Of a DNA stretch of 64,000 nucleotides, positions 1-64,000 are shown one piece after another (within the stretch, counting starts at the first letter, position 1; the number at the start of each line of letters is the position of its first letter). The position numbers and the translations under genes are program-made. The notes below the pieces were generated by a model. That model searched no databases. It was not told the origin of the DNA and saw nothing but the letters and a program-made list of their open reading frames with translations. The stretch is from contig JAGFZV010000008.1 in assembly GCA_017889545.1 (NCBI GenBank), positions 70,874 through 134,873 of the forward strand, given 5' to 3'. The stretch comes from Bacillota bacterium. GTDB taxonomy: Bacteria > Bacillota > Negativicutes > CTSoil-072.

Positions 1-783
1 ATGTTCTTTTTTGGATAAAAACTGGATATCGTCAACTAAGAGAACATCAATCGTTCGATATTTTTGACGAAAGCTTTCCGGATTACCATCACGAATGGAA
101 TTGATTAATTCATTTGTGAATTTTTCACTTGAGATATAAAGAACTCGCATTTTGGGATTATTTCGTAAGATTGTATGGCCGATTGCATGCATTAGGTGAG
201 TTTTTCCCAAACCTACGCCGCCATACATAAAAAAAGGATTATAGACTTTTGCCGGGACTTCAGCTACGGCTAATGAGGCGGCATGAGCAAAACGATTGGA
301 ATTGCCGATAACAAAATTGTCAAATTTATATTTTGGATTTAAATTCGACAAAATTAACGGAGAGGAATCGATAGTTTGACTTGGAATATTTCTCTCCGGC
401 AGAGTTGGTGTGTTTTCAACCGGGGATGAAGTATTTTTTATAGTTATTTCCACATTATTGATCAGTGGAGACGCAACGATAGCGGACGGAATTTCGATAT
501 CAGGCTGGGGTTGTTCTTTTATATTTAAGTTGATTAATTTTACAGGAACTGGTTTTCCAAGAACATTTTCTACTGTTTGTTGGATCGTTGAAAGATAGCG
601 AGTTTCGATCCACTCCTTGGTAAATTGGCTCGGAGCTCCGATTTCTACTAATGTATCCGTAATTGACAAGGGGATCGTTGATTTGATCCATGTATCAAAA
701 ATAGGCTTGATAATACCTTTTTCTAATTGTTCTAGAATTTGATCCCATATGGAAGCCATTTCACTGCTATTCACCTGTTTCAT
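1..783 (-). CDS. dnaA: Chromosomal replication initiator DnaA (partial; C-terminal part lies beyond the window edge)
   Basis: Minus-strand frame from ATG at 783 (alternative ATG 759 with AGGTG upstream) reads [22 protein letters not shown]...[55 protein letters not shown] (DnaA N-terminal domains and Walker A). Frame stays open toward position 1; absent from ORF track because no in-window stop. Confidence 0.9.
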
Positions 784-898
784 TCCTTCCTGTAGCATTT
801 TAACTTTGTCATTCGTCTGCTATATTCTGGCCAAATGGACCAGGATGATGAGTGATAAAACCTACTGATATTCACAGTCCGGACAAAGAAAAAATAAA

Positions 899-1085
899 TT
901 ATCCACACAGTTATCCACAGATGTTAATAATAAAATACAAAAAAAGTGAATTTGACGAAAAAAAATACAATTACGGCTTTTTTAAAAATCCCGTACCATT
1001 GTATTTGGACTGATAAAATAGATACATCTGCTGATAAATAAAATTGTGGATAAACTTGTGTATAAATAGGTATAATTGTGGATAA
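899..1085. promoter_or_regulatory. oriC DnaA-box cluster between divergent dnaA and rpmH
   Basis: Four perfect TTATCCACA 9-mers: 899-907 and 911-919 (forward), 1045-1053 and 1077-1085 (TGTGGATAA, reverse); AT-rich stretch about 920-1000 as possible unwinding element; location between dnaA and rpmH. Confidence 0.8.
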
Positions 1086-1357
1086 CAGGTGTTTATTTCC
1101 CTTTATGAAAAGGATTTTTTCTGTTAATCACTATTCCATGATACCAAAATATGGACAGGTTATCAACAAATTGATTCAAAAATGTGACCCTCCAGCACAA
1201 AAAAATAACTGGTAAATAGTGGTGTTCAATTGGCGTGTGGATATCTTCTTTCAAATTTCTTGACACTGGGTATAGGAGTGGTCTATAATCTTTATAGTTA
1301 GGGTAATAGTCGATTATTTTGAATGTTGCTGTTTGGATGCAAGGAGGTGTTGGGCTA

Positions 1358-1492
1358 ATGAAACGGACTTACCAACCGAATACGTTGTGGAAAAAAAGAA
1401 CTCATGGTTTTCGTGAGAGGATGTTAACTCTAGGTGGTCGTATGGTTTTAAAAAGAAGGCGTGCACGGGGCAGAAGGAAGCTTTCTGCGTAA
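1358..1492 (+). CDS. rpmH: 50S ribosomal protein L34
   Basis: 44-codon [58 protein letters not shown] at 1341-1349; below ORF-track size cutoff. Confidence 0.95.
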
Positions 1493-1493
1493 T

Positions 1494-1519
1494 AGGCCGG
1501 TATATTGGCCTATTTTTTC
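1494..1519 (+). terminator. Putative intrinsic terminator after rpmH
   Basis: aggccggtatattggcct hairpin followed by ATTTTTTC; a second hairpin ggcttccg..cggaagcc (about 1573-1605) is followed by a T-rich run. Confidence 0.45.
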
Positions 1520-1786
1520 AATCTGGTGGAAGTTACAGCTGCGGCTTGATATATGGGCAGTTAGGTCCGCCTTCGTGGTTCTGGCTTCCGACGGCGCCTA
1601 TGCGTAGCGGAAGCCATGTTTACTTTTGGTTATTTTATTTTTGTACAGTCTGCAACCCCTATTTAGGGATTAGTGGGTTGTATATTGATTAAGTAAGGCT
1701 ATAGCCTTCGGGGCAGAGGGATCCAGTAGGAGCGAAAACTCCACCTGACCGAGAAGTACTTTGTCAGGTCAGGATGATGGTTTAAC

Positions 1787-2149
1787 GTGAGCTATAAATT
1801 GAAAAAAAAGTATATTTTGCGAAAAAGTACTCATTTTCAGGAAGTATATCGTATTGGTAAATCTTATGCGAACCGTTTGGTCGTGTTATATATAGCGCCC
1901 AATGAAGAGTCGGTTCGGCGCATTGGTTTTGCTGCCGGTAAGAAGTTGGGTAATGCGGTCATTCGCAATCGGGTTAAAAGATTATTACGTGAAGCCTATC
2001 GATTGCAGCAAAATGAATTGCCTGTCGGCTATAATTTTCTTTTAGTAGGCCGCAAGGGTATGATTGAGGCAGGATTTGAGCAAGCCAAATCCGCTGTACG
2101 TGATTTATTTAAAAGATCGAAAATGATAATAGGGCAGGATCAAAAATAA
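1787..2149 (+). CDS. rnpA: Ribonuclease P protein component
   Basis: ORF with RnpA-like sequence ...[56 protein letters not shown]; GTG start (TTG at 1799 possible); position after rpmH. Confidence 0.85.
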
Positions 2150-2355
2150 TGAAATGGCTTTTATTAGGCATGATTCAGTTTTATCGGATATTTTTGTCGC
2201 CATTGAAGCCGCCATCTTGTCGATTTGTGCCAACTTGTTCTCAATATGCGTTTTCAGCAATTGAAAAATATGGCGCTATTCGCGGGGCGTATCTAGCGGT
2301 ACGTCGAATCTTACGCTGTCACCCGTTTCATCCAGGCGGGTATGATCCTGTTTAA
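2149..2355 (+). CDS. yidD: Membrane protein insertion efficiency factor YidD
   Basis: 68 aa, ...[32 protein letters not shown]... conserved YidD core; overlaps rnpA stop. Confidence 0.9.
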
Positions 2356-2392
2356 ATATAAAGGTGTTCAAAATTAGGAGGAGTGATTTTAG

Positions 2393-3040
2393 TTGGATTT
2401 TTTGAGCGGCATAATGCAGGCCGGTTTAACTTTTTTTTATGATATAACGATAATGATGGGATTACCAAATTATGGTTTAGCGATTATTCTTTTGACAGTC
2501 GTTATTAAAATGGCGTTATATCCGCTCACTGTGAAACAAGTTAAGTCCATGAAGGGTTTGCAGGACCTTCAACCTAAAATGAAGGAATTGCAAGAGAAGT
2601 ATAAGGGTAATAAAGAAAAATTAAATAAAGAGATGGCGCAATTTTATAAAGAGGCCGGAGTTAATCCTTTGGCGGGCTGTTTGCCTTTACTTGTGCAAAT
2701 GCCAATTTTGATTGCAATCTTTTTTGCAATTCGCGACTACAATTATGTAAATGAGCCAAGCTTTTTTTGGCTAGCGAATCTTTCCCAGGCAAATCCGAGC
2801 GATCCATACTATATTATTCCGGTATTGGCGGCAGTAACCACATATATCCAGTCTAAACAGACTATGACGGATACAAGTAATGCACAAAGCAAGATGATGT
2901 TAAATATCATGCCACTGTTTATTGGGTATATTACGATTACTTTTCCAGCCGGGCTCGGCTTATATTGGGTAACCAGCAATATTATTCAAATATTGCAGCA
3001 ATGGTTTATGTATCGAAAGCCGGCAAAGGCTAAGGTTTAG
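2393..3040 (+). CDS. yidC: YidC/Oxa1 family membrane protein insertase (short SpoIIIJ-type)
   Basis: 215 aa multi-TM protein with YidC-like C-terminal region; synteny rnpA-yidD-yidC-jag; TTG start with SD AGGAGGAG (ATG at 2414 possible). Confidence 0.8.
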   Translation: MDFLSGIMQAGLTFFYDITIMMGLPNYGLAIILLTVVIKMALYPLTVKQVKSMKGLQDLQPKMKELQEKYKGNKEKLNKEMAQFYKEAGVNPLAGCLPLLVQMPILIAIFFAIRDYNYVNEPSFFWLANLSQANPSDPYYIIPVLAAVTTYIQSKQTMTDTSNAQSKMMLNIMPLFIGYITITFPAGLGLYWVTSNIIQILQQWFMYRKPAKAKV

Positions 3041-3059
3041 GAGGAGGTACAGCTATACC

Positions 3060-3692
3060 ATGGATTCGAAAGAATTTACTGCTAAAACGATCGAAGAAGC
3101 GGTGGCAGCGGCTCTAACTGAGTTGCAAGTTACAGAGGACCAAATTGAATATGAGATTTTAGATGTGCCAAGTAAAGGATTGTTTGGTATTATCGGTAAT
3201 AAGCCTGCACGTATTCAAGTTTCTGTAAAAATTGCCAAAAAAATTGATCCGCTTACCGTAGCCCATGATTTTCTGAGTCAAGTATTCGATGCGATGCATA
3301 TTGATGTAAAGATTGAAATTTTGGATAATGATGAGTGTAAAATGATTCATCTGCATGGGGATAATTTAGGAGTGTTGATTGGGAAACATGGTCAGACGCT
3401 TGACGCACTTCAATATTTAACGAATTTGGCCGCCAATCATGATGCGGAAGAACGGGTTCGCATTGTTATTGACATAGAAGACTACCGGAAACGGCGTGAG
3501 GAGACTTTATCGCGCTTAGCGTTTCGATTGGCGGATAAAGTGAAACGTCATCACGAACGAGTAGTGTTGGAACCTATGAGTGCGCATGAAAGAAAGATTA
3601 TCCATATGGCTCTACAGGACGATGCCCGCATATCTACTTACAGTGAAGGGGAAGAGCCTTACCGAAAAGTGGTTATAGCGTTAAAAAGATAA
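3060..3692 (+). CDS. jag: Jag/KhpB RNA-binding protein (KH and R3H domains)
   Basis: 210 aa; C-terminal ...RHHERVVLEPMSAHERKIIHMALQDDARISTYSEGEEPYRKVVI R3H-like motif; synteny after yidC. Confidence 0.85.
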   Translation: MDSKEFTAKTIEEAVAAALTELQVTEDQIEYEILDVPSKGLFGIIGNKPARIQVSVKIAKKIDPLTVAHDFLSQVFDAMHIDVKIEILDNDECKMIHLHGDNLGVLIGKHGQTLDALQYLTNLAANHDAEERVRIVIDIEDYRKRREETLSRLAFRLADKVKRHHERVVLEPMSAHERKIIHMALQDDARISTYSEGEEPYRKVVIALKR

Positions 3693-3709
3693 TTTTCGGA
3701 TATGCTAGA

Positions 3710-3748
3710 CCCCAGTAGTAATGGCTATTATTACTGGGGTTTCTTTAT
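3710..3748 (+). terminator. Intrinsic terminator after jag
   Basis: ccccagtagtaatggctattattactgggg hairpin followed by TTTCTTTAT. Confidence 0.7.
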
Positions 3749-3788
3749 ATGAACTATTTTTGATTTTAGAGGAAGGCGGCGGAGCCTG

Positions 3789-5171
3789 ATGCAGGAAGAT
3801 ACAATTAGTGCGGTTGCTACCGCTGTTGGCGAAGGCGGAATTGGTGTTGTCAGGCTGAGCGGCAAGAACGCGCTAAACGTTGCTGCTCGTTTATTTCAAA
3901 GTTCCACGCAAAAAGACATCGAGCGGTCCATTAAAAGCCAAATTTATTATGGGCATATTGTTGATCCAAAAGACAATTCTTTAGTGGATGAAGTGTTGTT
4001 GCTTGTAATGAAAGCTCCGCATTCTTATACCAGAGAAGATGTAGTTGAAATTCAATGTCATGGCGGTTCGGTTGTGTTGCGTCGTATATTGGGACTGACT
4101 TTGCGATCAGGCGCGCGTTTAGCTGAACCAGGTGAATTTACAAAACGGGCTTTTTTAAACGGACGCCTTGATTTAACGCAGGCAGAAGCGGTTATTGATA
4201 TTATTCGTGCGAAAACGGATGCCTCTTTGAAAATGGCGATCGGGCATTTAGAGGGCGAATTAGCAGGTAAAATTAATCAACTTCGAGGTCGAATTTTAGA
4301 GATGATCGCTCAGCTGGAAGCGACCATTGATTTTCCTGAGGAAAATATTGAGGAATTGCCGGCAGAAAGCGTCAATGCGTCTTTACAAAAAATAGTGGAC
4401 GAAATAGAGTCTCTACTATCCACATCAGCGGCCGGGCGGATTTTGCAGGATGGCTTGCAGACCGTAATTATTGGCAAACCGAATGTCGGAAAATCTAGTT
4501 TGTTGAATGCATTGTTGCGGGAAAATAGGGCAATTGTTACGGATGTTCCGGGAACTACACGTGATAGCATCGAAGAGTTTGTTAATCTTCGCGGGATTCC
4601 GCTTCGCATTGTTGACACTGCCGGCATACGTGATACGAGTGATGAAGTTGAAAAAATTGGCGTTGACCGCAGCCGCGCTTTTGTAGAGAGAGCGGACTTG
4701 GTGTTGGTGCTGTTGGATGCTTCGCAGCCATTATCGCAGGAAGATCACCAAGTTTTGAGTTTGCTGGCGGATCGTAAGGCGATCATATTGATTAATAAAT
4801 CGGATTTACCGGAAAAACTCGTAAGAGATGAATTGGCGGGCTATGTCGGTGAGCGTCAAATTATTACGATTTCTGTTGCCGCCGGTCTCGGATTGGATGT
4901 TTTGGAACAATGCATTGCCGAAATGGTATTTCAGGGAAGTGTGGGTGTAAGCGAAGGCGCATTTATTAATAATGTACGGCAGGAAAATATTTTACGGCTA
5001 GCGTTGCAAAACCTTATGGAGGCAAAAAATACGATTGTCGCCGGCTTACCTGCGGACTTTCAAGTGATTGATTTGCGTAGTGCCTGGGAAAAACTAGGTG
5101 AATTATCGGGCGAAACGGTTAGCGAAGATATTATTAATGAAATCTTTAGTCGCTTTTGTATTGGAAAATGA
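3789..5171 (+). CDS. mnmE: tRNA modification GTPase MnmE
   Basis: 460 aa; G-domain GKPNVGKSSLLNAL, DTAGIR, NKSDL; C-terminal CIGK; synteny. Confidence 0.95.
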   Translation: MQEDTISAVATAVGEGGIGVVRLSGKNALNVAARLFQSSTQKDIERSIKSQIYYGHIVDPKDNSLVDEVLLLVMKAPHSYTREDVVEIQCHGGSVVLRRILGLTLRSGARLAEPGEFTKRAFLNGRLDLTQAEAVIDIIRAKTDASLKMAIGHLEGELAGKINQLRGRILEMIAQLEATIDFPEENIEELPAESVNASLQKIVDEIESLLSTSAAGRILQDGLQTVIIGKPNVGKSSLLNALLRENRAIVTDVPGTTRDSIEEFVNLRGIPLRIVDTAGIRDTSDEVEKIGVDRSRAFVERADLVLVLLDASQPLSQEDHQVLSLLADRKAIILINKSDLPEKLVRDELAGYVGERQIITISVAAGLGLDVLEQCIAEMVFQGSVGVSEGAFINNVRQENILRLALQNLMEAKNTIVAGLPADFQVIDLRSAWEKLGELSGETVSEDIINEIFSRFCIGK

Positions 5172-5213
5172 TCAAATTACGAATGAAGAGTTGATTGCAG
5201 GAGATGAAACAAA

Positions 5214-7085
5214 TTGTTCAGTGTAAGTTCTTATGATGTCATAGTAATTGGCGCTGGTCACGCTGGTTGTGAAGCAGGCTTGGCTGCAGCTAGAATGGGC
5301 TGTAGAACGTTGGTCGCTACTTTAAATCTGGATAACATTGCGCTGATGCCGTGTAATCCTTCGGTAGGCGGTCCAGCGAAGGGTCATTTGGTGCGTGAAA
5401 TTGACGCTTTGGGCGGAGAAATGGGACTGAATGCGGACTATACTTGCATTCAGATGAGGATGCTAAATACGGCAAAGGGACCGGCGGTACATGCCCTGCG
5501 GGCTCAGTCGGATAAAAAACTTTATCAGGATAGAATGAAGCAGGTATTGGAAAATCAGTCCAATTTGTCAGTTAAGCAGGTTCTTGTTACCAAAATTTTG
5601 GCTGAAAATGGCCAAGTATGTGGCGTACAAGGCGAAAATGGAGATATATATCATTGCAGATGTGTTATTTTAGCCAGTGGAACCTATTTGCGAGCGAAGA
5701 TTATTCTCGGTGATCTTGCATATCCTGGCGGACCAAACGGGCAAAGATCTGCGGATCATCTGACGGATTCGCTGCGGGATTTGGGGATTGAATTAATGCG
5801 TTTTAAGACGGGTACTCCGGCGCGTGTTGATTGTCATTCGCTTGATTTTTCGAAAATGTCTATTCAACCCGGGGATGAGCAAACAAGAAATTTTTCCTTT
5901 ATGAGTGATATTGCTGTCCGGGAGCAAATCCCCTGTTGGCTGACTTACACAAATCAAACGACTCATCAAATCATTCGGGACAATTTGCATCGTGCGCCGC
6001 TGTATTCAGGAAAAATTGAGGGGACAGGACCGCGGTATTGTCCGTCTATTGAAGATAAAGTGGTCCGGTTTGCTGAAAAGGAAGCCCATCAACTGTTTAT
6101 CGAGCCGGAAGGCCGCTCGACCAGTGAAATGTATGTTCAAGGGATGTCCACCAGCTTGCCGTTGGATGTCCAACTTGCTTTTTTACGGACTATTCCTGGG
6201 ATGGAAAAGGTTGAAATCATGCGCCCAGGGTATGCGATTGAATATGACTGCATTGATCCTACCCAGTTGACGCCATCGTTGGAATGTAAATTTTTGCGTG
6301 GTTTTTTCTCGGCTGGACAAATGAATGGAACGTCAGGTTATGAAGAAGCGGCCGCTCAGGGGCTAATTGCTGGGATTAATGCAGCATTAACGGTGCAAGG
6401 AAAACCGGCATTTACCTTGTCGAGGGCAGAGGCTTATATTGGCGTTCTGATCGACGATTTAGTCACCAAAGGGACTCCGGAGCCATATCGCATTATGACA
6501 TCCAGAGCAGAATACCGCCTTCTTTTACGGCAGGATAATGCAGACATGCGGTTAACCGAAAAAGGCCGGAAGCTTGCGTTGGTGAATGAGCTCCGTTATG
6601 AACGTTTCTGCAAAAAGCGCGATGCATTGTCAGAGGTTGTTCTGATGTTGCGCAATACCACCATTTCCCCGACTCCGGAGAACCAGCAGATTTTACTTTC
6701 CATGGGATCATCTGAGTTAAGAAGCGGATCGACGTTATATGATTTATTGCGGCGAACCGAGATCAGCTACGAGGCTCTTCGTGCTTCCTTTACATTGCCT
6801 GAATTGGCGGAAGAAGTGAGAGAGCAAGTGGAGATTTTAGCTAAGTATGAAGGATATATTCGAAAACAGCAGGAACAGGTAGAACGGTTGGCGAAGTTGG
6901 AAGCGAAGCAGTTGCCGCTGGATATTGATTATCAAATAATTGCCGGATTGGCTTTAGAGGCACGGCAAAAACTCAATAAAATCAAACCGGCTTCCGTAGG
7001 GCAGGCAACAAGGATCTCTGGGGTATCTCCGGCGGACATTTCAATTTTACTGGTATATCTTGAACAGCGGCGGCGAGGTGAGTAA
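5214..7085 (+). CDS. mnmG: tRNA uridine 5-carboxymethylaminomethyl modification enzyme MnmG (GidA)
   Basis: 623 aa; N-terminal FAD motif [15 protein letters not shown]; synteny after mnmE; TTG start. Confidence 0.95.
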
Positions 7086-7088
7086 TAA

Positions 7089-7805
7089 GTGAGTTTTTCG
7101 GATCACCTAAAAACGGCGGCAGCTGATTTTGGGATGCCACTTTCTGACGAGCAAGTTCGTATGTTTTTTCATTACCAGGAAGTTCTCTTGGAATGGAACC
7201 AGAAAATGAATTTAACAGCGATTACTGATCCGCAGGAAATCGCTGTTAAACATTTTATTGATTCATTATCTTGTCTGGATTCGGATGTCTTTCCGGTTGG
7301 CTGTTCGGTCGTTGATGTAGGAACAGGCGCTGGCTTTCCAGGGCTGCCGCTAAAAATATATCGACCGGATATTTATCTTTGCTTGATTGATTCTTTGCAG
7401 AAGAGGACAAACTTTTTACAAACGGTAGTCAAAGACCTCGGAATGAAGAACGTAGAGATCCATCATTTGCGGGCGGAAGAAGCCGGGAGGCAGAAGATTC
7501 GCCGCGCTCGATTTGATGTTGCTGTATCGAGAGCTGTTGCGCGTCTAAGCGTTCTATGCGAGCTTTGCTTGCCATTAGTGCGTGTTGGCGGTTATTTTGT
7601 TGCGATGAAGGGTGCGAAATTCCGGGAAGAAATTTCTGAAGCCGAGGGTGCTGTAAAGTTATTGGGAGGGCGTATCCGGCGTGTGAAAGAGGTTTGTTTG
7701 CCGGGACTGGAAGATGTGAGAGCGGTTATCTTCATTGAAAAACAAAAAGCGACACCGGAAAAATATCCACGGAGACCAGGAATACCGGAAAAAGATCCAT
7801 TATGA
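7089..7805 (+). CDS. rsmG: 16S rRNA (guanine527-N7)-methyltransferase RsmG (GidB)
   Basis: 238 aa; SAM-MTase motif VVDVGTGAGFPGLPLKI; GTG start with SD; synteny. Confidence 0.9.
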   Translation: MSFSDHLKTAAADFGMPLSDEQVRMFFHYQEVLLEWNQKMNLTAITDPQEIAVKHFIDSLSCLDSDVFPVGCSVVDVGTGAGFPGLPLKIYRPDIYLCLIDSLQKRTNFLQTVVKDLGMKNVEIHHLRAEEAGRQKIRRARFDVAVSRAVARLSVLCELCLPLVRVGGYFVAMKGAKFREEISEAEGAVKLLGGRIRRVKEVCLPGLEDVRAVIFIEKQKATPEKYPRRPGIPEKDPL

Positions 7806-7843
7806 TATAGTATATTAGAGGATTGCGAGAAGGCGGTGCAGAG

Positions 7844-8719
7844 ATGAAACGATTTGCACAATTGATCGGGTTTGGCGGAGGGAAGTCAATACCTAGTCAG
7901 GAAAAAGAGTTACCGATTGATGCGGCTGTAGTTTCTGATGATGAGCTTGCGAATATTCAGGAAATTGCGGTAGATTTAATTGTGCCAAACCCATATCAAC
8001 CCAGGAAACTATTTGATGACGATGCGTTAGAGGAACTGGCATCTTCCATTCGTGAATTTGGAATTATTCAACCGTTGCTTCTTCGGCCAATTTCTGCTGG
8101 GTTTGAATTGATTGCCGGCGAACGTCGACTGAGAGCAGCAAAGCTGGCTGAATTATCATCGGTGCCGGCAATAATAAAGAATTTTAGTGACAAGGAAGCG
8201 GCTGAGTTAGCGATGATTGAAAACCTTCAGCGGGAGGATCTTCATTATCTTGATGAAGCACTGGGTTTTCAGCAATTGTTGGCTAATTTTGGGTTTACTC
8301 AAGAAGAATTAGCGCGACGGGTCGGCAAAAATCAATCGACAATTGCAAATAAGCTACGATTGCTTAAATTATCTGAGGATATACGCAAAGTGATCCTTGA
8401 ATACAATCTTACTGAGCGTCACGCCCGTGCTCTATTAAAATTGGATACTGAACAGATACAGTTTGGTGTTTTGCGTGATATCCAGGCAAAAAAGCTCAAT
8501 GTACGTGAAACAGAAGAATTGGTGGAGCGTGTATCACGCCAGGCTGAACCGGCGAAACCGAAGCAGAATATAGTGCGTATGATTAAGGATGTTCGTATTT
8601 TTCTTAATACCATTAATAGCGTGATCAGCCAAATGAAGAAGGCCGGGATGAAGATAAAAGTAGAGCAAACGCAGGATGACGAAGCCGTTTATCTGAAGTT
8701 AAAAATCCCTAAACGCTAG
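7844..8719 (+). CDS. noc: Nucleoid occlusion protein Noc (ParB family)
   Basis: ParB-like N-terminal domain (...GIIQPLLLRP...LIAGERRLRAAKLA...) and HTH; first ParB paralog directly after rsmG as in Bacillus; ATG 7844 preferred over track start 7823. Confidence 0.75.
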   Translation: MKRFAQLIGFGGGKSIPSQEKELPIDAAVVSDDELANIQEIAVDLIVPNPYQPRKLFDDDALEELASSIREFGIIQPLLLRPISAGFELIAGERRLRAAKLAELSSVPAIIKNFSDKEAAELAMIENLQREDLHYLDEALGFQQLLANFGFTQEELARRVGKNQSTIANKLRLLKLSEDIRKVILEYNLTERHARALLKLDTEQIQFGVLRDIQAKKLNVRETEELVERVSRQAEPAKPKQNIVRMIKDVRIFLNTINSVISQMKKAGMKIKVEQTQDDEAVYLKLKIPKR

Positions 8720-8860
8720 CTAGCACAGTTTTTGCTTATTAAGAGCTGCATCATTTTAAACTCAACGAATCTCATTATGAAGATCCTCGGCAAAGTTCAT
8801 GGAATGCATGGGGTTTGCACCAATTTTAAATGAATTCCCTAGCGTTTAGCAGCGAAGATA

Positions 8861-8890
8861 AAAGGACCCCATCAGCGATGGGGTCCTTTT
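8861..8890. terminator. Bidirectional intrinsic terminator between noc (+) and metH (-)
   Basis: aaaaggaccccatcagcgatggggtcctttt: GC stem flanked by A-run and T-run. Confidence 0.75.
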
Positions 8891-8899
8891 ATCTGTAAA

Positions 8900-11284
8900 T
8901 TACAAATGTGATAGTAGACCTTTGGCAATATTTACCGCTTGAACGCCGTCGGGGGCATACGCATCGGCTCCGGCGTGTTCAGCGTATTCGGCAGTAAGGA
9001 CTGCTCCCCCGACGATGATTCGTGCGGCAGTATTCACCGCATGGAGTTTTTTGATGGTTTCATCGAGAGCAGGCAATGTAGTTGTCATTAAGGCACATAG
9101 ACCGATGATATCCGGTTTGTGTGTCTGCGCTGCATCAACAATCACTTGGGGAGAAACGTCTTTCCCAAGGTCAATGACACAAAAACCATTATTTTCCATA
9201 AGCGCAGCTACAATGTTTTTTCCAAGATCATGGATATCACCTTCCACTGTGGCAAGAAGAATGGTCCCAAGGCTGTCCATTGAGTGTGAAGGTAATGCTT
9301 CTTTAATTGTCAAAAAGGCTGCTCGCATGGTTTCCGCGGCTAGCATGACTTGCGGCAAATAGCAGCGTCCGGCGCCAAATTCCGTGCCAACTTCATTCAT
9401 GGCCGAAGTGAGGGCTTTATCTGTAATTTCGACCGGTGAATGCCCGGCCTGTAAGGCGGCTTTTATTAAAGGGATCACGCTTTCTTTTTCACCGTTGAGG
9501 ACTGTTTGCCGTATTGCTTCGATCGGACCGGAAGGGAGGGGCGTATTTGCAGAAGAGAGGAGCGTTTCTTTAACACCGTGCCGTTTGATATAAAGTTTGC
9601 TGCCAACGTCATGACCGAGTAAGACGGCTGAGGTTGCCAAAGCATCTTGCATCAGAGGATCATATGGATTTAGTATTGGCGCATCCAATCCGGATGCCAG
9701 ACACATCGAGCAAAAAGCTGCATTTAATAAGTCGCGGCGAGGCAGGCCATAAGAAATGTTGCTTAATCCCATGGTCGTTGGATAACCAAAGTGCTTCCGG
9801 TATTCTCTCAAGGTTTCTAAAATACCTTGGCCAGCTTCCGGGTTGGCTGCCAAAGTTAATACCAACGCATCAAGAATGAAATCCGTATCTTTTAAGCCGA
9901 CCTTACGAGCTGCGTCGATCATCCTCTGAATAGTAGCGATTTTTTCAGAAGTAGATGCAGGTAATCCGGCGCCAGAGACTGGAAGGCATATTACTGCAGC
10001 GCCGTATTTTTTTGCCAGCGGTAAAAACTGCTCAAGACGTTTGGGTTCGGCCGTTAAAGAATTAATCAAAGCTCGTCCTGGATAATGCCGTAATCCTGCT
10101 TCTAAGGCAAATGGATCTGTTGTGTCGATGGAAAGAGGGGCAGCGACCAGCATCGACAGCGATTCAACAGCCTGTTTCATTATAGCTGACTGGTCGATAC
10201 CTGGCACGCCTAGATTGACATCCAGTATTTGCGCCCCAGCTTGGAGTTGCGCCAGCGCTTCTTTTTTTATTGAGGTAAAGTCTTTGGCCCGGATGTCAGC
10301 TGCCAATGCTTTTCGCCCCGTCGGATTAATACGTTCGCCTATAACAGCGGTCGGATAGTTTGCTCCCAGATAAACGGTCTTTGTCCGGCTTGTTAAGGCG
10401 GTTGCAATGAGATGCTGTGGGCGAGCCGGCGGTGTAGTCAGGTAGCCTCTGGCCTGCAATGCATCGCGAACCGCTTTGATATGTGCGGGAGTAGAGCCGC
10501 AGCATGCGCCAATATAGGATGCCCCTGCTTCTACTAATTGTGGCGCCCATAGTGCCATTTGGCTTGGTGTCATGGGAAAGACCGTGTGTCCATTCTCCAG
10601 ATGAGGCATGCCTGCATTCGGCTGTATGATAATTGGCAGATCCGTTGCGCGGGCAAACTTGGAGACGACATCCAAGAGCTGCTCCGGGCCGAGCGAGCAA
10701 TTAGCACCAACTACGCTTGCGCCAAGAGAGAAAAGGGTGATCGCTGCTGTTGTAGGATCGGTGCCGGTAACCGTACGGCCGTCTGAGCCGAATGAAAATT
10801 GGCAGATTATCGGCTTTTTTGTGGCTGCTTTTGCAGCTAATAAGGCAGCTCGCATTTCCTGTATATCGATGATCGTTTCGATGATGATCATGTCAACACC
10901 GGCGGTATCGAGACTTTTGATTTGTTCATAATATACATCAACGGTTGTTTCAAAAGGTTGCTCGCCCAGCGGTGTTATGAATTTGCCAGTAGGGCCAATG
11001 GAACCGGCAATTTGCGTATTCGTTCCGCATGCGTATCGCGCCGCTTGCACGGCCGCAGTATTCAGTTGAGCGACTTTATCTTGCAGGTTGTAATGGCTTA
11101 ATTTTATCCGGTTTGCTCCGAAGGTATTTGTTGTAATGATATCTGCTCCGGCAAGGACGTATTGTCGATGAATGTCTATTAATATTTGCGGTTGCTCGAT
11201 GTTCCATAATTCAGGGCAATAGCCTGCCGGCAGGCCTGCGTCTTGAAGCATCGTGCCCAGTCCGCCGTCAAAAATCTTTATCAT
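8900..11284 (-). CDS. metH: Methionine synthase, short form (homocysteine S-methyltransferase + pterin-binding + B12-binding domains; no activation domain)
   Basis: 794 aa; N-terminal Hcy-binding region, central pterin-binding barrel, C-terminal B12 motif GDIHDLGKN...; no AdoMet/reactivation domain in this ORF. Confidence 0.85.
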   Translation of the reverse strand: MIKIFDGGLGTMLQDAGLPAGYCPELWNIEQPQILIDIHRQYVLAGADIITTNTFGANRIKLSHYNLQDKVAQLNTAAVQAARYACGTNTQIAGSIGPTGKFITPLGEQPFETTVDVYYEQIKSLDTAGVDMIIIETIIDIQEMRAALLAAKAATKKPIICQFSFGSDGRTVTGTDPTTAAITLFSLGASVVGANCSLGPEQLLDVVSKFARATDLPIIIQPNAGMPHLENGHTVFPMTPSQMALWAPQLVEAGASYIGACCGSTPAHIKAVRDALQARGYLTTPPARPQHLIATALTSRTKTVYLGANYPTAVIGERINPTGRKALAADIRAKDFTSIKKEALAQLQAGAQILDVNLGVPGIDQSAIMKQAVESLSMLVAAPLSIDTTDPFALEAGLRHYPGRALINSLTAEPKRLEQFLPLAKKYGAAVICLPVSGAGLPASTSEKIATIQRMIDAARKVGLKDTDFILDALVLTLAANPEAGQGILETLREYRKHFGYPTTMGLSNISYGLPRRDLLNAAFCSMCLASGLDAPILNPYDPLMQDALATSAVLLGHDVGSKLYIKRHGVKETLLSSANTPLPSGPIEAIRQTVLNGEKESVIPLIKAALQAGHSPVEITDKALTSAMNEVGTEFGAGRCYLPQVMLAAETMRAAFLTIKEALPSHSMDSLGTILLATVEGDIHDLGKNIVAALMENNGFCVIDLGKDVSPQVIVDAAQTHKPDIIGLCALMTTTLPALDETIKKLHAVNTAARIIVGGAVLTAEYAEHAGADAYAPDGVQAVNIAKGLLSHL

Positions 11285-11969
11285 GCGGCATAGTCTCCTT
11301 TCGTGCTAAACAAGGCTCCTGCGTGCAATCTTGACAACTGAGATGATTTGAATTAATTGGATAACATTCGCTTTGCGTAGGATATAAGCCAATAATTGCG
11401 GTCACTGACTTACGCGGAACCAGCATGGCGGCGGCGGTTAAGCTGATGCCAAGAGTCGATCCGCCAGACAAGGGCAAAATTTCTTTTTGTGCCAAAATAT
11501 CCCAATCCCCATATCCAGGGCTGAAGCGGTTCCCGGTTGCCAGTCCTGCGGCAGCAGACTTGTGGCGAATCATCCGGCAGACTTCATCCGCTGTTTGCTC
11601 AACGGCTGCAGTACCGGCTGCATCAAGTAACAGCGCAGATGTATAAGCGTTATCGGTAAACCTCCGGGTAACTTCTTCTTCAAGTGCTGTGCCGATTGTT
11701 ACGGCTACAATAGCGACTTGCACTGCGCCGATAAGAAACCTTTGTATATTTTTCCCTTGCAATGGAACCGGCTCCGGCGTCAAAATTACATGCGAGATAT
11801 CGTCATAGACATATGTATTCCATACTGTCTGCGGGTTGACCAGTAACACGGCATCTCGCATTGCGGACTGAAGCATTTCTTCTGAAAATCCGGTTTTTGG
11901 GCCGAGGCCTGCGTAGCGGCGTACTTCGGAAAAATTTAAGTTTGTTATGGTTGGATAATAGGTTTGCAT
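11268..11969 (-). CDS. Putative stand-alone methionine synthase activation-domain protein
   Basis: 233 aa ORF directly upstream of and overlapping metH by 17 nt; good SD (AAGGAG); resemblance to MetH reactivation domain is from memory, not confirmed. Confidence 0.55.
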   Translation of the reverse strand: MQTYYPTITNLNFSEVRRYAGLGPKTGFSEEMLQSAMRDAVLLVNPQTVWNTYVYDDISHVILTPEPVPLQGKNIQRFLIGAVQVAIVAVTIGTALEEEVTRRFTDNAYTSALLLDAAGTAAVEQTADEVCRMIRHKSAAAGLATGNRFSPGYGDWDILAQKEILPLSGGSTLGISLTAAAMLVPRKSVTAIIGLYPTQSECYPINSNHLSCQDCTQEPCLARKETMPHDKDF

Positions 11970-12069
11970 TACGATCTCCTTTTGCAGTTCGTTTTTGGAT
12001 CGTAGTCTGAATAGACCCAGAGATCTTTAAGTTCTGTAACTTGCAAGAACAGAAGAATGTTTGAATTTA

Positions 12070-12106
12070 ATGATAGACTGCGGAGTCTTTTCTGTCAAGA
12101 AAAGAC
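12070..12106 (-). promoter_or_regulatory. Putative sigma-A promoter of the metH operon with overlapping 8-6-8 inverted repeat (operator candidate)
   Basis: Minus strand: TTGACA (12098-12093), 17-nt spacer, TATCAT (12075-12070). Inverted repeat GTCTTTTC-N6-GAAAAGAC at 12085-12106 overlaps the -35. Confidence 0.45.
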
Positions 12107-12310
12107 ATATGTTTCATGAGTTTGAAATGAATGGTCACATAGAATGTCGATTTTTAAGAACTTTTGTGAATTCATTGTTGAAATTTGATCAATGTAAAAT
12201 GAATATAATTACGAAACAAACAGTTAGAGGGCAGGATTTTATTGTCGTGCTAGGGAAACTACATTATAATATAATGATGGTTGTTGGATGTTTTATATGA
12301 GGTGAAAAAT

Positions 12311-13072
12311 GTGGTCAAAATAATTGCTATTGCCAATCAAAAAGGTGGTGTGGGAAAAACCACAACAGCGGTAAACTTGGGAGCATGTCTGGCACAGCTA
12401 GGGAAAAAAGTGTTATTAGTCGATATTGATCCACAAGGTAATTCTACCAGCGGACTGGGGTTCAATAAATCTAGTATGAAACGATGCACATACGATGTTT
12501 TGGTCAATGATGTTGACATGTCAGAAATTATCGTGCAAACAGAAATACAAAAATTATTTTTAGCGCCGGCCACAATTCAGTTGGCTGGAGCGGAAATTGA
12601 ATTGGTTTCTATTATGTCGCGCGAGACTCGCCTGAAGAGAGCGTTGGAGCAACTAAAATATCAGTATGAATTTGTGATTATCGATTGTCCTCCATCACTG
12701 GGGCTTCTTACGTTGAACGCTTTAACGGCGGCATCATCGGTTTTGGTTCCAATCCAATGCGAATTTTATGCTTTGGAAGGAGTTTCTCAGCTAATGAATA
12801 CAATTTCGTTAGTGCAGCGGAACTTGAACCCGGCATTGACATTGGAAGGAGTCTTAATGACAATGTTTGATGCGAGGACGAATTTATCTATTCAGGTGGT
12901 TGATGAAGTAAAAAAACATTTCCGTAATAAAGTATATCAAACGATTATTCCTCGTAACGTACGTTTAAGTGAAGCACCAAGTCATGGTCAGCCAGTTATC
13001 ATTTATGACTCAAAATCGAAAGGTGCGGAAGTTTATTTAGAACTGGCCAAGGAGGTGATCGGGGATGAGTAA
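12311..13072 (+). CDS. soj: Chromosome partitioning ATPase Soj/ParA
   Basis: Deviant Walker [18 protein letters not shown]; GTG start 12311 with SD GAGGTG (track start 12281 is upstream extension). Confidence 0.95.
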
Positions 13073-13961
13073 GCGCGGTTTAGGACGTGGTTTGGATGCG
13101 TTGATTCCTTCTGCAGGAGATCAGGGAATGGATCAGGATAATATCAATGAAGTCGCTGTAAGGGATATTGTTGCGAACCGCTTCCAGCCCCGGAAAATTT
13201 TTGAACCGGAAAAATTGACAGAGTTGGCAGAGTCAATTAAACAGCATGGAATTTTACAGCCGGTTGTTGTTCGCAGAATGGCTCAGGGTTTTGAACTTGT
13301 CGCCGGTGAACGCCGTTGGCGCGCATCGCAGTTAGCGGGATTGAAAAATATTCCGGCAGTGATCCGTGATTATACAGATACGCAAATGATGGAGATTGCT
13401 TTGATTGAAAACCTGCAACGTCAGGATTTGAACCCTATTGAAGAAGCGGTGGCTTATCGACGGTTAATGGATGAATTTAATCTCACACAAGATATTGTAG
13501 CTCATCGTGTTGGGCGCAGCAGATCATATGTAGCAAATATGGTAAGGCTTATTCATTTGCCGGATACGATCCAGGATTTTGTTTCACGTGGAACATTAAC
13601 GATGGGACAAACAAGGCCGTTATTGGCATTAGAAAATGCCGATCTTCAGATGCAAGCTGCAAGGCGGATTATTGATGAAGATTTATCGGCTCGAGATGCG
13701 GAAGAACTGGTTCGTAATTTGGTAGATAGCCCGCCGGCACGAAAGGCTCCTCGGGCCATGCAAAAAGAATTTTTCATGGCGGATGCAGAAGATCGTCTTA
13801 AGATGTTATTGGGCACGAAGGTGCACATAAAACCAGGTAAGCTAAAGAGCAAGATAGAAATTGAATTCCATTCTGCAGAGGAACTGGACCGTATTATTGA
13901 AACGATGTCATCGTCAGCCTGTGTACCAACCCATAAGGTGAGGGCTACATTTGTTGTATAA
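13065..13961 (+). CDS. spo0J: Chromosome partitioning protein Spo0J/ParB
   Basis: ParB N-terminal domain ([10 protein letters not shown]...[14 protein letters not shown]) and HTH; overlaps soj stop; contains a parS site internally. Confidence 0.9.
13581..13596. promoter_or_regulatory. parS site inside spo0J
   Basis: TGTTTCACGTGGAACA; its reverse complement TGTTCCACGTGAAACA matches the canonical parS consensus TGTTNCACGTGAAACA. Confidence 0.8.
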
Positions 13962-14322
13962 AATCGCTATCAAGACGGGGCCTATCCTCGCTAGGTGAAA
14001 TAGGCTGTAGTTCGAAGCCAACAAAAAAATAGCATCGCGAAATTAGTGATTTCAAGCCTCAGACTAAATTTATCAAAAATTCAGTTGTTCTCTATTTCCC
14101 CCCACTTAAATAAGTGGGGGGCTTCTTGGGACTTAGTGGCTGAAACTGCCAGGATTTTTTGATCTTCCGGCTCCGGCGTTTCCTTTGCTTGATTGTCAGG
14201 TTGGATATTCAGATTCGTGCCCCATTAGATTTTGCACAGTATCGAAATTTTAGCTGAGGTCTACGTAAATTCTATCGATGTATATGACGGAAGTTTTAGT
14301 GCGGGTTAGTTATTGTGCATAT

Positions 14323-14338
14323 TGTTTCACGTGAAACA
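14323..14338. promoter_or_regulatory. parS site (perfect palindrome) in aspA 5' region
   Basis: TGTTTCACGTGAAACA within the 20-bp perfect palindrome ATTGTTTCACGTGAAACAAT (14321-14340), 28 nt upstream of the aspA start. Confidence 0.8.
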
Positions 14339-14365
14339 ATATGCAACAACAAGGGGAGTGGCGCA

Positions 14366-15763
14366 ATGCGCATAGAAGAAGACTTGCTTGGCGAACGGGA
14401 AATTCCAGCAGAAGCTTATTACGGGATACATACGGCAAGAGCTGTCGAAAATTTCCCGCTGACTCCTTATCGTGTCCATCCAAAATTAATCCGAGCAATC
14501 GCGTTAATCAAAAAAGCCGCAGCCGAAGTAAACTGTGAATTAAAATTCTTGCCAAAGGCAATTGCGGATCCGATAGTCCAGGCCGCTGAGGAAGTCTTAC
14601 AGGGGCAATGGCAGGATCAGTTTATTGTGGATGCCTTACAAGGCGGTGCAGGAACATCAACAAATATGAATGTCAATGAAGTTTTGGCGAACCGGGCGTT
14701 AGAGATTTTGGGAAAAGCAAGAGGCGAATACTCGGTTGTCCATCCTTTAAATCATGTTAATTTACAGCAATCAACAAATGATGTTTATCCCACCGGACTG
14801 CGGATTGCGGCCTTATGGTTGTTAAAATTGCTTAGTGAAGAATGTGCAGCACTACAGGAAGCATTACAAGAAAAAGAAGCGCAGTTTGCACACGTTATAA
14901 AGGTGGGTCGTACGGAAATGCAAGACGCCGTGCCAATAATGCTTGGACAGGAATTTAGCGCATATGCGCAAGCGATCGCACGCGATCGATGGCGTCTGTA
15001 TAAGGTAGAAGAGCGATTGCGCCAGGTAAACCTTGGAGGAACAGCCATCGGCACGGGGATCAACGCAGATAAAAAGTACATTTATATGGTGAATGACCGG
15101 GTTCGTATGCATGTCGGTTTTGGGCTGTCGAGAGCCGAAAATATGATTGATGCAACACAGAATGCCGATGTATTTGTAGAAGTATCGGGGCTTGTAAAAA
15201 CATTAGCGGTCAATTTGAGCAAAATTGCTCATGATTTGCGATTGCTATCATCCGGCCCATTCGCTGGATTGGGAGAAATCAGCCTGCCAGAGCGCCAAGC
15301 CGGGTCGTCCATTATGCCTGGAAAGGTTAACCCGGTTATCCCGGAAGCTGTTAACCAGGCGGCCTTTCACGTAATTGCCGGCGATGTTGCAATTACTCTG
15401 GCTGCACAATCCGGGCAATTGGAATTGAATTCTTTCATGCCGCTAATCGCACATCATTTGCTGGGAAATTTGGAACTATTAACGAACAGCGTTCGTGTTT
15501 TTCGTGTGTACTGTATTCAGGGGATTGTTGCGAATGAAGAACAATGCCGCTATTTGTTGGCGAATAGTCTTGCGTCAATTACTGCCTTGGTTCCATATAT
15601 TGGTTACGACCGTGTGTCGCATATCGCTCACTTAGTCGGAAAAGACGGACGATCGCTTGAGGAAATTGTCGTGGCCGAAAGTGGATTAACCTCTGAGGAA
15701 CTGGATAAGATACTCAATCCTAAGCGAATGACCAGCCCGGGAATAGCTCGTTTGCCGGATTAA
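14366..15763 (+). CDS. aspA: Aspartate ammonia-lyase (fumarase/aspartase family)
   Basis: N-terminus MRIEEDLLGEREIPAEAYYGIHTARAVENF (aspartase-like) and signature AGSSIMPGKVNPVIPE; ATG 14366 with SD AAGGGGAG. Confidence 0.8.
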   Translation: MRIEEDLLGEREIPAEAYYGIHTARAVENFPLTPYRVHPKLIRAIALIKKAAAEVNCELKFLPKAIADPIVQAAEEVLQGQWQDQFIVDALQGGAGTSTNMNVNEVLANRALEILGKARGEYSVVHPLNHVNLQQSTNDVYPTGLRIAALWLLKLLSEECAALQEALQEKEAQFAHVIKVGRTEMQDAVPIMLGQEFSAYAQAIARDRWRLYKVEERLRQVNLGGTAIGTGINADKKYIYMVNDRVRMHVGFGLSRAENMIDATQNADVFVEVSGLVKTLAVNLSKIAHDLRLLSSGPFAGLGEISLPERQAGSSIMPGKVNPVIPEAVNQAAFHVIAGDVAITLAAQSGQLELNSFMPLIAHHLLGNLELLTNSVRVFRVYCIQGIVANEEQCRYLLANSLASITALVPYIGYDRVSHIAHLVGKDGRSLEEIVVAESGLTSEELDKILNPKRMTSPGIARLPD

Positions 15764-15831
15764 TTTCTGCCGCTTTAATTCGAGACCGTATTATATGAGG
15801 CCATCATGAAAAGGCCGGATAGGAGCATAGA

Positions 15832-17058
15832 ATGGAAGAAACTCCAAAAGGATCAAGGCTGCACATTGCAATTTTTGGCCGCCGCAACGCTGGAAAGTCA
15901 AGTTTGATCAATGCATTAACTAACCAGGAAATCGCGTTAGTCTCCGATGTTCCAGGCACAACGACCGACCCGGTGTATAAGGCGATGGAGATATTGCCGA
16001 TCGGGCCGGTTATGATCATTGATACTGCAGGGATTGATGACGTCGGCGAATTAGGCGGTTTACGCGTGGAACGGACCATGCAAGTATTGAATAAGGCAGA
16101 TTTGGCGATCATTGTCATTGAACCGACCACGGGAATTGGCGATGCGGAAAAAGAACTTTTGAATTCAATCCGTAAACGCAGTATTCCAGTAGTGGGGGTT
16201 ATCAATAAAATTGACATCGACAGTGATAGTCAAAAACATTGTGAAGAATGGGGAACTATTTTAGGGTTACCGCTATTGCCCGTAAGTGCAAAAGAGCGGC
16301 GAGGGATCGAAGAACTAAAAACAATATTGATCAAGAATGCACCCGATGATTGGGAGGGGCCACCGATAATCGGTGATTTGGTTCAACCGGGCGATGCCGT
16401 TGTATTGGTCGTTCCAATTGATTTGGCAGCGCCAAAAGGCCGCCTGATTTTGCCGCAAGTTCAAACGATCAGGGATCTGCTTGACCATGATGCATATAGT
16501 ATCGTAGTAAAAGAGCGGGAATTGCGGGAAGCGTTGGATAATTTACGCAGGCCCCCTCGCTTGGTAGTTACGGATTCGCAGGAATTTCTGAAAGCTGCAG
16601 CAGATACCCCTCCGGACGTATTGTTGACTTCGTTTTCGATCCTGATGGCTCGTTATAAGGGCGATCTCAACACGTTAGTCGCAGGTGCGAAAGCGGTTGA
16701 TCATTTGCAGCCTGGGGATAAAATTCTTATTGCAGAGGGATGCACGCATCATCGGCAGGCGGATGATATCGGTCATGTAAAGATTCCGCGCTGGCTTCGG
16801 CAGCTTGTGGGCGGCGAACTTGATTTTCATTGGGTATCTGGCGGGACTTTCCCTCAGAACATTCAGCAATACAAACTCATTATCCATTGCGGTTCATGTA
16901 TGCTGAATAGACGGGAAATGTTATTCCGTTTGGCGACAGCACGGGAAGCAGGCGTTCCTATAGTAAACTACGGCGTGTTGATTGCTCACGTACATGGCAT
17001 CCTTAAACGAGCGCTATCACCGTTCCCTTTAGCTAAAATGATTCTGGAGGAGAATTAG
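15832..17058 (+). CDS. hydF: [FeFe]-hydrogenase maturation GTPase HydF
   Basis: N-terminal GTPase (GRRNAGKSSLINAL, DTAGID, NKID) and C-terminal cluster motif EGCTHH...HCGSCM. Confidence 0.8.
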   Translation: MEETPKGSRLHIAIFGRRNAGKSSLINALTNQEIALVSDVPGTTTDPVYKAMEILPIGPVMIIDTAGIDDVGELGGLRVERTMQVLNKADLAIIVIEPTTGIGDAEKELLNSIRKRSIPVVGVINKIDIDSDSQKHCEEWGTILGLPLLPVSAKERRGIEELKTILIKNAPDDWEGPPIIGDLVQPGDAVVLVVPIDLAAPKGRLILPQVQTIRDLLDHDAYSIVVKERELREALDNLRRPPRLVVTDSQEFLKAAADTPPDVLLTSFSILMARYKGDLNTLVAGAKAVDHLQPGDKILIAEGCTHHRQADDIGHVKIPRWLRQLVGGELDFHWVSGGTFPQNIQQYKLIIHCGSCMLNRREMLFRLATAREAGVPIVNYGVLIAHVHGILKRALSPFPLAKMILEEN

Positions 17059-17154
17059 GGACCTGTAAACGAAAACAAGAAAACTTAGGTGCGATAGTTG
17101 CCTTATTGCAATACGGTAGTTGGAGAAAACAGAAGACGAAAGGTGTGCAGGGAA

Positions 17155-17664
17155 ATGGAGATGAAAGCGCAACTCATCGCTTTGATCGTTAATAATTGGG
17201 AGTATGTTATCATTTCGATCTTTTTTATGTTGGTTTTTACACTAGTACTCTTTACATACAACTTGATGAAAATGAATAAGATGAAGAAGCGTTACCGGGC
17301 GATGATGCATGGAATGGAGCAAGCCAATTTAGAAGAAACATTGGTTGCACACGTTGAGGAACTTCGCAGGGCGTTGGTACAAGTAAAAAGTCTCCAGGAA
17401 GATTGCCAACGTTTGAATGCAACCACAAGCCATTGCCTGCAAAAGATAAATCTGGTGCGATATAATGCATTTGAAAATACCGGTAGTGATTTAAGTTTTG
17501 CGTTGGCGATGTTGGATTCTCATAATGATGGAGTCGTTGTTTCAAGTTTGTTTGGCCGCAATGAGTCACGGGTGTATGCAAAACCAATCGTCAAGGGACA
17601 ATCGACCTACTTTTTAACGGAAGAAGAACAACAGGCATTGCGGCAAGCTGGAGAAAAAAAATAA
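17155..17664 (+). CDS. DUF4446 family protein
   Basis: About 170 aa, N-terminal TM helix, coiled-coil, C-terminal region; start ATG 17155 or 17161. Confidence 0.6.
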   Translation: MEMKAQLIALIVNNWEYVIISIFFMLVFTLVLFTYNLMKMNKMKKRYRAMMHGMEQANLEETLVAHVEELRRALVQVKSLQEDCQRLNATTSHCLQKINLVRYNAFENTGSDLSFALAMLDSHNDGVVVSSLFGRNESRVYAKPIVKGQSTYFLTEEEQQALRQAGEKK

Positions 17665-17757
17665 TTCGCTAGGAAGGATTATTGGCAAACACAACGAATT
17701 ATTAATCTTGGCTAACGTAACGCACATTATACCGGTAAAGAAGGTGATCATATAGAT

Positions 17758-18678
17758 ATGATGAGACCGCGCAAGGCGGATAACCGTGAATATACCTTGA
17801 TGATTGTGCCCCATCAAGGGCAGTCGGTTATCAGTATGAAGATTCCAATTAAAGTGATAAAGGGCATGGCAGTCGCATTAAGCATTTTGATTTTGTTTTT
17901 TATGGGCGCTTTTGCGAATTATCGACATACAATCAACACAGCCAGCGCTGAAAAAGCGGAATTAGAAAGTTTGCGACAAACCAATGGCATGCAGCATCAG
18001 CAAATAGAACAAATTGCAAAAGAAACGGCTGTACTGCAGGAAGACCTGCGCCGGCTAAATCAGCTCGATAATGATGTTCGACGAATGATGAGCATGGAGG
18101 AGCAGCCGGAAGCATCGCGCTCAGGAACCGTAAGACCCAATGGCGCATTCAATGGGCAGGGCGGTCCAACGATTAAACCGGGAATCGATAATCTTGCCAA
18201 TTTGGTTCGGGAGATGCAGGCAAATGCAAAAGAACGGGAAAGTAGTCTTGAGGATCTTCGCGTTCGGATTATTGACCGTAATGCACGAGCAGCAGCTATG
18301 CCTTCAATTTGGCCGGCGAGCGGAGATGTTACTTCCCGCTTTGGCTGGCGATCCTCGCCTTGGGGATGGGGAAGCGATTGGCACCCGGGCATTGATATAG
18401 CAAATGACTATGGAACGCCGATCACCGCAACGGCTGACGGAAGAGTAATGTTTGCCGATTGGTACGGCGGATATGGAAAATTAATACAAATTGACCATGG
18501 GAATGGGATTGTAACTTTATACGGCCATAATTCCACAATGCTTGTTTCTCCAGGACAACAAGTGCGAAAAGGAGATATTATTGCGGAGATGGGAAGTACC
18601 GGCGCTAGCACCGGATCACACTGCCACTACGAAGTGCAAGTTAATGGAACTGCTGTGAACCCAGCTAGTTTTCTGTAA
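17758..18678 (+). CDS. M23 family metallopeptidase with N-terminal TM anchor and coiled-coil
   Basis: C-terminal LytM/M23 motifs HPGIDIA...GHNS...SHCHYEV; N-terminal hydrophobic segment and coiled-coil. Confidence 0.85.
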   Translation: MMRPRKADNREYTLMIVPHQGQSVISMKIPIKVIKGMAVALSILILFFMGAFANYRHTINTASAEKAELESLRQTNGMQHQQIEQIAKETAVLQEDLRRLNQLDNDVRRMMSMEEQPEASRSGTVRPNGAFNGQGGPTIKPGIDNLANLVREMQANAKERESSLEDLRVRIIDRNARAAAMPSIWPASGDVTSRFGWRSSPWGWGSDWHPGIDIANDYGTPITATADGRVMFADWYGGYGKLIQIDHGNGIVTLYGHNSTMLVSPGQQVRKGDIIAEMGSTGASTGSHCHYEVQVNGTAVNPASFL

Positions 18679-18698
18679 GGCTTATTTTAGTTCGGAAG

Positions 18699-18770
18699 GA
18701 AGTATAAAGTAAGACTAAGCTTCAGATGAGGTTAAAACTTCATCTGAAGCTTAGTCGCACTTATTTTAGT
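18699..18770 (-). repeat. Intergenic repeat copy A (modules M1+M2, inverted relative to copy C)
   Basis: gaagtataaagtaagact + hairpin aagcttcagatgagg/ttaaaa/cttcatctgaagctt + agtcgcacttattt; reverse complement matches aaataagtgcgactaaacttcagatgg...ccatctgaagc at 45623-45667. Confidence 0.7.
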
Positions 18771-18807
18771 CCAAAGGAAATATAATACCTGACGGGGAGA
18801 GTGAAGC

Positions 18808-19200
18808 ATGTTTGGCAGCAAAAGCGCATCGCAAAACACAGTTGAACAGGTAGAGACAATCGTTGGGAAAGGAACATGCTTGAAGGGCGTAATCAATGTC
18901 AAAGGGTCGATACGCATTGATGGCCAGCTTGATGGAGAGATTGAAGCAGAAGGCGATGTCGTTGTTGGTCCGACCGGAATTTTGCAAGCGAATATTAAAG
19001 CCCGCAAGGCTACGTTGGCCGGAAGGGTGAATGGCAATGTCAACGTAAATGATAAACTGGAACTCTTGCCGACTGCAAAACTGATTGGCGATGTCAGTGT
19101 TGGTTCGATTATCATTGGGGAAGGCGCTATATTTCAAGGGGCTTGCGAAATGAAACGATCTGAACAGGGAAGCGCCAATTCTTCGCCAAAGAGTAAATAA
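18808..19200 (+). CDS. Bactofilin (DUF583) cytoskeletal protein
   Basis: 130 aa; repetitive beta-helical bactofilin-like core (...IDGQLDGEIEAEGDVVVGPTGILQANIKARKATLAGRVNGNVNV...). Confidence 0.8.
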   Translation: MFGSKSASQNTVEQVETIVGKGTCLKGVINVKGSIRIDGQLDGEIEAEGDVVVGPTGILQANIKARKATLAGRVNGNVNVNDKLELLPTAKLIGDVSVGSIIIGEGAIFQGACEMKRSEQGSANSSPKSK

Positions 19201-19297
19201 TCAGAGGTTGCCATTTTGGTACCATTTTGGACAAGTAAAGTTTCACGGGCTGTGCGAAGATAATATCTGAACAAATTGTAAAACGAGGAGCAGACAG

Positions 19298-19340
19298 ATG
19301 CCCGCAGCAGTGATCAAATTGATACACTGCTGCGGGCATT
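19298..19340 (+). other. Long perfect inverted repeat (15-bp stem) downstream of the bactofilin gene
   Basis: atgcccgcagcagtg / 13-nt loop / cactgctgcgggcat; followed by TCTTCC rather than a clean U-tract, so terminator function uncertain. Confidence 0.4.
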
Positions 19341-19451
19341 CTTCCATCACTTGGTTTTGGGCTAAAGCGACAGTATGAAAGGGTAAAGTTTTATAATAAA
19401 TATAACACGATCATCCGAGTAGATTACATTTGGCAGAAGGGAGCTGGAGAT

Positions 19452-20849
19452 ATGCAGAATATGTTGCGTACAATACCAGCGGTAGATCAAATATTGTCAG
19501 AAGCGCAAGCCGACCCCGGATTATCCGCCTATCCACGGCCAATTCTCGTCGAAGCAATTCGAACAGCGGTTCAGGCGATCCGTATGGAAATGCTGGCAGG
19601 TCACAGCGCAGATATTGCTGTACCCAGCTTACTATATGCCGTAAAAAAAATATTATTGCAACAAACGACCATGAATCTGAAGCGGATAATCAATGCAACT
19701 GGAGTGATCATCCACACCAATTTAGGTCGGGCGCCGTTCAGCTTACGGGCTAAAGCGGCAGTAGACGGGGTTTTAGAAGGGTATAGCACAGTGGAATTTG
19801 ATTTGCAGCATGGTGTTCGCGGCGAACGCAACAGTCTGGTAGAATCAAAGCTTTGTGCGTTAACCGGAGCAGAAGCGGCTCTTGTCGTAAATAATAATGC
19901 CGCTGCGGTAATGTTAGTATTGTCTTCTTTGGCGAAAGAACAAGAAGTGATTATTAGCCGGGGACAGTTAGTAGAAATTGGAGGATCTTTTCGCATTCCG
20001 GAGGTGCTGCGCCAGAGCGGCGCAAGATTAGTGGAAGTTGGCACTACCAATAGAACAAATTTGGCAGATTATGAACAAGCGATATCCGGACAAACAGCAG
20101 CAATCATGAAAGTGCACACGAGCAATTACCGGATCATAGGTTTTGTTTCACAACCAGAGGAAAAACAACTCACTGACTTGGCCAGACAGCATGGAATTGT
20201 GAGCATCAACGACTTGGGAAGCGGAACGCTATTGCCAATGAATGTAAACGGATATCAAGAAAAAACGGTTCAAGAAGCAGTAAAAGAGGGATTTGACATC
20301 GTTACTTTTAGTGGTGATAAACTGCTTGGCGGCGGACAAGCCGGCATTATTGTCGGCAAGGAAAAATACTTGAAAAAAATGAAAGCGAACCATCTTTTGC
20401 GGGCATTGCGCATGGACAAACTTTGTTTAGCCGCCTTAGAGGGAACATTATTGGATTATTTAATCGGTTTTCCCGCAATCGATATCCCCGTACAAGCAAT
20501 GCTGCGCCGTGAGACAGAGGAATTACGGCAACAGGCGATGGATTTTGCAAAGCGGCTTGCGCCGTTAATTGAACTTGGCTGGAAAGTGGACACTATTGAA
20601 CTCGAATCATGGACTGGAGGCGGGGCGTTCCCCGCAGTGGAGCTACGAAGCTATGGACTTCGTCTTTGTGCAATACAGGTTGGGTTAAGCGCAAGCCAGC
20701 TGGAAAAATATTTCCGAAATTGGACGATACCGATTATTGCTCGCGTTCACAATGATGAGGTAGTGATTGATGTACGATGCTTACTTGACAGTGATGAAGA
20801 AGAAATTATTGCTGCCTGTCAGCAAGCGGGAAAGGAAATGAACAAATGA
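19452..20849 (+). CDS. selA: L-seryl-tRNA(Sec) selenium transferase
   Basis: 465 aa; SelA-like N-terminus (...IPAVDQIL...) and PLP-enzyme core; overlaps selB start. Confidence 0.9.
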   Translation: MQNMLRTIPAVDQILSEAQADPGLSAYPRPILVEAIRTAVQAIRMEMLAGHSADIAVPSLLYAVKKILLQQTTMNLKRIINATGVIIHTNLGRAPFSLRAKAAVDGVLEGYSTVEFDLQHGVRGERNSLVESKLCALTGAEAALVVNNNAAAVMLVLSSLAKEQEVIISRGQLVEIGGSFRIPEVLRQSGARLVEVGTTNRTNLADYEQAISGQTAAIMKVHTSNYRIIGFVSQPEEKQLTDLARQHGIVSINDLGSGTLLPMNVNGYQEKTVQEAVKEGFDIVTFSGDKLLGGGQAGIIVGKEKYLKKMKANHLLRALRMDKLCLAALEGTLLDYLIGFPAIDIPVQAMLRRETEELRQQAMDFAKRLAPLIELGWKVDTIELESWTGGGAFPAVELRSYGLRLCAIQVGLSASQLEKYFRNWTIPIIARVHNDEVVIDVRCLLDSDEEEIIAACQQAGKEMNK

Positions 20850-22729
20850 AACATGTCATTATTGGAACGGCAGGACATGTCGATCATGGGAAAACAGCAT
20901 TAATTTATGCACTAACAGGCACAGATACAGATCGCTTAAAGGAAGAAAAACGACGGGGTATTTCTATCGATCTGGGTTTCGCTGCATTCGAATTGGCTGA
21001 AGATATAAAAGCAGGATTTGTGGATGTGCCGGGGCATGAACGGTTCTTAAAAAATATGTTGGCCGGAACAGGCGGCATTGACGCAGCGGTATTGGTTATA
21101 GCAGCTGATGAGAGTGTGATGCCACAGACCAGGGAGCACTTAGCAATGTTGCAATTATACGGAGTTCAGCATGGGATCGTTGTTATCAATAAAATAGACA
21201 AGGTTGACAGCGAGTGGCTGGATTTAGTTGAGGAAGAGATTCGAGCGCTATTGCGGGATACTTTTTTAGCGACAGCGCCGCTGTGCAGAGTCTCTGCGCT
21301 TACTGGCGTTGGGTTGGAACAATTTCACAGAGAACTGGTAAGTATGGCGCGGATCATTCCGGCGAGGGACACGGCAGCGCCGTTTCGGATGTGGATCGAT
21401 CGGGTTTTTGTTTCGAAAGGGCACGGAGTCATTGCAACTGGTTCTGTGTTGAGTGGAACAGCGATGAGTGGAGACACGCTAAAATTATTGCCGTCCGAAA
21501 CGGTGTTTCGCGTCCGTGGACTGGAGGTACATGGCGTGAAGACCGATTCCGTCTGTGCCGGGCAAAGAGCGGCCATCAACCTCTCTGGGCCAGAAATTAA
21601 GACGATCAATAGGGGAATGGTGTTAACTGCAAAAGAGTATGGTCAAGTCAGTGCGAACTGGGATGCGGAAGCAAAGTGGTATCAGGATCTTCCGACCGCC
21701 GGCTTGCGGATACGATTACATATAGGAACCGCTGAGTATATTGGCCGAATTCATCATTATAAAGATGCACCGGAAAATATCATCCGGCTGCTTCTGGAAA
21801 AACCACTGGGCGCGGCAGCCGGAGATCGGGGCATTATCCGCTTGTATTCGCCGCAGATTCTGATAGGGGCCGTTTCATTGATTTCTCCCGGAGGCAGAGC
21901 AAGGAGATTGCCGCAATGTACTCATGAATTGGCTCAAGCGCAATCCGCACGTGACTTGTCGCAAATTGTAAGGTTGCTGCCGGCTCGCGAAGAGCGATTA
22001 TTATTAAAGGGTGAAATAAGATGCATGGCAGGCTATTTTTCGCCAGAGAAAGTAGACGTTGATTTGCAAAAGGCCGTAGAGACAGATTGGCTGCTGACGA
22101 TAGGTGATTATTACTGTGCAACGACAGTGGCAGACCGACTGATACAAACTATGCAAAAATTAATAGGGGAGTATCATCGGCGCCAACCGTATCGAGCGGG
22201 AATTCCCCGGGAAATATTGAGACAAAAATTGCGGTTATCCGAAAGAGAATTTGAAGCATTCATCCATCTGTGGAAAGGCAAAGAGCAGATACAATTGGAT
22301 GGAGCGGAAATAGCTTTGATTGAGCATGCGGAAAAATACAATACTTGGCGGCGAAAAATCGAGGTGCAAATGGAAACGGTATTGTCAGAAACGGATGTAA
22401 CAACGATAACAATAGAGCTGTTGGCAGAAAAATTAATAGTGCCAAAAGAAGACGTTTGCGCAGCATACGAGGCGTTATTGTCGGCGGGGACATTGGTTCG
22501 TGTTGGCGATATTATTGTATACAGAAAAACAATTCAATACATTGCGAAAATTATACACCAACACTTTGCCGAAAAACCAACCTTAACAGTCGCAGAATTC
22601 CGTGACAAACTTAACACTTCTCGCAAAACAGCCATGACATTTCTAGAATACTTTGATATGCATAAATATACAATTAGGGAAGGTGACACTCGCCGTAAAG
22701 GCAGGGAAGTAAAACATTTATCAGAATAA
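20846..22729 (+). CDS. selB: Selenocysteine-specific translation elongation factor
   Basis: 627 aa; N-terminal GTPase [23 protein letters not shown]-Tu-like domains, long C-terminal winged-helix extension. Confidence 0.9.
22202..22215. promoter_or_regulatory. Noc-binding-site-like palindrome inside selB
   Basis: ATTCCCCGGGAAAT, 13/14 match to the Noc-binding consensus ATTTCCCGGGAAAT as I recall it. Confidence 0.3.
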
Positions 22730-22749
22730 ACTTTCTTTTAATATTCATA

Positions 22750-22778
22750 TTGACAGTATAAGCTTTCGTTTTTATAAT
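22750..22778 (+). promoter_or_regulatory. Consensus sigma-A promoter for the glutamate-synthase-like operon
   Basis: TTGACA, 17-nt spacer, TATAAT; followed by a GC-richer leader of about 175 nt. Confidence 0.6.
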
Positions 22779-22958
22779 AAAGTACAGTGACTTTATGTAA
22801 TTAAAAGTCTACTGGAAAAAGACATGTGTATGTGGGAGAGTGCCTAGGGTTCCGTACGTAAGTAGTCTGGACCGAGCGGCACTGGTGCAAAGTCGCACAG
22901 CACCACACCGTGGGTATAAAAAACCCTAGCGGAAGATCCCGGTTACAATACCTGGTCT

Positions 22959-24065
22959 TTGTGCAGAATTGGTGCGATTAAAAGTAAAACGCCCTTTTTC
23001 CCTTCAAAAGCATTGTATTTAATGCTTCCGCAGCAAGAAGGACACGACAATTCAGGCTTTGCAATGGTGATGCAGGATTTATACGGCGAATTTGCCGAGT
23101 ATAAAGATAAACCGCTATTGTCCTTGGCGTGTACGCAAAAAGGCGCTAAACTTGTGGAAGACTATATGGAAAACAATAGTTTTGTTCAAGTCCATGAATG
23201 GATACCGAAAGTAAACAAGCAACCGGGGTTGGACATAAAAGCAATGCCCTATTACATCTTCCGCAATTATGATTATCCGGATTATTTGGCAAAAGCGTCC
23301 AAAGAAGCAAAGGAAGAGTTGCTGTTGTCGACCCGACTGGCTATTCGTGAATTATTGGAAAAAAATGATCAGGGGTATGCGTTTTCCTTTTGGCCGGATG
23401 TGTTGACACTGAAAGAAATCGGCGATCCTCGCGACATAGCTACATATTTTGGATTATGGAACGACAGCGGTGAATTGTTGGCCAAAAACATTGTTGTCCA
23501 ATGCAGACAAAATACAAACTATGAAATAGTTCGCTATGCTGCTCACCCGTTCTTTATCCAAGGTTATACCTTATGTGCAAACGGGGAAAATACTTTTTAT
23601 ACAAAAAACAAAGAGTTCCAAAAATCCTTAAATAAAGGGTATATTGGCTTTGAATCTGATTCGCAAAACTTCCTATATACTTTGCATTATGTGCTGCATG
23701 AGTTAAAGTGGCCAATTAAGTACTATAAGCATGTCATTACGCCTCTTCAATTTGAAGAATTGGAAAATCGGCCGGATCAGGCTGCATTGCAAGCCATCCG
23801 CCAATCGTTGGGGCACTTGGAGATCAATGGCCCAAATACAATTATCGGAATGTTGCCGGATAATAGCATGATGACCTGCTGCGATTCGAAGAAATTGCGG
23901 CCGGTAGTCGTTGGCGGCGATGAAGAAACAATTGCGATTTCATCTGAAGTCTGTGGACTCAACGTTATTCTTCCTGATCGGGATAAGACCAAAGATATAT
24001 ACCCCAACGAGCGAGAAGTAGTGGTCATCAATGAGGAATTGGAGGTGCAACGATGGAAACAATGA
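22959..24065 (+). CDS. Class-II glutamine amidotransferase domain protein (archaeal-type glutamate synthase subunit)
   Basis: 368 aa; N-terminal Cys directly after initiator Met (MCRIG...), as in Ntn amidotransferases; first gene of three-gene GltS-like set. Confidence 0.6.
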   Translation: MCRIGAIKSKTPFFPSKALYLMLPQQEGHDNSGFAMVMQDLYGEFAEYKDKPLLSLACTQKGAKLVEDYMENNSFVQVHEWIPKVNKQPGLDIKAMPYYIFRNYDYPDYLAKASKEAKEELLLSTRLAIRELLEKNDQGYAFSFWPDVLTLKEIGDPRDIATYFGLWNDSGELLAKNIVVQCRQNTNYEIVRYAAHPFFIQGYTLCANGENTFYTKNKEFQKSLNKGYIGFESDSQNFLYTLHYVLHELKWPIKYYKHVITPLQFEELENRPDQAALQAIRQSLGHLEINGPNTIIGMLPDNSMMTCCDSKKLRPVVVGGDEETIAISSEVCGLNVILPDRDKTKDIYPNEREVVVINEELEVQRWKQ

Positions 24066-25687
24066 GAACCCAAGAAGTAACCGTGAACGATTTGCCGTGG
24101 AAAATTGAACACAGCACCATTCGTTGCACAATGTGCGGCAGTTGCGTTGCTGCCTGTACTTTTAATGCGATTGAAGCAAAAATGGAACGTCGTTCTGTTA
24201 CGATATCCACGGGCCATCAACCGGAACCTATGCAGCAGCACAAGGCAATACCGGTCATCCTGCAAAAAAATAGCATAGCGCATGCTTGTGTTGGCTGCGG
24301 GATGTGCGAAAAAATATGTCCGAACAAGGCAATTAAGCCTGTTCGTAACCTTGATAGCCGGTACAATGTATTGGCCCGGTCCGGAGGAACGACCATTAAA
24401 CGGGGCGGCCGGAATAATCTGATCCAGGAGAGGACGCTCGATAAAATTGTAGTGGGCCGGATTTCTCAAATGACGGACCCGTCACTTGATGCCGAGCGGC
24501 ATGTTTTTGACATTTTAGCGCCGTTTGGAAGAGTGTTGCCGGCAAATAAACTGCCTTTTGCGCAAGAAAATGGCGAATTGCGTTTGACAGCACAAACTCC
24601 GCCAGTCAATTGGATTTATCCGTTGATCTTCAGTGATATGTCTATCGGCGCGTTATCGACAAGGGCGTGGGAAGCAATTGCATTAGCAGTTGGTTATTTG
24701 AATGAAAAACATCATCTGCCGGTACGGATGAGTTCCGGTGAAGGCGGTATGCCGGTTAATTTGATGAAATCGGATTTTCTGAAATATACAATGATCCAGA
24801 TTGCATCCGGACATTTTGGCTGGAACCGAATCGTTCGAGCCATGCCGCATATGAACGTCGATCCGGCAGGGATTATCATTAAGATTGGTCAAGGAGCAAA
24901 GCCTGGAGACGGCGGACTATTGCCGGCTGCGAAAGTAGCGGAACATGTTCAAGCGATCCGGGGCGTACCGAAGGCTGACTTAATGTCGCCGCCTAACCAC
25001 CAGGGCCTCTATTCCATAGAAGAATCTGTACAGAAGATGTTCATGTCCATGAACGCCGCCTTCAAGTTTCGTGTGCCTGTGGCTATTAAATGCGCTGCAT
25101 CAGCTACTTCGGTATCCGTGTATAATAACTTGCTGCGCGACCCCTACTTGATTTGCGGTGGATTCTTTATTGATGGTATTCAAGGGGGGACAGGAGCGGC
25201 AAATGAAGTCTCTCTTGACCACACTGGCCATCCGATCGTTTCTAAAACTCGTGAATGCTATTTAGCGGCTGTTAAACAAGGGCTTCAGGGTCAAATTCCG
25301 TTATGGGCCGGCGGGGGCGTTGGCTTGACGGGCAATGCCGCTGCGGATGCATTTAAAATGATCTGTCTGGGCGCAAATGGCGTATTTCTTGGCAAACTTC
25401 TTATCCAGTTGTGTGGCTGCGTTGGTAATGAACATGGACGCTGCAATGCTTGTAGTACAGGGCATTGTCCTACGGGGATCTGCACGCAAGACCCACGCTT
25501 GGTAAAACGCCTGGATATTGATAAGGCAGCTCAAAATATTGTCGATTACACCCTGGCGTTCGATATGGAAATGCGAAAATTAATGGCGCCGGTTGGCAAT
25601 AGCACATTGCCGGTTGGCCGGTCTGATGCACTGGTTACGACTGATCGGGCGATTGCAGAAAAATTGGGCATCCAATATGCCTGTTAG
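24053..25687 (+). CDS. Glutamate synthase FMN-binding central-domain protein with N-terminal 2x[4Fe-4S] ferredoxin
   Basis: 544 aa; Cys motifs CTMCGSCVAAC and CVGCGMCEKICP, then GltS-type FMN domain and C-terminal Cys cluster. Confidence 0.7.
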   Translation: METMRTQEVTVNDLPWKIEHSTIRCTMCGSCVAACTFNAIEAKMERRSVTISTGHQPEPMQQHKAIPVILQKNSIAHACVGCGMCEKICPNKAIKPVRNLDSRYNVLARSGGTTIKRGGRNNLIQERTLDKIVVGRISQMTDPSLDAERHVFDILAPFGRVLPANKLPFAQENGELRLTAQTPPVNWIYPLIFSDMSIGALSTRAWEAIALAVGYLNEKHHLPVRMSSGEGGMPVNLMKSDFLKYTMIQIASGHFGWNRIVRAMPHMNVDPAGIIIKIGQGAKPGDGGLLPAAKVAEHVQAIRGVPKADLMSPPNHQGLYSIEESVQKMFMSMNAAFKFRVPVAIKCAASATSVSVYNNLLRDPYLICGGFFIDGIQGGTGAANEVSLDHTGHPIVSKTRECYLAAVKQGLQGQIPLWAGGGVGLTGNAAADAFKMICLGANGVFLGKLLIQLCGCVGNEHGRCNACSTGHCPTGICTQDPRLVKRLDIDKAAQNIVDYTLAFDMEMRKLMAPVGNSTLPVGRSDALVTTDRAIAEKLGIQYAC

Positions 25688-25699
25688 GAGGGAAGCGAA

Positions 25700-28015
25700 A
25701 TGAAAAAGATTATTACTTTTAATGATCACAACCGAATGTCAACGCAGGATTTGCTGCAAGAGATTAATGAAGCGTTAGCTGGCGGCGAAACCGAATTTCA
25801 GATAGAAGCTTCCGGACAGCATGATATTGGCGGCCCACTATGGCACCCGGAAGGAAAACCGTTAAAATTTGTGGTAACGAACCCAGGCCAACGGGTTGGC
25901 TCAATGTGTTTGCCAGGAACAGAAATTATCGTTGATGGTCCGGCACCGGCCGATGTGGGCTGGTTGAATGCAGGCGGAAAAATTGTTGTCCTCGGTGATG
26001 GCGGCGATACGACAGCGCATTGTGCCGCATCAGGAACGATTTACGTCGGTGGACGGGCCGGAACTCGCTCCGGATCGATGATGAAGCATGATCCGTTATA
26101 CGAAAAGCCGGAATTTTGGGTGCTTAAAAACTGCGGCAGTTTCTCGTTTGAATTTATGTCCGGCGGGATTGCTGTAGTTTGCGGGGTTGACAGTGAGCAA
26201 TTCGAGTCCATCCTCGGATCACGGTCTTGCGTAGGTATGGTCGGCGGAACGTTATATTTCCGGGGACCCGTGAGCGGCATCTCTTTAAAAGACGTAAAAG
26301 TAGGGCCGTTGGAAGAACGTGATATTGCTTATTTAGACGGAAAAATGGATGATTTCCTGGGATCAATTCAACGTCCCGAATTGAGGAAAGAATTATCCAA
26401 TTGGAGTGATTGGAAGAAAGTAGCGCCGTTAACATACGATGAGCGTCCTAAAAAGGCGAATACGGATACATGGTCCTTCCGGACGAATGAGTGGGTTAAA
26501 AACGGAATTTTTGGCGATGTTTGCAATGATGATTTTGCTGTGTATGGCTTAGTATCAACAGGGACATATCGGCAGAGGGTTCCTCTCTGGGAAAATGCCC
26601 GTTATGCGGCGCCGTGTGAGTTTAATTGTCCGGCATCGATCCCTTCACAGCAGCGCTTTAATTTTCTCCGGGAAGGAAAAATTGACGAAGCATACCGGAT
26701 GGTATTGGAATACACTCCCTTCCCTGGATCGGTTTGCGGTGCAGTTTGCCCGAATTTGTGCATGGATGAATGTTCGAGGGGCAAGATTGACATTTCTGCC
26801 CAAATTGGCAAGTTAGGCCTGTATTCAATTGATTCAGCCTTGCCGGGACCGGAGTCAAAAACGGGGAAAAAGGTAGCGGTCATCGGTGGCGGTCCGGCCG
26901 GGCTGACAGCAGCTTGGCAGCTGGCTCGCCTTGGTCACGAAGTGTCTGTCTATGAAGCGGACGCAAAAATGGGTGGTAAATTGGAGCAGGTTATCCCTCG
27001 CGGACGATTGCCTCACACCACTCTTGAAAAAGAATTGCAGCGGATTGCCGATATGGGAGTGCAATTTTTCCCGAACACAAAAGTGGATGCCCCTAAATTC
27101 GCTGAATTGCGAAACAGCTACGATGCAGTCGTGGTAACAACCGGCGCTCATGTTCCGCGGATCATTCCGGTTCCGGGTAAAGAGAGAATAGTGCCCGGGC
27201 TGGAGTTTTTAAAAGCGATCAATCGCGGCGAAAAACCTGCTATTGGGCGGAGAGTCATTGTTATCGGCTGCGGAAACTCCGGTATGGACGTTGCAGTTGG
27301 AGCATACCAACTGGGTGCAGAACAGGTAACTTGTATAGATGTTCAGCAACCGGCAGCGTTTGAAAAAGAAATTGCTCACGTCGAAGAACTCGGCGGGGTA
27401 TTGCAATGGCCGGTGTTTACCAAAGAAATTACGCCGGAGGGGATTATTACCCAGAACGGGGATTTGATCAAAGGCGACATGGTCATCATCGCGATTGGCG
27501 AGAGTCCGGAGCTGGACTATTTGCCGGCTGACCTGAAACTATTCAGAGGCTGTCTGGTGACGGGCAGCGACTATCAGATTGGTGAAGGATTGTTTACTGC
27601 CGGTGATACAATAAAACCGGGACGGATGGTTGACGCGATCGGTGCAGGGCGCCAAGCCGCCTTGTCCGCAGATGCTTATTTGCGCGGTGAAGAGTTTACC
27701 GGCGAAAGCAAAACAAAAATTCCGGCTGAACGATTGTCAACGGCATATTTTAAAAAATGTCATACCTGTGATGTGCCTGAAGCTAAGGAAGATTATTTGC
27801 GCTGTATCAGCTGCGGAACTTGCCGTGATTGCCATATGTGCATGAAATCTTGCCCGGAAAATGCGATTGAGCGAAAGACGTTGGATGATGGTGGATATGA
27901 ATACGTTTCCGATCCGCAAAAATGTATCGGGTGTGGGATTTGTGCAGGAGTTTGTCCTTGCGGAATTTGGACATTGCGGGAAAATGCCGAACCGATTGCA
28001 ATGTATAAGACCTGA
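25700..28015 (+). CDS. Fusion protein: GXGXG domain (GltS C-terminal) + GltD-like NAD(P)H oxidoreductase + C-terminal 2x[4Fe-4S] ferredoxin
   Basis: 771 aa; N-terminal repetitive GXGXG segment, Rossmann motifs VAVIGGGPAGLTAA and VIVIGCGNSGMDVA, C-terminal CISCGTCRDC...CIGCGICAGVCPCG. Confidence 0.7.
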   Translation: MKKIITFNDHNRMSTQDLLQEINEALAGGETEFQIEASGQHDIGGPLWHPEGKPLKFVVTNPGQRVGSMCLPGTEIIVDGPAPADVGWLNAGGKIVVLGDGGDTTAHCAASGTIYVGGRAGTRSGSMMKHDPLYEKPEFWVLKNCGSFSFEFMSGGIAVVCGVDSEQFESILGSRSCVGMVGGTLYFRGPVSGISLKDVKVGPLEERDIAYLDGKMDDFLGSIQRPELRKELSNWSDWKKVAPLTYDERPKKANTDTWSFRTNEWVKNGIFGDVCNDDFAVYGLVSTGTYRQRVPLWENARYAAPCEFNCPASIPSQQRFNFLREGKIDEAYRMVLEYTPFPGSVCGAVCPNLCMDECSRGKIDISAQIGKLGLYSIDSALPGPESKTGKKVAVIGGGPAGLTAAWQLARLGHEVSVYEADAKMGGKLEQVIPRGRLPHTTLEKELQRIADMGVQFFPNTKVDAPKFAELRNSYDAVVVTTGAHVPRIIPVPGKERIVPGLEFLKAINRGEKPAIGRRVIVIGCGNSGMDVAVGAYQLGAEQVTCIDVQQPAAFEKEIAHVEELGGVLQWPVFTKEITPEGIITQNGDLIKGDMVIIAIGESPELDYLPADLKLFRGCLVTGSDYQIGEGLFTAGDTIKPGRMVDAIGAGRQAALSADAYLRGEEFTGESKTKIPAERLSTAYFKKCHTCDVPEAKEDYLRCISCGTCRDCHMCMKSCPENAIERKTLDDGGYEYVSDPQKCIGCGICAGVCPCGIWTLRENAEPIAMYKT

Positions 28016-28028
28016 TATAAAAAAATAC

Positions 28029-28080
28029 AAATATACAAAACCCGTTCCAGAAAATGGAGCGGGTTTTGTATATTTTTTTA
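28029..28080. terminator. Intrinsic terminator after the glutamate-synthase-like operon
   Basis: atatacaaaacccgttccagaaaatggagcgggttttgtatattttttt: long stem with T-run. Confidence 0.8.
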
Positions 28081-28384
28081 CCAATAAAGAATGAAAGAAA
28101 AAACATTTGTCCTTTGTAGCTAGACGTTTTCATATCTATTTCCAAATGTGTTTTTGAACAGGACAGATGACGATAAAAATACCAAATACTATTGACATGG
28201 CAGATTAGATCCACATATAATAATAGCCAGAAAGAAATTCGTGCCATATGGAAAAAATTCCAAAAAAGGTGTCGTTTGGGAAGGGGGATTGTGATTATTC
28301 CTTTTTACAAATTGTAATTGTGCAAAAAAGATAATTTAAGAAATAGTGATAAAGCAAAATGAACAAAATAAGGGAGGACCAGTT

Positions 28385-29557
28385 ATGTCAAAAAAATGGC
28401 TGTCTTTAATCAGTATGGTATTGGCTATCGGTATGGTTGCTGTTTTGGCTGTTGGATGCGGTGGACCTGCTAAAACAGATTCTACAGAGATAAAGATCGG
28501 CGGCGATTTTGAAATTACCGGTGGTGTTGCAAATTTTGGAAAATCGACTGTAAACGGAATTCAATTAGCATTTAAAGAAGTCAATGCAAAGGGCGGCATA
28601 CTTGGCAAAAAAATTGTTCTTGTTTTAGCGGACAACAAATCAGAACCGTCTGAAGCCGCAAATGCGATTACCAAATTAATCACCCAAGACAAAGTAGTTA
28701 CAGTGCTTGGTCCGGTAGCAAGTTCGAATGTTTTGGCAGCTTCGCAGATTGCCATTGACAATAAAATTCCTCTTTTAACGGCGACAGCTACGGCATCAAA
28801 AGTTACTGTAGGCGATGACGGAAAAGTTAAAGATTATATTTTCCGGGCTTGCTTCATTGATCCGTTCCAAGGCGAAGTTATGGCGAATTTTGCTGCGAAA
28901 TCCTTAAAAGTCAAAACGGCGGCAATTTATGTTGACAATGCTTCCGATTATTCGAAAGGGTTAGCACAAGTTTTTGAAGAAAAATTCATCAAGAATGGCG
29001 GACAAATCGTTGCCAGGGAAGCATTCCTGGCCAAGGATACCGATTTTAAATCAGCATTAACAAAGATGAAAGCTTCTAATCCGGACGTTATTTTCATTCC
29101 GGCATATTATCAAGAAGTGGGCTTGATTGTAAAACAAGCGCGCGAACTTGGGATGAACACTCCGATGATTGGTACGGATGGCTGGGATTCACCCAAAGTC
29201 GTTGAGATTGCCGGGGCGGCAGCGTTGAATAATACGTTTTTTAGCAATCATTATTCACCTGAAGACAAAGATCCGCATGTTACTTCTTTTGTGGAAGCGT
29301 ATAAGAAAGAATATGGCCAAGTTCCTGATGCTTTGGCAGCGCTGGGCTATGATGCGGCGCTTATGCTGATTGATGCGATCAAACGCGCTAATAGCGCAGA
29401 ACCAGCCAAAATCAAAGATGCGCTGGCACAAACAAAAAACTTGCAGGTCAGCACAGGGATTTTAACTTTGGATGCCAGCCACAACCCGGTTAAGAGTGCA
29501 GTTGTTATTGAACTTAAAGACGGAAAACAAACATTCAAAGAAAAAATCAACCCTTAA
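28385..29557 (+). CDS. Branched-chain amino acid ABC transporter substrate-binding lipoprotein (LivK/LivJ family)
   Basis: Lipoprotein signal MSKKWLSLISMVLAIGMVAVLAVGCGG; periplasmic binding protein type I fold; SD AAGGGAGG; track start 28346 is upstream extension. Confidence 0.85.
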   Translation: MSKKWLSLISMVLAIGMVAVLAVGCGGPAKTDSTEIKIGGDFEITGGVANFGKSTVNGIQLAFKEVNAKGGILGKKIVLVLADNKSEPSEAANAITKLITQDKVVTVLGPVASSNVLAASQIAIDNKIPLLTATATASKVTVGDDGKVKDYIFRACFIDPFQGEVMANFAAKSLKVKTAAIYVDNASDYSKGLAQVFEEKFIKNGGQIVAREAFLAKDTDFKSALTKMKASNPDVIFIPAYYQEVGLIVKQARELGMNTPMIGTDGWDSPKVVEIAGAAALNNTFFSNHYSPEDKDPHVTSFVEAYKKEYGQVPDALAALGYDAALMLIDAIKRANSAEPAKIKDALAQTKNLQVSTGILTLDASHNPVKSAVVIELKDGKQTFKEKINP

Positions 29558-29651
29558 TCTACGACAACGAGGTCCGGGGATAAGGCATAAGTCTTATCCC
29601 TTTTTCCCTGTTTATATACATATGAGAAGGATTATGAAGGAGGTGGGGCGC

Positions 29652-30548
29652 ATGGACTCTTCATCATTTTTAATGCAATTTGCTCAACAACTGATTAACG
29701 GAGTGTCACTAGGCAGCATATATGCGCTCATTGCGTTAGGGTATACGATGGTATACGGGACCATCAAGCTGATCAACTTTGCGCATGGTGATGTGTATAT
29801 GGTGGGAGCTTATATCGGTTTTTTTGCTACAACGGTGTTGGGACTGGGTTTTCTTCCGGCTCTGTTGCTGGCCATGGTGGGAGCAGGAATCCTGGGGATG
29901 TTTATTGAAAGGGCAGCTTACCGGCCGCTGCGGAATGCTCCGAAAATTGCGGTGCTGATTACCGCGATTGGTGTTTCGCTGTTTTTGGAGTATGGAAGTA
30001 TGTTACTGGTTACACCGCAGCCGCGAACGTTTCCGGCAGTGCTGTCTTCTACCCCAATCCATATTGGCGGATTGATCATCAATAGCCAGCAAGTATTAAT
30101 TTTAGGAGTATCGCTGTTCCTGATGGTTGTGCTTACTTACGTTGTCAATTATACCAAGCTGGGCAAAGCCATGCGGGCAGTATCCTTTGACACGGATACG
30201 GCCCGGTTAATGGGGATTGATGTCGACAAAGTGATATCCTATACCTTTGCGGTCGGATCGGCTCTGGCTGCCGCGGCAGGCGTCTTGGTCGGCGTGTATT
30301 ATAATTCGATTGACCCGTTAATGGGCATTATGCCGGGCTTGAAGGCTTTTGTCGCGGCGGTTCTAGGAGGTATTGGCGTTATCCCGGGAGCCATGCTTGG
30401 CGGAGTTCTTATGGGCGTCATTGAGGCATTGGTCAGCGGATTCATTTCTTCGACTTTTCGCGATGCCGCAGCCTTTGGGATATTGATTATTATTTTGCTG
30501 TTCAAGCCGGCCGGGTTGCTGGGAAAAAATATACGAGAGAAAGTGTAG
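29652..30548 (+). CDS. livH: Branched-chain amino acid ABC transporter permease
   Basis: Multi-TM permease; ATG 29652 with SD GGAGGTGG (track start 29472 is upstream extension). Confidence 0.85.
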   Translation: MDSSSFLMQFAQQLINGVSLGSIYALIALGYTMVYGTIKLINFAHGDVYMVGAYIGFFATTVLGLGFLPALLLAMVGAGILGMFIERAAYRPLRNAPKIAVLITAIGVSLFLEYGSMLLVTPQPRTFPAVLSSTPIHIGGLIINSQQVLILGVSLFLMVVLTYVVNYTKLGKAMRAVSFDTDTARLMGIDVDKVISYTFAVGSALAAAAGVLVGVYYNSIDPLMGIMPGLKAFVAAVLGGIGVIPGAMLGGVLMGVIEALVSGFISSTFRDAAAFGILIIILLFKPAGLLGKNIREKV

Positions 30549-30557
30549 GTGACAGAT

Positions 30558-31511
30558 ATGCGTGTAAAAGCAAAGAGAGACTTGCTGTCACTGGGCGCAT
30601 GCCTGCTCTTGTATGCGATTATTCAGCTGCTGATTGAGGTAGATGTGATTGGCCAATTTTGGGTGCTGAATATTGTTTTGATCGGGATCAATATCATCTT
30701 GGGAGTTAGCCTGAACCTAATCAATGGGTTTACAGGCCAATTTTCCATCGGACATGCCGGCTTTATGGCGGTAGGCGCTTACGTTGGCGCTGTCATGACG
30801 GTTAAGCTGCACTTGCCGTTTATCGTGGCGATTTTGGCCGGGGCCGCCGGTGCTGGTATCCTTGGCTTTGCGATTGGCTTGCCTACGCTGCGCTTGAGCG
30901 GTGACTACTTGGCGATTGCAACGTTGGGACTCGGAGAAATTATCCGCATCACCATTCTCAATATTCCTTATGTGGGTGGTGCTTCCGGATTAATGGGAAT
31001 ACCCCGCTTAACCAATTTCACATGGGTATTTTTTGCTACCGTATTTACTGTGTTTTTCATTAAGAATTTTATTAATTCATCGCACGGCAGGGCATGCATA
31101 TCAGTACGTGAAAATGAGATTGCTGCAGAAGCGATGGGCGTGGATACGACAAAATATAAGGTTATGGCGTTTACAATCGGCGCAGCGTTTGCTGGTGTAG
31201 CAGGCGCTTTATTCGCTCATTATTTTTACATCGTTCACCCTGCATCTTTCACGTTTATGAAGTCGTTTGACTTGCTGACGATTGTTGTTCTTGGCGGATT
31301 GGGCAGCATTACCGGTTCAATTACCGCTGCGATATTGTTAACCTTTGTTTCCGCGGCACTGGCCGGCTATCCGGAAATGCGGATGGTTATTTATTCTTTA
31401 ATGTTGATTGGACTGATGTTGTTCCGGCCGCAAGGTTTGTTTGGCAACAAAGAAATCAGCCTGAAATTCTTTAATCGCCTGAAGGGAGGCTCGCCACGTG
31501 ACGCTGCTTAA
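30558..31511 (+). CDS. livM: Branched-chain amino acid ABC transporter permease
   Basis: Multi-TM permease following livH. Confidence 0.85.
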   Translation: MRVKAKRDLLSLGACLLLYAIIQLLIEVDVIGQFWVLNIVLIGINIILGVSLNLINGFTGQFSIGHAGFMAVGAYVGAVMTVKLHLPFIVAILAGAAGAGILGFAIGLPTLRLSGDYLAIATLGLGEIIRITILNIPYVGGASGLMGIPRLTNFTWVFFATVFTVFFIKNFINSSHGRACISVRENEIAAEAMGVDTTKYKVMAFTIGAAFAGVAGALFAHYFYIVHPASFTFMKSFDLLTIVVLGGLGSITGSITAAILLTFVSAALAGYPEMRMVIYSLMLIGLMLFRPQGLFGNKEISLKFFNRLKGGSPRDAA

Positions 31512-32265
31512 AACATCAAAACTGGGGATCATGTTTGGCGGATTACGAGCCGTCTCCAATTTAAACCTGGAGATTTCTTCCGGAGAATTGGTTGGCTTGA
31601 TTGGGCCGAATGGCGCAGGGAAGACAACCGCATTTAATTTATTGACGGGCGTGTATCAGCCGACGGAAGGAACAATTGAATTTGACGGCGACAGTATTGT
31701 CGGACTGAAACCATATCAGGTTACGCAGCGGGGGATTGCCCGTACGTTTCAGAATATCCGGTTGTTTTCCGATTTGAGCGTGCTTGATAATGTTAAGATT
31801 GCCTATCATTTTCATGTGAAATACGGCCTTTTGGAAACGGTCGTGCGAATGGGCCGGTATTATCCGGAAGAAGAAGAGTTGGAACATAAGGCGATTCAAT
31901 TCTTAAAAATTTTTAATTTAGACGGCAAGAAAGACGAGATTGCTAAAAATTTGCCGTATGGAGAACAGCGCCGGCTGGAAATCGCACGTGCGTTAGCGGC
32001 ACAGCCCAAACTCCTGCTTCTTGATGAGCCGGCAGCTGGAATGAATCCACAGGAAACTCATCAACTGATGGAGATGATCCGCTGGATACGGAAAGAATTT
32101 GACTTGACAATTCTCTTGATTGAACACGATATGAGCTTGGTTATGGGAGTTTGCGAACGGATTTATGTGCTTGACTACGGAATGGTTATCGCCACCGGTA
32201 CTCCTCAGGAAATTAAAAACAATCCGAAAGTTATTGAAGCGTATCTTGGGGAGGAGGTGCAGTAA
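31498..32265 (+). CDS. livG: Branched-chain amino acid ABC transporter ATP-binding protein
   Basis: Walker A GPNGAGKTT, ABC signature, Walker B LLLDEP. Confidence 0.9.
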   Translation: MTLLKTSKLGIMFGGLRAVSNLNLEISSGELVGLIGPNGAGKTTAFNLLTGVYQPTEGTIEFDGDSIVGLKPYQVTQRGIARTFQNIRLFSDLSVLDNVKIAYHFHVKYGLLETVVRMGRYYPEEEELEHKAIQFLKIFNLDGKKDEIAKNLPYGEQRRLEIARALAAQPKLLLLDEPAAGMNPQETHQLMEMIRWIRKEFDLTILLIEHDMSLVMGVCERIYVLDYGMVIATGTPQEIKNNPKVIEAYLGEEVQ

Positions 32266-32969
32266 TGTTATTAGTGGAAAATATTAATGTGTATTATGGA
32301 GCAATCCACGCACTGAAAGGCGTCAGCGTAGAGGTGAAAGAAGGAGAAATCGTAACGCTGATCGGTGCCAACGGAGCAGGAAAAAGCACCACATTGCGCA
32401 CAATCTCCGGAATGTTAAAGCCTAAAACCGGGAAAATTTTATTTGAAGGACAGGATATAGCCGGGATGGCAGCGCAGAATATTGTCAAACTTGGCCTTTC
32501 GCAGGTTCCGGAAGGACGACGGATTTTCGCAAATATGTCTGTGCTGGAAAATCTTGAGTTAGGCGCTTATATTCGCAATGACTCAAAAGAGATAAAAGAA
32601 GATTTAGAGAAAATTTTCAAGCGGTTTCCGCGGTTGGCAGAAAGAAAAACCCAAATGGCCGGAACGTTAAGCGGCGGGGAGCAGCAGATGCTGGCCATGG
32701 GGCGCGCGATGATGAGCCGTCCCCGGATATTATTGCTGGATGAACCTTCTATGGGGTTGGCTCCTTTGTTGGTAAAGGAGATATTTTCGATTATTCAAGA
32801 TATTAATGCAACGGGAACAACGATTTTATTAGTTGAGCAAAACGCACACATGGCGCTATCGATTGCGCATAAGGCATATGTGCTTGAAACCGGCCGCATT
32901 TCGTTGTCCGGAACCGCGAAAGAGTTAGCTGCAAGCGAGGAAGTGCGGAAAGCATATCTGGGAGCCTAA
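32265..32969 (+). CDS. livF: Branched-chain amino acid ABC transporter ATP-binding protein
   Basis: Walker A GANGAGKST, signature LSGGEQQ, Walker B LLLDEP. Confidence 0.9.
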   Translation: MLLVENINVYYGAIHALKGVSVEVKEGEIVTLIGANGAGKSTTLRTISGMLKPKTGKILFEGQDIAGMAAQNIVKLGLSQVPEGRRIFANMSVLENLELGAYIRNDSKEIKEDLEKIFKRFPRLAERKTQMAGTLSGGEQQMLAMGRAMMSRPRILLLDEPSMGLAPLLVKEIFSIIQDINATGTTILLVEQNAHMALSIAHKAYVLETGRISLSGTAKELAASEEVRKAYLGA

Positions 32970-33050
32970 GATCATGCGGCGGACAATCGCTCACAGGCTG
33001 TTAACGAAAAGAAAATGAGCAGAAAATAAGACGAGAGGGAGTGACAGTGC

Positions 33051-33701
33051 ATGTTTGTGAAAACACGGATGACCGCTAACCCAGTCACCATTAAATCGAC
33101 GGCGACAATAGCCGATGCTTCGGAAATTATGCGTGCGAATAAATTCCGCCGTCTGCCGATCGTTGATGATGGCCGTCTAGTCGGGATTGTAACCGACCGT
33201 GACTTGAGAGAAGTCTCTGCATCGCCGGCTACGACACTTTCTATTTTTGAATTGAATTATTTGCTGGCCAAAATGAAAGTGAAGGATATCATGAAACGCA
33301 ATGTAATCACTATTTCTGCAGAGGCGACAATTGAAGAAGCTGCTTTAAGCATGTATAATAACCGGATTGGCGGTTTGGTTGTTGTTGATGATCAGGGCAA
33401 AGTCACGGGGGTCTTAACAGAAACAGATATTTTTAAATCTTTTGTCGATGTGATGGGTTTAACGGAAGGCCGGACCCGCTTGACCATTGAAGTGCAGGAA
33501 GATCAAATTGGCGTTTTACATGAAATAACCGGCGTTTTCAAAGACTTGGGAATCAATATATGCAGTTTGGCAAGTTATACGCAACCGGATGGGAAATTTG
33601 AAATCATTATTCGTGCGGTCGTGAATGATGTGCCGGCCCTGACGGATCGTTTGGCGGCAAAAGGTTATCCAGTGCAGCATGTAGCGCAAATCGGCAAATA
33701 A
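33051..33701 (+). CDS. CBS-pair + ACT domain protein (AcuB-like)
   Basis: 216 aa; two CBS motifs followed by ACT-like C-terminal domain. Confidence 0.7.
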   Translation: MFVKTRMTANPVTIKSTATIADASEIMRANKFRRLPIVDDGRLVGIVTDRDLREVSASPATTLSIFELNYLLAKMKVKDIMKRNVITISAEATIEEAALSMYNNRIGGLVVVDDQGKVTGVLTETDIFKSFVDVMGLTEGRTRLTIEVQEDQIGVLHEITGVFKDLGINICSLASYTQPDGKFEIIIRAVVNDVPALTDRLAAKGYPVQHVAQIGK

Positions 33702-33759
33702 CAATGAATATGCAATAAAACCCTTGTGCGGCAAACGAACACTATGCTAAGATAGTACC

Positions 33760-33850
33760 ATGGACCAGGCGGCTGAAGTATTTCAGCGCAGCCGGATAAA
33801 ACCGCAGAGTGCTAAACCTGCGAGACCGTAAAAGGCCGCGCAGGTTTTTT
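33760..33850 (+). ncRNA. Riboswitch-like 5' leader with intrinsic terminator upstream of the CDF gene (class unassigned)
   Basis: Hairpin gctgaa/gtat/ttcagc (33772-33787); terminator cctgcg...cgcagg + TTTTTT (33817-33850); upstream cgcaga could pair alternatively with the terminator 5' arm. Confidence 0.45.
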
Positions 33851-33873
33851 CATGTACAAAGAAGGAGTTAACA

Positions 33874-34821
33874 ATGGATCAGACAGTGAATGGCAAAAAA
33901 CAAAAAACAGCAAGATTATCTGTTATTTCCAACAGCTTTCTGATTATCATAAAACTGGTTGTCGGCTTTTACAGCGGGGCAGTCAGCATTATTTCCGAAG
34001 CAGCACACTCCGGAGTCGATTTGATTGCTGCCTTGGTAGCGTTTTATGCCGTGCGTAAATCTGGAAAACCCCCGGATAATAATCACGATTACGGGCATGG
34101 AAAAATTGAAAATTTATCGGGAGCGATCGAAGCCGTTCTTATTATTATTGCTGCGCTTTGGATTGTATATGAGGCAATTCAAAAAATTTCTGCAGCCGAA
34201 AAGCCGGAATATCTTGAATATGGTATTATCGTCATGCTGATTTCTATAGCAGTCAATTATTGGGTATCAGAAAAGTTGTTTTCTGTTGCTAAGGAAACCG
34301 GGTCACAAGCATTAGAAGCGGATGCCTTGCATTTGCGAGCTGACATTTGGACTTCCGCCGGTGTGTTAAGCGGATTGGCGGCAATCAAGCTAACCGGATA
34401 TTATTGGCTGGATCCGGTGATCGCGATTCTGGTTGCGGGGATTGTTTTTCGGGCCGGCTATAAAATGACGAGAAAAAGTTTTTTGGAATTGACCGATATT
34501 AGTTTGCCGGATTCAGAGGCTGAGAAAATTGCCGGGATTGTTGACGCCCATGTTGAAGTGATTGCGTTTCATCGTCTGCGAACCCGCCGGTCAGGCAGTT
34601 ATCGACTGATAGACATGCATGTGGTATTAGACAAAAATATGCACCTGGATAAGGCGCATTCCGTGTGCGATTCCATTGAAATTGAGATAGAGCAAAGCCT
34701 TGGTCATTGTGATGTAGTCATTCATTTAGAACCATGCAATGCGCATTGTCAAGGAGAAGCTTGCCAATTGTTTGTCAGCGAAGAAAAGGACGAAGAAACT
34801 CAAATAAAATGCACTCGCTAA
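33874..34821 (+). CDS. Cation diffusion facilitator (CDF) family divalent-metal efflux transporter
   Basis: 315 aa; six TM helices plus cytoplasmic C-terminal domain; His/Asp-rich metal-site residues. Confidence 0.85.
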   Translation: MDQTVNGKKQKTARLSVISNSFLIIIKLVVGFYSGAVSIISEAAHSGVDLIAALVAFYAVRKSGKPPDNNHDYGHGKIENLSGAIEAVLIIIAALWIVYEAIQKISAAEKPEYLEYGIIVMLISIAVNYWVSEKLFSVAKETGSQALEADALHLRADIWTSAGVLSGLAAIKLTGYYWLDPVIAILVAGIVFRAGYKMTRKSFLELTDISLPDSEAEKIAGIVDAHVEVIAFHRLRTRRSGSYRLIDMHVVLDKNMHLDKAHSVCDSIEIEIEQSLGHCDVVIHLEPCNAHCQGEACQLFVSEEKDEETQIKCTR

Positions 34822-34995
34822 CCAGTTATTACAGAAATCGAATGTTATAGGGCATCCCTTTTCAGTGGAGACGAGGTTTAAAATCTGCTGAGGAAGGGAA
34901 AAGAGGATTTTGAATTCCGTAAGTATAATATACAGATGCATAGATATATTGAATAGCAGTATTAAAAATTGCTTGCAAGAAAGGGGGATTGAAGC

Positions 34996-36024
34996 ATGGT
35001 GAAATTGACGCAGTACACCAAAAGCGGCGGTTGAGCGGCTAAAATCGGGCCAGGGGCCCTGGCACACGTGTTGTGCCAATTGACACCACAGAATGATCCC
35101 CGCTTACTGGTCGGGCTCGGCACCTCAGACGATGCAGGGGTTTACAAATTGAATGATACGACGGCGTTAATTCAAACAGTTGATTTTTTTACGCCGATTG
35201 TGGATGATCCATACCTATTTGGGCAAATTGCCGCTGCGAATAGTTTAAGCGATGTATACGCGATGGGCGGAGTGCCATTAACGGCCATGAACATCGTCGG
35301 ATTTCCAATCGGAGTTCTTGACAAGGAAGTCCTCCTGGCGATTCTTCAAGGAGGGCAGAGCAAGGTAAATGAGGCGGGAGCGCTGATTGTTGGCGGGCAT
35401 ACGATTGATGATCCAGAGCCCAAATATGGATTAAGCGTTACCGGAACGGTTCATCCGGATAAAGTGTTAACGAATGCCGGTGCAAAACCGGGAGACCGTT
35501 TGATTTTGACAAAACCGCTTGGTACAGGTATTTTGGCAACGGCAGCCCGGGCGGAGATGTTTCCGGGCGGCGTCTGTGCTGCTATGGCAAGCATGGCGAT
35601 GTTAAACCGCCTGGCGGCTGAAACGGCAACCGCGTTTTCTGTCCATGCCTGCACGGACATCACCGGGTTTGGTCTGTTGGGGCATCTATATGAAATGACA
35701 TCTGCCAGCCAAGTCCAGGCAGAAATTGATTCTCAGGCGTTGCCATTATTGCCGGAGGCCTTGGCAGCGGCCGCATACGGTCTGGTTCCAGTCGGTGCTT
35801 ATACCAATCGAGCCTATTTGAAACAGGTGACCTTTGCAGCTAATGTGCCGGAAGCACTACGCGATGTTGCTTTTGATCCACAGACTTCCGGCGGACTTTT
35901 GTACAGCTTGGCGGAACAAGAAGCGGAAAAATTATTGGCTTCTCTATGGGCGGCAGGATTAAAGCAATCCGCAATCATTGGGAAAATTTCGGAGGAAGGA
36001 ACAGGGGGAATTTATGTTTACTAA
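34996..36024 (+). CDS. selD: Selenide, water dikinase (selenophosphate synthetase), selenoprotein with in-frame UGA (Sec) at 35032-35034
   Basis: ATG 34996 (SD AAGGGGGA) gives MVKLTQYTKSGG-U-AAKIGPGALAHVL..., matching the E. coli SelD N-terminus LTQYSHGAGCGCKISP with Sec replacing the Cys; ORF track only reports 35068..36024. Confidence 0.85.
35047..35077 (+). promoter_or_regulatory. SECIS-like stem-loop(s) downstream of the selD UGA
   Basis: Inverted repeats gccagg..cctggc (35050-35064) and ggcaca..tgtgcc (35061-35077) begin 15-30 nt after the UGA. Confidence 0.45.
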
Positions 36025-36616
36025 TGTAGATGCCCGAGGATTATCGTGTCCACAGCCGGTTATCGCAACGAAGAAGGCGCTGGATTCGATTAATGAAGGC
36101 GTTATTGTTACTATTGTTGATAATGAAATCTCAAAAGAAAACGTGATAAAGTTTGCCACTGCAAACCAATGTGATGCAAGTTGTGAAGAGAAAAACGGCG
36201 CGTTTTATATTCGGATTACCAAAGCCAAAACGGCTGGATTGACAGTGAGTCTGCCGACGGAGGCCGTGATCAATGCACCTGCGGGAAAAGTAGTGTATTT
36301 CATCAATCAGGATGTTTTGGGCCAAGGAAGCATGGATTTAGGTGCCGTCTTGATGAAATCCTTTTTTTATACTCTGACTGAAATGGATGAGTTACCGCGC
36401 AGCATACTTTTTGTGAATTCCAGTGTTCATTTAACTGTTACGGGTTCGCCGGTACTGGAATTAATTCAAAATTTAGCAACGCGCGGGGTAACGATTTTAT
36501 CCTGCGGAACATGTTTGGATTATTACAAGATCAAGGATAAGCTTGCCGTCGGCAGCGTTTCTAATATGTACACGATCGTTGCCGAAATGAATGCGGGACC
36601 TGTAGTTACGCTGTAA
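36014..36616 (+). CDS. yedF: YedF-like selenium metabolism protein (TusA-like + DsrE-like domains)
   Basis: TusA-type motif RGLSCPQPV at N-terminus; DsrE-like C-terminus; overlaps selD stop; SD AGGGGGAA before ATG 36014. Confidence 0.7.
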   Translation: MFTNVDARGLSCPQPVIATKKALDSINEGVIVTIVDNEISKENVIKFATANQCDASCEEKNGAFYIRITKAKTAGLTVSLPTEAVINAPAGKVVYFINQDVLGQGSMDLGAVLMKSFFYTLTEMDELPRSILFVNSSVHLTVTGSPVLELIQNLATRGVTILSCGTCLDYYKIKDKLAVGSVSNMYTIVAEMNAGPVVTL

Positions 36617-36664
36617 AAAAACCAGCATTGCCAGGGTAATAATGACATAAAAAACAAGGAGATT

Positions 36665-37519
36665 ATGATGTTTGGCATGAGCGACCTTCTGACAACTGCT
36701 TTTCTTCTTGAAGCAGGTAAAAAAATTATAAAACTTGGCGTAATTATCGTTGGCGCTGAATTAGCATTGCATTTTTCGCGCCTCTTGATCGAACGCTTTT
36801 TCTTCTCAACGACAGGGGCTCGTGCTTTCTACTTTGAAGAGAAGCGGGCCAATACGCTTAGCAGCTTACTGAAAAATATCATTCGCTATGCCCTCTATTT
36901 CATGGTCTTAGTCATGATTTTGCAGGAATTTTCGATTGATACCACGTCCATCATCGCTGGGGCCGGGGTGATCGGGCTGGCTCTCGGCGTGGGCGCGCAA
37001 AGTTTGATAAAAGATGTGATCACTGGGTTTTTTATCATTTTTGAGGATCAATACGCTGTTGGAGATTATATTGTTGCCGGTGACATGGCAGGAACGGTGG
37101 AAGACATGGGTCTTCGGATCACGAAGCTGAGAGACGGCAACGGAGTTCTCCATATTATTCCTAATGGAGCTATTTCTCGCCTGAGCAACTACACTCGAGG
37201 ACATATGCAAGCTGTGATCAATGTACCGGTTCCTTATGAGGCCGATATCGGCAAGGTATTTAGCGTTTTGGAAAGAGCGTGCCGGGAAATTGGCGCTGAA
37301 TATCCGGAAGTGATTGATATTCCGAAAGTCCTTGGGGTAGTGGATTTTCATAATGGAGAAGTGATTATTCGACTGATCGCCAAGACTCGGGCTTTGGAGC
37401 AAGTAAAAGTGGAAACAGCATTGCGTCGCCGGATCAAGGTTCTGTTTGATGCTGAAAATATTCCTCAGTCAACAATAGCGCGGCCGACTGGTTACCAGTC
37501 GCCAAACGTGCAGGAATAA
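36665..37519 (+). CDS. Small-conductance mechanosensitive channel (MscS family)
   Basis: 284 aa; N-terminal TM helices and MscS core (...IAGAGVIGLALGVGAQSLIKDVITGFFIIFEDQYAVGDYI...). Confidence 0.8.
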   Translation: MMFGMSDLLTTAFLLEAGKKIIKLGVIIVGAELALHFSRLLIERFFFSTTGARAFYFEEKRANTLSSLLKNIIRYALYFMVLVMILQEFSIDTTSIIAGAGVIGLALGVGAQSLIKDVITGFFIIFEDQYAVGDYIVAGDMAGTVEDMGLRITKLRDGNGVLHIIPNGAISRLSNYTRGHMQAVINVPVPYEADIGKVFSVLERACREIGAEYPEVIDIPKVLGVVDFHNGEVIIRLIAKTRALEQVKVETALRRRIKVLFDAENIPQSTIARPTGYQSPNVQE

Positions 37520-37554
37520 TTGCTTAGGAAGAGTCTCATAAGGGAGGCAAAAAT

Positions 37555-37755
37555 ATGCTGGTTTGTTCAGTCGGTGATATCGTAAAAATGAAAAAAACAC
37601 ATCCCTGCGGCTCTGATCGGTGGGAAATTACCCGTACGGGAATGGATTTTGGCTTGAAATGCTTGGGCTGTGGGCGACGGGTAATGATTCCAAGGCCCAA
37701 GTTTGAAAAAGCGGTAAAACAGGTCTTGCAATCGGCCAACGAAAACAAGGTGTGA
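37555..37755 (+). CDS. DUF951 family small zinc-ribbon protein
   Basis: 66 aa with HPCGSD...CLGCGRR motif pair. Confidence 0.65.
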   Translation: MLVCSVGDIVKMKKTHPCGSDRWEITRTGMDFGLKCLGCGRRVMIPRPKFEKAVKQVLQSANENKV

Positions 37756-37906
37756 TTGACGATTTTATGCGAATACGGTATAATATAACACATAAGCACA
37801 TACACAACAGGTATGGAACTGGCGGATCAGTGGAAATAACCACATGAACCATATCTGAAAAAGCCGACCGCCTGGGCATAATTTTATGACCCAGGCGGTC
37901 TTTTTA
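37756..37906 (+). ncRNA. Candidate small RNA or attenuator: sigma-A promoter + 115-nt transcript + intrinsic terminator upstream of pflB
   Basis: TTGACG (37756-37761), 17-nt spacer, TATAAT (37779-37784); terminator gaccgcctgggcataattttatgacccaggcggtc + TTTTT (37866-37905); no ORF with SD in between. Confidence 0.4.
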
Positions 37907-37992
37907 CGTTTAAAAACCAACGAACACTGCCTGAGTCAAAGGACCGGATAACCGGAAAAGCAAAATGATTATGACTTGGGAGGGAAAAACAC

Positions 37993-40221
37993 ATGAGAGA
38001 ATGGAAAAATTTTAGAGGCGGAGTTTGGGAGACAACAATTCAGGTGAGTGATTTTATTCAGCAGAATTATACCCCGTACACAGGTGACGATCAATTTTTA
38101 ACCGGCATCAGCCCCAAAACGCAAACTCTCTGGGAACGCTGCACAGAATTACTGAGCAATGAACGTAAAAAAGGCGGCGTTTTGGCAGTTGATTTCAAGA
38201 CGGTATCGTCTATTACGGCTCATCAGCCGGGCTATATTGATAAAGAACTGGAAGAAATTGTAGGATTGCAGACGGATCAACCATTAAAGCGCAGTGTTAT
38301 TGTAAACGGCGGCATCCGGATGGCGGAGCAGGCTTGCCAGGCATATGGTTATGAACTTGATCCAACAATTAGCGCTATCTATCATAACCATCGAACGACG
38401 CATAATACAGCCGTATTTCATGCTTATACGGAAGAGATGAAGCAAGCCCGACGTTTGGGCATTATTACAGGTCTCCCGGACGCCTATGGGCGTGGCCGTA
38501 TTATTGGAGACTATCGCCGGGTTGCACTATATGGAACAGACCGGCTGATTGTCGGAAAGCAAAATGATTTAAAAGCCTTGGCGAATAAACCGATGAGTGA
38601 AGAAGTCGTCAAGCTGCGCGAAGAAGTAGCGGCTCAAATTTCGGCGTTGGAGGATATGACCAAAATGGCGGCATCCTATGGATGTGCGATTGATCAGCCT
38701 GCTGCCGATGCACAGCAAGCGGTACAATGGGTCTACTTCGGTTATTTGGCAGCGATAAAAGAGCAAAACGGTGCGGCGATGTCCTTGGGCAGGGTCTCGA
38801 CCTTCCTGGATATTTATTTGGAACGTGATTTAGCTGCCGGAAAAATTTCCGAAGAACAAGCACAGGCATTAATCGACCAACTGATCATTAAGTTGCGGCT
38901 GGCACGGCATTTAAGGACTCCTGAATACAACGAATTATATGCCGGCGACCCTTTGTGGGTCACGGAAGCAATTGGCGGGATGGGCTTGGACGGGCGTACC
39001 TTAGTGACTCGCACCTCATACCGTATCCTGCAAACCTTGTACAATTTAGGCCCTGCTCCGGAGCCGAACCTGACGGTGCTATGGTCTGTGAATTTGCCGG
39101 AACAATTCAAGCAATACTGTGCGCAAGTTTCCATCAAGACCAGTGCAATTCAATATGAAAATGACGATATTATGCGTCCGGTCTATGGAGATGATTACGC
39201 AATTGCCTGTTGCGTATCGGCCATGAAAGTCGGCAAACAGATGCAGTTTTTTGGCGCCCGGGCCAATCTTGCAAAAGCGTTGTTATTGGCAATCAACGGC
39301 GGGATCGATGAAAAAAGCGGCGAACAGCTTGGTCCCAAGATGCCGCTTCCACCAGATGGAGCACTGAACTATGAACAAGTACGCGCCAATTATTCTACGG
39401 TTATAGACTGGCTGGCGGGTTTGTATGTGAATACATTGAATTTAATTCATTTCATGCATGACAAATATGCGTACGAAAGAGCCCAAATGGCGCTCCACGA
39501 TACCGAAGTCGAACGGTTAATGGCGTTTGGGGCGGCCGGATTGTCTGTAGCCGCCGATTCTCTCAGCGCGATACGTCATGCAAAAGTGAAACCCGTTCGC
39601 GACGAGCGAGGAATTGCCGTCGATTTTGCCGTAGAAGGCCAATTTCCCTGTTACGGTAACAATGATGAGCGGGTAGACGCGCTGGCCGCTGAGCTAAGCG
39701 CCGAGTTTTCCGACAAACTAAAGCAACATGCAACTTACCGCCAGGCTCGTCACACGCTGTCAATATTGACAATCACCTCGAATGTGATGTATGGCAAAAA
39801 GACCGGCGCAACCCCAGACGGTCGGGCAGCCGGTGAAGCATTTGCCCCAGGCGCCAATCCCATGCATGGGCGCGATAAGAATGGCGCATTGGCAGCGATT
39901 GCCTCCATTACCAATTTATCTTATGATGATTGCCGTGATGGGATTTCCTACACTTTTTCCATTGTGCCCGGTGCATTGGGGAAATCAAATATTGCCCGCG
40001 TTGGCAATTTGACAGCGATGCTGGATGGGTATGCAATACAGGCGGGTCACCATATCAATGTGAATGTTCTTGATCGGGCTGTGCTGAAAGATGCCATGGC
40101 TCATCCGGAAAAATACCCGCAATTGACTATTCGTGTTTCCGGCTATGCAGTTCATTTTACAAAACTGACGCCAACACAACAGGCGGAAGTGCTCAACCGG
40201 ACCTTTTATCAGGCGGTGTAA
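37993..40221 (+). CDS. pflB: Formate C-acetyltransferase (pyruvate formate-lyase, glycyl radical enzyme)
   Basis: 742 aa; C-terminal glycyl-radical motif RVSGYAVHF; adjacent activating enzyme. Confidence 0.9.
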
Positions 40222-40953
40222 ATGATGCGCGGATATTATCATTCCAGAGAAACGTTCGGAACCGTTGACGGAAAAGGGATTCGGTATGTGTTATTTTTGG
40301 CAGGATGTTCTTTAAGCTGTGTTTTTTGTCATAATCCAGATACCTGGCAACGTGGCGGTAAAACCATTACGGTGGAAGAGGTCATGGCTGATGTACTGAA
40401 ATACCAGCATTATTACAAAGCTTCCGGCGGCGGCATCACAGTAAGCGGCGGCGAACCGCTGCTGCAGCCGGAGTTTGTTGCCGCTCTTTTTCAGGAATGC
40501 CGGAAACAAGGGATCCACACCACGCTTGATACGGCCGGGTTTTGCCCGCAAGACAATCTTGAGCAGGTATTGCCGTACACGGATGAGGTATTGTTTTGTC
40601 TAAAAGTGATGGATGAAAAAAAGCATCGCCTGCTGACTGGCGCTGATAACCGTTGCATTCAGTCGAACCTGCGATTGGCAGCGGCGCAGGTTCCGACTGT
40701 CATACGCTATGTCGTGATTCCTGAGATCAATGACGAATCAGCGGATATTCAACAATTGGCCGCTTTTATCGTATCGCTTCCGCAGACGGTATCCGTCGAA
40801 TTACTCGGATATCACATTATGGGAAAGAGAAAATGGGAGGATCTCGGAATTCCGTATCGGCTTTCGTCTGTTCCTCCCGCAAATCAAAAGCATTTGGAAG
40901 CGGTATATCATTGGCTTGCAAAGAAAGAAATCGACGTTCAACCAATGCAATAG
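40222..40953 (+). CDS. pflA: Pyruvate formate-lyase activating enzyme (radical SAM)
   Basis: 243 aa; radical-SAM cluster motif CSLSCVFCHNPD; follows pflB. Confidence 0.9.
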   Translation: MMRGYYHSRETFGTVDGKGIRYVLFLAGCSLSCVFCHNPDTWQRGGKTITVEEVMADVLKYQHYYKASGGGITVSGGEPLLQPEFVAALFQECRKQGIHTTLDTAGFCPQDNLEQVLPYTDEVLFCLKVMDEKKHRLLTGADNRCIQSNLRLAAAQVPTVIRYVVIPEINDESADIQQLAAFIVSLPQTVSVELLGYHIMGKRKWEDLGIPYRLSSVPPANQKHLEAVYHWLAKKEIDVQPMQ

Positions 40954-41072
40954 AGAGTAACAAGAAATGGTCTTGCCGGCAAAATTGGGCGATTTCAAAG
41001 CAAAAACTACACGCCAGAGACGATATCTGTTATAATAGCTATACGTGAATTTTTCTTGAAGGTGGCGTGGAT

Positions 41073-42182
41073 ATGAGTACAAGTCTCGAAGTAGGGATTG
41101 TCGGTCTTCCGAATGTCGGTAAAAGCACACTATTTAATGCAATAACCAAGGCTGGAGCAGAAGCGGCCAATTATCCTTTTTGTACAATTGAACCCAATGT
41201 AGGCGTAGTGGAAGTTCCCGATGAACGCCTGGCTCGTTTGGCTGAAATATACAAGTCTAAAAAAATTATCCCAGCAACAATGCGGTTTGTGGATATTGCC
41301 GGGTTGGTAAAAGGCGCTTCCTGTGGAGAAGGCTTGGGCAATAAATTTTTATCCCATATTCGCGAAGTCGATGCTGTAGCACAGGTCGTTCGTTGCTTTT
41401 CAGACGAAAACGTAACTCATGTAGAAGGATCACTTGATCCGTTACGGGACATTGAGATTATCAATACGGAGCTATGCTTGGCAGATCTGGATACGTTGCA
41501 GAAACGGTTCGACCGCTTAAAAAAGATGCTGAAAGGCGGCGACAAGAAGGCGATCGAAGCGGAACTCGATCTTTTGGAAAGAATTAAAGTTTTGCTCGAA
41601 CAGGCGTTGCCGGCACGGCGTGTCGAGATGACGCCGGAAGAAGCGGTATTGATCCGCGACCTTAATCTGCTAACCCTCAAGCCGGCGTTATTTATTGCTA
41701 ATGTCAGCGAAGAAGAAGCGGCAGATTCTTCAGCAAATCCCCATGTTCAGGCAATCCGGGAGTATGCCGCCCAAGAGGGAGCGGAAGTGATTGTGGTCTC
41801 GGCAAAAGTAGAATCAGAGATTGCAGAGCTGACAGAAGAAGAAGCAAAAGAATTTTTACAGGAAATGGGCCTGGAAGAGTCCGGCTTGGATAAATTAATC
41901 AGGTCGAGTTTTAAACTATTAGGGTTGATGACTTTTTTGACAGCCGGGGAACAGGAAGTACGTGCATGGACAATTCGCCGGGAAACGAAGGCGCCGCAAG
42001 CAGCCGGCAAAATTCACAGCGATATTGAGCGTGGTTTTATCAGGGCTGAAATTGTTTCTTTCGCCGACTTGACTGCGTGCGGGAGCTTGAATGCAGCACG
42101 CGAAAAAGGCTTAGTCCGTCTGGAAGGCAAAGAATACATCATGCAGGATGGCGATGTGACTAATTTCCGCTTTAATGTCTAA
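41073..42182 (+). CDS. ychF: Redox-regulated ATPase YchF (Obg-family GTPase)
   Basis: [22 protein letters not shown]; C-terminal TGS domain; ATG 41073 with SD AAGGTGG. Confidence 0.9.
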
Positions 42183-42224
42183 CTCGAAAAAGTTACAATA
42201 GATCAATAATTTGGTGAAAAACAA

Positions 42225-42254
42225 TTGACAAGTGTATACTTGCGAGACTATAAT
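42225..42254 (+). promoter_or_regulatory. Sigma-A promoter of the aroF-pheA leader
   Basis: TTGACA (42225-42230), 18-nt spacer, TATAAT (42249-42254). Confidence 0.6.
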
Positions 42255-42289
42255 TACATCATCATCAGGTAAGGTTAGGTGTTCACGAT

Positions 42290-42448
42290 ATGAATAACAT
42301 CAAACAAGTTTGCCAACTGAATACAGTTTCTGTGTTTAACTTTTTTAGCCAAGGCTGGTTTTTTAGCGTTGGTTATTTTGCGTTTACATGGAAAACTGAA
42401 TATGGCGCAAATTTTTTGAAGTTCCTCCGTGTGGATCCTTTAACATGA
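42290..42448 (+). CDS. Putative aromatic-rich leader peptide (52 aa) of the aroF-pheA operon
   Basis: ATG 42290 preceded by SD AGGTG; MNNIKQVCQLNTVSVFNFFSQGWFFSVGYFAFTWKTEYGANFLKFLRVDPLT: 9 Phe, 2 Trp, 2 Tyr; stop TGA 42446-42448; terminator follows. Confidence 0.45.
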   Translation: MNNIKQVCQLNTVSVFNFFSQGWFFSVGYFAFTWKTEYGANFLKFLRVDPLT

Positions 42449-42477
42449 TCATTACGTAATATGAATGACATACAAGG

Positions 42478-42516
42478 CGAGGTTCTTTGGAAAAAGAACT
42501 TCGTCTTTTCTTTTGG
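42478..42516 (+). terminator. Attenuator-type intrinsic terminator in the aroF leader
   Basis: cgaggttcttt / ggaa / aaagaacttcg stem followed by TCTTTTCTTTTGG; 30 nt downstream of the leader ORF stop. Confidence 0.6.
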
Positions 42517-42608
42517 TCTTATAGAAAGTATAAATACTTTCTATGACATAAGCGCAACCAGCGGCGTATGCCGTCGCTAAAAGCTCGGCACAAGCCGGGT
42601 TTTCTAAT
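42517..42608 (+). repeat. Intergenic repeat copy B (modules M1+M3) immediately upstream of aroF
   Basis: Palindrome atagaaagtataaatactttctat (42521-42544) + acataagcgcaaccagcggcgtatgccgtcgctaaaagctcggcacaagccgggttttctaat (42546-42608), near-identical to 45687-45751. Confidence 0.7.
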
Positions 42609-42637
42609 ATCGAAAAAAATTTTAAAGGAGGATTATT

Positions 42638-43639
42638 ATGTTAGTCGTTATGAAACCCGGCGCGCCGCAAAGCGAGGTAGACAAAATGTATACGAGGTTG
42701 ATGCAAACGGGAACGGAAGTTTCGGTCATTGAAGGAACGCAGCAGAGTGTGTTCGCGTTGGTAGGAGATACGAGCAAAATAGAGGTCGGCACTTACGCTG
42801 CAAACCAGCATGTCGAAAAAATTATGCGTGTACAGCAACCGTATAAGATGGCCAGCCGGATTTTTCAGCCCCAAGATACGGTTGTTGAAATCGGCAGCTG
42901 CAAAGTTGGCGGTGGTCACAAGGCTGTGATTGCCGGGCCCTGCTCTGTTGAAAGCATTGAGCAAATGGTTCAGACCGCGATCCTGGTGAAGCAATACGGA
43001 GCAACGATGCTGCGTGGAGGCGCATACAAGCCCCGGTCATCTCCCTATAGTTTTCAGGGAACAGGAGAAGAAGGGTTGCAAATGTTGGTGAAGGCCAGAG
43101 AAGCCACCGGCCTGCCGTTTGTTACGGAAGTGATGAGCGTGGAAACGTTTGACCTAATTGAAGATTGTGCTGACCTCATACAAATTGGAACCAGAAATAT
43201 GCAAAATTTCCCACTATTAAAGCGAGCGGGCAAAAGCTCAAAGCCGATCCTTTTAAAACGCGGGATGAGTGCAACGTTGGAAGAATTTTTGATGGCGGCG
43301 GAATATATTATCGCCGGCGGAAATCGGCAAGTTATTTTGTGCGAACGCGGTATCCGGACGTTTGATAATTATACGCGCAACACGTTGGATCTTAGTGTTA
43401 TCCCGGCGATCAAAGAAGTGAGCCATCTGCCGATTATTGTTGATCCAAGCCATGCATGCGGCAAATGGTCAATGGTTGAACCGCTTGCCAAAGCGGCTAT
43501 GGCGGTTGGAGCCGATGGACTGATTATTGAAGTTCACCATCAGCCGGAAAAAGCGCTTTGTGACGGAGCGCAATCTCTCAAGCCAGAGAAATTCGGAAAA
43601 TTGATGACTTCCGTACAGCGAATTATGGAAGCGGTATAA
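42638..43639 (+). CDS. aroF: 3-deoxy-7-phosphoheptulonate (DAHP) synthase, type I-beta with N-terminal regulatory domain
   Basis: 333 aa; N-terminal ferredoxin-like regulatory domain, then KDO8P/DAHP synthase TIM barrel (...[11 protein letters not shown]..., ...IVDPSHA...). Confidence 0.85.
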
Positions 43640-43677
43640 GTTAAAAGAAACGCACAGGCATGAGATTGGGGATATTT

Positions 43678-44559
43678 ATGAAAATAGGATATTTAGGACC
43701 TGTTGGAACTTACAGTTATGAAGCTGCTTGCTTATATGCCGAGAGCCTGGATGGAAAATTTGATTGCGTTGCATTGCCGAACTTTCTTGCCATTATCGAC
43801 GGCGTCGAAAAAAAAACGATTGATAGAGGGATTATTCCAGTGGAGAACTCGACGCATGGAGCGGTTGCAACTGCAATGGATACATTGCTTCATGTTCGCA
43901 AAAGTAAAGTTTGCGGTGAAATAACATTAAAAATTGAACATTGTTTGTTGGGGCGTGCGAAAAAGATGGAAGAGATCCGATGTGTTTATTCGCACGAACA
44001 AGCATTGGAGCAATGCAGTCAATTTTTTTACAAAACGAATCCTCACATGGAAATCATTTATTGTGCCAGTACTTCGCAAGCCTGTGCACTGGCATTGAAA
44101 AATGGCAGTGCATATGGCGCAGTAGCCAGTAAATCAGCAGCCCAGCGTTACAATCTTACTATATTAGCGCAAAAAATCCAGGACAATCCCTTCAATCAGA
44201 CTCGCTTTTTAATCATCGGCGATGCATCTCCGGGAATTACGGGTTTCGATAAAACGTCGATTATTTTGGCTTTCTCCGATGACCGTCCCGGAAGCCTATA
44301 CGGTGTTCTCCGCTCTTTTGCTAGCAGAGGGATTAATCTGACACGGATCGAATCCCGGCCGGCAAAACATAATGTTGGCCAGTACATCTTTTATATCGAC
44401 TTTCAGGGACATCAGCACGAAGATAAGGGACATGACGTACTAATTGAGTTGGAAACACAAGTCAGCTGTCTGAAGGTGCTAGGGTCCTATCCAATGGACA
44501 ATTGGCAAAAGCAAAAAACAGGAAGTGCGAATGATCGCTTGGAGAAATCCTCATTTTGA
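43678..44559 (+). CDS. pheA: Prephenate dehydratase (PDT + ACT domains)
   Basis: PDT domain with TRF and ESRP motifs, C-terminal ACT; ATG 43678 (track start 43660 is extension). Confidence 0.85.
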   Translation: MKIGYLGPVGTYSYEAACLYAESLDGKFDCVALPNFLAIIDGVEKKTIDRGIIPVENSTHGAVATAMDTLLHVRKSKVCGEITLKIEHCLLGRAKKMEEIRCVYSHEQALEQCSQFFYKTNPHMEIIYCASTSQACALALKNGSAYGAVASKSAAQRYNLTILAQKIQDNPFNQTRFLIIGDASPGITGFDKTSIILAFSDDRPGSLYGVLRSFASRGINLTRIESRPAKHNVGQYIFYIDFQGHQHEDKGHDVLIELETQVSCLKVLGSYPMDNWQKQKTGSANDRLEKSSF

Positions 44560-44598
44560 GATATAATTGGGTTATTCTGTAGTCGAATGAGGAAAACA

Positions 44599-45483
44599 AT
44601 GATAAAAGACAACAAGAGCCTGGTATATTTTGTGATGATTTTTGTGACGTTTATCTGGGGTGTGAATATGCCGATTATGAAAATCGGATTGCTTTATCTT
44701 CCGCCCATGCCGTATAATGCTGCCAGAATGCTGTGCGCTTTGGTTGCAACACTACTGTTTACAGTCATTACGAAAAGTTATCGGCCGCTTGACCGGAAGG
44801 ATATCAAAACAATTTTATTGGTCAGTATTGGCGGTTTTTTTGTCTTTCAGTTATTTCTTACCGCCGGCGTCCAAAAAACGACTGCTGGGAATGGTTCATT
44901 AATCATGGCCTTGCTGCCTGTTAGTGTGGCGATAATCAATAAGATTTGCAAAATTGAAGAGATTTCGCGGTTTGCAATGGCTGGAATTATTTGTTCTTTA
45001 CTGGGTATTGTTTTAATTGTGGCGGGATCCAGCAAAGAAATCAGCTTTGCTGATGAACATATCTATGGCGCGCTTCTCCTTTTGGGGGCACAGGCAAGTT
45101 ACGGATATTATACGGTTTTTTCAAAGGATTTGTTACAGAAATATTCTACTTATCAGATCACAATGTACATTGTTTTGATTTCGACGGCATTGTTTTGTCT
45201 GACGGCCTGGCCCAGCATTGCTGCAACAAGTTGGCGAGAAGTCCCATTGGCAGCTTGGGGCAGCATTCTTTATTCCGGTGTGTTTGCTCTATGCATCTGT
45301 AATTTTTTGTGGATTTGGAGCGTGGGGAAGGCAGGAAGCATAAAAGCTTCCATCTATAATAATCTTTCGCCGATATTTGCGATTATTGGCGGTTATTTGT
45401 TATTAGGCGAAACGTTTAGCTTACTCCAGTTTTTTGGCGCAGCAATTATTTTCTTAGGAATATATCTAGCCCGAAAAAAGTAA
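44599..45483 (+). CDS. EamA/DMT family transporter
   Basis: About 10 TM helices, two EamA-like repeats. Confidence 0.8.
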   Translation: MIKDNKSLVYFVMIFVTFIWGVNMPIMKIGLLYLPPMPYNAARMLCALVATLLFTVITKSYRPLDRKDIKTILLVSIGGFFVFQLFLTAGVQKTTAGNGSLIMALLPVSVAIINKICKIEEISRFAMAGIICSLLGIVLIVAGSSKEISFADEHIYGALLLLGAQASYGYYTVFSKDLLQKYSTYQITMYIVLISTALFCLTAWPSIAATSWREVPLAAWGSILYSGVFALCICNFLWIWSVGKAGSIKASIYNNLSPIFAIIGGYLLLGETFSLLQFFGAAIIFLGIYLARKK

Positions 45484-45490
45484 AACAAAA

Positions 45491-45540
45491 GCAAAACCGC
45501 GAGAGCATATCAATAGGATGCTCTCGCGGTTTTGCTTTTG
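45491..45540. terminator. Bidirectional intrinsic terminator after eamA
   Basis: aaaaccgcgagagcat / loop / atgctctcgcggtttt followed by GCTTTTG. Confidence 0.8.
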
Positions 45541-45544
45541 TTTA

Positions 45545-45751
45545 GTACACCAGAAAGTATAAATTTTCCTCTACGCACAGACTGTAAGATCCCTTACGAA
45601 GGGATCAACAGTCTGTAACTCGAAATAAGTGCGACTAAACTTCAGATGGCGGTAACCATCTGAAGCAAGCCTTCTATATCTGGTGTACATAAGTGCAACC
45701 AGCGGCTTCCGCCATCGCTATAAAAGCTCGGCGCAAGCCGGGTTTTCTAAT
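45545..45751 (+). repeat. Composite intergenic repeat copy C (10-bp inverted ends, M1, 40-nt palindrome, M2 hairpin, M3 with terminator-like hairpin)
   Basis: GTACACCAGA (45545-45554) and TCTGGTGTAC (45679-45688); palindrome acagactgtaagatcccttacgaagggatcaacagtctgt (45577-45616); M2 hairpin cttcagatgg/cggtaa/ccatctgaag (45640-45665); M3 45687-45751. Confidence 0.7.
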
Positions 45752-45768
45752 GAGAAGTATTTTGCGAA

Positions 45769-46701
45769 TCAACGCTCTTCGCGGTCATATGGAAGACCAA
45801 GCGCTCCGGGTGCCGTTAAGCGTCCGTGCTGACGAATCATAACAAATACTAAAACCAGGATAGTAAATAAATAGGGCAGCATGTTTAAGAAAAAAGGAGA
45901 AACAGTTACGCCGGAAACCTGGAGGTGAAAGCCAAGCGCATCAATTCCGCCGAACAAATAAGAGCCGACTAATGCCCGCCAAGGGTTCCAAAGCGCAAAA
46001 ATCACTAGTGCCACAGCAATCCAGCCTCGGCCTGCGGTCATGTTCTCCAACCAGCTTGGCGCATATGCCAGCGATAAATAAGCGCCGCCGACGCCGCACA
46101 GCATTCCGCCAAGGACAATGTACAAATACCGCAAGGCAAAAACGTTACTGCCAAGAGAATCTGCGGCTGCGGGATTCTCGCCCAATGCCCGCAAAAATAA
46201 CCCGGGCCGTGTACGGTATAAAAACAACCAGAGAAAAACAACCAGGCCATAACTTGCATAGACTAAAATATCATGCCGGAACAATACAGGCCCTAGAACT
46301 GGAATATCCGTTAGAAAACCAAGCGGCTGGATAGTGAATGGACTGGGAACGGGGATCCCAATATACGATTTTCCCAGATAGCCGCTCAAACCAGTCCCAA
46401 ACAAGGTAAGCGCCAAACCGCTGACCACTTGATTTGCCCGCAGGGTAACTGTTAATACTGCATGAATTAATGCAATTGCTCCTCCGGCAAACATTGCGGC
46501 GGCTAAGCCGAACCAACTATTGCCGGTCACTACCGCAATAATGAAACCGCTTACAGCTCCAATCAGCATGATTCCCTCTACCCCGAGGTTTAGAATTCCG
46601 GCTCGTTCTGTTAATAGTTCACCGAGCGCTGCGTACAAAATTGGTGTGCCGGCAGTGATAGCGGCAGCTAAAATAGAAATAACCAGAGTGGAGTCACTCA
46701 C
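45769..46701 (-). CDS. ABC transporter permease (BMP/nucleoside-type system)
   Basis: 310 aa multi-TM permease; last gene of a four-gene minus-strand operon. Confidence 0.85.
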   Translation of the reverse strand: MSDSTLVISILAAAITAGTPILYAALGELLTERAGILNLGVEGIMLIGAVSGFIIAVVTGNSWFGLAAAMFAGGAIALIHAVLTVTLRANQVVSGLALTLFGTGLSGYLGKSYIGIPVPSPFTIQPLGFLTDIPVLGPVLFRHDILVYASYGLVVFLWLFLYRTRPGLFLRALGENPAAADSLGSNVFALRYLYIVLGGMLCGVGGAYLSLAYAPSWLENMTAGRGWIAVALVIFALWNPWRALVGSYLFGGIDALGFHLQVSGVTVSPFFLNMLPYLFTILVLVFVMIRQHGRLTAPGALGLPYDREER

Positions 46702-47788
46702 GATCAGAACGACCTCCTTTACAACCCGTGTAAGAAATCCGATAGCGGGTTAAAATTTCTGCTCCGATTACAAAAAACAAGATAGATCCTTGAATCATGG
46801 AAGCGACTGCAGCCGGCACACCAAGGGTCTGGACCATATAGCCCCCAACCTGTAATGCACCAAAAAGGAAAGACATAATAACGATTGCGAGAGGATTGAG
46901 TTGTCCCAACCAAGCAATGATAATTCCGGTATAACCGTAGCCAGGGCTTAATCCGGGTTGAAGGCGGCCGATAATACCACTGACTTCCGTCATGCCGGCC
47001 AGTCCGCAAATGGCGCCGCTGAGAAGCATTGCCAAGCAAATGTTGCGAGTGATATTCATCCCCGCATAGCGGGCGGCCTTGGGACTCGAGCCAATGACTT
47101 TCAATTCGTATCCCCAGCGGGAATTATTGAACAGCACATAAAGGAAGGCAACAATTGCCAGTGCCAATAGTAAACCAATATGAATGCGAGATGTGCCCCA
47201 AAAAGGCAAGATTGCTGCATCGGGAAATTGGGCGGTTAAGGGAAAATTAAGACCTTTCGGATCGCGCCAGGGACCGTAAACGAGGTAGCTAACCCAGAGA
47301 ATACCAATATAATTCAGCATCAAAGTTGTTATGATCTCATTCACTTGCCAGCGAGCACGCAGAATGCCAGGGACAAAAGCCCACAGGGCGCCGCCAGCCA
47401 TGCCGAGACAGACCATTAGCGGCAGCATGACCCAAGCTGGTAAAGCAGGGAACGTAAGCGGCAGCCAAGTAGCGGCAAGTGCTCCCACGTATAATTGGCC
47501 TTCGGCGCCAATATTCCAAAGCTGCATGCGAAAAGCGACAGAAATACCGAGTCCGCATAACATCAGGGGAATCGCTTTAACAATCGTTTCGGATAAGCCA
47601 TAAGTGGATCCCAGCGCTCCGCTGATCATCGCAACGTAAATTTCGACAGGATCCCGTCCGGTTATGAGTAAAAAAACGCCGCAAAAAAGCAGAGATAATA
47701 AAAGAGCGATGCAAGGAACCGCCAACAGCATGAACTTGGATGGAGTTAGTCTTTTTTCCCAGCTAAATGGCATTTGGTTCACCTCCAT
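46694..47788 (-). CDS. ABC transporter permease (BMP/nucleoside-type system)
   Basis: 364 aa multi-TM permease; overlaps neighbours. Confidence 0.85.
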   Translation of the reverse strand: MEVNQMPFSWEKRLTPSKFMLLAVPCIALLLSLLFCGVFLLITGRDPVEIYVAMISGALGSTYGLSETIVKAIPLMLCGLGISVAFRMQLWNIGAEGQLYVGALAATWLPLTFPALPAWVMLPLMVCLGMAGGALWAFVPGILRARWQVNEIITTLMLNYIGILWVSYLVYGPWRDPKGLNFPLTAQFPDAAILPFWGTSRIHIGLLLALAIVAFLYVLFNNSRWGYELKVIGSSPKAARYAGMNITRNICLAMLLSGAICGLAGMTEVSGIIGRLQPGLSPGYGYTGIIIAWLGQLNPLAIVIMSFLFGALQVGGYMVQTLGVPAAVASMIQGSILFFVIGAEILTRYRISYTGCKGGRSDRE

Positions 47789-49298
47789 TTGTTTGGCCGG
47801 AACCTGCCATCAATAGGCCCAATTCGTCAAGATCGACTTCATTGGCCGGAAATTCACCTGCCAGGCGGCCGTCGAACAAAACGCCAATTCGGTCGGAAAG
47901 AGCCACCAGTTCATCGAGGTCTTCAGAAATCAGTAAAATGGCAGTATGGTTGGCTTTCAAATCTAACAGCAGTTGGTGGATATCATTTGTTGCGCCGATA
48001 TCCAAGCCCCGGGCAGGATACACAACAATCATCAAGCGGGGAATGGTCGCAATTTCCCGCGCCAAAAGTAATCGCTGTAAATTTCCGCCGGATAAAATTT
48101 TGACCGGTTGATGAAGGCTGGGTGTTTTGACATTATATTTTTCGACGAGTGCAGCGGCATTTTCTTCAATCGCCTTTGCATGAAGCAGCCATCGGCCCGA
48201 ATATTTGGGCTGCTGATAATTTTTCAACAATAAGTTTTCTATAATCGTTAAGTCCGGGACCAAACCCATTCCCAAACGGTCTTCCGGAACATAGCTGACG
48301 CCTTGATCCAGTATGGCAGAAGGGTTTAAATTTGTAATATCCTCGCCATGCAGGTGAATCGAACCTTTTTCTATATGGCGGAGTCCACAAATTGCTTCAG
48401 CCAGCTCGCGTTGCCCATTCCCAGTTACACCAGCCAAACCAAGAATCTCTCCTTCTCGCAGCGAAAGCGATAAGGCACGCAAGCCAAGACGGCCCATATC
48501 ATTGAGGACTTCGATCTGATCGACGTTTAATACGACTGGTCCAAGTTCAGTTTGTATTGGTTTCGAACGGCCGGCTAGATCGCGGCCGACCATTAGCTGC
48601 ACAAGTTGGTTGGGATTCAATTGGCTGCGTTCCATGCTGCCGGTTACTCGTCCTGCACGCAGGACCGTGACCCGATCAGCCAATTCCATTACTTCATTTA
48701 ATTTATGGGTAATAAAAATCACAGCACAGCCTTGCTCGGTCATTCGCCGCAAATTGCTGAATAACTCAGCCGTTTCCGGCGGAGTGAGAACCGCTGTCGG
48801 TTCGTCCATGATTAAAAGGCGGGAGCCTTGGTAAAGAATCCGCAAGATTTCTACCCGCTGTTTTTCGCCGACGGATAATTGCCAGACGTAAGCATTCGGA
48901 TTGACATGCAAACCGTATTTCGCTCCGAAACCGATAATTTCTTGCTTGATTTTTTCGGTTGATAGCCAAAAATCACCATTCTTTGCTCCCATGGTGATAT
49001 TTTCTGCGACAGTAAACGGCTCCACCAGCTTAAAATGTTGATGAATCATGCCGATGCCGCAGGCAATAGCATCACGGGGGGAACCGAATTTATGCTCTTC
49101 GCCGTCAATGATGATCCGTCCTGCGTTGGGCTGGTACAATCCATCCAGTACCGACATCAAAGTGCTTTTTCCGGATCCGTTTTCGCCTAGAAGGGCATGA
49201 ATTTCCCCGGGATAAATGGTCAGGTCAACCTGATCATTGGCAATTACGCCCGGGAAGCGTTTCACTATGCCTTGCATTTGAATAAAAGGTGTTGCCAT
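47763..49298 (-). CDS. ABC transporter ATP-binding protein with duplicated ATPase domains
   Basis: 511 aa; two Walker A motifs (GENGSGKST, GVTGNGQRE) and two ABC domains. Confidence 0.9.
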   Translation of the reverse strand: MATPFIQMQGIVKRFPGVIANDQVDLTIYPGEIHALLGENGSGKSTLMSVLDGLYQPNAGRIIIDGEEHKFGSPRDAIACGIGMIHQHFKLVEPFTVAENITMGAKNGDFWLSTEKIKQEIIGFGAKYGLHVNPNAYVWQLSVGEKQRVEILRILYQGSRLLIMDEPTAVLTPPETAELFSNLRRMTEQGCAVIFITHKLNEVMELADRVTVLRAGRVTGSMERSQLNPNQLVQLMVGRDLAGRSKPIQTELGPVVLNVDQIEVLNDMGRLGLRALSLSLREGEILGLAGVTGNGQRELAEAICGLRHIEKGSIHLHGEDITNLNPSAILDQGVSYVPEDRLGMGLVPDLTIIENLLLKNYQQPKYSGRWLLHAKAIEENAAALVEKYNVKTPSLHQPVKILSGGNLQRLLLAREIATIPRLMIVVYPARGLDIGATNDIHQLLLDLKANHTAILLISEDLDELVALSDRIGVLFDGRLAGEFPANEVDLDELGLLMAGSGQTNGGEPNAI

Positions 49299-49326
49299 TG
49301 TTTCCTCCAGTGTGCTTGAAATCGGG

Positions 49327-49376
49327 TTAAAAAATTAAAAAGAGAGCGACGGCAGGCGTATGCCTGCCTGCTCTCT
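49327..49376 (-). terminator. Intercistronic stem-loop between binding-protein and ATPase genes
   Basis: gagagcaggcaggcatacgcctgccgtcgctctc hairpin followed on the minus strand by a T-rich run. Confidence 0.5.
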
Positions 49377-49408
49377 GCAACCTCTGCAACGTAGGTAGGG
49401 ATAAAAAA

Positions 49409-50512
49409 CTATTTTGCAATCGTTCCTTCTACACCTTCCACAAACCAGTTAAACTGCAGCATATCTTGGTCGGACATTTTTGTACCTTCAGCAATTCGTA
49501 TTGCGCCGGATTGATCTTTTATCGGGCCGGTGAAAACATCCCATTGCCCGCTCAGGATTTTTTGTTTGGCGTCTTCAACAGCTTTTTTTGTTTCTTCAGT
49601 TACCATCGGTCCATATGGCGCTAAGCCGACGATGTTGTCTTTCATTGGGCCCCAGTACTGCTCAGATTTCCAAGTGCCTTTCTTCACAGCATCAACGACA
49701 TTGACATAATAAGGTCCCCAGTTCCAGACGGCAGAAGTCAAAACAGCTTTTGGCGCCATTTTGCTCATATCGGTATTATAGCCGATGCTAAACTTTCCAC
49801 GTTCTTCAGCGGCTTGCTGCGGCCCCGGAGTATCCTGGTGCTGTGCGATGACATCAGCACCGGCATCAAGCAAACTAAGTCCGGCTTGTTTTTCTTTTGC
49901 CGGATCATACCAGGTATTGGTCCAAATCACTTTTACTTTTGCATCCGGGTTTACAGAACGCACGCCAAGAGTGAAGGCGTTAATTCCGCGGATTACTTCC
50001 GGAATAGGATGTGCGGCAACGTAGCCGATTACATTCGATTTTGTCGCTTTACCGGCAACAATCCCGGAAAGGTACCGTGCTTGATAGATACGGCCAAAGT
50101 AGGTGCCAACGTTCGGTGCCGTTTTAAATCCGGAACAGTGCATGAATACAACATTGGGATATTTTTTGGAAACATTAATTGTTGGGTCCATATAGCCGAA
50201 ACTGGTGGTGAAAATAATTTTGTGGCCCTGTTCGGCAAGCTGCGTAATAACGCGCTCGGAATCAGCGCCTTCAGGGACGGATTCAATGATTGTCGTTTGG
50301 ACATCCGGCATTTTTTCCATTAAATATTTCCGGCCTTGATCATGTGCATAGGACCAACCGGCATCACCGACCGGACCAACATACACGAAAGCTACTTTTG
50401 TTTTTTCTGCTGCCGGCGCAGATGTTTTTTTGTCTGTGCCGCCGCAACCGGCCAGCAACAGAGCGGTTGACAGCAAACCAACCAGCATGACGAGCAGGTA
50501 CTTACTTTTCAT
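49409..50512 (-). CDS. BMP family ABC transporter substrate-binding lipoprotein
   Basis: Lipoprotein signal ...LLVMLVGLLSTALLLAGCGG; start 50512 preferred (track start 50539 also possible). Confidence 0.85.
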   Translation of the reverse strand: MKSKYLLVMLVGLLSTALLLAGCGGTDKKTSAPAAEKTKVAFVYVGPVGDAGWSYAHDQGRKYLMEKMPDVQTTIIESVPEGADSERVITQLAEQGHKIIFTTSFGYMDPTINVSKKYPNVVFMHCSGFKTAPNVGTYFGRIYQARYLSGIVAGKATKSNVIGYVAAHPIPEVIRGINAFTLGVRSVNPDAKVKVIWTNTWYDPAKEKQAGLSLLDAGADVIAQHQDTPGPQQAAEERGKFSIGYNTDMSKMAPKAVLTSAVWNWGPYYVNVVDAVKKGTWKSEQYWGPMKDNIVGLAPYGPMVTEETKKAVEDAKQKILSGQWDVFTGPIKDQSGAIRIAEGTKMSDQDMLQFNWFVEGVEGTIAK

Positions 50513-50713
50513 TATCGTCATTACCCTCCTAAGTTTCATTTTTTAAAACGCATTAATAAGCATGTATTCCATCTTATCTTGTTATTTACCTGCCAAAAAG
50601 GATGAAATTTTCGATAAAAACAGCGATTTTTACGAAGAAAAATTCAAAAAAAACTGGCTCAGGCATTTTGCGCAGAACCAGCGAAGCGATAGGTTATCAT
50701 CTTTTACTACAAG

Positions 50714-51562
50714 TCACACACTTAAAATGATATTATCGATTAAACGTGTTTTTCCAAAGCGAACCGCCAGAGCCAGCAATGCTTTGTTCGCCAGCACGTC
50801 AGTTGCTTGTAAATCCGGATACTGATAAATTTCAACATAATCAATTTCTGCTTTAGGCTCAGACTGGATTTTATTTCGCACCATGTCCCGAATTGCGGCA
50901 ATGTTACGCTCGCCGGCTTTTACAGCATGATCAGCCAATCGCATGCTTTGGGCAAGAACCAGCGCTGCCTGGATTTCTTCCGGCGATAAATAGGCGTTGC
51001 GCGAGCTAAGCGCCAGACCATTCGCGTCACGGACGGTCGGAACCATAACAATCTGAATATCCATGTTCAAATCAGCGGTCATTCGCTGAATAACCAGACA
51101 TTGCTGGGCATCTTTTTGGCCAAAGAATGCAGTGTCCGGCTGCACAATATTAAATAATTTGGTGACGACGGTGGCAACACCCTGAAAATGTCCTGGACGG
51201 GATTGTCCGCAAAGTTTATCGGTAATTCCGCTCACATTTACATAGGTTGAATAACCAGGCGGATACATCTCGGAAGGCTGCGGATGAAAAATGGCATCCA
51301 CGCCAACTCCTTGTGCCAGACGGCAATCATTTTCGAATTTGCGGGGATAAGCGGCAAAGTCTTCGTTTGGGCCAAACTGCGTGGGATTAACAAAGATGCT
51401 TGCAACCACAACGTCACAGACGGCCTTTGCTTCCCGCATTAACGTAAGATGACCTTCATGCAGGGCGCCCATTGTTGGGACCAGTCCGATCTTCTTGCCG
51501 GCAAACCGGGCTTCTTTAATGTAAGCGCGCATGACATCAATCGTTTCAATGACTTTGATCAT
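50714..51562 (-). CDS. panC: Pantoate--beta-alanine ligase
   Basis: MIKVIETIDVMRAYIKEAR...GLVPTMGALHEGHLTLM (HIGH-type motif); ATG 51562 with SD AAAGGAG. Confidence 0.9.
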   Translation of the reverse strand: MIKVIETIDVMRAYIKEARFAGKKIGLVPTMGALHEGHLTLMREAKAVCDVVVASIFVNPTQFGPNEDFAAYPRKFENDCRLAQGVGVDAIFHPQPSEMYPPGYSTYVNVSGITDKLCGQSRPGHFQGVATVVTKLFNIVQPDTAFFGQKDAQQCLVIQRMTADLNMDIQIVMVPTVRDANGLALSSRNAYLSPEEIQAALVLAQSMRLADHAVKAGERNIAAIRDMVRNKIQSEPKAEIDYVEIYQYPDLQATDVLANKALLALAVRFGKTRLIDNIILSV

Positions 51563-51573
51563 AATGGCTCCTT

Positions 51574-52456
51574 TCATTTTCCCAGTGTAATGGATAGGTC
51601 CATAGCTTGTTGCTCAGTGATGGAGGCTTTCTCAAGCGCAATTTGGAGTGTATATAAACCAAGAACTTTATACAATTCCGTTTCACCGTTGTTGAATTCA
51701 GATAACGCTTTAAAATGGCCTTCAATTGTCGGGAGATCACCGCGGCTGATCGGTCCGGTCAATGCATCCGGCAGCCCGACTTTTTGCAAATTGGCGAGAG
51801 TTCCCTGAATTAAAGGCGCTAACGCGTGCAAGGCATTTGTAGAAGACAGTCCGAATTTTTCATACATTTTTGCTGCGCAATAGGTCAGAGAAACCAAATA
51901 ATTTGAAGCCACACAAGCTGCTGCATGATAGAGCGCCCGGTCTTTGGCGGGGACAAAAAAGCTATGCCCGCCTAAAACGGCGATAATTTTCTGGCCGCAA
52001 GCGATTGCTTGTTCATCACCGTCCAGCGCAAAGTAGGAACCGGGAAGATTTGTCTTTGCCGTTTCAATATCCGCAAAGGACTGCAATGGATGGATTGACC
52101 CGGTAAAGGCGCCAAGAAGCTGTGCCGGCTTAAGAACTTCGGCAGACATGGATCCGCAGGTATGAAAGACAGATTGTTCCGGGCGAAAACCGCCACCCGC
52201 GGCAATCGCCGAGACAACTTCACCGATGAAACGATCCGGCACGGTAAGAAAGACCAGATCAGCGTCAAGCGTGACAGCTTCAGGCGAGACAGCTGCAATG
52301 GCTCCAGGAAACTGGTCCGCCAGACGGGATGCGGATTGCTGTGTCCGGCTGGCAATTCCGGTGATTGGATATCCTCGGCAATAAAGCAGCGTTGCCAAAG
52401 CACTGCCAACTTTGCCTGCGCCAATGATGGCAATAGAAGGTTTTTTCAGACGTCAT
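51574..52456 (-). CDS. DUF2520 Rossmann-fold oxidoreductase-like protein (possible ketopantoate reductase); apparent frameshift or non-AUG start near N-terminus
   Basis: Main frame encodes ...KKPSIAIIGAGKVGSALATLLYCRGYP... with C-terminal DUF2520-like domain; ATG 52456 with SD GGAGGG is in +1 frame and merges only if the A6 run 52441-52446 is read as A5. Confidence 0.6.
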
Positions 52457-52492
52457 CCCTCCTCTTGCAGGGAACCGTCGACTGCTGGAAGT

Positions 52493-52523
52493 AAAAAAGC
52501 CTTTCGGACAAAATCCGAAAGGC
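52493..52523 (-). terminator. Terminator-like hairpin in the 5' leader of the DUF2520-panC operon
   Basis: Minus strand: gcctttcgg/attttgt/ccgaaaggc followed by TTTTTT, about 40 nt upstream of the SD. Confidence 0.45.
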
Positions 52524-52852
52524 AGGGGAATCCCTTCAAGCCCTTCCGTCTCAGTCACTTCGGATCCAAGCGGATAAAAAATTTCCAGATTACCATATGA
52601 TCAGATATGGCGTACCGTACATTGTGCAGCTCGCATGGATGCCGCCAAAATACACCAATATCAGCCTAAAAGTAACATGGGTAAAGTATTTTGTCAATAC
52701 AATCGCGAAAGATCAGAAAAAAATTTGCATTTTCTTTTCTGATGGTGCTATAATAATTAAGTCTAGGACAACATTATAGGTTTCAAATTTCGGTTTGTGA
52801 ACCTTCCCTGCCCCGCTTGAGGGGCCATTAGTCCAGAGGAGGAGGTGATTTC

Positions 52853-53137
52853 GTGAAAAATTACGAAATTATGTTTATTGTAAAACCGTTGGAAGAAGAA
52901 GCGACAAATGCGGTGATTACCAAATTTGAAACGCTGATTACTGTAAACGGCGGGACTGTCGAAAAAATTGACCGGTGGGGCAAACGTCGTTTGGCCTATG
53001 AAGTCAAAGACTTCATCGATGGTTTCTATGTTCTGATGCATTTTGCGTGTGAACCGAAAGTGATTGCAGAACTTGACCGTGTAATGAAAATTACCGAAGA
53101 TATCATTAAACACATGATTATTCGCAAGGAAGAATAG
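52853..53137 (+). CDS. rpsF: 30S ribosomal protein S6
   Basis: MKNYEIMFIVKP... 94 aa; GTG start with SD GGAGGAGGTG; followed by ssb and rpsR. Confidence 0.95.
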   Translation: MKNYEIMFIVKPLEEEATNAVITKFETLITVNGGTVEKIDRWGKRRLAYEVKDFIDGFYVLMHFACEPKVIAELDRVMKITEDIIKHMIIRKEE

Positions 53138-53155
53138 TCCAGGGGGAATGATTCC

Positions 53156-53572
53156 GTGAACAAGGTGATCTTGGTAGGGCGTTTAACCAGAGATCCTGAT
53201 GTCAGAACGACTCAAACGGGTAGATTTGTGGCTTCTTTTACGTTAGCTGTTGATCGGATCGTGGCAAAAGGCGCTGAACAGCAGACCGACTTCATTCCAG
53301 TGGTGGCATGGGGTCAGTTGGCCGAACTTATTGGTAATCATGTGGCCAAAGGGCACAGATTGCTGGTGGATGGTCGTATGCAGGTTCGGACTTATGAAAA
53401 AGACGGTCAGAAACGATGGGTAACGGAAGTTATTGCTCAGAACGTTGAGTTTTTAGAACGAAAAGGCCAAGCCCCTGTGGGAGGCGGTCTGTCCGATTCG
53501 CAATCAAGCGGTTCGGATGATATCAGTTCTTTTGGCAAGGATGTTTTCCCGGGAGAGGAAATACCATTTTAA
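53156..53572 (+). CDS. ssb: Single-stranded DNA-binding protein
   Basis: OB-fold N-terminus MNKVILVGRLTRDPDVR...; acidic C-terminal tail ...DDISSFGKDVFPGEEIPF. Confidence 0.95.
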   Translation: MNKVILVGRLTRDPDVRTTQTGRFVASFTLAVDRIVAKGAEQQTDFIPVVAWGQLAELIGNHVAKGHRLLVDGRMQVRTYEKDGQKRWVTEVIAQNVEFLERKGQAPVGGGLSDSQSSGSDDISSFGKDVFPGEEIPF

Positions 53573-53585
53573 TAGGAGGTAAATC

Positions 53586-53819
53586 TTGGTGAAACGAGAA
53601 AGAGGCAGAAAACCGAAAAAGAAAGTCTGTAGTTTCTGCGTTGACAAAGTTGAAGCCATTGATTATAAAGATGTTCCCAAATTGCGCCGTTATGTTACGG
53701 AACGCGGAAAAATTTTACCGCGCCGTATTTCCGGTAATTGCGCAAAACATCAACGTCAATTGACTTTAGCTATTAAACGGGCGCGCAATATTGCGTTGCT
53801 GCCGTTTACTGCAGAATAA
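53586..53819 (+). CDS. rpsR: 30S ribosomal protein S18
   Basis: 77 aa, ...[60 protein letters not shown]. Confidence 0.95.
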
Positions 53820-53848
53820 ACACAGCGACAATGTTTTATCAGTTCTAA

Positions 53849-53890
53849 AGGGCAGGAATGCAGAGATTATCTGTGTTCTTGCCCTTTGTT
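53849..53890 (+). terminator. Intrinsic terminator after rpsR
   Basis: aagggcaggaa / loop / ttcttgccctt followed by TGTTC. Confidence 0.65.
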
Positions 53891-53977
53891 CGCATTCATG
53901 GCCATAAAACTCAAACGCATGGTCTTATTGCTTATCAATAACATTCTGCAAATAATTACGGCCTATTTAGAAGGAAA

Positions 53978-55210
53978 ATGCTTCATCACGCTGGAATTTT
54001 ATTAACACATAGGCTAGCATTGCAGCTAGCTGTATTTCTTTTGGTTCGCAGGACGGTGATTGAGTTGGGGCAATACCGAACGTTTTTATTCGGCCTTGTT
54101 GTTGGTCTGTGTTGGTTTTCTTTATATGCTTGCATCCCGGTATTAGCTCCTTATGCGCAAGAAATGGGAGCCTCCTATGAAATGATTGGTCTGATCATTG
54201 GCGGTTATGGCTTATCGCAGATGTTAATGCGAATCCCTTTGGGCATTTTATCAGATAGACTGAATCAACGGAAAATTTTTGTCATCATCAGTATGTTGCT
54301 GTGTATGATCAGCAGCATGGGGATATGGTTTTTCCCTGATGTTCAGGCGTTGTTGATTTTTCGTTCGATTGCAGGCCTTGCGGCATCCGTTTGGGTAATT
54401 CAGTCTGTGCTGTACGCAAGCTACTTTCCTGTCGCGCAACTGTCCCGGGCAATGGGCAATATTTCGGCGATCTGTTATGCTGGTCAGATGATAGGATTTC
54501 TATTTGGCGGAATAACAGCCTATTATTTGGGCGCTGCTGCCATTTTTTTGGTGGGAACGATTTCCGGAGCGCTTGGTTTCGTCTTAAGTTGTTTTATTGT
54601 AGAGACTAAGTCTGATAGCCGCCAGACGATCCGCTGGATAGACCTATTGGCGACAGCCCGTGACAAGCGACTGAATTTAACGGCATTGCTTGCCGCTTTG
54701 CTGCAGTTCATGGCTTTCGCGACAGTGTTTGGCTTCACCTCACTGGTTGCTAAGAAGATTGGCGCGAATGATTTGGAATTAGGAATGATGACGACCTTGT
54801 ATATTTTGCCGGGCATCGTGGCTTCCGTGCTGAGCGGACCATTTTTTGCCGCACGTTTTGGCGAAAAGAAACCGTTGACGATCAGCTTTGTTGTTTCTGC
54901 AGTTTCTTGTGTCGTCACGCCGTTTATCAGTAGTATCCCTGTTTTGTATCTTTGGCAGATTATCGGCGGCTTTGCCCGTGGGTTGGCCTTTCCGCTGCTG
55001 ATGAGTCTCAGTATCCAGCACATCGCAAATGAAAAGAGAGCAACGGCGATGGGGTATTTTCAGGCTATTTATGGTTTGGGAATGTTTCTCGGGCCAATGA
55101 CAGCAGGATGGACAGGCGCTCACTTAGGACTCGACTGGGTTTTCGTGATTATTGGCGGGATTACGCTAACTGGCGCGGCGATAACGAAGGCTTACTTGAA
55201 GGAAACATAA
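53978..55210 (+). CDS. MFS transporter
   Basis: 410 aa, about 12 TM helices; exact start uncertain. Confidence 0.8.
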   Translation: MLHHAGILLTHRLALQLAVFLLVRRTVIELGQYRTFLFGLVVGLCWFSLYACIPVLAPYAQEMGASYEMIGLIIGGYGLSQMLMRIPLGILSDRLNQRKIFVIISMLLCMISSMGIWFFPDVQALLIFRSIAGLAASVWVIQSVLYASYFPVAQLSRAMGNISAICYAGQMIGFLFGGITAYYLGAAAIFLVGTISGALGFVLSCFIVETKSDSRQTIRWIDLLATARDKRLNLTALLAALLQFMAFATVFGFTSLVAKKIGANDLELGMMTTLYILPGIVASVLSGPFFAARFGEKKPLTISFVVSAVSCVVTPFISSIPVLYLWQIIGGFARGLAFPLLMSLSIQHIANEKRATAMGYFQAIYGLGMFLGPMTAGWTGAHLGLDWVFVIIGGITLTGAAITKAYLKET

Positions 55211-55226
55211 AGGAAGGGGCACGCTG

Positions 55227-56384
55227 ATGAAGCCGTTGTTAAAATGGCCGGGCGGAAAGACGGGGGAAATGAAAGTGATTGAGCAATTCATTCCCCGCTA
55301 TGAACGATATATTGAACCTTTTTTCGGCGGCGGCGCTGTTTTTTTTCATCTGCCACCGGGAAAAGCTGTTCTCAACGATATATCAAAAAACCTAACGGAT
55401 TTTTATACTTTGGTCAAGAAACAGGATTCGCAGTTTGAACGTGCATTGTATTCTTATAATCAATCCTGGAAGTTGGTTGGCGATTATTTTGACTCCGTAT
55501 TCCCGGAGCTTTCCACAGCTTATCAAAAATTCCGGAGAGGAACCTTAGCTGACGAGGAGTTAAATTCAGAAATTATAAGCGCACTGGCCAGATCGTATTC
55601 ATTATTCGTAACGCTTTTTTCGCAATCGGTGATTGGGGACAGTGAAAAATTATTCGGGGAAATACAACACAATTGCATAGATAAGATAAGACGAATGATT
55701 CAATTGGAACATAAAATGCAGCAAGAATTGCATGCCGGCGACTTGAAAGATAATATGGAAACGGGGTTTCGGAGAGGATTTTATGTTCATGCCCGTAATC
55801 TCTATAATGCCATTGCCTTACGCGCAGAAATTGCGGATCAGATATCGGCTGAGGAGAAAGCGGCCAATTTTTATTTTATCAGGGAATATTGTTATGGATC
55901 CATGTTTCGGTATAATCGCAGCGGAGAATTTAACATACCGTATGGCGGCATTGCATACAATAAAAAAAATTTTACCAGGAAGATTGACCGTTTATTTCAA
56001 CCGGAAACAAAAACCTATTTTCAGCAAGCAGATATTTACAATATGGACTTTGAGTCTTTTCTCATGTCAATTGACCCCTCGGAAGAAGATTTTATTTTTT
56101 TAGATCCCCCGTATGATTCCGATTTTTCCGATTATGAAGGCTTGTCGTTTGGCAGGAACGATCAACTCAGATTAGCCAACTTATTGGGAAAAATGCAGGC
56201 GAAGTTTATTCTGGTGATAAAAAATACGGATTATATTATTGATTTGTACCAACCCAGAAGACACCTGATGATCCTGGATTTTGACAAACAATATGCTTAT
56301 AATGTCAAAAGCAGGAATAATCGGGATGTGAACCACCTGATCATTACGAATTGTCATGCACCAACAAAACGGAACGGATGGTGA
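55227..56384 (+). CDS. Dam-like (D12 class) N6-adenine DNA methyltransferase, orphan
   Basis: 385 aa; motifs LLKWPGGK, EPFFGGGAVFF and FLDPPYDS in D12 order; about 100-aa insert between motif I and DPPY; gene visibly more AT-rich than neighbours; no nuclease gene adjacent. Confidence 0.8.
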   Translation: MKPLLKWPGGKTGEMKVIEQFIPRYERYIEPFFGGGAVFFHLPPGKAVLNDISKNLTDFYTLVKKQDSQFERALYSYNQSWKLVGDYFDSVFPELSTAYQKFRRGTLADEELNSEIISALARSYSLFVTLFSQSVIGDSEKLFGEIQHNCIDKIRRMIQLEHKMQQELHAGDLKDNMETGFRRGFYVHARNLYNAIALRAEIADQISAEEKAANFYFIREYCYGSMFRYNRSGEFNIPYGGIAYNKKNFTRKIDRLFQPETKTYFQQADIYNMDFESFLMSIDPSEEDFIFLDPPYDSDFSDYEGLSFGRNDQLRLANLLGKMQAKFILVIKNTDYIIDLYQPRRHLMILDFDKQYAYNVKSRNNRDVNHLIITNCHAPTKRNGW

Positions 56385-56477
56385 TCATTGTTTTAAATAT
56401 TCGGATAATTAGAGGAATTCTTGCTTTCCTAGCGAAAAGATGAATTACAATGGTAAAATGATAAGGAGGTAGGTTGT

Positions 56478-56966
56478 ATGCCGGAAGAATCCTTGTCGAT
56501 CCTGGACGCCATCGGGTTTGCTGTAGAACTGGAGGCGCGCGGAGTCCAATTCTATCGGGAAGCTGCCAAGCGAACGGAGAATGATGATCAGCGGAACCTG
56601 GTTTTGTTTTTGATGGGCCAAACGAATCACCATTTGGAGGGCGTCAAAAAAATTCTAGAACATGTTCGGTCGCAACGTCAGGATGTTGGCGCGTTAGATT
56701 TGGAAACGGCCCGCTATCTTTCTTCGATCGGTCATAACATCAGTTTTCCTTCCGAGGCCAAGGCCGCAGAGCGGATTGCTGAGTGCACATCGATTTCGCA
56801 GATTTTGGGCGTGGCGATACAAGGTGAAAAAGATTCTTTGTCTTTATACAAAGAAATTGCTGATAAGGCAATTGATGCTGAAGTAAAGAAAGTTTTTCGG
56901 GCATTAAAAGCGGAAGAACAGGTTCACGTAGAGAAGCTGAGCGAGATGCTGTCAGGCTGGGGATGA
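56478..56966 (+). CDS. Ferritin-like/rubrerythrin-like four-helix-bundle protein
   Basis: 162 aa, helical, E-x-x-H motif (EEQVHVEKL) in second half; first-half motif degenerate. Confidence 0.5.
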
Positions 56967-57051
56967 TGTGACAATCTAATTTAAAAGGGTTTTCGCTGGA
57001 CAAAAGCACAAAAGAATGGTTTAATATTTCATGAAGCTCTGAGTCAGTGGT

Positions 57052-57085
57052 GACTCTCCTGGAAAATTATCAGGAGAGTCTTTTC
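57052..57085 (+). terminator. Intrinsic terminator after the ferritin-like gene
   Basis: gactctcctg / gaaaattat / caggagagtc followed by TTTTCG. Confidence 0.75.
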
Positions 57086-57163
57086 GTATGTAGTGCAGGC
57101 AACGGCGCAAGAGTTAAGTTTGATTATTCTACAGTAGGTCAGTGAGTGGAGGGGATGATAGGC

Positions 57164-57940
57164 GTGGGGAAAAAAGTATTTCAACTGGCTAAGGTGGAGG
57201 ATAACCGGGCAGTAAATCCGGGAGTGTTTCAATTAATTTTACATTCGCCTGACGTAGCTGCAGAAGCGTTGCCGGGCCAATTCGTCATGTTAGGGTTGAG
57301 TGGTTTGAACCGGGACCCGCTTTTAAAAAGGCCGTACAGCATCGCCGGTGCGGAAAAAGGGACGGGTAAGGTGAGAATCATTTACCGGGTTGTCGGGCGC
57401 GGAACGGAAGGCTTGTCGCATAAACAGCCTGGAGAAATGTTGGAAATCATTGGGCCGCTTGGCCATGGCTTCGATATTGCCGGCAAGAAAACGCTGCTGG
57501 TTGGCGGTGGGATGGGGCTGGCGCCGCTTCTTTTTGCCGCGCAAACCATCTGCCCTGGTTCGCTGGAAGTGCTGGCTGGAGGAAGAAGCAAAAATGAGAT
57601 GTTTTGGCAGGACCTTTTCCAGAGCTCTTGCAATAAAATCCATATTACTACGGATGACGGCACATTCGGAGCATGTGGAACGTGTGTTGATATTTTACCG
57701 CAAATCGCCAGGGGCGGCGAGTTTGATTCGATTTTGACTTGCGGACCATTGCCAATGCTAAGGGGTGTAGCCGCCTACGCAATAGAACATAATATCCCCT
57801 GTCAAGTGTCGTTGGAACAGCATATGGCATGCGGGTTTGGCGCTTGCCTAACTTGTACCTGCGCTACAAAAAATGGTGGGAATGCCCAGGTATGCAAACA
57901 TGGGCCGGTATTTAAAGCCGGGGAGGTGGATTTATGTTAA
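57164..57940 (+). CDS. pyrK: Dihydroorotate dehydrogenase electron-transfer subunit
   Basis: FAD/NAD-binding fold plus C-terminal 2Fe-2S motif CGFGACLTCTC...C; GTG 57164 preferred (SD GGAGGGG); track start 57146. Confidence 0.8.
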   Translation: MGKKVFQLAKVEDNRAVNPGVFQLILHSPDVAAEALPGQFVMLGLSGLNRDPLLKRPYSIAGAEKGTGKVRIIYRVVGRGTEGLSHKQPGEMLEIIGPLGHGFDIAGKKTLLVGGGMGLAPLLFAAQTICPGSLEVLAGGRSKNEMFWQDLFQSSCNKIHITTDDGTFGACGTCVDILPQIARGGEFDSILTCGPLPMLRGVAAYAIEHNIPCQVSLEQHMACGFGACLTCTCATKNGGNAQVCKHGPVFKAGEVDLC

Positions 57941-58845
57941 ACGTCAATATTGCCGGCATTGAAATGAAGACACCCATTATTGCCGCCTCCGGGACGTTTG
58001 GCTTTGGTGAAGAGTATGAAGACTTTGTCGATTGGTCCACGGTTGGGGCGATTAGTGTCAAAGGGCTCACGCTGGAGCCTCGTCTGGGGAATCCCGGCCG
58101 GCGGGTTGCAGAGACGCCGGCTGGAATGCTGAATTCCGTTGGCCTGCAAAATCCCGGCATAGCAGTTTTTATCCGCGAAATAATGCCACGGATAAAAAAG
58201 TATGGTGTTCCGGTCGTTGTCAATATTAACGGTAACACCGTGGAAGATTATGCCCGCATTACCGAATTACTCGAGGATGTCGACATTGCCGGGATCGAAG
58301 TGAATATTTCCTGCCCCAATACGAAACATGGGTGCATGGCCTTTGGCGTTGTTCCCGAAACCGCGGCCGAAGTAGTAGCCGAGGTGAAACGTCGGGCTCG
58401 TGTGCCCATTATCGTAAAATTATCTCCTAATGTAACCGATATTGTTTCTATTGCGCGCGCCGTAGAGGAAGCAGGCGCAGATGCCATTTCATTAATTAAC
58501 ACGCTTCTGGGGATGGCGATTGATACAAAAACCTGGAAACCAATACTGGGAAATATTACCGGAGGCTTGTCCGGACCGGCTGTCAAGCCCGTTGCAGTAA
58601 GAATGGTTTGGCAAACGGCTCAGGCAGTAACCATCCCTGTCATTGGGATGGGTGGAATCACCAGCGTTCAAGATGCAGTGGAATTTTTTCTGGCAGGCGC
58701 CAGTGCCGTACAGGTTGGTACTGGAAATTTTCTAAATCCCCGGCTGATCAATGATATCGCACAGCAGTTGCCTGATTATCTGGCTTCTCATAAGCTGGAT
58801 CACATTACTCGGCTTGTTGGCCAGATGCAAAAGGAAGGTTATTAA
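57934..58845 (+). CDS. pyrD: Dihydroorotate dehydrogenase catalytic subunit (class 1B)
   Basis: 303 aa; TIM-barrel motifs ...IAASGTFGFG...GAISVKGLTLEPR...GLQNPG...; overlaps pyrK stop. Confidence 0.85.
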   Translation: MLNVNIAGIEMKTPIIAASGTFGFGEEYEDFVDWSTVGAISVKGLTLEPRLGNPGRRVAETPAGMLNSVGLQNPGIAVFIREIMPRIKKYGVPVVVNINGNTVEDYARITELLEDVDIAGIEVNISCPNTKHGCMAFGVVPETAAEVVAEVKRRARVPIIVKLSPNVTDIVSIARAVEEAGADAISLINTLLGMAIDTKTWKPILGNITGGLSGPAVKPVAVRMVWQTAQAVTIPVIGMGGITSVQDAVEFFLAGASAVQVGTGNFLNPRLINDIAQQLPDYLASHKLDHITRLVGQMQKEGY

Positions 58846-58847
58846 GG

Positions 58848-60164
58848 ATGAACAGCGGAAGCCAGAATATCACACAGAATCTTTTTTCAGAAAACGATGA
58901 AGCTACATGGAAACGTCGGTGGAAAATGCTGTACGCAGCTGTCGCCGGATACGCAATGGACGGATTGGATATGTTGATCCTATCGTTTGCAATGGCGGCG
59001 ATTATCAAGGAATTCGGCATATCTTATGCAGAGGGCGGCTGGATTGCAACGTATACACTGATTGGCGCCGTTCTTGGGGGATATTTTTTTGGGATTGCCG
59101 CCGACTACATGGGCCGGGTCCGGGTGTTTGCTCTTACCATCGTTATTTTTTCTATTTTCACTGGATTATGTGCAGTTGCACAGTCCGTAAATGAATTGAA
59201 TATATACCGCTTTTTAGCCGGACTGGGGCTTGGCGGAGAATTTGGCATCGGTATGACTCTGGTAGCGGAAACCTGGCCTGCTGAGAAACGGGCCAGGGCG
59301 ACAGCCGGCGTAGCCATCGGCTGGCAGCTGGGAGTGGTAATGGCCGCAGTGCTGGCTGCGATTGTGATGCCGTTGTATGGCTGGCGGGGACTTTTCCTGG
59401 TAGGGGCATTGCCGGCCTTGTTTGCTGCCTGGTCGCGAAGAAATTTGCCGGAGCCGGACATTTGGGTTGAGCGTAAAGCGCGCACGAAAATAATTGCCGC
59501 CAAACAATCGGTCGGTGGAACTCTTTCCCCGGAAGAACAGGACTTATTGGCAAATGCCAGCAAATTTCCTTTAATGCATCTTTTTGTTGATGGCAGGAAA
59601 ACCATCATTACTTTTTCGCTCACTGTTATGACGAGCGTGCAAAATTTTGGGTATTACGGGATTATGATTTGGCTGCCGACAATACTGATGCAAAAGCATG
59701 GGTTATCATTAAATAAAACAACAACTTGGATGGTTGTCACTGTCCTTGGAATGATCGTGGGGATTTACTTATTTGGGTATTTGGCCGACCGCGTTGGCAG
59801 GCGACCGGTCTACATGACTTTTTACCTGGGTTCCGCGGCCTCTGTTTGGATCTATTCCGGTTTGACTGATCCCATGCAACTATTGGTTGGCGGAGCTGTC
59901 CTGGGCTTTTTTTGCAATGGAACGATGGCTGGCTTTGGAGCATTATTATCCGAGCATTACACGACAGATGCGCGTTCCACCGCACAAAATTTTATTTTTA
60001 ATTCCGGCCGTGCTGTAGGCGGTTTTGCTCCGGTAATCATTGGCATGCTGGCGCAGCAATATACGTTGAGCGGTGCGCTTGCCGTGCTTGCCTTCATTTA
60101 TATTGCTGCTGCTGTAAACTTGTTCTTCCTGGTACCGGAAACGAAAGGCGCAGCGTTGAAATAA
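58848..60164 (+). CDS. MFS transporter
   Basis: 438 aa, 12 TM helices; starts 2 nt after pyrD stop. Confidence 0.8.
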   Translation: MNSGSQNITQNLFSENDEATWKRRWKMLYAAVAGYAMDGLDMLILSFAMAAIIKEFGISYAEGGWIATYTLIGAVLGGYFFGIAADYMGRVRVFALTIVIFSIFTGLCAVAQSVNELNIYRFLAGLGLGGEFGIGMTLVAETWPAEKRARATAGVAIGWQLGVVMAAVLAAIVMPLYGWRGLFLVGALPALFAAWSRRNLPEPDIWVERKARTKIIAAKQSVGGTLSPEEQDLLANASKFPLMHLFVDGRKTIITFSLTVMTSVQNFGYYGIMIWLPTILMQKHGLSLNKTTTWMVVTVLGMIVGIYLFGYLADRVGRRPVYMTFYLGSAASVWIYSGLTDPMQLLVGGAVLGFFCNGTMAGFGALLSEHYTTDARSTAQNFIFNSGRAVGGFAPVIIGMLAQQYTLSGALAVLAFIYIAAAVNLFFLVPETKGAALK

Positions 60165-60195
60165 TGGGAAATTAAGAATTCAAGAGGATGAAGGA

Positions 60196-60789
60196 ATGAA
60201 ACTGGAGCGGTTGCATAAACAAATTGCGTTTATTGTACAAATTGACCGGCTAAAGCAAATTTTCCGCCAGAATATCATCACCGGCAGCAGCCGCAATGAG
60301 AATGATGCGGAACATTCCTGGCATTTGGCCGTGATGGCTGTCATGCTGGTAGAATATGTTGAAGAACCGGAAATTGATGTTCTTAAAGTGATCAAAATGG
60401 TTCTTATTCATGATCTCGTAGAAATTGAAGCCGGAGATACTTTTTGTTACGACGAAGAAGCAAACCGCGATAAAGATATGCGCGAAAAGCGAGCGGCAGA
60501 AAAGCTCTTCGGGTTGCTTCCGGCGGATCAGTCCTGTGAAATTTGGCAATTGTGGCGTGAATTTGAAGAAATGGCATCCCCGGAAGCTTGTTTCGCAGCC
60601 TGTCTTGACCGGCTGCAGCCGCTGCTGCTAAACATCAATACGAATGGCCATACCTGGAAGAAACCAGGGGTGACCAGCGAAAAAGTATTGAACCGAAATA
60701 AGATCTTGGAAAAACATGCGCCAATGCTGTGGGAATATGCAAAAAAAGTAATCGCCGAATCGATAGAGAAAGGGTTGCTGCAACCATAG
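60196..60789 (+). CDS. HD-domain phosphohydrolase (YfbR-like 5'-nucleotidase family)
   Basis: 197 aa; HD motif ...AEHSWHLAVMA...LIHDLVEIEAGD. Confidence 0.7.
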   Translation: MKLERLHKQIAFIVQIDRLKQIFRQNIITGSSRNENDAEHSWHLAVMAVMLVEYVEEPEIDVLKVIKMVLIHDLVEIEAGDTFCYDEEANRDKDMREKRAAEKLFGLLPADQSCEIWQLWREFEEMASPEACFAACLDRLQPLLLNINTNGHTWKKPGVTSEKVLNRNKILEKHAPMLWEYAKKVIAESIEKGLLQP

Positions 60790-61102
60790 ATTTATGGAAA
60801 GGTTCTGCGCTCTTTGATCCTTCCGTGAAGTAGCAGGTGTTTTGCAAAAAAATGCGGCTTTGTCTCAATTTTTTCACATAGGCCTGGTATAATGGAACTA
60901 AGTTTGCTTGGCAGAGCTCCTTGATGTTTTGCGGGAAGCTCCTGATAAAGAGTTGGCTATAAAAATGTCGCTCTTTATCGGGGAGGCTTCTTTTTTCGTT
61001 CCGGTTTTGCCCGTTCTTTGACGGCAAACCGATTCATCAGTGGCTAAATTTTCGGGATATGATAGAATGAATTATAGGCATGTGGAGGTTGGAGGAAAAA
61101 AG

Positions 61103-62740
61103 ATGAAAGAAAAGCAAGACGCAATTTATATTATAGGCCATCGAAATCCGGATACGGATTCGATTTGTTCGGCGATTGGATATGCTCATCTTAAGGAAGC
61201 GATGGGTCAGCCCGCAAAACCGATGCGGGCCGGAAAGATCAATGCGGAAACGAAATTTGTCCTGGACTATTTTCGCGTTGAGGCGCCGACGTTGCTTACG
61301 GATCTCTATCCCCGCGTGAAGGACATCATGAGCAGTGAAATCGTCAGCGTATCGCCTGCGGATACCCTCAGGGATCTGGGGCGGGTCATGAAAAAAAACG
61401 GAATCAAATCGGCGCCGGTTCTTCATGGCAAACAGCAATTGGCTGGAATTGTGACGGTAGGCGACTTGGCTCAGCTTTATTTTGACGAAATGGAAATGCA
61501 GGATTTAAGTTTGGCTGGGGTGGATTTTGCCGGTCTTTTACGGGCTCTTGACGGTGTTTTGGTGTGCGGGCCGGATCTGCAGCGCAAAGTAACGGGTAAA
61601 GTGCGCATTGCAGCCGGCAGCCCCCAAATGATCCGTGAAGTGGTTCAGGCCGGCGATGTCGTTCTGGTAAGCGATCGGGCCAATGCGCAAGAAGCCTGCA
61701 TCGAAAAGAAGGCAGCGTGTGTAGTGCTTACCGGCGATGTCCGGCTGGCTAATGAAGTGCAGCGAGCTGCCGAAAAACAAAATATCATTATCATCAAGGC
61801 GCCATATGACACGTATACATGCGCCCGTCTGATCAACCAAAGCATTCCGGTTGAAGCGATTATGCACAATCAAGTGGTTGGCTTTAAGCCGACAGATTTG
61901 GTAAGCGATGTTAAAAATATCGTGGCTGCCAATAATTATCGTCTCTATCCGGTCGTGGAAAATGAAAAATTGGTCGGGGCGATCTATCGTGATAAATTGT
62001 ATATGCAAGAACGTGTCAAGGTGATTTTGGTCGATCACAATGAACGCTCACAAGCTGTTGAGGGCATTGAAGAGGCCCAGATTGTTGAGATTGTTGACCA
62101 CCATCGTTTGGGAGGGCTACAGACGAGCGAGCCGATTTTTATTCGCCACGAACCGGTAGGCTGTACCGCAACAATTGTTGCCAATATGCATTGGCATCGC
62201 GGCGTTGATCTGCCGAAGACGATAGCCGGCCTCTTGTTAGCGGCGATTATTTCTGATACAGCATTTTTTAAGTCCCCGACGTGCACCGCGCAGGACCGGG
62301 AGACAGCAAAAAAATTAGCTGCGATTGCGGATCTGAATTTAGCGGAATTTGGTCTTAGCGTGTTAAAAGCAGGCGCCAGCCTGAAAGGAATGTCAACAGC
62401 GGATATTATTCGCAACGACATCAAGGAGTTTATCATTGGAGAATACCGGGTCGCCGTTTCACAGATATCGGTGATGGATTCCCAAGAAGCCTTGGCAATC
62501 AAAAAACAGTTGCAAGACGACATGGAAGTTATGCGTAGGAAAGAAGACTATGATATGGTATTATTGATGGTAACCGACATCATGGCGGAAGGGACGCACT
62601 TGTTTTACACCGGCCAGCCGGAGTTGCTTGTGCAGCAAGCTTTTGGAATGAATGGGTCAGATGGAAGCGTTTATCTGCCCGGCGTTTTGTCCCGCAAGAA
62701 ACAGGTGATACCGCCGCTGATAGAGGCAACGAGGGTATAG
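61103..62740 (+). CDS. CBS-domain-containing family II (DHH/DHHA2) inorganic pyrophosphatase
   Basis: DHH motifs IIGHRNPDTDSICS and VDHNE...DHHRLG, CBS pair and DRTGG-like insert, C-terminal DHHA2; ATG 61103 with SD GGAGG. Confidence 0.8.
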   Translation: MKEKQDAIYIIGHRNPDTDSICSAIGYAHLKEAMGQPAKPMRAGKINAETKFVLDYFRVEAPTLLTDLYPRVKDIMSSEIVSVSPADTLRDLGRVMKKNGIKSAPVLHGKQQLAGIVTVGDLAQLYFDEMEMQDLSLAGVDFAGLLRALDGVLVCGPDLQRKVTGKVRIAAGSPQMIREVVQAGDVVLVSDRANAQEACIEKKAACVVLTGDVRLANEVQRAAEKQNIIIIKAPYDTYTCARLINQSIPVEAIMHNQVVGFKPTDLVSDVKNIVAANNYRLYPVVENEKLVGAIYRDKLYMQERVKVILVDHNERSQAVEGIEEAQIVEIVDHHRLGGLQTSEPIFIRHEPVGCTATIVANMHWHRGVDLPKTIAGLLLAAIISDTAFFKSPTCTAQDRETAKKLAAIADLNLAEFGLSVLKAGASLKGMSTADIIRNDIKEFIIGEYRVAVSQISVMDSQEALAIKKQLQDDMEVMRRKEDYDMVLLMVTDIMAEGTHLFYTGQPELLVQQAFGMNGSDGSVYLPGVLSRKKQVIPPLIEATRV

Positions 62741-62803
62741 TGGATCAGTTTAACATGGTAATAGCTTTATAACAGCTGTTAACAGATAGTGCAGGAGGGT
62801 ATT

Positions 62804-63982
62804 GTGCGTAGTCCATCAATTTTGTTTATATCGATGGTACTGGTGATTGAGGTTTTGGTCAGTTGGTCTGTGTATTTTTTATTAAACCGGCTTTTGCCGT
62901 TGTTTGATAACCGCTGGGTGCATATCAGCTATTGGGTGGTAACTGTATTAATGATCAGTGCTACCCTGGCTAGTTGGACCTTTTATGCGGCGGGGATTCC
63001 GATTGAAGGGCTCATTCTGGGATTTGCCTGGATCCTGGGATTGTTTTTTATGCTGCCGCTTCTCTTGTTTTGCCAAGGTGTTATTTTTTGTAAAAATCAA
63101 ATCAAGAGCAAACAAGCAGTGGAAACAAATGGTGGCAGCGGAATAACCCGGCGAGATTTTTTGCAGCGGGCGGTTACCACCGTGCCGGTTTTAGGAATGG
63201 GAATGAGTGTGAATGGCGTTTATGATGCATCGGACATTGTAATCCGGCGTCATAAACTTGCGTTGCCGACGTTTCCAGCGCATATCGGGCAATTGAAAAT
63301 AGCGCAAATTAGCGATACCCATATCGGTCCGTTTTTCGGCATTGAAAAGTTGGATCAGGTATTGTCGATGCTGCAGCGTGAAAAACCGGACATGCTGGTG
63401 ATCACTGGGGACTTAATCGATAATTTGGATGAATTGACGGCAACGATGGAGCGATTGGAGAAATTTCATGCCGCTTTGCCGCAAGGCGTCTATTTTTGCT
63501 TGGGGAACCATGAATATTTCCGGGATTTAACGCGGATTCGACGGGCATGGAATAATAGCCCGGCTACTTTGCTGGATAACAGCAGTCAATTGATTTTCGC
63601 CGGGGCGCAACCGCTGTATTTGTTGGGCGTTGATTTTCCTTGGGTCCCCAGGGGCGCTTCGACGGATGAAAAACGCCAGCAATATTTGCAAAAAGCATGC
63701 AGTGCTGTTCCAGAAGGCGCTTTTTCCATATTGGCGAGTCATCACCCGGATTTTATCGAAAATGCGTTTCAAGCCGGAATTCCTTTGACATTGTCCGGAC
63801 ATACGCATGGTGGACAGATTGGGTTGTTCGGCCGATCCGTTTTGCCGCTCCGGTATAAGTTTGTACGCGGGCTGTATCAGCAGGAAAAATCCTACGCTTA
63901 TGTCAGCACCGGTACTGGGCAATGGCTGCCGTTCCGGTTGGGATGTCCGGCGGAAATTTCACTGTTCACTCTTTCAGCGTAA
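62804..63982 (+). CDS. Membrane-anchored calcineurin-like metallophosphoesterase (YkuE-like)
   Basis: N-terminal TM helices, RRDFLQRAV Tat-like motif, motifs GDLID, GNHE, GHTHGGQ; GTG 62804 with SD AGGAGG preferred over track start 62789. Confidence 0.75.
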   Translation: MRSPSILFISMVLVIEVLVSWSVYFLLNRLLPLFDNRWVHISYWVVTVLMISATLASWTFYAAGIPIEGLILGFAWILGLFFMLPLLLFCQGVIFCKNQIKSKQAVETNGGSGITRRDFLQRAVTTVPVLGMGMSVNGVYDASDIVIRRHKLALPTFPAHIGQLKIAQISDTHIGPFFGIEKLDQVLSMLQREKPDMLVITGDLIDNLDELTATMERLEKFHAALPQGVYFCLGNHEYFRDLTRIRRAWNNSPATLLDNSSQLIFAGAQPLYLLGVDFPWVPRGASTDEKRQQYLQKACSAVPEGAFSILASHHPDFIENAFQAGIPLTLSGHTHGGQIGLFGRSVLPLRYKFVRGLYQQEKSYAYVSTGTGQWLPFRLGCPAEISLFTLSA

Positions 63983-64000
63983 TGAGGAAAGCTTGAGTGG

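Follow-up and report, generated by a model that had tools for sequence, protein, structure and literature searches.

The intergenic repeats described here form a family that is probably non-autonomous mobile DNA, which would integrate precisely behind the T-tracts of terminators, without target-site duplication (TSD) or terminal inverted repeats (TIRs), and usually in co-orientation. The family exists and has definable boundaries; its copies are present in some and absent from other close relatives, are positioned at T-tracts with a biased orientation, have neighbouring genes of diverse kinds, and contain strand-specific helices. Three copies, designated A, B and C, lie in the window (the whole stretch of 64,000 nucleotides that was analysed), and their features are collected in Table 1.

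The original prediction proposed that three loci share the modules M1, M2 and M3, and it was found that all three loci and all three modules are present in the window sequence. Copy A has M1 in the + orientation and M2 inverted, and M3 is absent from it, as had been predicted. The loci were correctly located, but their full extents exceed those first given and are replaced by the bounds in Table 1, copy A extending from 18690 to about 18797. The similarity between the loci was evaluated relative to chance: the 24-mer on the 3′ side of M3 occurs twice in the window and was found in none of 100 shuffles, M1 (with at most one mismatch) occurs three times compared to 0.38 expected, and all four of the exact ATAAGYGCRAC cores in the window are inside the three loci. 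A repeat search of the window recovered M3 at 84% and 97% identity and an inverted 26-nt segment of M2 at 96%. Copies B and C are direct repeats on either side of one 3.1-kb operon, as would be expected of a local segmental duplication around the aro operon; however, there were no matches in the shuffles, dozens to hundreds of copies are found at unrelated loci and in other taxa, and the presence/absence histories of B and C are independent, so that neither duplication nor chance similarity is a credible explanation.

The family is indeed modular and intergenic, but M1, M2 and M3 are not three independent blocks and are instead parts of one unit of about 96 nt. This basic unit consists of stem-loop 1 containing M1, the core ATAAGTGCAAC, and the hairpins H2 and H3, followed by TTTTCTAA; the 96-nt consensus of 26 aligned copies is GTACACCAGAAAGTATAAAATTTTATCTGGTGTAC-ATAAGTGCAAC-CAGCGGCTTCCGCCGTCGCT-A(n)-AGCTCGGCGCAAGCCGGGTT-TTCTAA. 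M1 (AGAAAGTATAAA), previously regarded as a free-standing module, lies within the 5′ arm and loop of stem-loop 1, which has a 10-bp stem. H2 has outer pairs AGUG/CGCU, an asymmetric internal loop CAACCA and inner pairs GCGG/CCGU, and H3 has 8 bp including two G·U pairs, a GCAA loop, and a T-rich tail after it. The left ends of units are GTACACC… or TACTAAC… (the 5′ heads being GTAC, GTCC, GCAC or TAC), and the right ends are …GGGTTTTCTAA or …TTTTCTTTA. The A-run 5′ of H3 varies across copies (AAAA, TACT, TTCT, AGA and others), the spacing between M1 and the core ranges from 14 to more than 120 nt, and insertions within units are confined to loops. No sigma-70 site was called inside the units in a promoter scan. 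M1 was also considered as a promoter and rejected, given that there was no sigma-70 call, that its −10-like hexamer is without a conserved final T (TATAAA/G/C), and that its spacing is variable; a sporulation-sigma promoter likewise failed on spacing.

A sister unit, called the Clostridia-type, was recovered in the metagenome scan anchored on M1 and the core, and has the arrangement TACTAAC-AGAAAGTATAAR-…-GCATAAGTGCAACTAAGGC-NNNN-GCCTNCGCC-…-GGCTTGGCGCAAGCCAAG-TTTTCTTTA. Because the core of this sister subtype is ATAAGTGCAACTAA, M2 (head ATAAGTGCGACTAA) can be recognised as a diverged unit of the same superfamily. Clostridia-type units are frequently in head-to-tail arrays, including in a Desulfitobacterium-like genome, and copies throughout the family are either single or head-to-tail, with inverted doublets never seen. 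Many copies are decayed or truncated (e.g., at loci L038, L046, L061 and L050).

Table 1. Features of copies A, B and C and of their insertion targets, in window coordinates. L047 and L050 are relatives of the window's source.
Feature	Position	Strand	Remarks
Copy A, left end with M1 (GTTCGGAAGGAAGTATAAAG)	18690..18709	+	T-rich target TTATTTTA (18682-18689) just before, 3 nt past the M23 peptidase stop codon
Copy A, inverted M2 unit	18707..18762	+	27-bp imperfect hairpin; M2 head ATAAGTGCGACTAA on the - strand, 18751-18764
Copy A, putative degenerate remainder (TCCAAAGGAAATATAATACCTGAC)	18770..18797	+	Without M3 or H3
Pre-existing terminator hairpin and T-tract (…CGTCTTTTCTTTTG), target of copy B	42474..42515	+	Present in L047 without the element
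Copy B, complete basic unit	42516..42607	+	Covariance model R1, 88.7 bits, E=1.9e-16
Copy B, stem-loop 1	42516-42547	+	M1 at 42523-42534
Copy B, core ATAAGCGCAAC	42548-42558	+	H2 at 42551-42578
Copy B, H3	42582-42601	+	Loop ACAA; tail TTCTAA to 42607
EamA gene terminator, target of copy C	45483..45544	+	26-bp perfect palindrome, then …TTTTGTTTA; the same in L047 and L050 without the element
Copy C, composite unit	45545..45750	+	Centroid fold, covariance model, empty sites
Copy C, stem-1 arms	45545-45554 paired with 45679-45688	+	M1 at 45552-45563
Copy C, core	45689-45699	+	H2 at 45692-45719
Copy C, H3	45725-45744	+	GCAA loop; tail to 45750
Nested second-family hairpin in copy C	45577..45616	-	TTACAGACTGT…GATCCC…GGGATC…ACAGTCTGT
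Nested M2 unit in copy C	45625..45678	+	Head ATAAGTGCGACTAA, hairpin 45640-45665, then CAAGCCTTCTATA

According to Pfam matches, copy A has M23 peptidase and bactofilin genes on its two sides, copy B is upstream of an operon encoding DAHP synthase, prephenate dehydratase and an EamA protein, and copy C 3′ of this DAHP synthase-EamA operon, facing a convergent ABC permease gene. The hairpin of copy A was called terminator-like at 18713-18756 in a terminator scan, and because it is followed by CACTTATTTT on the + strand it resembles a terminator for the M23 peptidase gene. The left end of copy A, with its M1, is a bona fide left end of a unit; in L052, a relative with 89% identity, the corresponding sequence is GTCCGGCAGAAAGTATAAAG. 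The remainder of copy A may be the decayed right arm of stem-loop 1. In copy C, stem 1 encloses about 120 nt, where a hairpin from a second repeat family and an M2 unit are both found. This second hairpin family has independent copies at loci L007, L021, L011 and L022, and the nested M2 unit is homologous to the Clostridia-type unit ATAAGTGCAACTAA…GCAAGCCAAGTTTTCTTTATA. The composite of copy C recurs at an unrelated locus of the MAG CAYUNV (L011, about 3560-3750).

Orthologous loci of relatives were fetched via PheA and M23 peptidase homologues, and the boundaries of the elements were read from filled and empty sites. Copy C is absent from L047 (87% identity in PheA), L050 (83%) and CAYUNV (73%). 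The empty site of L047 is …GGTTTTGCTATTGTTTA^TGAGAAGTATTTTGCG… (junction TTGTTTA^TGAGAAG), and the filled site in the window is …TTTTGTTTA followed by the 206-nt element, GTACACC… to …GGGTTTTCTAA, and then TGAGAAGTATTTTGCG…. Similarly, the empty site of copy B in L047 is CTTTTCTTTTTG^TACCTGAAAAATTTT…, and the filled site in the window is CTTTTCTTTTG, then the element GTCTTATAG…CTAA, and then TATCGAAAAAAATTTT…. CAYUNV (73% PheA identity) has copy B at the corresponding site, in the same variant of stem 1, and L050 has the 3′ half of the copy. Therefore, the precise absence of copy B from L047 points to a precise loss in L047 or to independent gain. Copy A was found in L052 and L053 and is absent from CAYUNV. 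These comparisons show that copies are gained, and possibly precisely lost, between close relatives.

There was no TSD in the filled/empty pairs of copies B and C, and TIRs were absent, with the ends complementary over no more than 4 nt (TTAG/CTAA). Left flanks vary among copies and the right end does not. In the filled/empty pairs, the left junctions all follow the T-tract of a pre-existing terminator hairpin. A poly(A)-retroposon, in which the T-run would be the tail as read on the reverse strand, was rejected because the T-tract pre-exists in the empty site and is not lengthened in the filled one.

Insertion directly behind the T-tracts of pre-existing terminators is the key property of the family, and it was overlooked in the original prediction. 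Positions −7 to −2 relative to the left end are 65-90% T, and 26 of 31 full copies have A or G at position −1. The left flank is a run of T that ends in A or G, rather than one fixed tetra- or pentanucleotide. In a set of 118 independent copies, 76% have at least five T among the 7 nt before the left end, compared to 2.7% of controls, and 39% passed a strict test for a hairpin plus T-tail, compared to 1.2% of controls. In addition, 17 of 135 copies are located directly behind the H3 of another copy.

The orientation of the copies is biased toward that of the neighbouring genes. In co-directional spacers, the element had the orientation of the genes in 17 cases and the opposite one in 3 in the MAG set, and in the metagenome set 35 were co-oriented compared to 12 that were not, among the matches listed; overall, about 22% of the copies in co-directional spacers are antisense. 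Divergent spacers contain 2 of the 35 copies for which both neighbouring ORFs were called, in a set dominated by MAGs. This orientation bias could also reflect a replication-strand bias. The downstream gene is co-oriented in 20 of 39 copies, and many copies, copy C among them, face a convergent gene at its 3′ end. The downstream genes in the MAG, as read from their N-termini and not from Pfam, include uppP, a universal stress protein gene, ilvD, eno, icd, uvrA, trpS and ychF, and because these are functionally unrelated the copies do not define a regulon.

Copy B ends 30 nt upstream of the DAHP synthase ATG. One alternative explanation of the repeat is a cis-regulatory leader or attenuator, of riboswitch or protein-binding type, with the core and H2 as the sensor of a signal and H3 as the regulated terminator, for example of the DAHP synthase-pheA operon. 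Several copies end 20-45 nt before a co-oriented RBS (copy B, L009, L011, L012, L020, L033 and L038), and an alternative pairing of H2 with H3, CGGCUU with AAGCCG, can be drawn. However, this pairing is without covariation and is broken in copy B of the window and in L035, a co-oriented gene follows only about half of the copies, and the downstream genes have no common function. Furthermore, L047 has the same operon without the element, and tandem arrays of the repeat occur. A leader function as the basis of the family is therefore very unlikely.

The secondary structure was evaluated by comparing substitutions among copies. As the original prediction had noted, differences between hairpins preserve pairing (GATGAGG/CTTCATC compared to GATGG/CCATC, and GGC-GTAT-GCC compared to GGC-TTCC-GCC), and the proposal of selection on structure is upheld in that every helix has pairing-preserving substitutions. 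Stem 1 has six pairs with double-sided changes, with the variants GTACACCAGA, GTCCATCAGA, GTCTTATGGA, GTAGATAAGA and GCACATCAGA each accompanied by a matching 3′ arm, and the inner stem of H2 alternates between GCGGC/GCCGU and AAGGC/GCCUU. When the alignment was left free of constraints on H3, 39 sequences had C-G and 34 had U-A at one pair of this hairpin, and at the adjacent pair 41 had U·G and 37 had U-A. Many of these substitutions are inherited within subfamilies, so that shuffle statistics overstate the number of independent events.

Two G·U pairs of H3 are nearly invariant, being present in 77 and 74 of 78 sequences, respectively. On the opposite strand they become A·C mismatches; therefore, folding takes place on the T-tract strand only, which speaks against the earlier suggestion that the 3′ hairpin of M3 acts as a bidirectional terminator. 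This suggestion is also at odds with the variability of the A-run on the 5′ side and with the result that a simple terminator scan calls H3, which is followed by UUUUCUAA, on neither strand. Two further readings of the structure were considered and rejected. H3 could be read as domain V of a group II intron (AGC…GNRA…GUU), but it lacks the length and the bulge of such a domain, and Rfam gave no support for this. M1 (AGAAAG) could on paper form a pseudoknot with the tail (UUUUCU), but there is no compensation in the second copy of L039, in L024 or in L009, which lacks M1.

The conserved structure also suggests a functional RNA that is kept by the host, such as a 3′-UTR stabiliser or backup terminator, a trans-acting sRNA or a self-processing ribozyme, for which mobility would be the means of dispersal; this explanation partly overlaps with that of mobile DNA. 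The helices covary, the unpaired motifs AGAAAGUAUAA and AUAAGUGCAAC are invariant across bacterial classes, the G·U pairs and the GNRA loop of H3 are conserved, the fold is strand-specific, insertions are confined to loops, and copy C has a folding z of −6.4. The siting after co-oriented genes is likewise similar to that of REP and SPRITE (PMC3049150). The conserved unpaired motifs, covarying helices, G·U pairs and GNRA loop are as typical of functional RNA as of a mobile element, and to that extent count against the latter. On the other hand, the units have no internal promoter and are located behind terminators, where poor transcription is expected, and the spacing of the motifs is as variable as described above. 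The antisense copies between co-directional genes, the many decayed or truncated copies, the fast gain and loss between close relatives and the absence of a related Rfam family also do not fit well with a conserved RNA. We consider a host-maintained RNA to be rather unlikely as the explanation of the family, although it is a rival to be taken seriously.

The original prediction named further copies in relatives as a check, and many such copies were found. A scan for H3 in one genome per species returned 42 stretches. The single MAG CAYUNV01 ('uncultured Negativicutes bacterium') has 36 exact H3 matches, and other copies came from a second Negativicutes MAG, a Desulfitobacterium MAG, a Bacillota MAG and Caproiciproducens sp. 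R1. A further set of six matches is confined to the hairpin 22-mer, in the unrelated Firmicute Bacillus caseinilyticus and in MAGs of other phyla; most of these resemble ordinary terminators, and the 22-mer has the appearance of an ordinary terminator in the unrelated phyla at L019, L023, L027, L041 and L044. At least 120 stretches were returned from metagenomes by a scan with M1 and the core as its only anchors, and the covariance model recovers further copies that lack an exact seed; in each collection scan, the seed pattern fixes part of the sequence recovered. One degenerate copy is present on the Sporomusa termitida plasmid pSPTER, behind a strong terminator and at a place without annotation. 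No true copies were found in a phage collection and viral contigs. The host genomes are mostly MAGs or metagenome fragments, and the gene contexts come from a crude ORF caller. The family is widespread in anaerobic Firmicutes, namely in Sporomusaceae-like Negativicutes, Desulfitobacterium-like Clostridia and others. The source of the window itself falls among the Sporomusaceae-like Negativicutes, judging by the best named homologues of its proteins.

Copy C, a canonical MAG copy and the Desulfitobacterium array were also compared with Rfam 15, at gathering thresholds and at E<=10, and nothing relevant was obtained; the hits were all sub-threshold, to unrelated RNA families and generic hairpins, and several were on the flanking terminator. 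This agrees with the earlier statement that the element matches no repeat class that could be named, as far as Rfam 15 is concerned. The record annotation contains no description of the repeat family, and a literature search with the motif strings and for Negativicutes repeats found none either. It appears that the family had been undescribed until now.

We also considered whether the family could belong to a known class of mobile element, i.e., an IS-derived MITE with TIRs and TSDs, a RAYT-mobilised REP/BIME (REPIN), or a palindrome-associated element derived from IS200/IS605. The repeats share with REP and with IS200/IS605 ends the lack of TIR and TSD, the dependence on hairpins, strand specificity and precise absence from empty sites, and they are inserted 3′ of a T-rich motif that ends in a purine, a siting reminiscent of the IS605/IS608 targets TTTAA and TTAC. 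However, a MITE would have TIRs and TSDs, both of which were looked for and are absent, although the repeats are short, non-coding, multi-copy and polymorphic as MITEs are. REP would be expected to have inverted doublets and a conserved GTAG head, neither of which is present, and the unit is 96 nt long with three different hairpins. With IS200/IS605 the difficulty is that the hairpin at the left end is unrelated to that at the right, that a guide would have no space in front of stem 1, which begins at nucleotide 1, and that the linker 5′ of H3 varies. Membership in one of these classes is therefore quite improbable. The dissimilarity of the end hairpins and the sequence variability of stem 1, unlike the paired and conserved ends of IS200/IS605, are also awkward for the explanation that we prefer.

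This preferred explanation, non-autonomous mobile DNA that homes to terminators, can be formulated as follows. A unit of about 96 nt, or a composite with nested units, would integrate precisely, with no TSD and no TIR, immediately 3′ of the T-tract of an intrinsic terminator. Because the unit itself has a terminator-like end, H3 followed by TTTTCTAA or TTTTCTTTA, new copies could land behind or inside old ones; the imitation of the target by H3 and TTTTCTAA would thus give rise to the tandem arrays and nested mosaics, and hence to the modularity of the family. The strand-specific helices and the two invariant unpaired motifs suggest that a folded single strand is recognised, and the helices with the motifs AGAAAGTATAA and ATAAGTGCAAC would be the recognition features for a trans-acting machinery. 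Such a machinery may be similar to HUH or single-stranded DNA transposases, or may recognise terminator hairpins in the manner of group IIC introns. An autonomous parent was sought as left and right ends 0.5-4 kb apart, and neither a parent nor a candidate transposase or other partner gene was found, which counts against this explanation; the one candidate that was inspected (L088) was a chance M1-like match in a coding gene.

Once inserted, a unit would add structure to a 3′-UTR or leader and act as a weak secondary terminator. Some copies are sited between attenuator terminators and essential genes, as in front of apparent trpS and uvrA genes of the MAG and of the DAHP synthase operon in the window. 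Copies located in this way, such as copy B and the trpS-like case of L045, probably damp read-through.

A more speculative version, which we regard as unlikely, is that the repeat is a structure-guided mobile nucleic acid without a protein, the motifs AGAAAGUAUAA and AUAAGUGCAAC and the helices serving as a catalytic or guide core, or that it is the substrate of an unrecognised terminator-targeting transposase. The RNA or single-stranded DNA form of this idea would amount to ribozyme-like or RNA-guided integration by something far smaller than a group IIC intron, and either version, if true, would be a new terminator-specific 'safe-harbour' mechanism of insertion. 

To our knowledge, homing to terminators is otherwise known mainly from group IIC introns, and the same behaviour in a 96-nt element implies that there is an unrecognised trans-acting system, or else a structure-guided mechanism that is very compact. 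This is of relevance to the biology of mobile DNA and to the engineering of neutral-site integration. Small interspersed repeats such as REP, BOX, ERIC, Correia and bcr1 shape operon expression, mRNA stability and genome assembly, but we know of almost no studies of them in anaerobic Firmicutes. The present family, which is unannotated and is abundant in Negativicutes and Desulfitobacterium-like Clostridia of many metagenomes, will break MAG assemblies.

Among known systems, the closest in behaviour appear to be BOX, SPRITE, REP/BIME and bcr1, and the closest in target choice appears to be the group IIC intron. Pneumococcal and streptococcal BOX elements are modular (boxA, n copies of boxB, and boxC), with modules gained and lost, and have TIR-like ends attributed to ISSpn2 (Croucher et al. 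2011, PMC3049150). SPRITE is similar to a Rho-independent terminator and is found preferentially just 3′ of genes (PMC3049150). The family has in common with BOX and SPRITE that all are small non-coding repeats of Firmicutes with predicted RNA folds, a coding-biased orientation and unrelated neighbouring genes, but it apparently bears no likeness to the sequences described for them (PMC3049150). It differs from BOX in that it is found in Negativicutes and Clostridia, has no TIR or TSD, is inserted precisely at the end of T-tracts, and forms head-to-tail arrays.

REP sequences are single palindromes of 20-40 nt with a GT(A/G)G head, mostly in inverted pairs, in Proteobacteria. The family is similar to REP/BIME in the lack of TIR and TSD, the hairpins, the mosaicism, the sites after genes or between convergent genes, and the compensatory changes in stems, whereas its unit is directional, combines three distinct hairpins with two single-stranded motifs that are conserved, and occurs in Firmicutes. 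The bcr1 repeat of the Bacillus cereus group is about 155 nt long, intergenic, predicted to be highly structured, transcribed and mobile-like, and is flanked by a duplicated TTTAT target; our repeats have no such duplication and differ in sequence and hosts.

The ends of IS200/IS605 and of the rolling-circle IS91/Helitron type are without TIR and TSD, such elements can be precisely absent or excised, and their activity is single-stranded, strand-specific and hairpin-dependent. The family resembles them in its subterminal 3′ hairpin a few nucleotides before the end, its CTAA end and its head-to-tail arrays, and possibly in its oriented insertion 3′ of a short T-rich motif, but differs from IS200/IS605 in the unrelated hairpins at its ends, the free variation of stem 1 and the absence of evident guide tetranucleotides. 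Group IIC introns insert after intrinsic terminator motifs in the sense orientation (PMC4424553). Our repeats are like them in being inserted behind terminators, mostly in sense, whereas such an intron is a ribozyme with domains I-VI, about 0.7-2 kb long and usually with an RT ORF, compared to a unit of 96 nt with no intron hit in Rfam. Group II introns have the ends GUGYG…AY, which the unit does not have. The family is therefore to be placed with the small interspersed structured repeats, among which it is set apart by its homing to terminators, its integration without TIR or TSD, and its own mimicry of the target.

It was found that the MAG contig CAYUNV010000001 (L048; from an uncultured Negativicutes bacterium) carries an additional unit of the main, ~96-nt hairpin-rich repeat family upstream of ychF, in a region syntenic with the window, which is itself without that unit. 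Conversely, the main-family copies A and C are present in the window and absent from the syntenic region of the MAG. Therefore, the comparison of the window with this contig shows that main-family units turn over within one syntenic ~50-kb block.

A second repeat family consists of a long hairpin, TTACAGNCTGT…ACAGNCTGT, with a AACACGGAAGGG core in some members and (A)CTTATTTCGAG often preceding it. This hairpin is found solitary or nested within main-family units in either orientation. In addition, five main-family copies from metagenome Ga0255336 (retrieved stretches L081, L099, L135, L155, and L181) have in common an identical 50-60-nt insert within module M1, TACTAACAGAAAC-TTCCATGAACCTGCCGATTCACAGGGAGGTATGAAAATGTAGTCCATTTTCGTA-AGAAAGTATAA, bordered by repeated AGAAA; the insert is either a further module nested in these copies or a very small element with M1 as its target.

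The Clostridia-type units, a sister subtype of the main family, include subfamilies with additional hairpins: an H3-loop expansion, …GACAGAATGACTAATACGTGCGAAGACAGTGTCTTCG…, is conserved in many units (L065, L072, L075, L076, L130, L132, L133, L136, L140, L156, L177, and L180), and others (L086, L088, L104, and L108) contain a longer insert with CCATCCATGG motifs.

Coordinates of repeat-family members and other features in the window and in retrieved stretches (L-numbers)
Feature	Position	Strand or remark
Additional main-family unit	L048 3185-3277	
M1 insert, example	L081 about 1490-1550	
Second-family member	window 45577-45616	
Second-family member	L007 about 5700-5790	-
Second-family member	L021 about 330-400	-
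Second-family member	L022 4036-4095	
Second-family member	L015 150-200	
Sigma-70 promoter	window 42225-42254	perfect match, TTGACA-18-TATAAT
52-aa ORF	window 42290-42448	Phe-, Trp-, Tyr-rich
Terminator	window 42474-42507	3′ of 52-aa ORF
Palindrome, 30 bp	window 14316-14345	perfect
Related half-site	window 13576-13598	
ORF starting at palindrome	window 14315-15763	
ZMP/ZTP (pfl) riboswitch	window 37805-37884	+; 61.4 bits
742-aa ORF	window 37993-40221	
pan motif	window 52542-52648	-; 44.6 bits

Candidate regulatory elements were also observed in the window. The ZMP/ZTP riboswitch lies upstream of the 742-aa ORF, the syntenic gene of which in the close relative L047 has PFL-like and Gly_radical domains. 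The pan motif lies near a probable pantothenate biosynthesis gene, and in relatives the syntenic position is occupied by a pantoate ligase gene. The palindrome TGCATATTGTTTCACGTGAAACAATATGCA, which has the related half-site 721 nt upstream, looks like the operator of a dimeric regulator.

Upstream of the DAHP synthase-pheA operon, the promoter, the 52-aa ORF (MNNIKQVCQLNTVSVFNFFSQGWFFSVGYFAFTWKTEYGANFLKFLRVDPLT), and the terminator follow one another in this order (window 42225-42507). The 52-aa peptide is 96% identical in L047 and 81% identical in the CAYUNV MAG, and its aromatic residues are all invariant. One possible reading of this region is an attenuator with an aromatic-amino-acid leader peptide; another is that the ORF product is a small membrane protein.

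Follow-up and report, generated by a model that had tools for sequence, protein, structure and literature searches.

Riboswitches of the NiCo (czcD) class are held to owe their selective and cooperative metal binding to a four-way helical junction with six guanines. The cooperative, micromolar binding of Co2+, Ni2+ and Fe2+ is a property of the class, whose members respond at about 1 uM to Fe2+, Co2+ and Ni2+ but show no response to Mn2+ (PMC9389577). The physiological ligand is disputed between cobalt or nickel on one side and iron on the other, and a case has been made for Fe2+ (PMC9389577; PMC11672702). In the solved structure 4RUM, as summarised in a preprint (10.1101/2025.08.02.668262), the metal ligands are G40-G42, G81-G83 and A9, and the terminal pairs are G40-A12 and G81-A56. 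Rfam holds two families of this kind in a common clan (CL00122), namely NiCo (RF02683, gathering score 37 bits) and the riboswitch candidate NiCo-AnGGAG (RF03164, gathering score 64.5 bits). The consensus of the family can be written C-A-GGC (P2) GCY-GG-GC(P3)GC-A-GCRG (P4) CYGY-GG-GAC, and because the P3 and P4 lengths of the Rfam consensus reproduce the numbering of the preprint exactly, residues can be mapped securely from the structure onto aligned leaders. The NiCo-AnGGAG consensus has CAAGC at J1/2, a P3 with an insert of about 15 nt, an A at J3/4 and a 10-bp P4, and it ends CuGuGAGACag. The yybP-ykoY Mn2+ riboswitch likewise senses a metal and turns on metal exporters by way of a terminator, although its architecture is unrelated.

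The leader considered here precedes a gene for a cation diffusion facilitator (CDF) in a 64,000-nt stretch of DNA, called the window below. A reading made from the sequence alone had proposed a metal-sensing riboswitch with a terminator and an antiterminator at this place, and the comparisons described below support that proposal, both through a match to NiCo and through canonical NiCo aptamers in orthologous leaders. We consider it likely that this leader works as an ON riboswitch at the level of transcription and that it is a derived, P3-less descendant of the NiCo (czcD) class (Table 1). Like NiCo, it is the 5′ leader of a metal-efflux gene with P1, P2 and P4, it has the junction bases C-A-GGC, GCC-GG and G-AC, the 5′ arm of its terminator overlaps P4 and P1 as expected for ON logic, and its position is orthologous to that of leaders that score above threshold. 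Unlike NiCo, it has no P3, so that its junction would be three-way rather than four-way, and it has lost G42 and carries C56 and A82. With NiCo-AnGGAG it shares GAGAC at J4/1, that is, an A at the G82 position, but it differs from that family in having CAGGC at J1/2, no P3, a C at J3/4 and a P4 of 5 bp.

Table 1. Predicted features of the leader and the gene that follows it (window coordinates; residue equivalents in 4RUM numbering)
Feature	Position	Strand	Basis or remark
-35-like hexamer TTGTGC	33724..33729	+	read directly; TTGTRC in clade members whose sequence covers the site
Extended -10, TGcTAAGAT	33745..33753	+	TAAGAT 33748-33753, TG 33745-33746; 18-nt spacer from the -35
Putative NiCo/czcD-type aptamer, three-helix variant (P1, P2, P4)	33760..33829	+	Rfam NiCo match; R1 model; family covariation
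P1 5′ strand AUGG (33760-63), with A33764 (= A9) and C33766 pairing G33824	33760..33766	+	alignments
J1/2 adenine (= A12)	33767	+	invariant in 39 leaders
P2: outer GGC/GCC, inner GCUGAA/UUCAGC, loop GUAU	33768..33793	+	sequence, fold, covariation
J2/3 GG (= metal-ligand guanines G40, G41)	33794..33795	+	invariant in alignment A2 and in six clade leaders
A-rich linker AUAAAAC, in place of P3 and ligand guanine G42	33796..33802	+	alignments
P4: CGCAG 33803-07 / CUGCG 33818-22	33803..33822	+	95.7% paired; 5/5 pairs with double changes family-wide
J4/1: A33823 (G82 position, G to A), G33824 (= G83, pairs C33766), A33825	33823..33825	+	alignments
P1 3′ strand CCGU	33826..33829	+	alignments
Intrinsic terminator	33815..33850	+	5′ arm shared with the 3′ strand of P4, with J4/1 and with part of the 3′ strand of P1
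RBS AAGGAG	33862..33867	+	6 nt before ATG; conserved in clade
CDF family transporter, 315 aa, most similar to FieF, then MntE	33874..34821	+	Pfam and TIGR01297

The Rfam models by themselves place this leader at the margin of the class. At gathering thresholds, a search of the whole 64-kb window gave no match in the leader. A permissive scan of 33690-33900 returned NiCo at 33752-33830 over the full length of the model (positions 1-96), with 31.7 bits against the cutoff of 37, an E value of 1.2e-5 for this small local search and the P3 stem almost wholly deleted in the alignment; it was the only meaningful Rfam match to the leader in that scan. Of the two families that the sequence-only reading had named as the first to try, NiCo/czcD was accordingly recovered, at a score below threshold, and yybP-ykoY was not, since it gave no match at its gathering threshold in the window or at E <= 10 in 33690-33900. 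The close relatives of the leader, which form the clade described below, score 25-35 bits on either family of the clan; that of L083 reaches 25.5 bits on NiCo, and the NiCo scan of L082 and L084 reported nothing at E <= 0.5. The best clade score on NiCo-AnGGAG is 35.0 bits against the required 64.5 (in L081, for which it is the top clan member), and the window leader stays below 31.7 bits on that model. On a covariance model restricted to canonical leaders (R2), the intermediate leaders reach 31-38 bits and the window leader 15.2 bits (E about 0.04), no better than a match at 58731-58782 on the minus strand (16.4 bits) that lies antisense inside a 303-aa ORF and is due to chance. Membership of the NiCo class is marginal by sequence models alone, and the case therefore rests on orthologous position, intermediate forms, shared architecture and selection. 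Taken with these, the copy is best described as an atypical P3-less NiCo derivative that neither Rfam family captures.

The orthologous position is well documented. A genome scan for relatives of the CDF returned 80 loci, and a metagenome scan returned three close relatives only. Canonical NiCo aptamers lie at the same position before orthologous CDF genes in Sporomusa, Pelosinus, Desulfosporosinus and others, with the same kind of terminator overlap, and the order of liv ABC genes, a CBS/ACT gene, leader and CDF is common to the orthologous loci. In 6 of the 11 closest loci (L001, L002, L005, L006, L008 and L009) the CDF gene is immediately preceded by a NiCo aptamer that passes the gathering score, and further such aptamers precede the CDF genes of L090, L091 and L007. 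The orthologous locus, the synteny and the above-gathering scores of the intermediates L090 and L091 all point to common descent with accepted NiCo members.

The architecture is shared as well. A loose regular expression for the junction proved too noisy to use; a covariance model built from 23 leaders, with the window leader in its seed (R1), found 39 leaders in 89 sources, nearly all of them directly upstream of a CDF gene and on the same strand. In the 64-kb window R1 has a single match, at 33758-33831, whose 60.5 bits should be read with the window's place in the seed in mind. In the alignment of the 39 leaders, which was fitted to the R1 model and so somewhat favours the structure, the four helices have 88.5% of their cells paired and 16 of the 19 pairs show double changes, a level reached by 0 of 500 shuffles; slid controls gave 21-48%. 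P2 pairs are 94-98% paired family-wide, with compensatory changes, and P1, which has only 2-4 bp and is poor in L081, is 71.7% paired. The 5′ arm of a terminator overlaps 10-24 nt of the 3′ end of the aptamer in about 33 of the 39. Two exceptions to the J2/3 guanines were seen: L036 has AG, and L096 apparently has one G fewer. The leader of L094 (989-1109) is canonical except for 52 nt inserted in the loop of P4.

It is informative to compare the metal pocket of the solved aptamer with the bases found in the window. A9 (33764), A12 (33767), G40 and G41 (33794-33795), G81 (33822) and G83 (33824) are kept; G42 is replaced by a variable base, A56 by C and G82 by A. Of the four guanines that belong to the Co1/Co2 pocket, G42 and G82 are thereby replaced, and the window has neither the full set of NiCo junction purines with the G40-A12 and G81-A56 pairs nor the four-helix arrangement P1-P2-P3-P4, the 7-nt linker standing in place of P3. 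In the clade the linker reads NNAAAC or NNAAAAC (6-7 nt, the first 2-3 positions being variable), and canonical leaders have GC-loop-GC or longer at this place. The base at the canonical A56 position is C33803, facing G33822, and this change should give P4 a Watson-Crick C-G cap. The J2/3 guanines and the CC at 33802-33803 could form a 2-bp surrogate for P3, and all four of these bases are invariant in the clade. A pairing of the linker (AAAACC) with the terminator tail (GGUUUU) was set aside as uninformative, being a mere A-run against a U-run. With two pocket guanines and A56 replaced and P3 missing, metal binding may be weakened, altered or lost.

The P3-less form is shared by the window and five distinct relatives (81-96% CDF identity), which have C56 and the GAGAC form in common; GAGAC (33822-33826) is invariant in these six leaders and is also found in L090. 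In the tree of the CDF proteins, of which only the topology was used and on which leader labels taken from the regular expression are unreliable, the six P3-less leaders with GAGAC form one clade whose sister is L090/L091, and both together are nested among leaders that mostly keep GGGAC. L090 (75% identity) retains a 2-bp P3 and A56 and already has GAGAC, and L091 has P3 and GGAGAC. The P3-bearing sister leader with GAGAC and the nesting in the tree indicate that the change of G82 to A preceded the loss of P3. Reductions of P3 or other changes of J4/1 occurred independently in L011, L093, L095, L096, L007 and L069; besides the GGAGAC of L091, the J4/1 variants are G-GAC (L011, L095) and AGGAC (L007, L069). 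The leaders with a reduced or missing P3 before other Negativicutes CDF genes are L011 1685-1754, L093 1424-1483, L095 805-872 and L096 1083-1152, and L093 keeps GGGAU with, by the model, almost no P2 or P3. Judged from these alignments, the junction is labile in this lineage.

The signals around the aptamer bear out what the sequence-only reading had described piece by piece. The promoter it proposed (TTGTGC, 18-nt spacer, TAAGAT) is present at 33724-33753 and conserved in the clade; its hairpin at 33772-33787 (GCUGAA-GUAU-UUCAGC) is the inner part of P2; the intrinsic terminator it placed before the CDF start is there, with a U-run to 33850 and a 3′ arm that is invariant in the clade; and the pairing it saw between cgcaga and the 5′ arm of the terminator, where CGCAG (33803-33807) is complementary to CUGCG (33818-33822), is helix P4 of the aptamer. 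A scan for consensus promoters and terminators listed neither the promoter nor the terminator of the leader. The terminator escaped it because its apical part exceeds the 8-nt loop limit of the scan; the -35 hexamer has only 3 of 6 matches to TTGACA, and support for the promoter is therefore taken from conservation. The extended -10 is conserved as TGCTAAKAT or TGCTAATAT at an equal distance from P1 in orthologous leaders, the whole promoter reading TTGTRC-N18-TGCTAAKAT in the clade and TTTACA-N17-TGCTAATAT in other Negativicutes, and we infer that transcription starts near 33760. The stem of the terminator joins AACCUGCG (33815-33822) to CGCAGGUU (33839-33846) and has CC/GG pairs further inside; from the end of its run of six U (33845-33850) to the ATG at 33874 the distance is 23 nt. 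The distance from the end of the aptamer to the CDF gene is 44 nt, and the terminator takes in about 18 nucleotides of the aptamer. For the 121-nt leader the folding energy is -37.9 kcal/mol (z = -3.03), a value equalled by 1 of 200 shuffles.

The two folds of the leader are mutually exclusive, since the terminator and the aptamer share CUGCG and ACC, and their energies are -31.7 kcal/mol for the terminator and -17.0 kcal/mol for the aptamer, as calculated without ligand or tertiary energy, so that the terminator is thermodynamically the default. At the level of sequence and energy this is a NiCo-type expression platform, in which a terminator competes with the 3′ strand of the aptamer. The leader is most likely a metal-dependent antiterminator that switches on the FieF-like CDF exporter. 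Transcription would begin near the proposed start, and the nascent RNA would fold into the junction of P1, P2 and P4, in which the purines A33764, A33767, G33794, G33795, G33822, A33823 and G33824 are the counterparts of the metal-coordinating core seen in the solved structure of NiCo. An abundant divalent transition metal would bind this junction and stabilise P4 and P1, locking up AACCUGCGAGACC (33815-33827), a segment that doubles as the terminator's 5′ arm, so that the polymerase reads through and the exporter is made. Without metal, the much more stable terminator hairpin would form and transcription would stop at the U-run. By analogy with the parent class, the ligand is probably Fe2+, Co2+ or Ni2+.

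The protein encoded downstream is consistent with such a role. It matches Cation_efflux (PF01545, 170.5 bits), ZT_dimer (PF16916, 77.7 bits) and TIGR01297 (242.5 bits against a cutoff of 82.35); on the FieF equivalog NF050169 it scores 203.6 bits against a cutoff of 420, so that FieF is the most similar named family only. Its relatives number in the thousands, the nearest named ones, at 66-72% identity, being in the Negativicutes Pelosinus, Sporomusa, Dendrosporobacter and Lucifera. H-D/H-D transport sites are linked to CDFs of the Zn/Co/Fe type, and the N-D/D-D type to Mn exporters. The site here is H45/D49/H153/D157, of the H-D/H-D type, which sets this locus further apart from the yybP-ykoY Mn2+ riboswitch, and it is invariant between the CDFs behind canonical and variant leaders. 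From this invariance and the orthology of the CDF we infer that the exported metal is probably unchanged. The protein also has a Cys/His-rich C-terminal tail (EPCNAHCQGEAC..., residues about 288-315, window 34735-34821), in which C288 and C297 are invariant among 14 CDF orthologs and may mark an extra metal site.

A scan of 34822-34995, between the CDF stop and the start of selD, found no convincing terminator or promoter, so selD and yedF might be co-transcribed with the riboswitch-controlled CDF. The adjacency of CDF and selD is not universal, and a reverse-strand gene stands there in L092 and L093. The selD gene (34996-36024, plus strand) starts at ATG 34996 and has an in-frame TGA at 35032-35034 (MVKLTQYTKSGG-U-AAKIGPG...); the TGA falls at the catalytic Cys/Sec position, which points to a selenocysteine-containing SelD. 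The ORF finder places the start of this gene at GTG 35068. A GGGCC-AGG-GGCCC hairpin after the TGA may be a SECIS element, and yedF (TIGR03527, 35978-36616) lies 3′ of selD. Elsewhere in the window there are a ZMP/ZTP riboswitch at 37805-37884 on the plus strand (61.4 bits) and a pan motif (RF01749) at 52542-52648 on the minus strand (44.6 bits), both above their gathering scores and the only elements that Rfam reports in the window at these thresholds. The CDF locus of Propionispira likewise has a ZTP riboswitch on its downstream side (L013 4443-4522).

It is also worth considering that the remodelled junction may have altered what is sensed, either by preferring another metal or by offering fewer or less cooperative sites and hence a different threshold from that of canonical NiCo. 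We regard this as unlikely. In its favour, two of the four guanines that make inner-sphere contacts in the Co1/Co2 pocket have given way to other bases, which the clade has fixed and conserved; NiCo-AnGGAG, a family curated separately, is itself marked by an A at the G82 position; and the junction has changed several times independently in this lineage (L091, L011, L095, L007, L069). Against it, the exporter behind this leader has its orthologues behind canonical aptamers and keeps their transport site, and adenine retains the N7, so that the replacement of G82 by A may be conservative for the metal contact.

Decay of the aptamer is a considerably less probable explanation; on this view sensing has been lost, and all that the leader would still do is attenuate constitutively and terminate the upstream liv/CBS-ACT operon. 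The loss of P3 and of ligand bases, the covariance-model scores below threshold and the weakness of P1 would all fit such a relic, as would the fact that no separate terminator is seen in the 22 nt between the stop of the upstream gene (33701) and the promoter. The pattern of substitution speaks against it. Between the window and L082/L083, four-fold sites of the CDF are 37-42% identical and thus saturated, yet the 150-nt leaders are 81-83% identical. Over the six clade leaders, the variable columns are 0 of 4 in the junction, 1 of 18 in the P2 stem (a C to U change that gives G-U), 1 of 10 in P4 and 0 of 8 in the 3′ arm of the terminator, against 8 of 14 in the loops. Nearly invariant stems and an invariant junction with variable loops indicate that the RNA structure is under selection, and a plain terminator, which has no need of P2, the junction purines or the 5′ strand of P4, would not give this pattern; the P3-less variant is under purifying selection. 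The promoter conserved between the upstream gene and the aptamer likewise argues for a dedicated, regulated transcript. Had the leader shown neither a covariance-model match nor conservation, the riboswitch proposal would have had little to stand on; what was found is a sub-threshold match and strong conservation. Finally, control by a trans-acting protein or small RNA, or by leader-peptide attenuation, in place of direct metal binding is highly improbable: a 23-codon ORF (MDQAAEVFQRSRIKPQSAKPARP, 33760-33831, plus strand, from ATG 33760 to TAA 33829-33831) does span the aptamer and starts M-D-Q like the CDF, but it has no RBS, would begin at the first bases of the transcript and is a chance ORF that is not conserved (L081 has no ATG, and L082 and L083 have an early TGA and an indel), and the conservation is better accounted for by homology to a class whose direct binding of metals has been demonstrated.

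Returning to the reading that we favour, a metal-dependent ON switch of NiCo descent, what is new here is, from the comparison of leaders, a conserved variant without P3, the parent NiCo/czcD class being known. This form, with A82 and without G42, stands before a FieF-like exporter in anaerobic Negativicutes, and its sisters show the intermediate steps. Because Rfam thresholds miss clan members that are functional (in the present case, predicted to be so), current counts for the class would be underestimates. The variant and its sister leaders amount to a ready-made mutational series, from which one may learn which contacts are needed for sensing and which for selectivity. We suggest only tentatively, as a possibility on the doubtful side, that the leader is a naturally minimised, three-way-junction descendant of NiCo with perhaps retuned selectivity or cooperativity, for example an Fe2+ threshold sensor in strict anaerobes; if this is true, the natural series (GGGAC, GAGAC, GGAGAC and G-GAC, with P3 of 5, 2 and 0 bp) would map the contacts that set the specificity of the class.

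Follow-up and report, generated by a model that had tools for sequence, protein, structure and literature searches.

Selenocysteine (Sec) occupies the catalytic position of selenide, water dikinase (SelD) in approximately 19% of prokaryotic SelD genes in published surveys, and Sec-containing SelD is textbook knowledge (PMC4561486, PMC1794560, PMC13188914). Zhang et al. (2006, PMC1794560) rank FdhA and SelD first among bacterial selenoproteins in breadth of occurrence, with Sec-SelD listed for Clostridia, Moorella and Deltaproteobacteria (PMC1794560), and the Sec is described as the catalytic residue in a flexible loop near the N terminus of SelD (2026 review, PMC13188914). The association of yedF with selD is also published; YedF combines a SirA/TusA-like N-terminal domain bearing a CPxP motif with a DsrE-like C-terminal domain bearing a CGxC motif (PMC5322559).

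The selD gene described here lies in a stretch of 64 kb (the window, denoting the whole of the DNA that was analysed) from a metagenome-assembled genome (MAG) of an uncultured Negativicutes-like member of the Bacillota. It is, with high confidence, a Sec-decoded selD whose true start is the ATG at position 34996.

The selD frame and its N-terminal extension

The frame opened by this ATG reads MVKLTQYTKSGG-UGA-AAKIGPGALAHVL and closes with the stop codon TAA at 36022-36024 (Table 1). In the mechanical list of open reading frames (ORFs), selD begins 72 bases further downstream, at the GTG, and encodes 318 residues. A database protein from a Firmicutes/Bacillota MAG (NCBI 'Selenide, water dikinase', here P0001) has the same 318 residues and is 100% identical to the called ORF. 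The initial annotation had moved the start of selD from 35068 to the upstream ATG with its Shine-Dalgarno sequence (SD), and had identified codon 13 as UGA; both features are present in the sequence, and all of its coordinates were recovered.

Table 1 Features of the selD locus and of the associated selenium genes in the window
Feature	Position	Strand	Properties
selA (L-seryl-tRNA(Sec) selenium transferase)	19452-20849	+	TIGR00474, 552 bits, full length
selB (Sec-specific elongation factor binding SECIS)	20846-22729	+	TIGR00475, 363 bits, residues 4-617 on profile positions 1-578 of 581
SD AAGGGGGA	34981-34988	+	7 nt upstream of ATG 34996; read directly
Full-length selD (selenide, water dikinase)	34996-36024	+	342 codons plus stop; UGA at codon 13
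In-frame UGA read as Sec (U13, predicted)	35032-35034	+	aligned with Cys of homologues
Hairpin 1	35047-35059	+	GGGCC-AGG-GGCCC, -7.9 kcal/mol, 5 bp, UGA-loop 17 nt
Hairpin 1, alternative register	35049-35063	+	GCCAGG-GGC-CCUGGC, -8.8 kcal/mol, mutually exclusive with 35047-35059
Hairpin 2	35060-35078	+	UGGCACA-CGUGU-UGUGCCA, -9.2 kcal/mol, 7 bp, UGA-loop 32 nt, G-U in loop
GTG (Val25), miscalled start	35068-35070	+	within apical loop of hairpin 2
yedF (selenium-metabolism sulfurtransferase-like)	36014-36616	+	TIGR03527, 222 bits, cut-off 110

For profile and structure comparisons of the 342-residue protein, the UGA was replaced by Cys. The match to TIGR00476, the equivalog profile of SelD, has 406.8 bits (cut-off 125), with residues 3-309 covering profile positions 1-310 of 311, and that to NF002098 has 354.9 bits versus 299; the alignment of the extended N terminus with SelD families, which had been suggested as a check, thus gives a profile match from position 1. 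Comparison with E. coli SelD (PDB entry 3U0O) gives E=1e-75 over residues 2-329, and comparison with Aquifex aeolicus SelD (2YYE/2ZOD) gives E=6e-66. U13 and K16 align with C17 and K20 of 3U0O and with the G-C-AAK motif of 2YYE; residue 13 of the window protein is also residue 13 of the A. aeolicus enzyme, counted from the aligned Met, and both lie in the motif S/G-G-x-AAK-I/V-GPG. The resemblance to the E. coli N terminus, with Sec in place of Cys, had been recognized beforehand, and in the alignment the UGA indeed falls on Cys17. Cys17 and Lys20 are essential in E. coli SelD, and the A. aeolicus enzyme carries Sec13 naturally and was crystallised as a Cys variant. U13 is likewise opposite Cys in SelD of Pelosinus, Sporomusa and other Negativicutes. 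This Sec/Cys-Lys loop is present only with the upstream extension and is missing from the 318-residue call. The PurM-like AIRS and AIRS_C domains (PF00586, PF02769) are precomputed for P0001 and all homologues.

Approximately half of the 120 best database homologues, including those of Pelosinus, Sporomusa and Methylomusa, are full-length proteins of 341-363 residues. At the position of the UGA they read GG-C-A[AG]K, with P0040 (GG-L-AAK) as the single exception, and the Cys-type orthologues, of 342-347 residues, carry the N-terminal segment KLT.Y....GG-C-AAKIGPG, so the refuting condition named in the initial annotation, orthologues that begin at the internal GTG and lack this segment, does not hold. 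The remaining half are called at 304-329 residues with varying first residues, as results when gene callers restart after a stop codon. The short 'orthologues' of 311-329 residues are truncated calls, whose DNA shows the same in-frame TGA after the same conserved peptide; the conserved upstream TGA was found in 8/8 truncated SelD entries checked on DNA.

A scan of the 174-nt selD leader for promoters and terminators returned nothing convincing. A motif in this leader, TATTGAATAG[C/G]AGTA.TA at 34947-34966 (+), approximately 35-50 nt 5' of the selD start, is kept in the window and in loci L162/L163 and L165 and is absent from more distant relatives. It could be a promoter or an operator; a simple sigma-70 scan made no call on it.

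Conservation of the TGA codon and of the preceding peptide

DNA of selD was gathered from 80 genomic loci, 80 metagenomic loci and eight closer relatives obtained by exact protein look-up; the close relatives could be reached only in this way, the metagenome scan having yielded one moderately close relative (L081, 72%). In the 80 best genomic matches the codon at the UGA position is TGA in 63 and a Cys codon (TGT/TGC) in 17, and over all 153 loci with a locatable motif the counts are 126 TGA and 27 TGY. Within the clade of the window, all nine relatives (67-89% protein identity, different samples) carry TGA, or 10/10 with the window itself. Together with the profile match of the extension and the alignment of the UGA to a conserved Cys, this recurrence goes well beyond coincidence.

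The run of 12 codons leading up to the UGA shows 32 synonymous and 3 non-synonymous codon changes over eight relatives (70-89% identity). Upstream of the ATG, 21/21 alignment columns are variable in these relatives, and a G-rich SD is the sole conserved feature among the relatives compared. The synonymous excess and the conservation of the TGA together indicate that the extension is translated and that neither an error nor the decay of a pseudogene produced the TGA.

These data bear on the deposited annotation, under which translation would start at GTG 35068, SelD would have 318 residues and the upstream frame would be a non-coding leader. That reading agrees with the mechanical ORF and with the NCBI product of the identical P0001, but it yields a protein devoid of the loop aligned to E. 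coli Cys17/Lys20, and its 'leader' shows strong purifying selection at the peptide level. Moreover, the GTG has no SD before it and sits in a hairpin loop, and truncated homologues have been called at various lengths (311, 314, 317, 318, 320, 321, 323, 326 and 329 residues), as expected of the first start codon after a stop. We consider a genuine GTG start extremely unlikely; the deposited product is a gene-calling artefact without the catalytic loop.

A single base change converts TGC or TGT into TGA, and the codon might accordingly be put down to a sequencing or assembly error, or to a mutation that has left an inactive pseudogene. Against this, assemblies made independently of one another from different samples share the TGA, at protein identities of 67-100%, and it is present in 126 of the 153 selD loci counted above; the recurrence excludes the sequencing error that the initial annotation had named as its possible undoing. 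The remainder of the gene is intact and keeps all invariant SelD residues, and downstream of the codon there is an RNA structure specific to Sec-type genes. The chance that an error or lesion accounts for the TGA is close to nil, and this explanation is effectively already refuted by the comparative data.

TGA closes 11/40 long frames in the window and is therefore a normal stop there; the code is the standard one and the UGA of selD is a case of site-specific recoding. A reassigned genetic code was rejected on the same count. When the window was screened for pairs of segments in one frame with a lone TGA between them, no further convincing selenoprotein candidate emerged, the other hits being adjacent genes or out-of-frame overlaps, as judged by coordinates only.

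The reading of the gene as Sec-decoded corrects the 318-residue SelD of this MAG, together with dozens of public homologues called at 311-329 residues, all of them deprived of the catalytic loop by gene callers that take the Sec codon for a stop. Since every one of the eight entries checked has the TGA, the mis-annotation appears to be systematic. The gene also marks the organism as Sec-decoding, and other UGA-containing genes in the genome therefore merit the same check.

Hairpins downstream of the UGA

The initial annotation had pointed to GC-rich inverted repeats at 35050-35077 as a possible SECIS, and these resolve into two Sec-type-specific hairpins (Table 1). Both have the properties required of a bacterial SECIS (bSECIS), namely a loop of 3-9 nt, a stem of 4-16 bp, a G in the first two loop positions, a spacing of 16-37 nt and a minimum free energy (MFE) of -7.5 kcal/mol or lower (PMC13188914). 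Folded jointly, they reach -19.5 kcal/mol (z -2.3), a stability attained by 4/200 shuffles. Rfam searches at the gathering threshold and in permissive mode gave no match on the element, and hence no curated model is usable. Single-sequence folding of segments of 39-121 nt did not separate the window from shuffles (z +0.1 to -2.0); because this was unconvincing, the structures were assessed comparatively over a panel of Sec-type and Cys-type selD genes.

In the region of hairpin 1, the median energy is -7.8 kcal/mol in Sec-type versus -3.8 kcal/mol in Cys-type genes (p=6e-7). Relative to synonymous-codon resampling, the Sec-type region folds more strongly (mean z -1.8, Wilcoxon p ~1e-20), whereas the Cys-type region shows no excess (z -0.33, p=0.2). 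The region of hairpin 2 has medians of -9.3 kcal/mol (Sec-type) versus -3.35 kcal/mol (Cys-type; p=7e-6), with resampling z-scores of -1.42 versus -0.01. No excess stability is seen in the control segment, at +50 to +75. The window taken alone gives a marginal signal: resamplings that fold as strongly make up 3-5% for hairpin 1 (z of approximately -2.0 to -2.2) and 13% for hairpin 2 (z -1.4).

Pairing is retained in 82% (hairpin 1) and 95.7% (hairpin 2) of the clade alignment, versus 55% or less for slid partners. Hairpin 2 shows double-sided compensatory changes at two pairs in the clade (A-U/G-U/G-C and G-C/A-U). In hairpin 1, the synonymous sites of the stem are fixed in the clade (Gly GGG 9/10, Ala GCC 10/10) while those of the loop vary freely, and over the panel its middle pair covaries (UA 46, GC 17, AU 4, CG 1). 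Fixed-register covariation over 115 Sec-type sequences gives 68% versus 65% of cells paired for the two registers of hairpin 1; both exceed the controls, and the counts do not separate them. Hairpin 2 reaches -7.5 kcal/mol or lower at 71/121 Sec-type versus 7/26 Cys-type loci, and those 71 Sec-type loci have a constant spacing of 32-33 nt, with a G in the first two loop positions in 70/71.

This pattern raises the tentative and rather doubtful possibility that the recoding signal of Sec-type selD is a pair of adjoining hairpins conserved in tandem, in place of the one stem-loop known from the bSECIS consensus; the distal hairpin would be the SECIS bound by SelB and the proximal one a separate selD-specific element. 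The distal assignment may draw on the position 32-33 nt from the UGA, the G-U loop and the compensatory changes. If the tandem were real, the proximal hairpin, at approximately 17 nt, might pause the ribosome, hinder RF2 or tune a self-dependent synthesis of SelD. As it stands, the Sec-specific tandem-hairpin pattern, found over approximately 120 selD genes, offers a modest clue to how SECIS elements are built.

Selenium genes of the window and comparison with known systems

The start of selB overlaps the stop of selA, and both genes lie 12-15 kb 5' of selD, their profile matches confirming the earlier placement of the pair approximately 13 kb upstream. The first 11 nt of yedF, from its ATG onward, are also the final 11 nt of selD, an overlap that had been noticed before and is read directly in the sequence; it is a case of translational coupling. 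The YedF translation has a Pfam TusA domain at residues 5-70 and contains the CPxP (SCPQP) and CGxC (SCGTC) motifs. The selD-yedF pairing is retained in relatives, which share the gene order CBS/ACT protein, CDF transporter, selD, yedF, mscS, DUF951. In two of the loci, yedF and mscS are separated by a DUF3343/Se_S_carrier gene that the window does not have (L166, 4151-4330; L168, 4039-4320), and one (L164, 3960-3987) has no yedF between selD and mscS.

No tRNA gene, and hence no selC, was found in the 64-kb window by ARAGORN or Rfam, in agreement with the initial annotation. With ARAGORN, tRNA-Sec was detected in the fetched selD flanks of 9/60 other loci, mostly of Clostridium and Bacillales, and in 0/7 of the nearest relatives scanned; because 51/60 other selD loci also have no selC nearby, its absence here is unremarkable, and we infer that it is located elsewhere in the genome.

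As the window contains no tRNA gene of any kind by which the decoding tRNA could be identified, an amino acid other than Sec has to be considered at the UGA, either Cys brought by a tRNA-Sec-like tRNA-Cys on SelB or Trp or Cys through near-cognate read-through. In some bacteria, Cys is reported to be inserted by such a tRNA-Cys delivered by SelB. A full-length selA, however, shares the window with selB, and the only role known for selA is the conversion of Ser-tRNA(Sec) to Sec-tRNA(Sec). Sec is, in addition, the published norm at this position of SelD (PMC4561486). Recoding to a residue other than Sec is accordingly judged very improbable.

Support for the Sec-decoded reading of selD comes from the frame itself, from the homology of its N-terminal extension, from the Sec/Cys alignment and from the conservation of the TGA, and further from purifying selection before the UGA, from the RNA structures specific to Sec-type genes and from selA and selB in the window. 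Insertion of Sec at this UGA is itself predicted from sequence. In the proposed mechanism, translation of selD would start at the upstream ATG, and at the UGA SelB with Sec-tRNA(Sec) would be held by the downstream mRNA hairpins (35047-35078, a putative bSECIS), so that Sec would be inserted instead of termination taking place. The predicted SelD has 342 residues, with Sec13 and Lys16 in the glycine-rich loop near its N terminus as the putative equivalents of E. coli Cys17 and Lys20, and yedF would be co-translated from its overlapping start. SelD is predicted to make selenophosphate for SelA, and its synthesis would thus depend on its own product.

Several other features of the window were recorded. 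A full-length, sub-threshold match to the Guanidine-I/ykkC riboswitch model at 22833-22934 (+; 44.6 bits, gathering 63, E=7e-6) lies between selB and a downstream gene cluster. This cluster comprises an ORF without assignment, a GltB-domain Fe-S protein (24053-25687), a GltD-like oxidoreductase (25700-28015) and a Liv-type ABC transporter (28346-32969); the 368-residue ORF at 22959-24065 (+), directly 3' of the element, has no NCBIfam or Pfam match. We take this gene context to be that of ykkC subtype-2 (ppGpp/PRPP) riboswitches. Downstream of selD, a ZMP/ZTP riboswitch (37805-37884 (+), 61.4 bits) is located 5' of pflB (37993-40221) and pflA (40222-40953), in the classic 'pfl motif' arrangement. 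An Rfam pan motif at 52542-52648 (-) exceeds its gathering score with 44.6 bits. Towards the 5' end of the window, from 2393-5171 onward (+), yidC, jag, mnmE, mnmG, rsmG and parB form the usual origin-proximal set, and the window probably adjoins oriC.

In comparison with E. coli SelD, the segment IRLTQYSHGAG-C-GCKISP aligns with VKLTQYTKSGG-U-AAKIGP of the window. The E. coli enzyme has Cys and neither a UGA nor a SECIS, and the Cys-type genes of the panel similarly have no excess hairpins. Both window hairpins share with the E. coli fdhF bSECIS and the bSECISearch consensus an in-ORF site just 3' of the UGA, a small apical loop bearing G followed by G/U, the spacing and the MFE, but have no primary-sequence similarity to the fdhF element. 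In spacing it is hairpin 1 that resembles the E. coli element; in its G-U loop it is hairpin 2, which also has the covariation. The bSECIS consensus is a single hairpin, whereas the window selD has two adjacent Sec-specific hairpins; this layout may be the only mildly new point.

The selD-yedF pair corresponds to the published one (PMC5322559), with a YedF above its profile cut-off that has both motifs and lies directly 3' of selD. As in the Sec-SelD genes of other bacteria, an in-ORF stem-loop follows the UGA and selA and selB are present in the genome. The protein resembles known Sec-SelD, such as that of A. aeolicus, in its family (TIGR00476), in the position of Sec and in the motif S/G-G-U-AAK-I/V-GPG. 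Given that SelD is among the two commonest bacterial selenoproteins and that such genes are routinely mis-annotated, this selD is an ordinary new example of Sec-SelD that adds nothing new on SelD biology; it does not differ in kind from those already known, and is set apart only by its source in an uncultured Negativicutes-like Bacillota MAG and by its truncated deposited product.

Follow-up and report, generated by a model that had tools for sequence, protein, structure and literature searches.

A putative ribosome-mediated transcription attenuator in the leader of the aroF-pheA operon of a Negativicutes bacterium

The leader of the aroF gene in a 64,000-nucleotide stretch of Negativicutes DNA (contig JAGFZV010000008.1; hereafter the window) most probably functions as a ribosome-mediated (leader-peptide) transcription attenuator of aroF-pheA(-eamA), as judged from sequence comparison. 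A promoter, a Shine-Dalgarno (SD) sequence, an aromatic-rich ORF and an intrinsic terminator (T1) follow one another in the order and with the spacing right for an attenuator, and the 1:2 structure with a regulatory-codon region expected of leader-peptide attenuators is present. Conservation and covariation of the promoter, ORF, T1 and 1:2 helix are observed in related genomes. A preliminary description of the window had likened the region to the pheL and trpL attenuators, and this reading is supported by the conserved ORF and T1, by the enrichment of aromatic-rich ORFs upstream of aroF and by a codon make-up which tracks the branch gene. Such an attenuator would represent a testable control mechanism for the step at which aromatic amino-acid synthesis begins, in a Negativicutes lineage that has been little studied.

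Promoter, leader ORF and terminator

The leader elements and the genes aroF, pheA and eamA are located on the forward strand. The aroF gene (42638-43639), preceded by the SD GGAGG (42627-42631), codes for a type I-beta DAHP synthase with an N-terminal ferredoxin-like domain (PF18152, PF00793). It is followed by pheA (43660-44559), coding for a prephenate dehydratase with an ACT domain, and eamA (44587-45483), coding for an EamA-family transporter. The three genes form a putative operon, their order is the same in the related locus L081, and the domain matches bear out the DAHP synthase and prephenate dehydratase assignments made previously. Upstream, a sigma-70-type promoter (TTGACA-18 nt-TATAAT; 42225-42254), earlier considered near-consensus, matches the consensus at 12/12 positions and is predicted to start transcription at about 42261. 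Its spacer carries the inverted repeat CAAGTgtatACTTG (42229-42242). The window and the related loci L081, L082 and L001 agree in every base of the two hexamers and of the 12-nt spacer stretch GTGTATACTTGC. No further copies of the promoter or of the spacer palindrome occur within the window, and no terminator was found between the upstream gene ychF and the promoter.

The leader ORF (42290-42448; MNNIKQVCQLNTVSVFNFFSQGWFFSVGYFAFTWKTEYGANFLKFLRVDPLT) comprises 52 codons plus a stop codon and is preceded by the SD AGGTG (42277-42281), 8 nt 5' of its ATG. Its translation is identical to the 52-residue peptide given in the preliminary description, whose count of nine Phe, two Trp and two Tyr residues behind an SD was exact. 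Seven of the Phe residues fall within residues 16-32, and codons 16-34 (42335-42391) form a regulatory codon cluster of seven Phe (all TTT), two Trp and one Tyr codons, which is proposed as the ribosome stalling zone. Aromatic residues account for 13 of the 52 residues (25%), compared to 7.5% in the long ORFs of the window, and the leader ORF ranks first in aromatic density among the 503 window ORFs of 30-80 amino acids. When the 455-nt intergenic region was shuffled 5000 times with dinucleotides preserved, 12 shuffles reached a density equal to the nine aromatic residues in 17 of this ORF. This single-sequence result is suggestive, not decisive, of a non-chance ORF, and the comparative evidence decides. 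At 52 codons, the ORF exceeds the typical length of leader peptides.

T1 (42474-42516), the intrinsic terminator which would act as the attenuator, is composed of a 15-bp stem with a GGAA loop, then UUCUUUUGG. The stem spans 42474-42507 and TTCTTTTGG follows to 42516. Folding of T1 yields -19.4 kcal/mol, with a z of -4.7 relative to shuffles. While a stem-loop with a U-run had correctly been noted at this location, the stem begins at 42474 rather than 42478, and 25 nt rather than 30 nt after the stop codon. The corresponding distance is 18-46 nt in 27 other aroF leaders.

Conservation of the leader and similar leaders at other aroF loci

Orthologues of the leader peptide are 96% identical in P0001, L081 and L082, 100% identical in L121 and 81% identical in L001. 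L081, L082, L121 and L001 all retain the reading frame with its start codon and SD, with AAGGAG found at the SD position in L001. Comparison of the aroF leaders of relatives, the check put forward in the preliminary description, was positive, in that L081, L082 and L001 have all kept T1 as well as the frame and its run of aromatic codons, the T1 of the last showing GU-to-GC changes. Order-specific peptide similarity beyond composition is also evident in the Clostridia-type leaders L002 (z 4.4) and L003 (z 3.7). In L002, Phe, Tyr and Trp are interchanged with the reading frame retained, and the motif G-aromatic-aromatic-aromatic-x-[A/V/T]-G-aromatic-F is common to the Firmicutes leaders. In L002, L003, L033 and L073, the leader ORF has a good SD.

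Among the 80 aroF loci fetched, which include no Acholeplasma locus, a short upstream ORF with at least seven aromatic residues in 12 is present at 22 of 79 species-level loci, against 0.5 expected from shuffles and none on the reverse strand. Nearly all of the aromatic ORFs listed upstream of aroF are followed by a hairpin and T-run. Loci with such leaders span the Firmicutes, Spirochaetes, Desulfobacterota and Chloroflexi, suggesting that leader-peptide attenuation of aroF is widespread, at roughly one quarter to one third of the 79 loci. The Phe, Tyr and Trp content of the leaders tracks the gene after aroF in the sequences compared, with the Phe-rich leader of this window before pheA, Tyr-rich leaders before tyrA (L002, L003, L033, L010, L008 and L074) and a Trp-rich leader before trpE (L013).

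The preliminary description had cautioned that Phe codons are T-rich and that an open frame in AT-rich DNA could arise by chance, in which case T1 would merely terminate ychF transcription. The 64.6% A+T content of the region, the 12 shuffles of equal aromatic density and the lack of a terminator from ychF to the promoter would all be compatible with this explanation. A perfect and conserved promoter, however, separates ychF from the ORF, which is kept in frame on four other contigs and is recognisable in L002 and L003, and the family-wide count exceeds that expected by chance. A chance frame is thus effectively refuted by the comparative data and retains next to no probability.

The ORF could instead code for a functional small hydrophobic (membrane) protein co-transcribed with aroF, with T1 as an ordinary partial terminator. 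Its 52 residues include an aromatic and hydrophobic core of approximately 22 residues, the gene is called in public assemblies (P0001 and P0002) and some leader peptides have known second functions, an example being peTrpL (bioRxiv 10.1101/606483). A search of 5.8 billion protein clusters, however, returned just two matches, without a wider protein family or annotation, and the leader ORFs of other taxa have nothing in common with it beyond their position and high aromatic content. The leader ORFs of the window and L001 differ at 15 nucleotides, distributed 5/5/5 over the codon positions, with none in codons 16-32, in which no nucleotide has changed across four genomes. Twelve of the 15 differences, which lie outside this frozen core, alter the amino acid and there is no third-position excess, unlike in aroF, where 151 of 315 third codon positions (48%) differ between the window and L001. 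Several of the amino-acid changes furthermore represent the two halves of compensatory RNA pairs. This substitution pattern appears to mark a regulatory leader and not a protein, making the small-protein explanation very unlikely. Short ORFs of this type would be better annotated as leader peptides than as hypothetical proteins.

RNA structure and the proposed course of attenuation

The leader ORF is enclosed by a long-range helix, the 1:2 structure (42274-42444), in which a 5' strand containing the SD and start codon (42274-42343) pairs with a 3' strand in the 3' half of the ORF (42376-42444). In an RNAalifold alignment, five of its pairs are changed on both sides in L001 (columns 16-182, 25-172, 26-171, 41-158 and 69-133), and several GU-to-GC changes also occur in this relative. 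The fold of the whole leader has a z of -6.1. In the folding models, the helix is proposed to sequester, on a leader free of ribosomes, the SD as well as the candidate antiterminator strand. An apical hairpin within the ORF (42346-42375; UAGCCAA-G-GCUGG / UUUU / UUAGC-G-UUGGUUA) carries aromatic codons in and beside its loop, with a U-rich stretch to its 3' side. Over six different aroF leaders from Firmicutes, this hairpin has 93.8% of its cells paired, versus 25-48% with the partners slid, and compensatory changes occur at three pairs, giving a covariation score matched by 1 of 500 shuffles. This hairpin may serve as a pause or synchronising hairpin. A further, spacer hairpin between the stop codon and T1 (42445-42471) is kept in four relatives, with one-sided changes only. 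The large covarying hairpin around the ORF had been overlooked in the preliminary description.

The strong structure of the leader, its nucleotide-level constraint with compensatory changes and the ability of the apical hairpin to account for the conserved Gly, Ser and Ala positions of the peptide would also be in keeping with direct signal sensing by a structured RNA, acting as a riboswitch or as a protein or tRNA site, with the frame a by-product of U-rich constrained sequence and without involvement of ribosomes. No Rfam family matches, however. An Rfam 15 cmscan of 42150-42680 at E <= 10 yielded no more than spurious sRNA matches, with neither a T-box (RF00230) nor a leader family, confirming the absence of a T-box consensus reported earlier, and no matches were obtained in a scan of 20 other aroF-leader loci at gathering scores. 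The frame, start codon and SD are also retained in distant relatives with diverged nucleotides, the enrichment of aromatic ORFs is strand- and frame-specific, and the aromatic-to-aromatic swaps and the content which tracks pheA, tyrA and trpE are codon-level features for which a ligand-binding RNA would have no need. Direct sensing by the RNA is accordingly considered very unlikely.

Sensing could alternatively be performed by the nascent aromatic peptide, which would respond to a free amino acid in the exit tunnel, as in TnaC, rather than to a shortage of charged tRNA, with read-out via T1 or Rho. The glycine-containing aromatic motif kept across the Firmicutes leaders and the unusual ORF length could be explained in this way. 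The conserved non-aromatic positions fall on the stems of the covarying RNA hairpin, however, an intrinsic terminator is present at classical spacing, and the free interchange of aromatic residues follows the pathway branch, as predicted by hungry-codon sensing. The probability of a TnaC-like peptide is therefore rated as slight.

For the preferred reading, ribosome-mediated attenuation, we infer that the leader ORF is translated and that ribosomes stall on it. Transcription would begin at about 42261, and a ribosome would load on the nascent leader and translate the 52-codon ORF as RNA polymerase proceeds to T1. With Phe-tRNA, and to a lesser extent Trp- and Tyr-tRNA, well charged, the ribosome would pass codons 16-34 and the 3' half of the ORF and reach the stop codon, where the RNA able to pair with the 5' arm of T1 would be covered, or be recaptured by the 1:2 helix. 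T1 (42474-42516) would then form and transcription would stop before aroF. Where charged Phe-tRNA is scarce, the ribosome would stall within the aromatic cluster, located where the 1:2 helix has its apex, and keep the helix open, and the freed 3' strand (42414-42440) could pair with the emerging 5' arm of T1, such that T1 would not form and aroF-pheA would be transcribed. When no translation occurs, the 1:2 helix would close, the SD and start codon would be hidden and T1 would form, representing a default-off state.

The candidate antiterminator strand, region 2 (42414-42440), offers two pairings with the T1 5' arm. In the first, UUUUGAAG (42414-42421) and CCUC (42424-42427) would pair with GAGG (42479-42482) and CUUUGGAA (42485-42492), while in the second GGAUCCUU (42433-42440) would pair with AAGG/UUC of the 5' arm. 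In masked folding, the antiterminator pairing requires the ribosome mask to end at or before approximately 42415, and a ribosome placed at F42, F45 or the stop codon abolishes it. The Phe codons F42 and F45 fall within the presumed antiterminator strand. The best antiterminator duplex has an energy of -13.0 kcal/mol (z -0.93), equalled by 18% of shuffles, that of L001 has an energy of -8.9 kcal/mol (z +0.24) and the fold of the antiterminator conformer, with a z of +0.8, is no better than shuffles. The pairing shows no covariation in this clade because region 2 and T1 are nearly invariant. The antiterminator suggested by these models is therefore indistinguishable from chance in this clade. 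Clear antiterminators of 9-10 bp (z -3 to -4.5) are found in the analogous leaders of Treponema, L067, L074 and L051, in a scan across leaders with terminators limited to the region 3' of the ORF.

A different pairing, between GAAGTTC (42418-42424) and the 3' arm of T1, had been proposed in the preliminary description. The segment is indeed complementary to GAACTTC (42496-42502), but this geometry is less likely as it would need to outcompete the adjacent 5' arm. The same segment can alternatively pair with the T1 5' arm and loop, and neither pairing is supported statistically or phylogenetically in this clade.

Known attenuators and the inserted repeat

The E. coli pheL-pheA and trpL leaders share the layout observed here, with a promoter, an SD and product-codon-rich ORF, a 1:2 structure and a terminator before the first gene. 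In pheL as well as here, codons for small residues are scattered among the Phe codons and supply G and C for pairing. There is, however, no sequence or covariance-model similarity to the E. coli leaders (Rfam Phe_leader and Trp_leader; E <= 10). The pheL leader comprises approximately 15 codons and trpL 14, whereas the window leader is longer (52 codons), mixes Phe, Trp and Tyr codons and would control DAHP synthase together with pheA. Its 1:2 helix is also very long and sequesters its own SD, and the antiterminator is ill-defined.

A direct functional precedent for an aromatic leader peptide before a DAHP synthase operon is provided by aroR, located upstream of aroF in Corynebacterium glutamicum. 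This leader was predicted previously (PMC4046766), and stalling at its Phe-Tyr-Phe leader peptide under Phe limitation raises transcription (Neshat et al. 2014, as summarised in PMC11802643). The likeness is one of description, aroR being found in an actinobacterial host with a single F-Y-F triplet, as opposed to the 19-codon aromatic cluster and conserved apical hairpin found here. Within the Firmicutes, leader-peptide attenuators have been predicted for His leaders (PMC9413887) and for hisS/hisZ in Bacilli (PMC2965389), as well as for ilv-leu in Staphylococcus aureus, with a Leu-rich attenuator peptide (PMC5794164). These are cases of classical attenuation replacing T-boxes, but for other amino acids or operons and with unrelated sequences. 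The preliminary description had set the layout apart from the T-box or TRAP control usual in Firmicutes, but leader-peptide attenuation has been predicted in the Firmicutes (PMC9413887, PMC2965389) and described for aroF (PMC8632094, PMC11802643, PMC4046766). As the mechanism is already documented for aroF elsewhere, the window leader would represent a further case rather than a new principle.

The uORFC-13-1 motif is confined to positions before aroF and was reported solely from Acholeplasma and from environmental sequences without assignment, with 24 representatives (Brewer et al. 2021, PMC8632094). It combines promoter-like boxes, an RBS, a start codon, a U-run with "at least one" Phe codon, a paired substructure and an adjacent intrinsic terminator, for which its authors proposed ribosome-mediated attenuation (PMC8632094). 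The window leader, compared by description alone, shows all of these features, and uORFC-13-1 and the Firmicutes-type aroF leader could belong to the same family. A broader and tentative reading, given slightly less than an even chance as a whole, is that the aroF leaders of Negativicutes, Clostridia, possibly Spirochaetes and perhaps uORFC-13-1 constitute a single attenuator RNA family of old origin, most of which has escaped annotation. The family would be defined by a covarying hairpin presenting aromatic codons in its loop, its Phe, Tyr and Trp codons would have been re-tuned as pheA, tyrA and trpE were swapped behind aroF, and in this lineage a mobile terminator-bearing repeat would have invaded, adding a second termination checkpoint before aroF. 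The leaders could help in building a model of the RNA family, and they illustrate how attenuators are re-specified in nature by codon substitution.

The repeat in question is a copy of a dispersed element of approximately 95 nt, inserted between T1 and aroF (42518-42612). In order, it contains a hairpin H1, single-stranded CAUAAGCGCAACC, a hairpin H2 and a terminator-like hairpin T2 (42580-42603), followed by UUUUCU, and it folds with -36 kcal/mol (z -5.4). The repeat and its T2 hairpin had been overlooked in the earlier reading. It is missing in the closest relatives, L081 and L082, and present in L001. Further copies are found at 45546-45751 in the window and at 1216-1311 in L001, and a metagenome scan for the repeat yielded 49 stretches, with copies sitting upstream of genes without functional relation. 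Its absence in L081 and L082 and the copies at unrelated places argue against an integral second attenuator or riboswitch of aroF, and the repeat is not part of the core attenuator. With the T2 hairpin placed 3' of T1 and 5' of aroF, expression may require more than read-through of T1. A second aromatic ORF (TTG 42487, MEKELRLFFWSYRKYKYFL) scored highly in the ORF scan and was rejected, its start codon being gone and its frame broken by 2-nt and 4-nt deletions in L001. Its Phe and Tyr codons arise because the T1 U-run and the H1 hairpin supply them.

The aroF leader and its conservation in relatives

The 455-nt intergenic region between ychF (41067-42182) and aroF (42638-43639) very probably contains a leader-peptide attenuator, a reading that is real and well supported. 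The aroF product is a DAHP synthase carrying a ferredoxin-like domain at its N-terminus; behind aroF lie pheA (43660-44559), whose product, a prephenate dehydratase, contains an ACT domain, and the gene of an EamA-family transporter (eamA; 44587-45483). All the parts named in the preliminary description are present: a perfect sigma-70 promoter (TTGACA-18-TATAAT; 42225-42254), a 52-codon leader ORF (42290-42448) preceded by a Shine-Dalgarno (SD) sequence (AGGTG, 8 nt 5' of the ATG), and a hairpin with a U-tract before aroF. The translation and composition given there were reproduced, with nine Phe, two Trp and two Tyr, and seven of the Phe in residues 16-32. The hairpin, an intrinsic terminator (T1; 42474-42516) of 15 bp followed by a U-tract (-19.4 kcal/mol, z -4.7), had been placed slightly too far downstream, as its stem begins at 42474, 25 nt past the stop codon. 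The T-box, already stated to be absent, was not found in an Rfam scan of the leader, which returned no family match even at E <= 10. Phe is mostly encoded by TTT in the long ORFs of this genome (435 TTT vs 141 TTC), so the leader codon cluster does not depend on rare codons.

It had been cautioned that such an ORF could arise by chance. When the intergenic region is shuffled with dinucleotides preserved, 12 of 5000 shuffles reach as many aromatic residues (nine in 17), and the leader ORF ranks first in aromatic density among the window's 503 ORFs of 30-80 aa. This single-sequence evidence against chance is moderate, while the comparative evidence is decisive. A scan for AroF, covering one genome per species, returned a single close relative, an uncultured Negativicutes MAG (L001; AroF 87% identity), which shares the promoter and T1 and whose 52-codon ORF is 81% identical. 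A search with the leader peptide among 5.8 billion proteins returned two clusters only, whose contigs, L081 (182 kb) and L082, show the same arrangement with a 96% identical peptide; the peptide of metagenome locus L121 is identical. The proposed comparison with related genomes thus bore the frame out, with aromatic codons conserved in close relatives, and in Firmicutes further removed, the peptides of the upstream ORFs at the aroF loci L002 (AroF 65%) and L003 (57%) resemble the window peptide in residue order more closely than composition explains (z 4.4 and 3.7, respectively). L002 differs by Phe/Tyr/Trp interchanges in an intact frame. Relative to L001, the window aroF differs at 151 of 315 third codon positions, the leader ORF at only 15 of 159 nucleotides; the latter changes are spread 5/5/5 over the codon positions and leave codons 16-32 untouched, which indicates constraint on the nucleotide sequence rather than on a protein.

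Several further features were observed in this region. The promoter spacer holds an inverted repeat, CAAGTgtatACTTG (42229-42242), of which no second copy was found within the window, and 12 nt of the spacer, GTGTATACTTGC, do not differ among four relatives; the inverted repeat could be an operator for a DNA-binding regulator, on top of attenuation. The leader ORF contains two UUUUUUA motifs, at 42338-42346 (AAC-UUU-UUU-AGC) and 42356-42367 (UGG-UUU-UUU-AGC), and incidental frameshifting has been reported for E. coli pheL (PMC3082878). A second short aromatic-rich frame with a TTG start, MEKELRLFFWSYRKYKYFL (42487-42546), overlaps the T1 loop, 3' arm and U-run as well as the first hairpin of the adjoining repeat; it was rejected as a chance product of U-runs, the frame being broken and lacking a start codon in L001.

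Aromatic leaders upstream of aroF in other taxa

Short upstream ORFs with at least seven aromatic residues in 12 occur in 22 of 79 aroF loci, with 0.5 expected from shuffles and none when the complementary strand is read. They are found in Blautia and other Clostridia, Treponema, Desulfobacterota and Chloroflexi, and in nearly all listed loci a hairpin and T-run, 18-46 nt from the stop codon, lie between the ORF and aroF. Examples include L010 (2699-2840), L008 (2836-2907), L074 (2792-2878), L073, L051 and L013. An Rfam scan of 20 aroF-leader loci from other genomes gave no family match.

The amino acid make-up of the leader tracks the gene after aroF. The window leader, with pheA behind aroF, is dominated by Phe, while tyrA (prephenate dehydrogenase) follows aroF in L002, L003, L033, L010, L008 and L074, where the leaders are Tyr-rich (e.g. 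YAYYYYWY and AYYYFNYRGYFF). In L013 the Trp-rich leader FWRLWW precedes aroF and trpE (anthranilate synthase), and the Desulfobacterota peptides are Trp-rich (e.g. WFWWWRW). This match is as predicted for regulatory codons; were the leader a ligand-binding RNA, or the ORF a functional small protein, such tuning to the downstream gene would not be predicted. The aroF leaders might, tentatively, constitute one old, unannotated RNA family, re-tuned by codon substitution and, in the window, also invaded by a mobile terminator repeat.

Attenuators of this kind are already known, and the window leader adds a member. Two precedents exist for aroF. The aroR leader peptide (Phe-Tyr-Phe) of C. glutamicum, predicted earlier (PMC4046766), precedes aroF, and Phe limitation raises read-through (PMC11802643). 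The uORFC-13-1 motif (Brewer et al. 2021), a uORF with a U-run coding for Phe and a terminator next to it, was described from Acholeplasma and environmental DNA, always upstream of aroF (PMC8632094). In Firmicutes, his and hisS are likewise predicted to be under leader-peptide attenuation (PMC9413887, PMC2965389). A literature search of incomplete coverage found no description of the aroF leaders of Negativicutes, Clostridia, Treponema or Desulfobacterota, or of Phe/Tyr/Trp tuning.

Leader folding and antitermination

RNAalifold on four close relatives predicts a long helix in which 42274-42343, with the SD and start codon, pairs with 42376-42444 in the 3' half of the ORF. In L001, both sides are changed in five pairs of this helix (e.g. 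S14A with K35T, and a silent I4 change with L43F), with several further GU/GC changes. Its tip (42346-42375) forms a small hairpin with aromatic codons in a U-rich loop, which can also be drawn in the aroF loci L002, L003, L004, L024 and L035. In a gap-free codon-aligned alignment this apical hairpin is 93.8% paired, vs 25-48% with slid partners, and has three compensatory pairs, the structure being derived from the same sequences. The apparent Gly/Ser/Ala conservation of the leader peptides is due to this RNA hairpin.

The classical four-region scheme would fit, with the long-helix strands as regions 1 and 2, the regulatory codons at the apex and the T1 arms as regions 3 and 4; the mechanism would be that of E. 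coli pheL and trpL. In the model without a ribosome, region 2 and the SD are held within the 1:2 helix and T1 is predicted to form. When the footprint of a ribosome stalled anywhere from F16 to Y38 is masked, UUUUGAAG/CCUC (42414-42427) pairs with GAGG/CUUUGGAA (42479-42492) in the 5' arm and loop of T1, and this pairing disappears once the ribosome has reached F42, F45 or the stop codon. The proposal that GAAGTTC could act as antiterminator by pairing with the T1 3' arm holds as to complementarity, which is genuine, but less well as to geometry, since the same segment would pair more favourably with the 5' arm. The candidate duplex (-13.0 kcal/mol) is equalled by 18% of shuffles (z -0.93) and scores worse in L001, and in folding the antiterminator conformer does not surpass shuffles. 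Region 2 and T1 show no covariation because both are too conserved. Given the weak duplex, shuffle-level fold and lack of covariation, we only infer antitermination in the window's clade. Analogous leaders (Treponema, L067, L074 and L051) have a clear antiterminator of 9-10 bp (z -3 to -4.5).

A dispersed repeat before aroF and other RNA motifs

An element missed in the preliminary description, a structured repeat of ~95 nt (42518-42612; -36 kcal/mol, z -5.4), lies between T1 and the aroF SD. It comprises a T-rich 5' flank, hairpin H1, the single-stranded stretch CAUAAGCGCAACC, hairpin H2 and a terminator-like, GNRA-looped hairpin followed by UUUUCU (T2). Copies share the H1 loop AAGTATAAAT, single-stranded CATAAGYGCAACC, a small H2 and the terminator-like hairpin AAAGCTCGGCGCAAGCCGGGTTTTCTAAT, their H1 stems covary, and no Rfam match was found; some have only the terminator module in common, joined to another upstream module. 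Further copies occur in the window (45546-45751), in L001 (1216-1311 and 2843-2938), one of which precedes ychF, a position that lacks a copy in the window, and in metagenome loci (L083-L131), an exact-match scan of metagenome contigs giving 49 stretches, of which a single sample accounts for more than 25, on different contigs. The copies often lie 13-110 nt upstream of same-strand genes, or between convergent genes, and the downstream genes are functionally unrelated. The repeat was rejected as a core part of the attenuator, since it recurs elsewhere, precedes unrelated genes and is absent from the aroF leaders of the closest relatives, L081 and L082. Its recurrence, variable presence in relatives and unrelated neighbours point to a dispersed, terminator-bearing element that is probably mobile, an idea ('mobile terminators') raised previously (PMC2965389). 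In the window, aroF may thereby be preceded by a second point of termination.

The second window copy begins directly after a long perfect bidirectional terminator-like hairpin (AAAACAAAAGCAAAACCGCGAGAGCAT...ATGCTCTCGCGGTTTTGCTTTTGTTT; 45484-45545) behind eamA, and carries in its H1 loop an extra insertion of ~125 nt with two more hairpins (about 45570-45665); this long variant recurs in L115, L123 and L130. Elsewhere in the window, a ZMP/ZTP riboswitch (pfl motif; 37805-37884, forward strand; 61.4 bits vs a gathering score of 39) immediately precedes pflB (formate acetyltransferase; 37993-40221), an association already known, and a match to the Rfam 'pan' motif occurs at 52542-52648 on the reverse strand (44.6 bits vs a gathering score of 36.2).

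Follow-up and report, generated by a model that had tools for sequence, protein, structure and literature searches.

A dispersed modular repeat inserted between the leader terminator and aroF in a Bacillota bacterium

The described system closest in concept to the element reported here is SPRITE, a pneumococcal repeat of ~105 nt that resembles a Rho-independent terminator and is enriched near the 3' ends of coding sequences (PMC3049150, 2011). SPRITEs are small, non-coding and interspersed, and their predicted RNA consists of one 18-bp duplex followed by a long U-rich tract, thought to act, or to have been co-opted, as a terminator. A mosaic build of hairpin modules, any of which may be absent or repeated, is found in two other kinds of intergenic repeat, the pneumococcal BOX elements (boxA, boxB(n), boxC), whose A and C modules form a pair of terminal inverted repeats, and the enterobacterial BIMEs. 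BIME/REP units are imperfect palindromes of 20-40 nt that carry GTAG or CGTC heads and are linked to RAYT transposases (see also PMC3733652). A repeat of ~155 bp in the Bacillus cereus group, bcr1, is described as flanked by 5-bp direct repeats (Okstad 2004, Klevan 2007; PMC3184786). As presented there, bcr1 is a non-autonomous Firmicute repeat whose positions are not conserved between relatives and whose independent stem-loops are kept by compensatory changes. The ribozymes known as group IIC introns are 0.7-2 kb long, begin with GUGYG, contain domains V and VI and usually encode a reverse transcriptase. Members such as B.h.I1 are reported to follow closely on the motif of an intrinsic terminator (Toor et al., 2006, PMC1702495). 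They are described as inserting in one orientation, 3' of an inverted repeat followed by T's, and without target duplication. Lastly, elements of the IS200/IS605 family have neither terminal inverted repeats nor target duplications, carry hairpins at their ends and insert in one orientation beside a short sequence.

The element that we set against this background lies upstream of aroF in a genome labelled Bacillota bacterium, from an organism known solely through metagenomes; the window, i.e. the whole stretch of DNA analysed, spans 64,000 nt (GCA_017889545.1 JAGFZV010000008.1:70874-134873). The aroF leader region is bounded upstream by the end of ychF at 42182 and contains a sigma-70-type promoter on the plus strand (TTGACA-18-TATAAT, 42225-42254) that matches the consensus at 12/12 positions and is kept in two orthologous loci, L097 and L098. 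The promoter is followed by a plus-strand ORF of 52 aa (42290-42448), rich in Phe, Trp and Tyr (FNFFSQGWFFSVGYFAFTW), which provides the context of the attenuator and is annotated as a gene in L003 and L097, and then by the intrinsic terminator of the leader, or attenuator (42474-42516, plus strand), with a 15-bp stem at 42474-42507 and a T-rich tail reaching 42516. This terminator folds at -19.9 kcal/mol (z -5.0), and its stem covaries among the orthologues (GGCGAGG/CTTCGTC, GGCGAGG/CCTCGCC, GGCGGGG/CCCCGCC, GAAGAGG/CTTCTTC). The last few T and G residues of its tail (~42510-42516) are probably part of the inserted element. Judged from the sequence, the ORF and the covarying terminator look like a Negativicutes leader-peptide attenuator for aromatic amino acids; alternatively, the conservation of the ORF at the nucleotide level could reflect an RNA element. 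The ORF is nearly base-for-base identical in L097, L098 and L099, while the AroF proteins of these loci are only 82-89% identical. The aroF RBS (AAAGGAGG, 42624-42631) is found 16 nt past the element, with RBS and CDS together covering 42624-43639 on the plus strand, and the ATG at 42638 is 32 nt beyond the tail of the last hairpin of the element. The gene encodes a DAHP synthase of 333 aa (Pfam DAHP_synth_1).

Copy 1 of the element occupies 42511-42608 on the plus strand, between the leader terminator and the aroF RBS, and is a short form made up of a hairpin (M1), a 5' box and two further hairpins (H2 and H3). M1 (42519-42546, plus strand) has a 12-bp stem, and its loop and arm hold the family motif AGAAAGTATAA. 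The 5' box, ATAAGCGCAAC (family consensus ATAAGTGCAAC), and the GC-rich H2 together cover 42548-42578 on the same strand, with the H2 hairpin at 42561-42574 and an outer stem (42551-42554/42575-42578) closed by the 5' box. H3 (42580-42608, plus strand) is a terminator-like hairpin, AAAGCUCGGC-ACAA-GCCGGGUUUU, and the CUAAU that comes after it is the exact 3' end of the element. Its parts are CTCGGC (42584-42589), ACAA (42590-42593), GCCGGG (42594-42599) and TTTTCT (42600-42605), and the stem can be extended to 10 bp (42580-42603). The 94-nt segment folds at -36 kcal/mol, as against -17.9 +/- 2.8 for shuffled sequences (z -6.5), and the window contains two instances of the 26-nt H3 pattern, with 0.00 expected. 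A first-pass annotation of this stretch had placed the leader terminator, M1 and a module M3 (H2 and H3) with its T-tail upstream of aroF, and we recovered each of them to within ~1 nt. The 3' arm of H3 (GCCGGGUUU, 42594-42602) is also fully complementary to aroF codons 5-8 (AAACCCGGC, 42653-42661), and this pairing is part of the centroid fold predicted for 42440-42665, in which the RBS is enclosed. The 9-nt complementarity is probably due to chance (p roughly 0.02) and is not a feature of the family.

Rather than a structure specific to aroF, 42511-42608 is a copy of a dispersed, non-coding, modular repeat. A second copy, of a long form, is present in the window at 45541-45751 (plus strand), directly 3' of the terminator of an EamA-family gene (45484-45540); its M1 arms enclose a module of ~110 nt with two hairpins (M2), which is followed by H2 and by an H3 that is 97% identical to that of copy 1. 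A covariance model trained on 20 copies from a Negativicutes MAG scored 98.4 bits (E 3e-20) at 42511-42608 and 76.2 bits at 45647-45751, and nothing else in the window was significant. When the H3 pattern AAAGCTCGGCNNNNGCCGGGTTTT was scanned across one genome per species, 90 stretches were obtained. MAG NZ_DATLJA01 (labelled Desulfitobacterium sp. SMAG_U13683) accounts for about 56 matches and the uncultured Negativicutes MAG CAYUNV01 for about 31, so that the family numbers at least 56 and at least 31 copies there; both large sets come from MAGs of uncertain label and completeness. The remainder are one true copy in Caproiciproducens sp. R1 and a handful of unrelated chance terminators. Many copies lie ~112 nt from contig ends, which points to the repeat breaking k-141 (short-read) assemblies. 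Rfam searches of the window, both element forms and eight related loci, at gathering as well as permissive thresholds, returned no match to the element beyond chance level (e.g. RsaA, E 0.06).

The modules of the family are the M1 hairpin, the 5' box with H2, and the H3 hairpin followed by UUUUCUAA, while M2 and M4 are optional; M2 is found in the M1 loop, and M4 (~130 nt) between H2 and H3 (L009, L058). The canonical Negativicutes form reads (T)TTAGTACACCAGAAAGTATAAcATTTTATCTGGTGTAC / ATAAGTGCAACC / AGCGGCttccGCCGtCGCT / AAAA / AGCTCGGCgcaaGCCGGGTTTT / CTAA, and solo H3 hairpins occur at gene ends (L062, L014). The same boxes are present in MAG NZ_DATLJA01 (ACTAACAGAAAGTATAA..., ATAAGTGCAAC, one or more hairpins, ...GTTTTCTTTAT). 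Copies in this MAG (L007-L090; e.g. L042 1638-2125, L011 and L090) are often stacked head-to-tail, and its internal arrays repeat a unit of ~80 nt (CCTACGATGCAAGTAGTTAAGTCCGGCAGGATAAGGCGACTAAGGCC...GGCCAAGTCTTCTTTAT), each new unit coming after the T-rich tail of the one before. In a set of 20 short copies, compensatory changes were seen at six pairs of the M1 stem (for instance A-U in 12 and C-G in 7 copies, or C-G in 10, U-A in 5 and G-C in 1). Since the H3 sequence was fixed by the search pattern, covariation of H3 is read from a sister subfamily at the same loci, in which CTTGGC/GCCAAG replaces CTCGGC/GCCGGG with the TTTTCT tail unchanged, a difference of one compensatory and one wobble-to-Watson-Crick change. 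For H2, only one-sided changes were seen, and its pairing register is ambiguous between the subfamilies. Several pairs are conserved as G.U, so the fold is good on the plus strand only. The motif AGAAAGTATAA (42524-42534 and 45552-45562 in the window) is kept in both lineages, with or without the M1 hairpin. The AGAAAG of the M1 loop can pair, with G.U, to a T/U-tract, which suggests a part in target recognition or, alternatively, a -10-like box.

Orthologues of aroF, retrieved through the protein, provide filled and empty sites. The promoter, leader ORF and terminator are shared by L098 (87% AroF identity) and L099 (82%), with the RBS ~20 nt after the T-tract, and the leaders of these two loci contain neither M1 nor M3. 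L097 (89%) holds the first ~45 nt of an element with a different M1 subtype (GTCCAGCACATCAGTAAGTACAAAATTTT...) at its aroF site (2432-2480) and no H2 or H3 there, which suggests either an independent hit on the same attenuator terminator or a loss of the terminator part by deletion. L095 and L096 (91%), the contigs listed for their aroF allele, have the element before aroF and begin inside the repeat; their H3 (24-50) reads GCTCTGCgcaaGCCGGGCTTTCAAA, with a mismatch in the stem and TTTT changed to CTTT, and their H2 is canonical. The same two loci are empty at the site of copy 2 (GCTTTTG|AGAAGC, where the window has GCTTTT-GTTTAGTACACC...GGGTTTTCTAAT-GAGAAG), and copy 2 is a precise insert of 211 nt with an ambiguity of 1 nt. 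At this site, the single exactly resolved filled/empty pair, we found no target-site duplication. Terminal inverted repeats were likewise not found: the ends, TTTAGTAC... and ...TTTTCTAAT, are complementary over at most 4-5 nt, a match that the ends in the second lineage (ACTAACAG... and ...TTTTCTTTAT) do not share. A metagenome scan for further aroF leaders with the loose pattern AAAAAGAACYYCGYCTTTT gave none among the matches listed (0/115 loci, blastn). One of the two readings offered by the first-pass annotation, that a repeat had inserted into a regulatory leader, is thus supported: L098 and L099 pass from terminator through ~20 nt to RBS, and the element recurs in dozens of unrelated places.

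Nearly every copy lies directly 3' of a host hairpin and T-run and has the same orientation as these. For 26 Negativicutes-type copies, the mean folding energy of the 55 nt of upstream flank is -21.8 kcal/mol, as compared with -9.7 kcal/mol for 2000 random 55-mers from the same loci (p 1.5e-11, Mann-Whitney), and 73% of these flanks fall under the 5th percentile of the control. The last 12 nt upstream contain 6.2 T against 3.3, and the downstream flanks of these copies are ordinary (-9.6 kcal/mol). A similar shift was observed for 34 array-initial copies of the second MAG (-16.2 vs -8.8 kcal/mol, p 4e-9). Flank folding energy was used here in place of a perfect-stem terminator detector, which under-called and chose the wrong M1 anchors. 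By a crude ORF caller, the upstream neighbour gene is co-oriented with the element in 25/31 and 36/46 cases. Terminator and M1 are separated by 0-6 bases, mostly T-rich, which makes for a ragged 5' junction, and the 3' end is exact (...TTTTCTAA or ...TTTTCTTTA). Terminator adjacency is common to the Negativicutes and to a MAG labelled with the name of a Clostridia genus, Desulfitobacterium.

No ORF was found within the elements, in which all M1-to-H3 distances are <400 nt. An all-vs-all BLASTP of ORFs >=150 aa from ~650 kb of flanks detected no multi-copy transposase-like ORFs, and neither a transposase, recombinase or reverse transcriptase linked to the family nor an autonomous IS with the same ends was found in these flanks; IS copies are usually missing from MAG assemblies. 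Viral contigs gave no H3 matches, and their 13 matches to the 5' box were all chance hits in coding sequence. With no linked enzyme, it is only the presence/absence polymorphism and the copy number that argue for mobility, and the repeat would be mobilised in trans. Selection alone could explain why copies avoid genes but not why they sit a few bases from a T-tract, which points to targeted insertion. It is possible, if unlikely, that the family represents a previously undescribed terminator-homing mobile element, a cassette of ~100 nt with no ORF, inverted repeats or target duplication, that recognises a hairpin and T-tract and inserts just behind them. The ragged, T-rich 5' junction, the exact 3' end and the AGAAAG motif would fit an RNA-guided or T-tract-primed (retrotransposition-like) mechanism, with the enzyme encoded away from the element.

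How does the element compare with the systems introduced above? Like SPRITE, it is small, non-coding and interspersed in Firmicutes, it is enriched near the 3' ends of coding sequences, its predicted RNA ends in a stem and a U-rich tract, and a role as a terminator, original or co-opted, is presumed for both. It differs in having at least three short hairpins, a modular build and a short U-tract; abutment to an existing terminator and insertion without target duplication are not mentioned in the SPRITE passages compared, the comparison being one of descriptions. With BOX and BIMEs it shares the intergenic mosaic, here of M1, M2, H2, M4 and H3 and of units consisting of ATAAGTGCAAC, a hairpin and a T-rich tail, but it has no counterpart to the terminal inverted repeats of BOX. 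No GTAG or CGTC head was seen in its units, which begin with ATAAGTGCAAC and have varied hairpins, nor was a link to a RAYT gene seen, and this sets it apart from REP/BIME. It resembles bcr1 in being non-autonomous, in its non-conserved positions and in the compensatory changes of its stems, whereas the 5-bp direct repeats of bcr1 (TTTAT) have no equivalent at the single insertion that is resolved to the base. Copies in the MAG labelled Desulfitobacterium have a constant TTTA(T) at the right end next to a left flank that varies (TTTAT, TTTGT, TTCAT, TTTTT and others), so that the right-hand TTTA(T) belongs to the element and does not represent a duplication of the bcr1 type.

The insertion habit of the element, in one orientation, 3' of an inverted repeat and T's and without target duplication, recalls what is described for group IIC introns. 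We rejected this class, because the element is ~100-210 nt long, starts with TTTAGUAC, has no ribozyme domains and gave no Intron_gpII or group-II match at any threshold. Hairpins near the ends and a single orientation, here beside T-rich sequence, are also found in the PATEs of IS200/IS605. In that family, however, the left and right hairpins are alike and the 5' junction is exact, whereas here M1 bears no relation to H3 and the 5' ends are ragged; moreover, no TnpA/TnpB partner of the element was found, and it fits the IS200/IS605-derived miniatures only loosely. Length (98-211 nt), lack of coding capacity, >85 copies in two MAGs and empty sites for both copies in the window are as in a MITE, but the element lacks the terminal inverted repeats of that class and, at the one exactly resolved filled/empty pair, its target-site duplication. 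A cis-regulatory RNA of aroF would be conserved with the gene, and the element is absent from L098 and L099, truncated in L097 and found beside unrelated genes. We file it with the small interspersed structured repeats, as one with an unusual terminator-homing habit.

Regarding the consequences for aroF, the first-pass annotation held that transcripts from the 42225 promoter must pass two successive terminators, or else that aroF has an unseen promoter in the last 30 nt. The H3 stem CUCGGC-ACAA-GCCGGG is held by 6-7 strong pairs, or by as many as 10 when A-U and G.U are counted, and has a folding energy of -8.6 to -10.6 kcal/mol, and on the transcribed strand it is a GC-rich stem-loop as in an intrinsic terminator. 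Its U-tract (UUUUCUAAU) has four consecutive U, where an intrinsic terminator typically has at least 5-7 U-rich positions, with a tail score of 3.0-3.6 versus 4.2-4.5 for neighbouring host terminators. A terminator score d of the d'Aubenton-Carafa type, which was combined with modern energy parameters and is indicative only, came to ~+1 for H3, +19 for the leader terminator, +28 for the EamA terminator and -69 for the mutated H3 of L095. H3 was not called by a simple terminator scan, because too few T are left after the longest possible stem. Two terminators in succession are thus correct in form, with the second one marginal by sequence criteria. The unseen promoter, on the other hand, finds no support. 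No promoter was found inside copy 1 or the canonical copy (L056), and the only promoter-like match after the element (42610-42639, 9/12) has a -10 box that overlaps the aroF ATG. The last ~30 nt before aroF are the ancestral spacer between terminator and RBS, and as the terminator leads directly to the RBS in the empty sites, there was never a promoter in this stretch. Since the 42225 promoter is the only one found, aroF-pheA would be read from it through the attenuator and then through the element.

At least eight copies of the family (12 by the crude ORF caller) are located 15-45 nt upstream of a co-directional gene start or RBS, so that read-through is presumably common or substantial, and the element may be nearly neutral. 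Placed in series with the attenuator, H3 would be a second terminator of weak and partial effect, and the element would be mildly costly or nearly neutral for aroF. That two sister lineages have a lost or damaged H3 agrees with a small cost, and also with drift. As a whole, the explanation that we consider likely is that a non-autonomous, terminator-adjacent repeat has inserted into the aroF leader and forms a weak extra terminator there; it builds on the observed family membership, filled and empty sites, terminator association and stem covariation. The repeat would be a non-autonomous mobile element whose new copies arise right behind the T-tract of an intrinsic terminator and always point the same way, without target-site duplication or terminal inverted repeats. 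In this lineage, a copy would have landed behind the aroF leader terminator, ~20 nt before the aroF RBS. Transcription of aroF would still start only at the 42225 promoter, and the transcripts that escape the attenuator would cross ~100 nt of additional structured RNA with H3 at its end. This hairpin, which is short and GC-rich and has only four U, would lower aroF-pheA expression without abolishing it.

The conserved parts of the element could also be read differently, namely as small RNA genes, each with its own promoter, in which case the copy near aroF would be an independent sRNA gene and not a piece of the leader. The GTATAA(A/C) of M1 would serve as the -10 box and the host T-tract as a poor -35 box, giving an RNA of ~70 nt that ends at H3. 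This would account for the conservation of AGAAAGTATAA in both lineages, including copies with a different M1 stem or none, for the hairpin and U-run that end each unit and for the strand-specific fold with its G.U pairs, and the L024 junction, alone among the copies, gives a promoter-like site with a 10/12 match (TTAACA-16-TAAAAT). We nevertheless regard sRNA genes as improbable, as neither copy 1 nor the canonical L056 copy contains a promoter-like site, the -35 position lies in host sequence that varies from copy to copy, there is no need for sRNA genes to abut terminators within 0-10 nt, and Rfam returned no match.

If H3 were an efficient terminator, the insertion would have largely silenced aroF-pheA, with the pathway being fed by another DAHP synthase or by uptake. 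The GC-rich stem followed by UUUU, in series with the attenuator, agrees with such an effect, and so does the fate of H3 in two related lineages, lost in L097 and mutated in L095, as would be expected of a harmful hairpin. However, the three substitutions within 26 nt of L095 fit neutral divergence at ~90% identity, and the few strong pairs, the short U-tract and the marginal score of H3 do not suggest efficient termination. Furthermore, aroF and pheA are intact, AroF is identical in four independent metagenome contigs with an intact element, and many family copies lie just upstream of co-directional genes. We find silencing of the operon quite improbable.

A further alternative would be that the repeats are not mobile at all, but back-up terminators or 3'-end modules that the host maintains and that spread by recombination or gene conversion. 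Their strict co-orientation with upstream genes, the terminator adjacency and the failure to find a transposase are in line with host modules, and solo H3 is apparently the sole terminator of some genes (L062, L014). Yet the host terminator sequences differ, leaving no homology to drive conversion into new sites, and copy 2 is a precise 211-nt insertion relative to an otherwise collinear empty site. Tandem and nested copies, the high copy number with its assembly breaks and the presence of two element subtypes at the same aroF site in sister lineages also speak against host maintenance, which we take to be very improbable.

Scarcely credible, finally, is the other reading of the first-pass annotation, that M3 is itself a regulatory RNA domain dedicated to the aroF leader, for example a ligand- or protein-responsive second attenuator: the position of M3 between the attenuator and the regulated gene, an alternative H2/H3 pairing (CGGCUU with AAGCCG in copy 2) and the complementarity of the H3 arm to aroF codons 5-8 would suit such a role, but the element is not linked to aroF, the empty leaders of L098 and L099 and the truncated one of L097 contradict it, >80 unrelated contexts including convergent intergenic regions contain the element, no Rfam family matches it, and the 9-nt complementarity is of a kind expected by chance at ~0.02 and is not shared by the family.

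Positions 42517-42608 should thus not be read as regulatory design of aroF; the gene has one promoter and one ancestral attenuator, to which a recently acquired repeat adds a weak hairpin and U-tract in series. Terminator-like repeats are already known from SPRITE, and a family wedged a few nucleotides behind terminators in two distant lineages would be new. The family can also form nested copies and pile up behind its own terminator. Should the targeting be active, this would be the first element outside the group IIC introns that uses intrinsic terminators as safe harbours, and its members would constitute a natural set of modular terminator cassettes. For genome assembly, the many copies at contig ends indicate that such repeats interrupt short-read contigs.

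A few additional features were noted in the course of the analysis. The MAG that contains L081 carries part of a maturase ORF of a group II intron together with domains V/VI (RF00029, 40.8 bits) at L081 3412-3840; this one intron is unrelated to the family and not adjacent to a repeat copy. In the window, an isolated M2-type module is located on the minus strand at 18700-18770 (ATAAGTGCGAC, then a hairpin CTTCAGATG...CATCTGAAG). A ZMP/ZTP riboswitch (pfl motif; 37805-37884, plus strand, 61.4 bits) is found directly 5' of the pyruvate formate-lyase gene (37993-40221), which is followed by the gene for its activase (40222-40953), and a pan motif match on the minus strand (52542-52648) scores 44.6 bits against a gathering score of 36.2.
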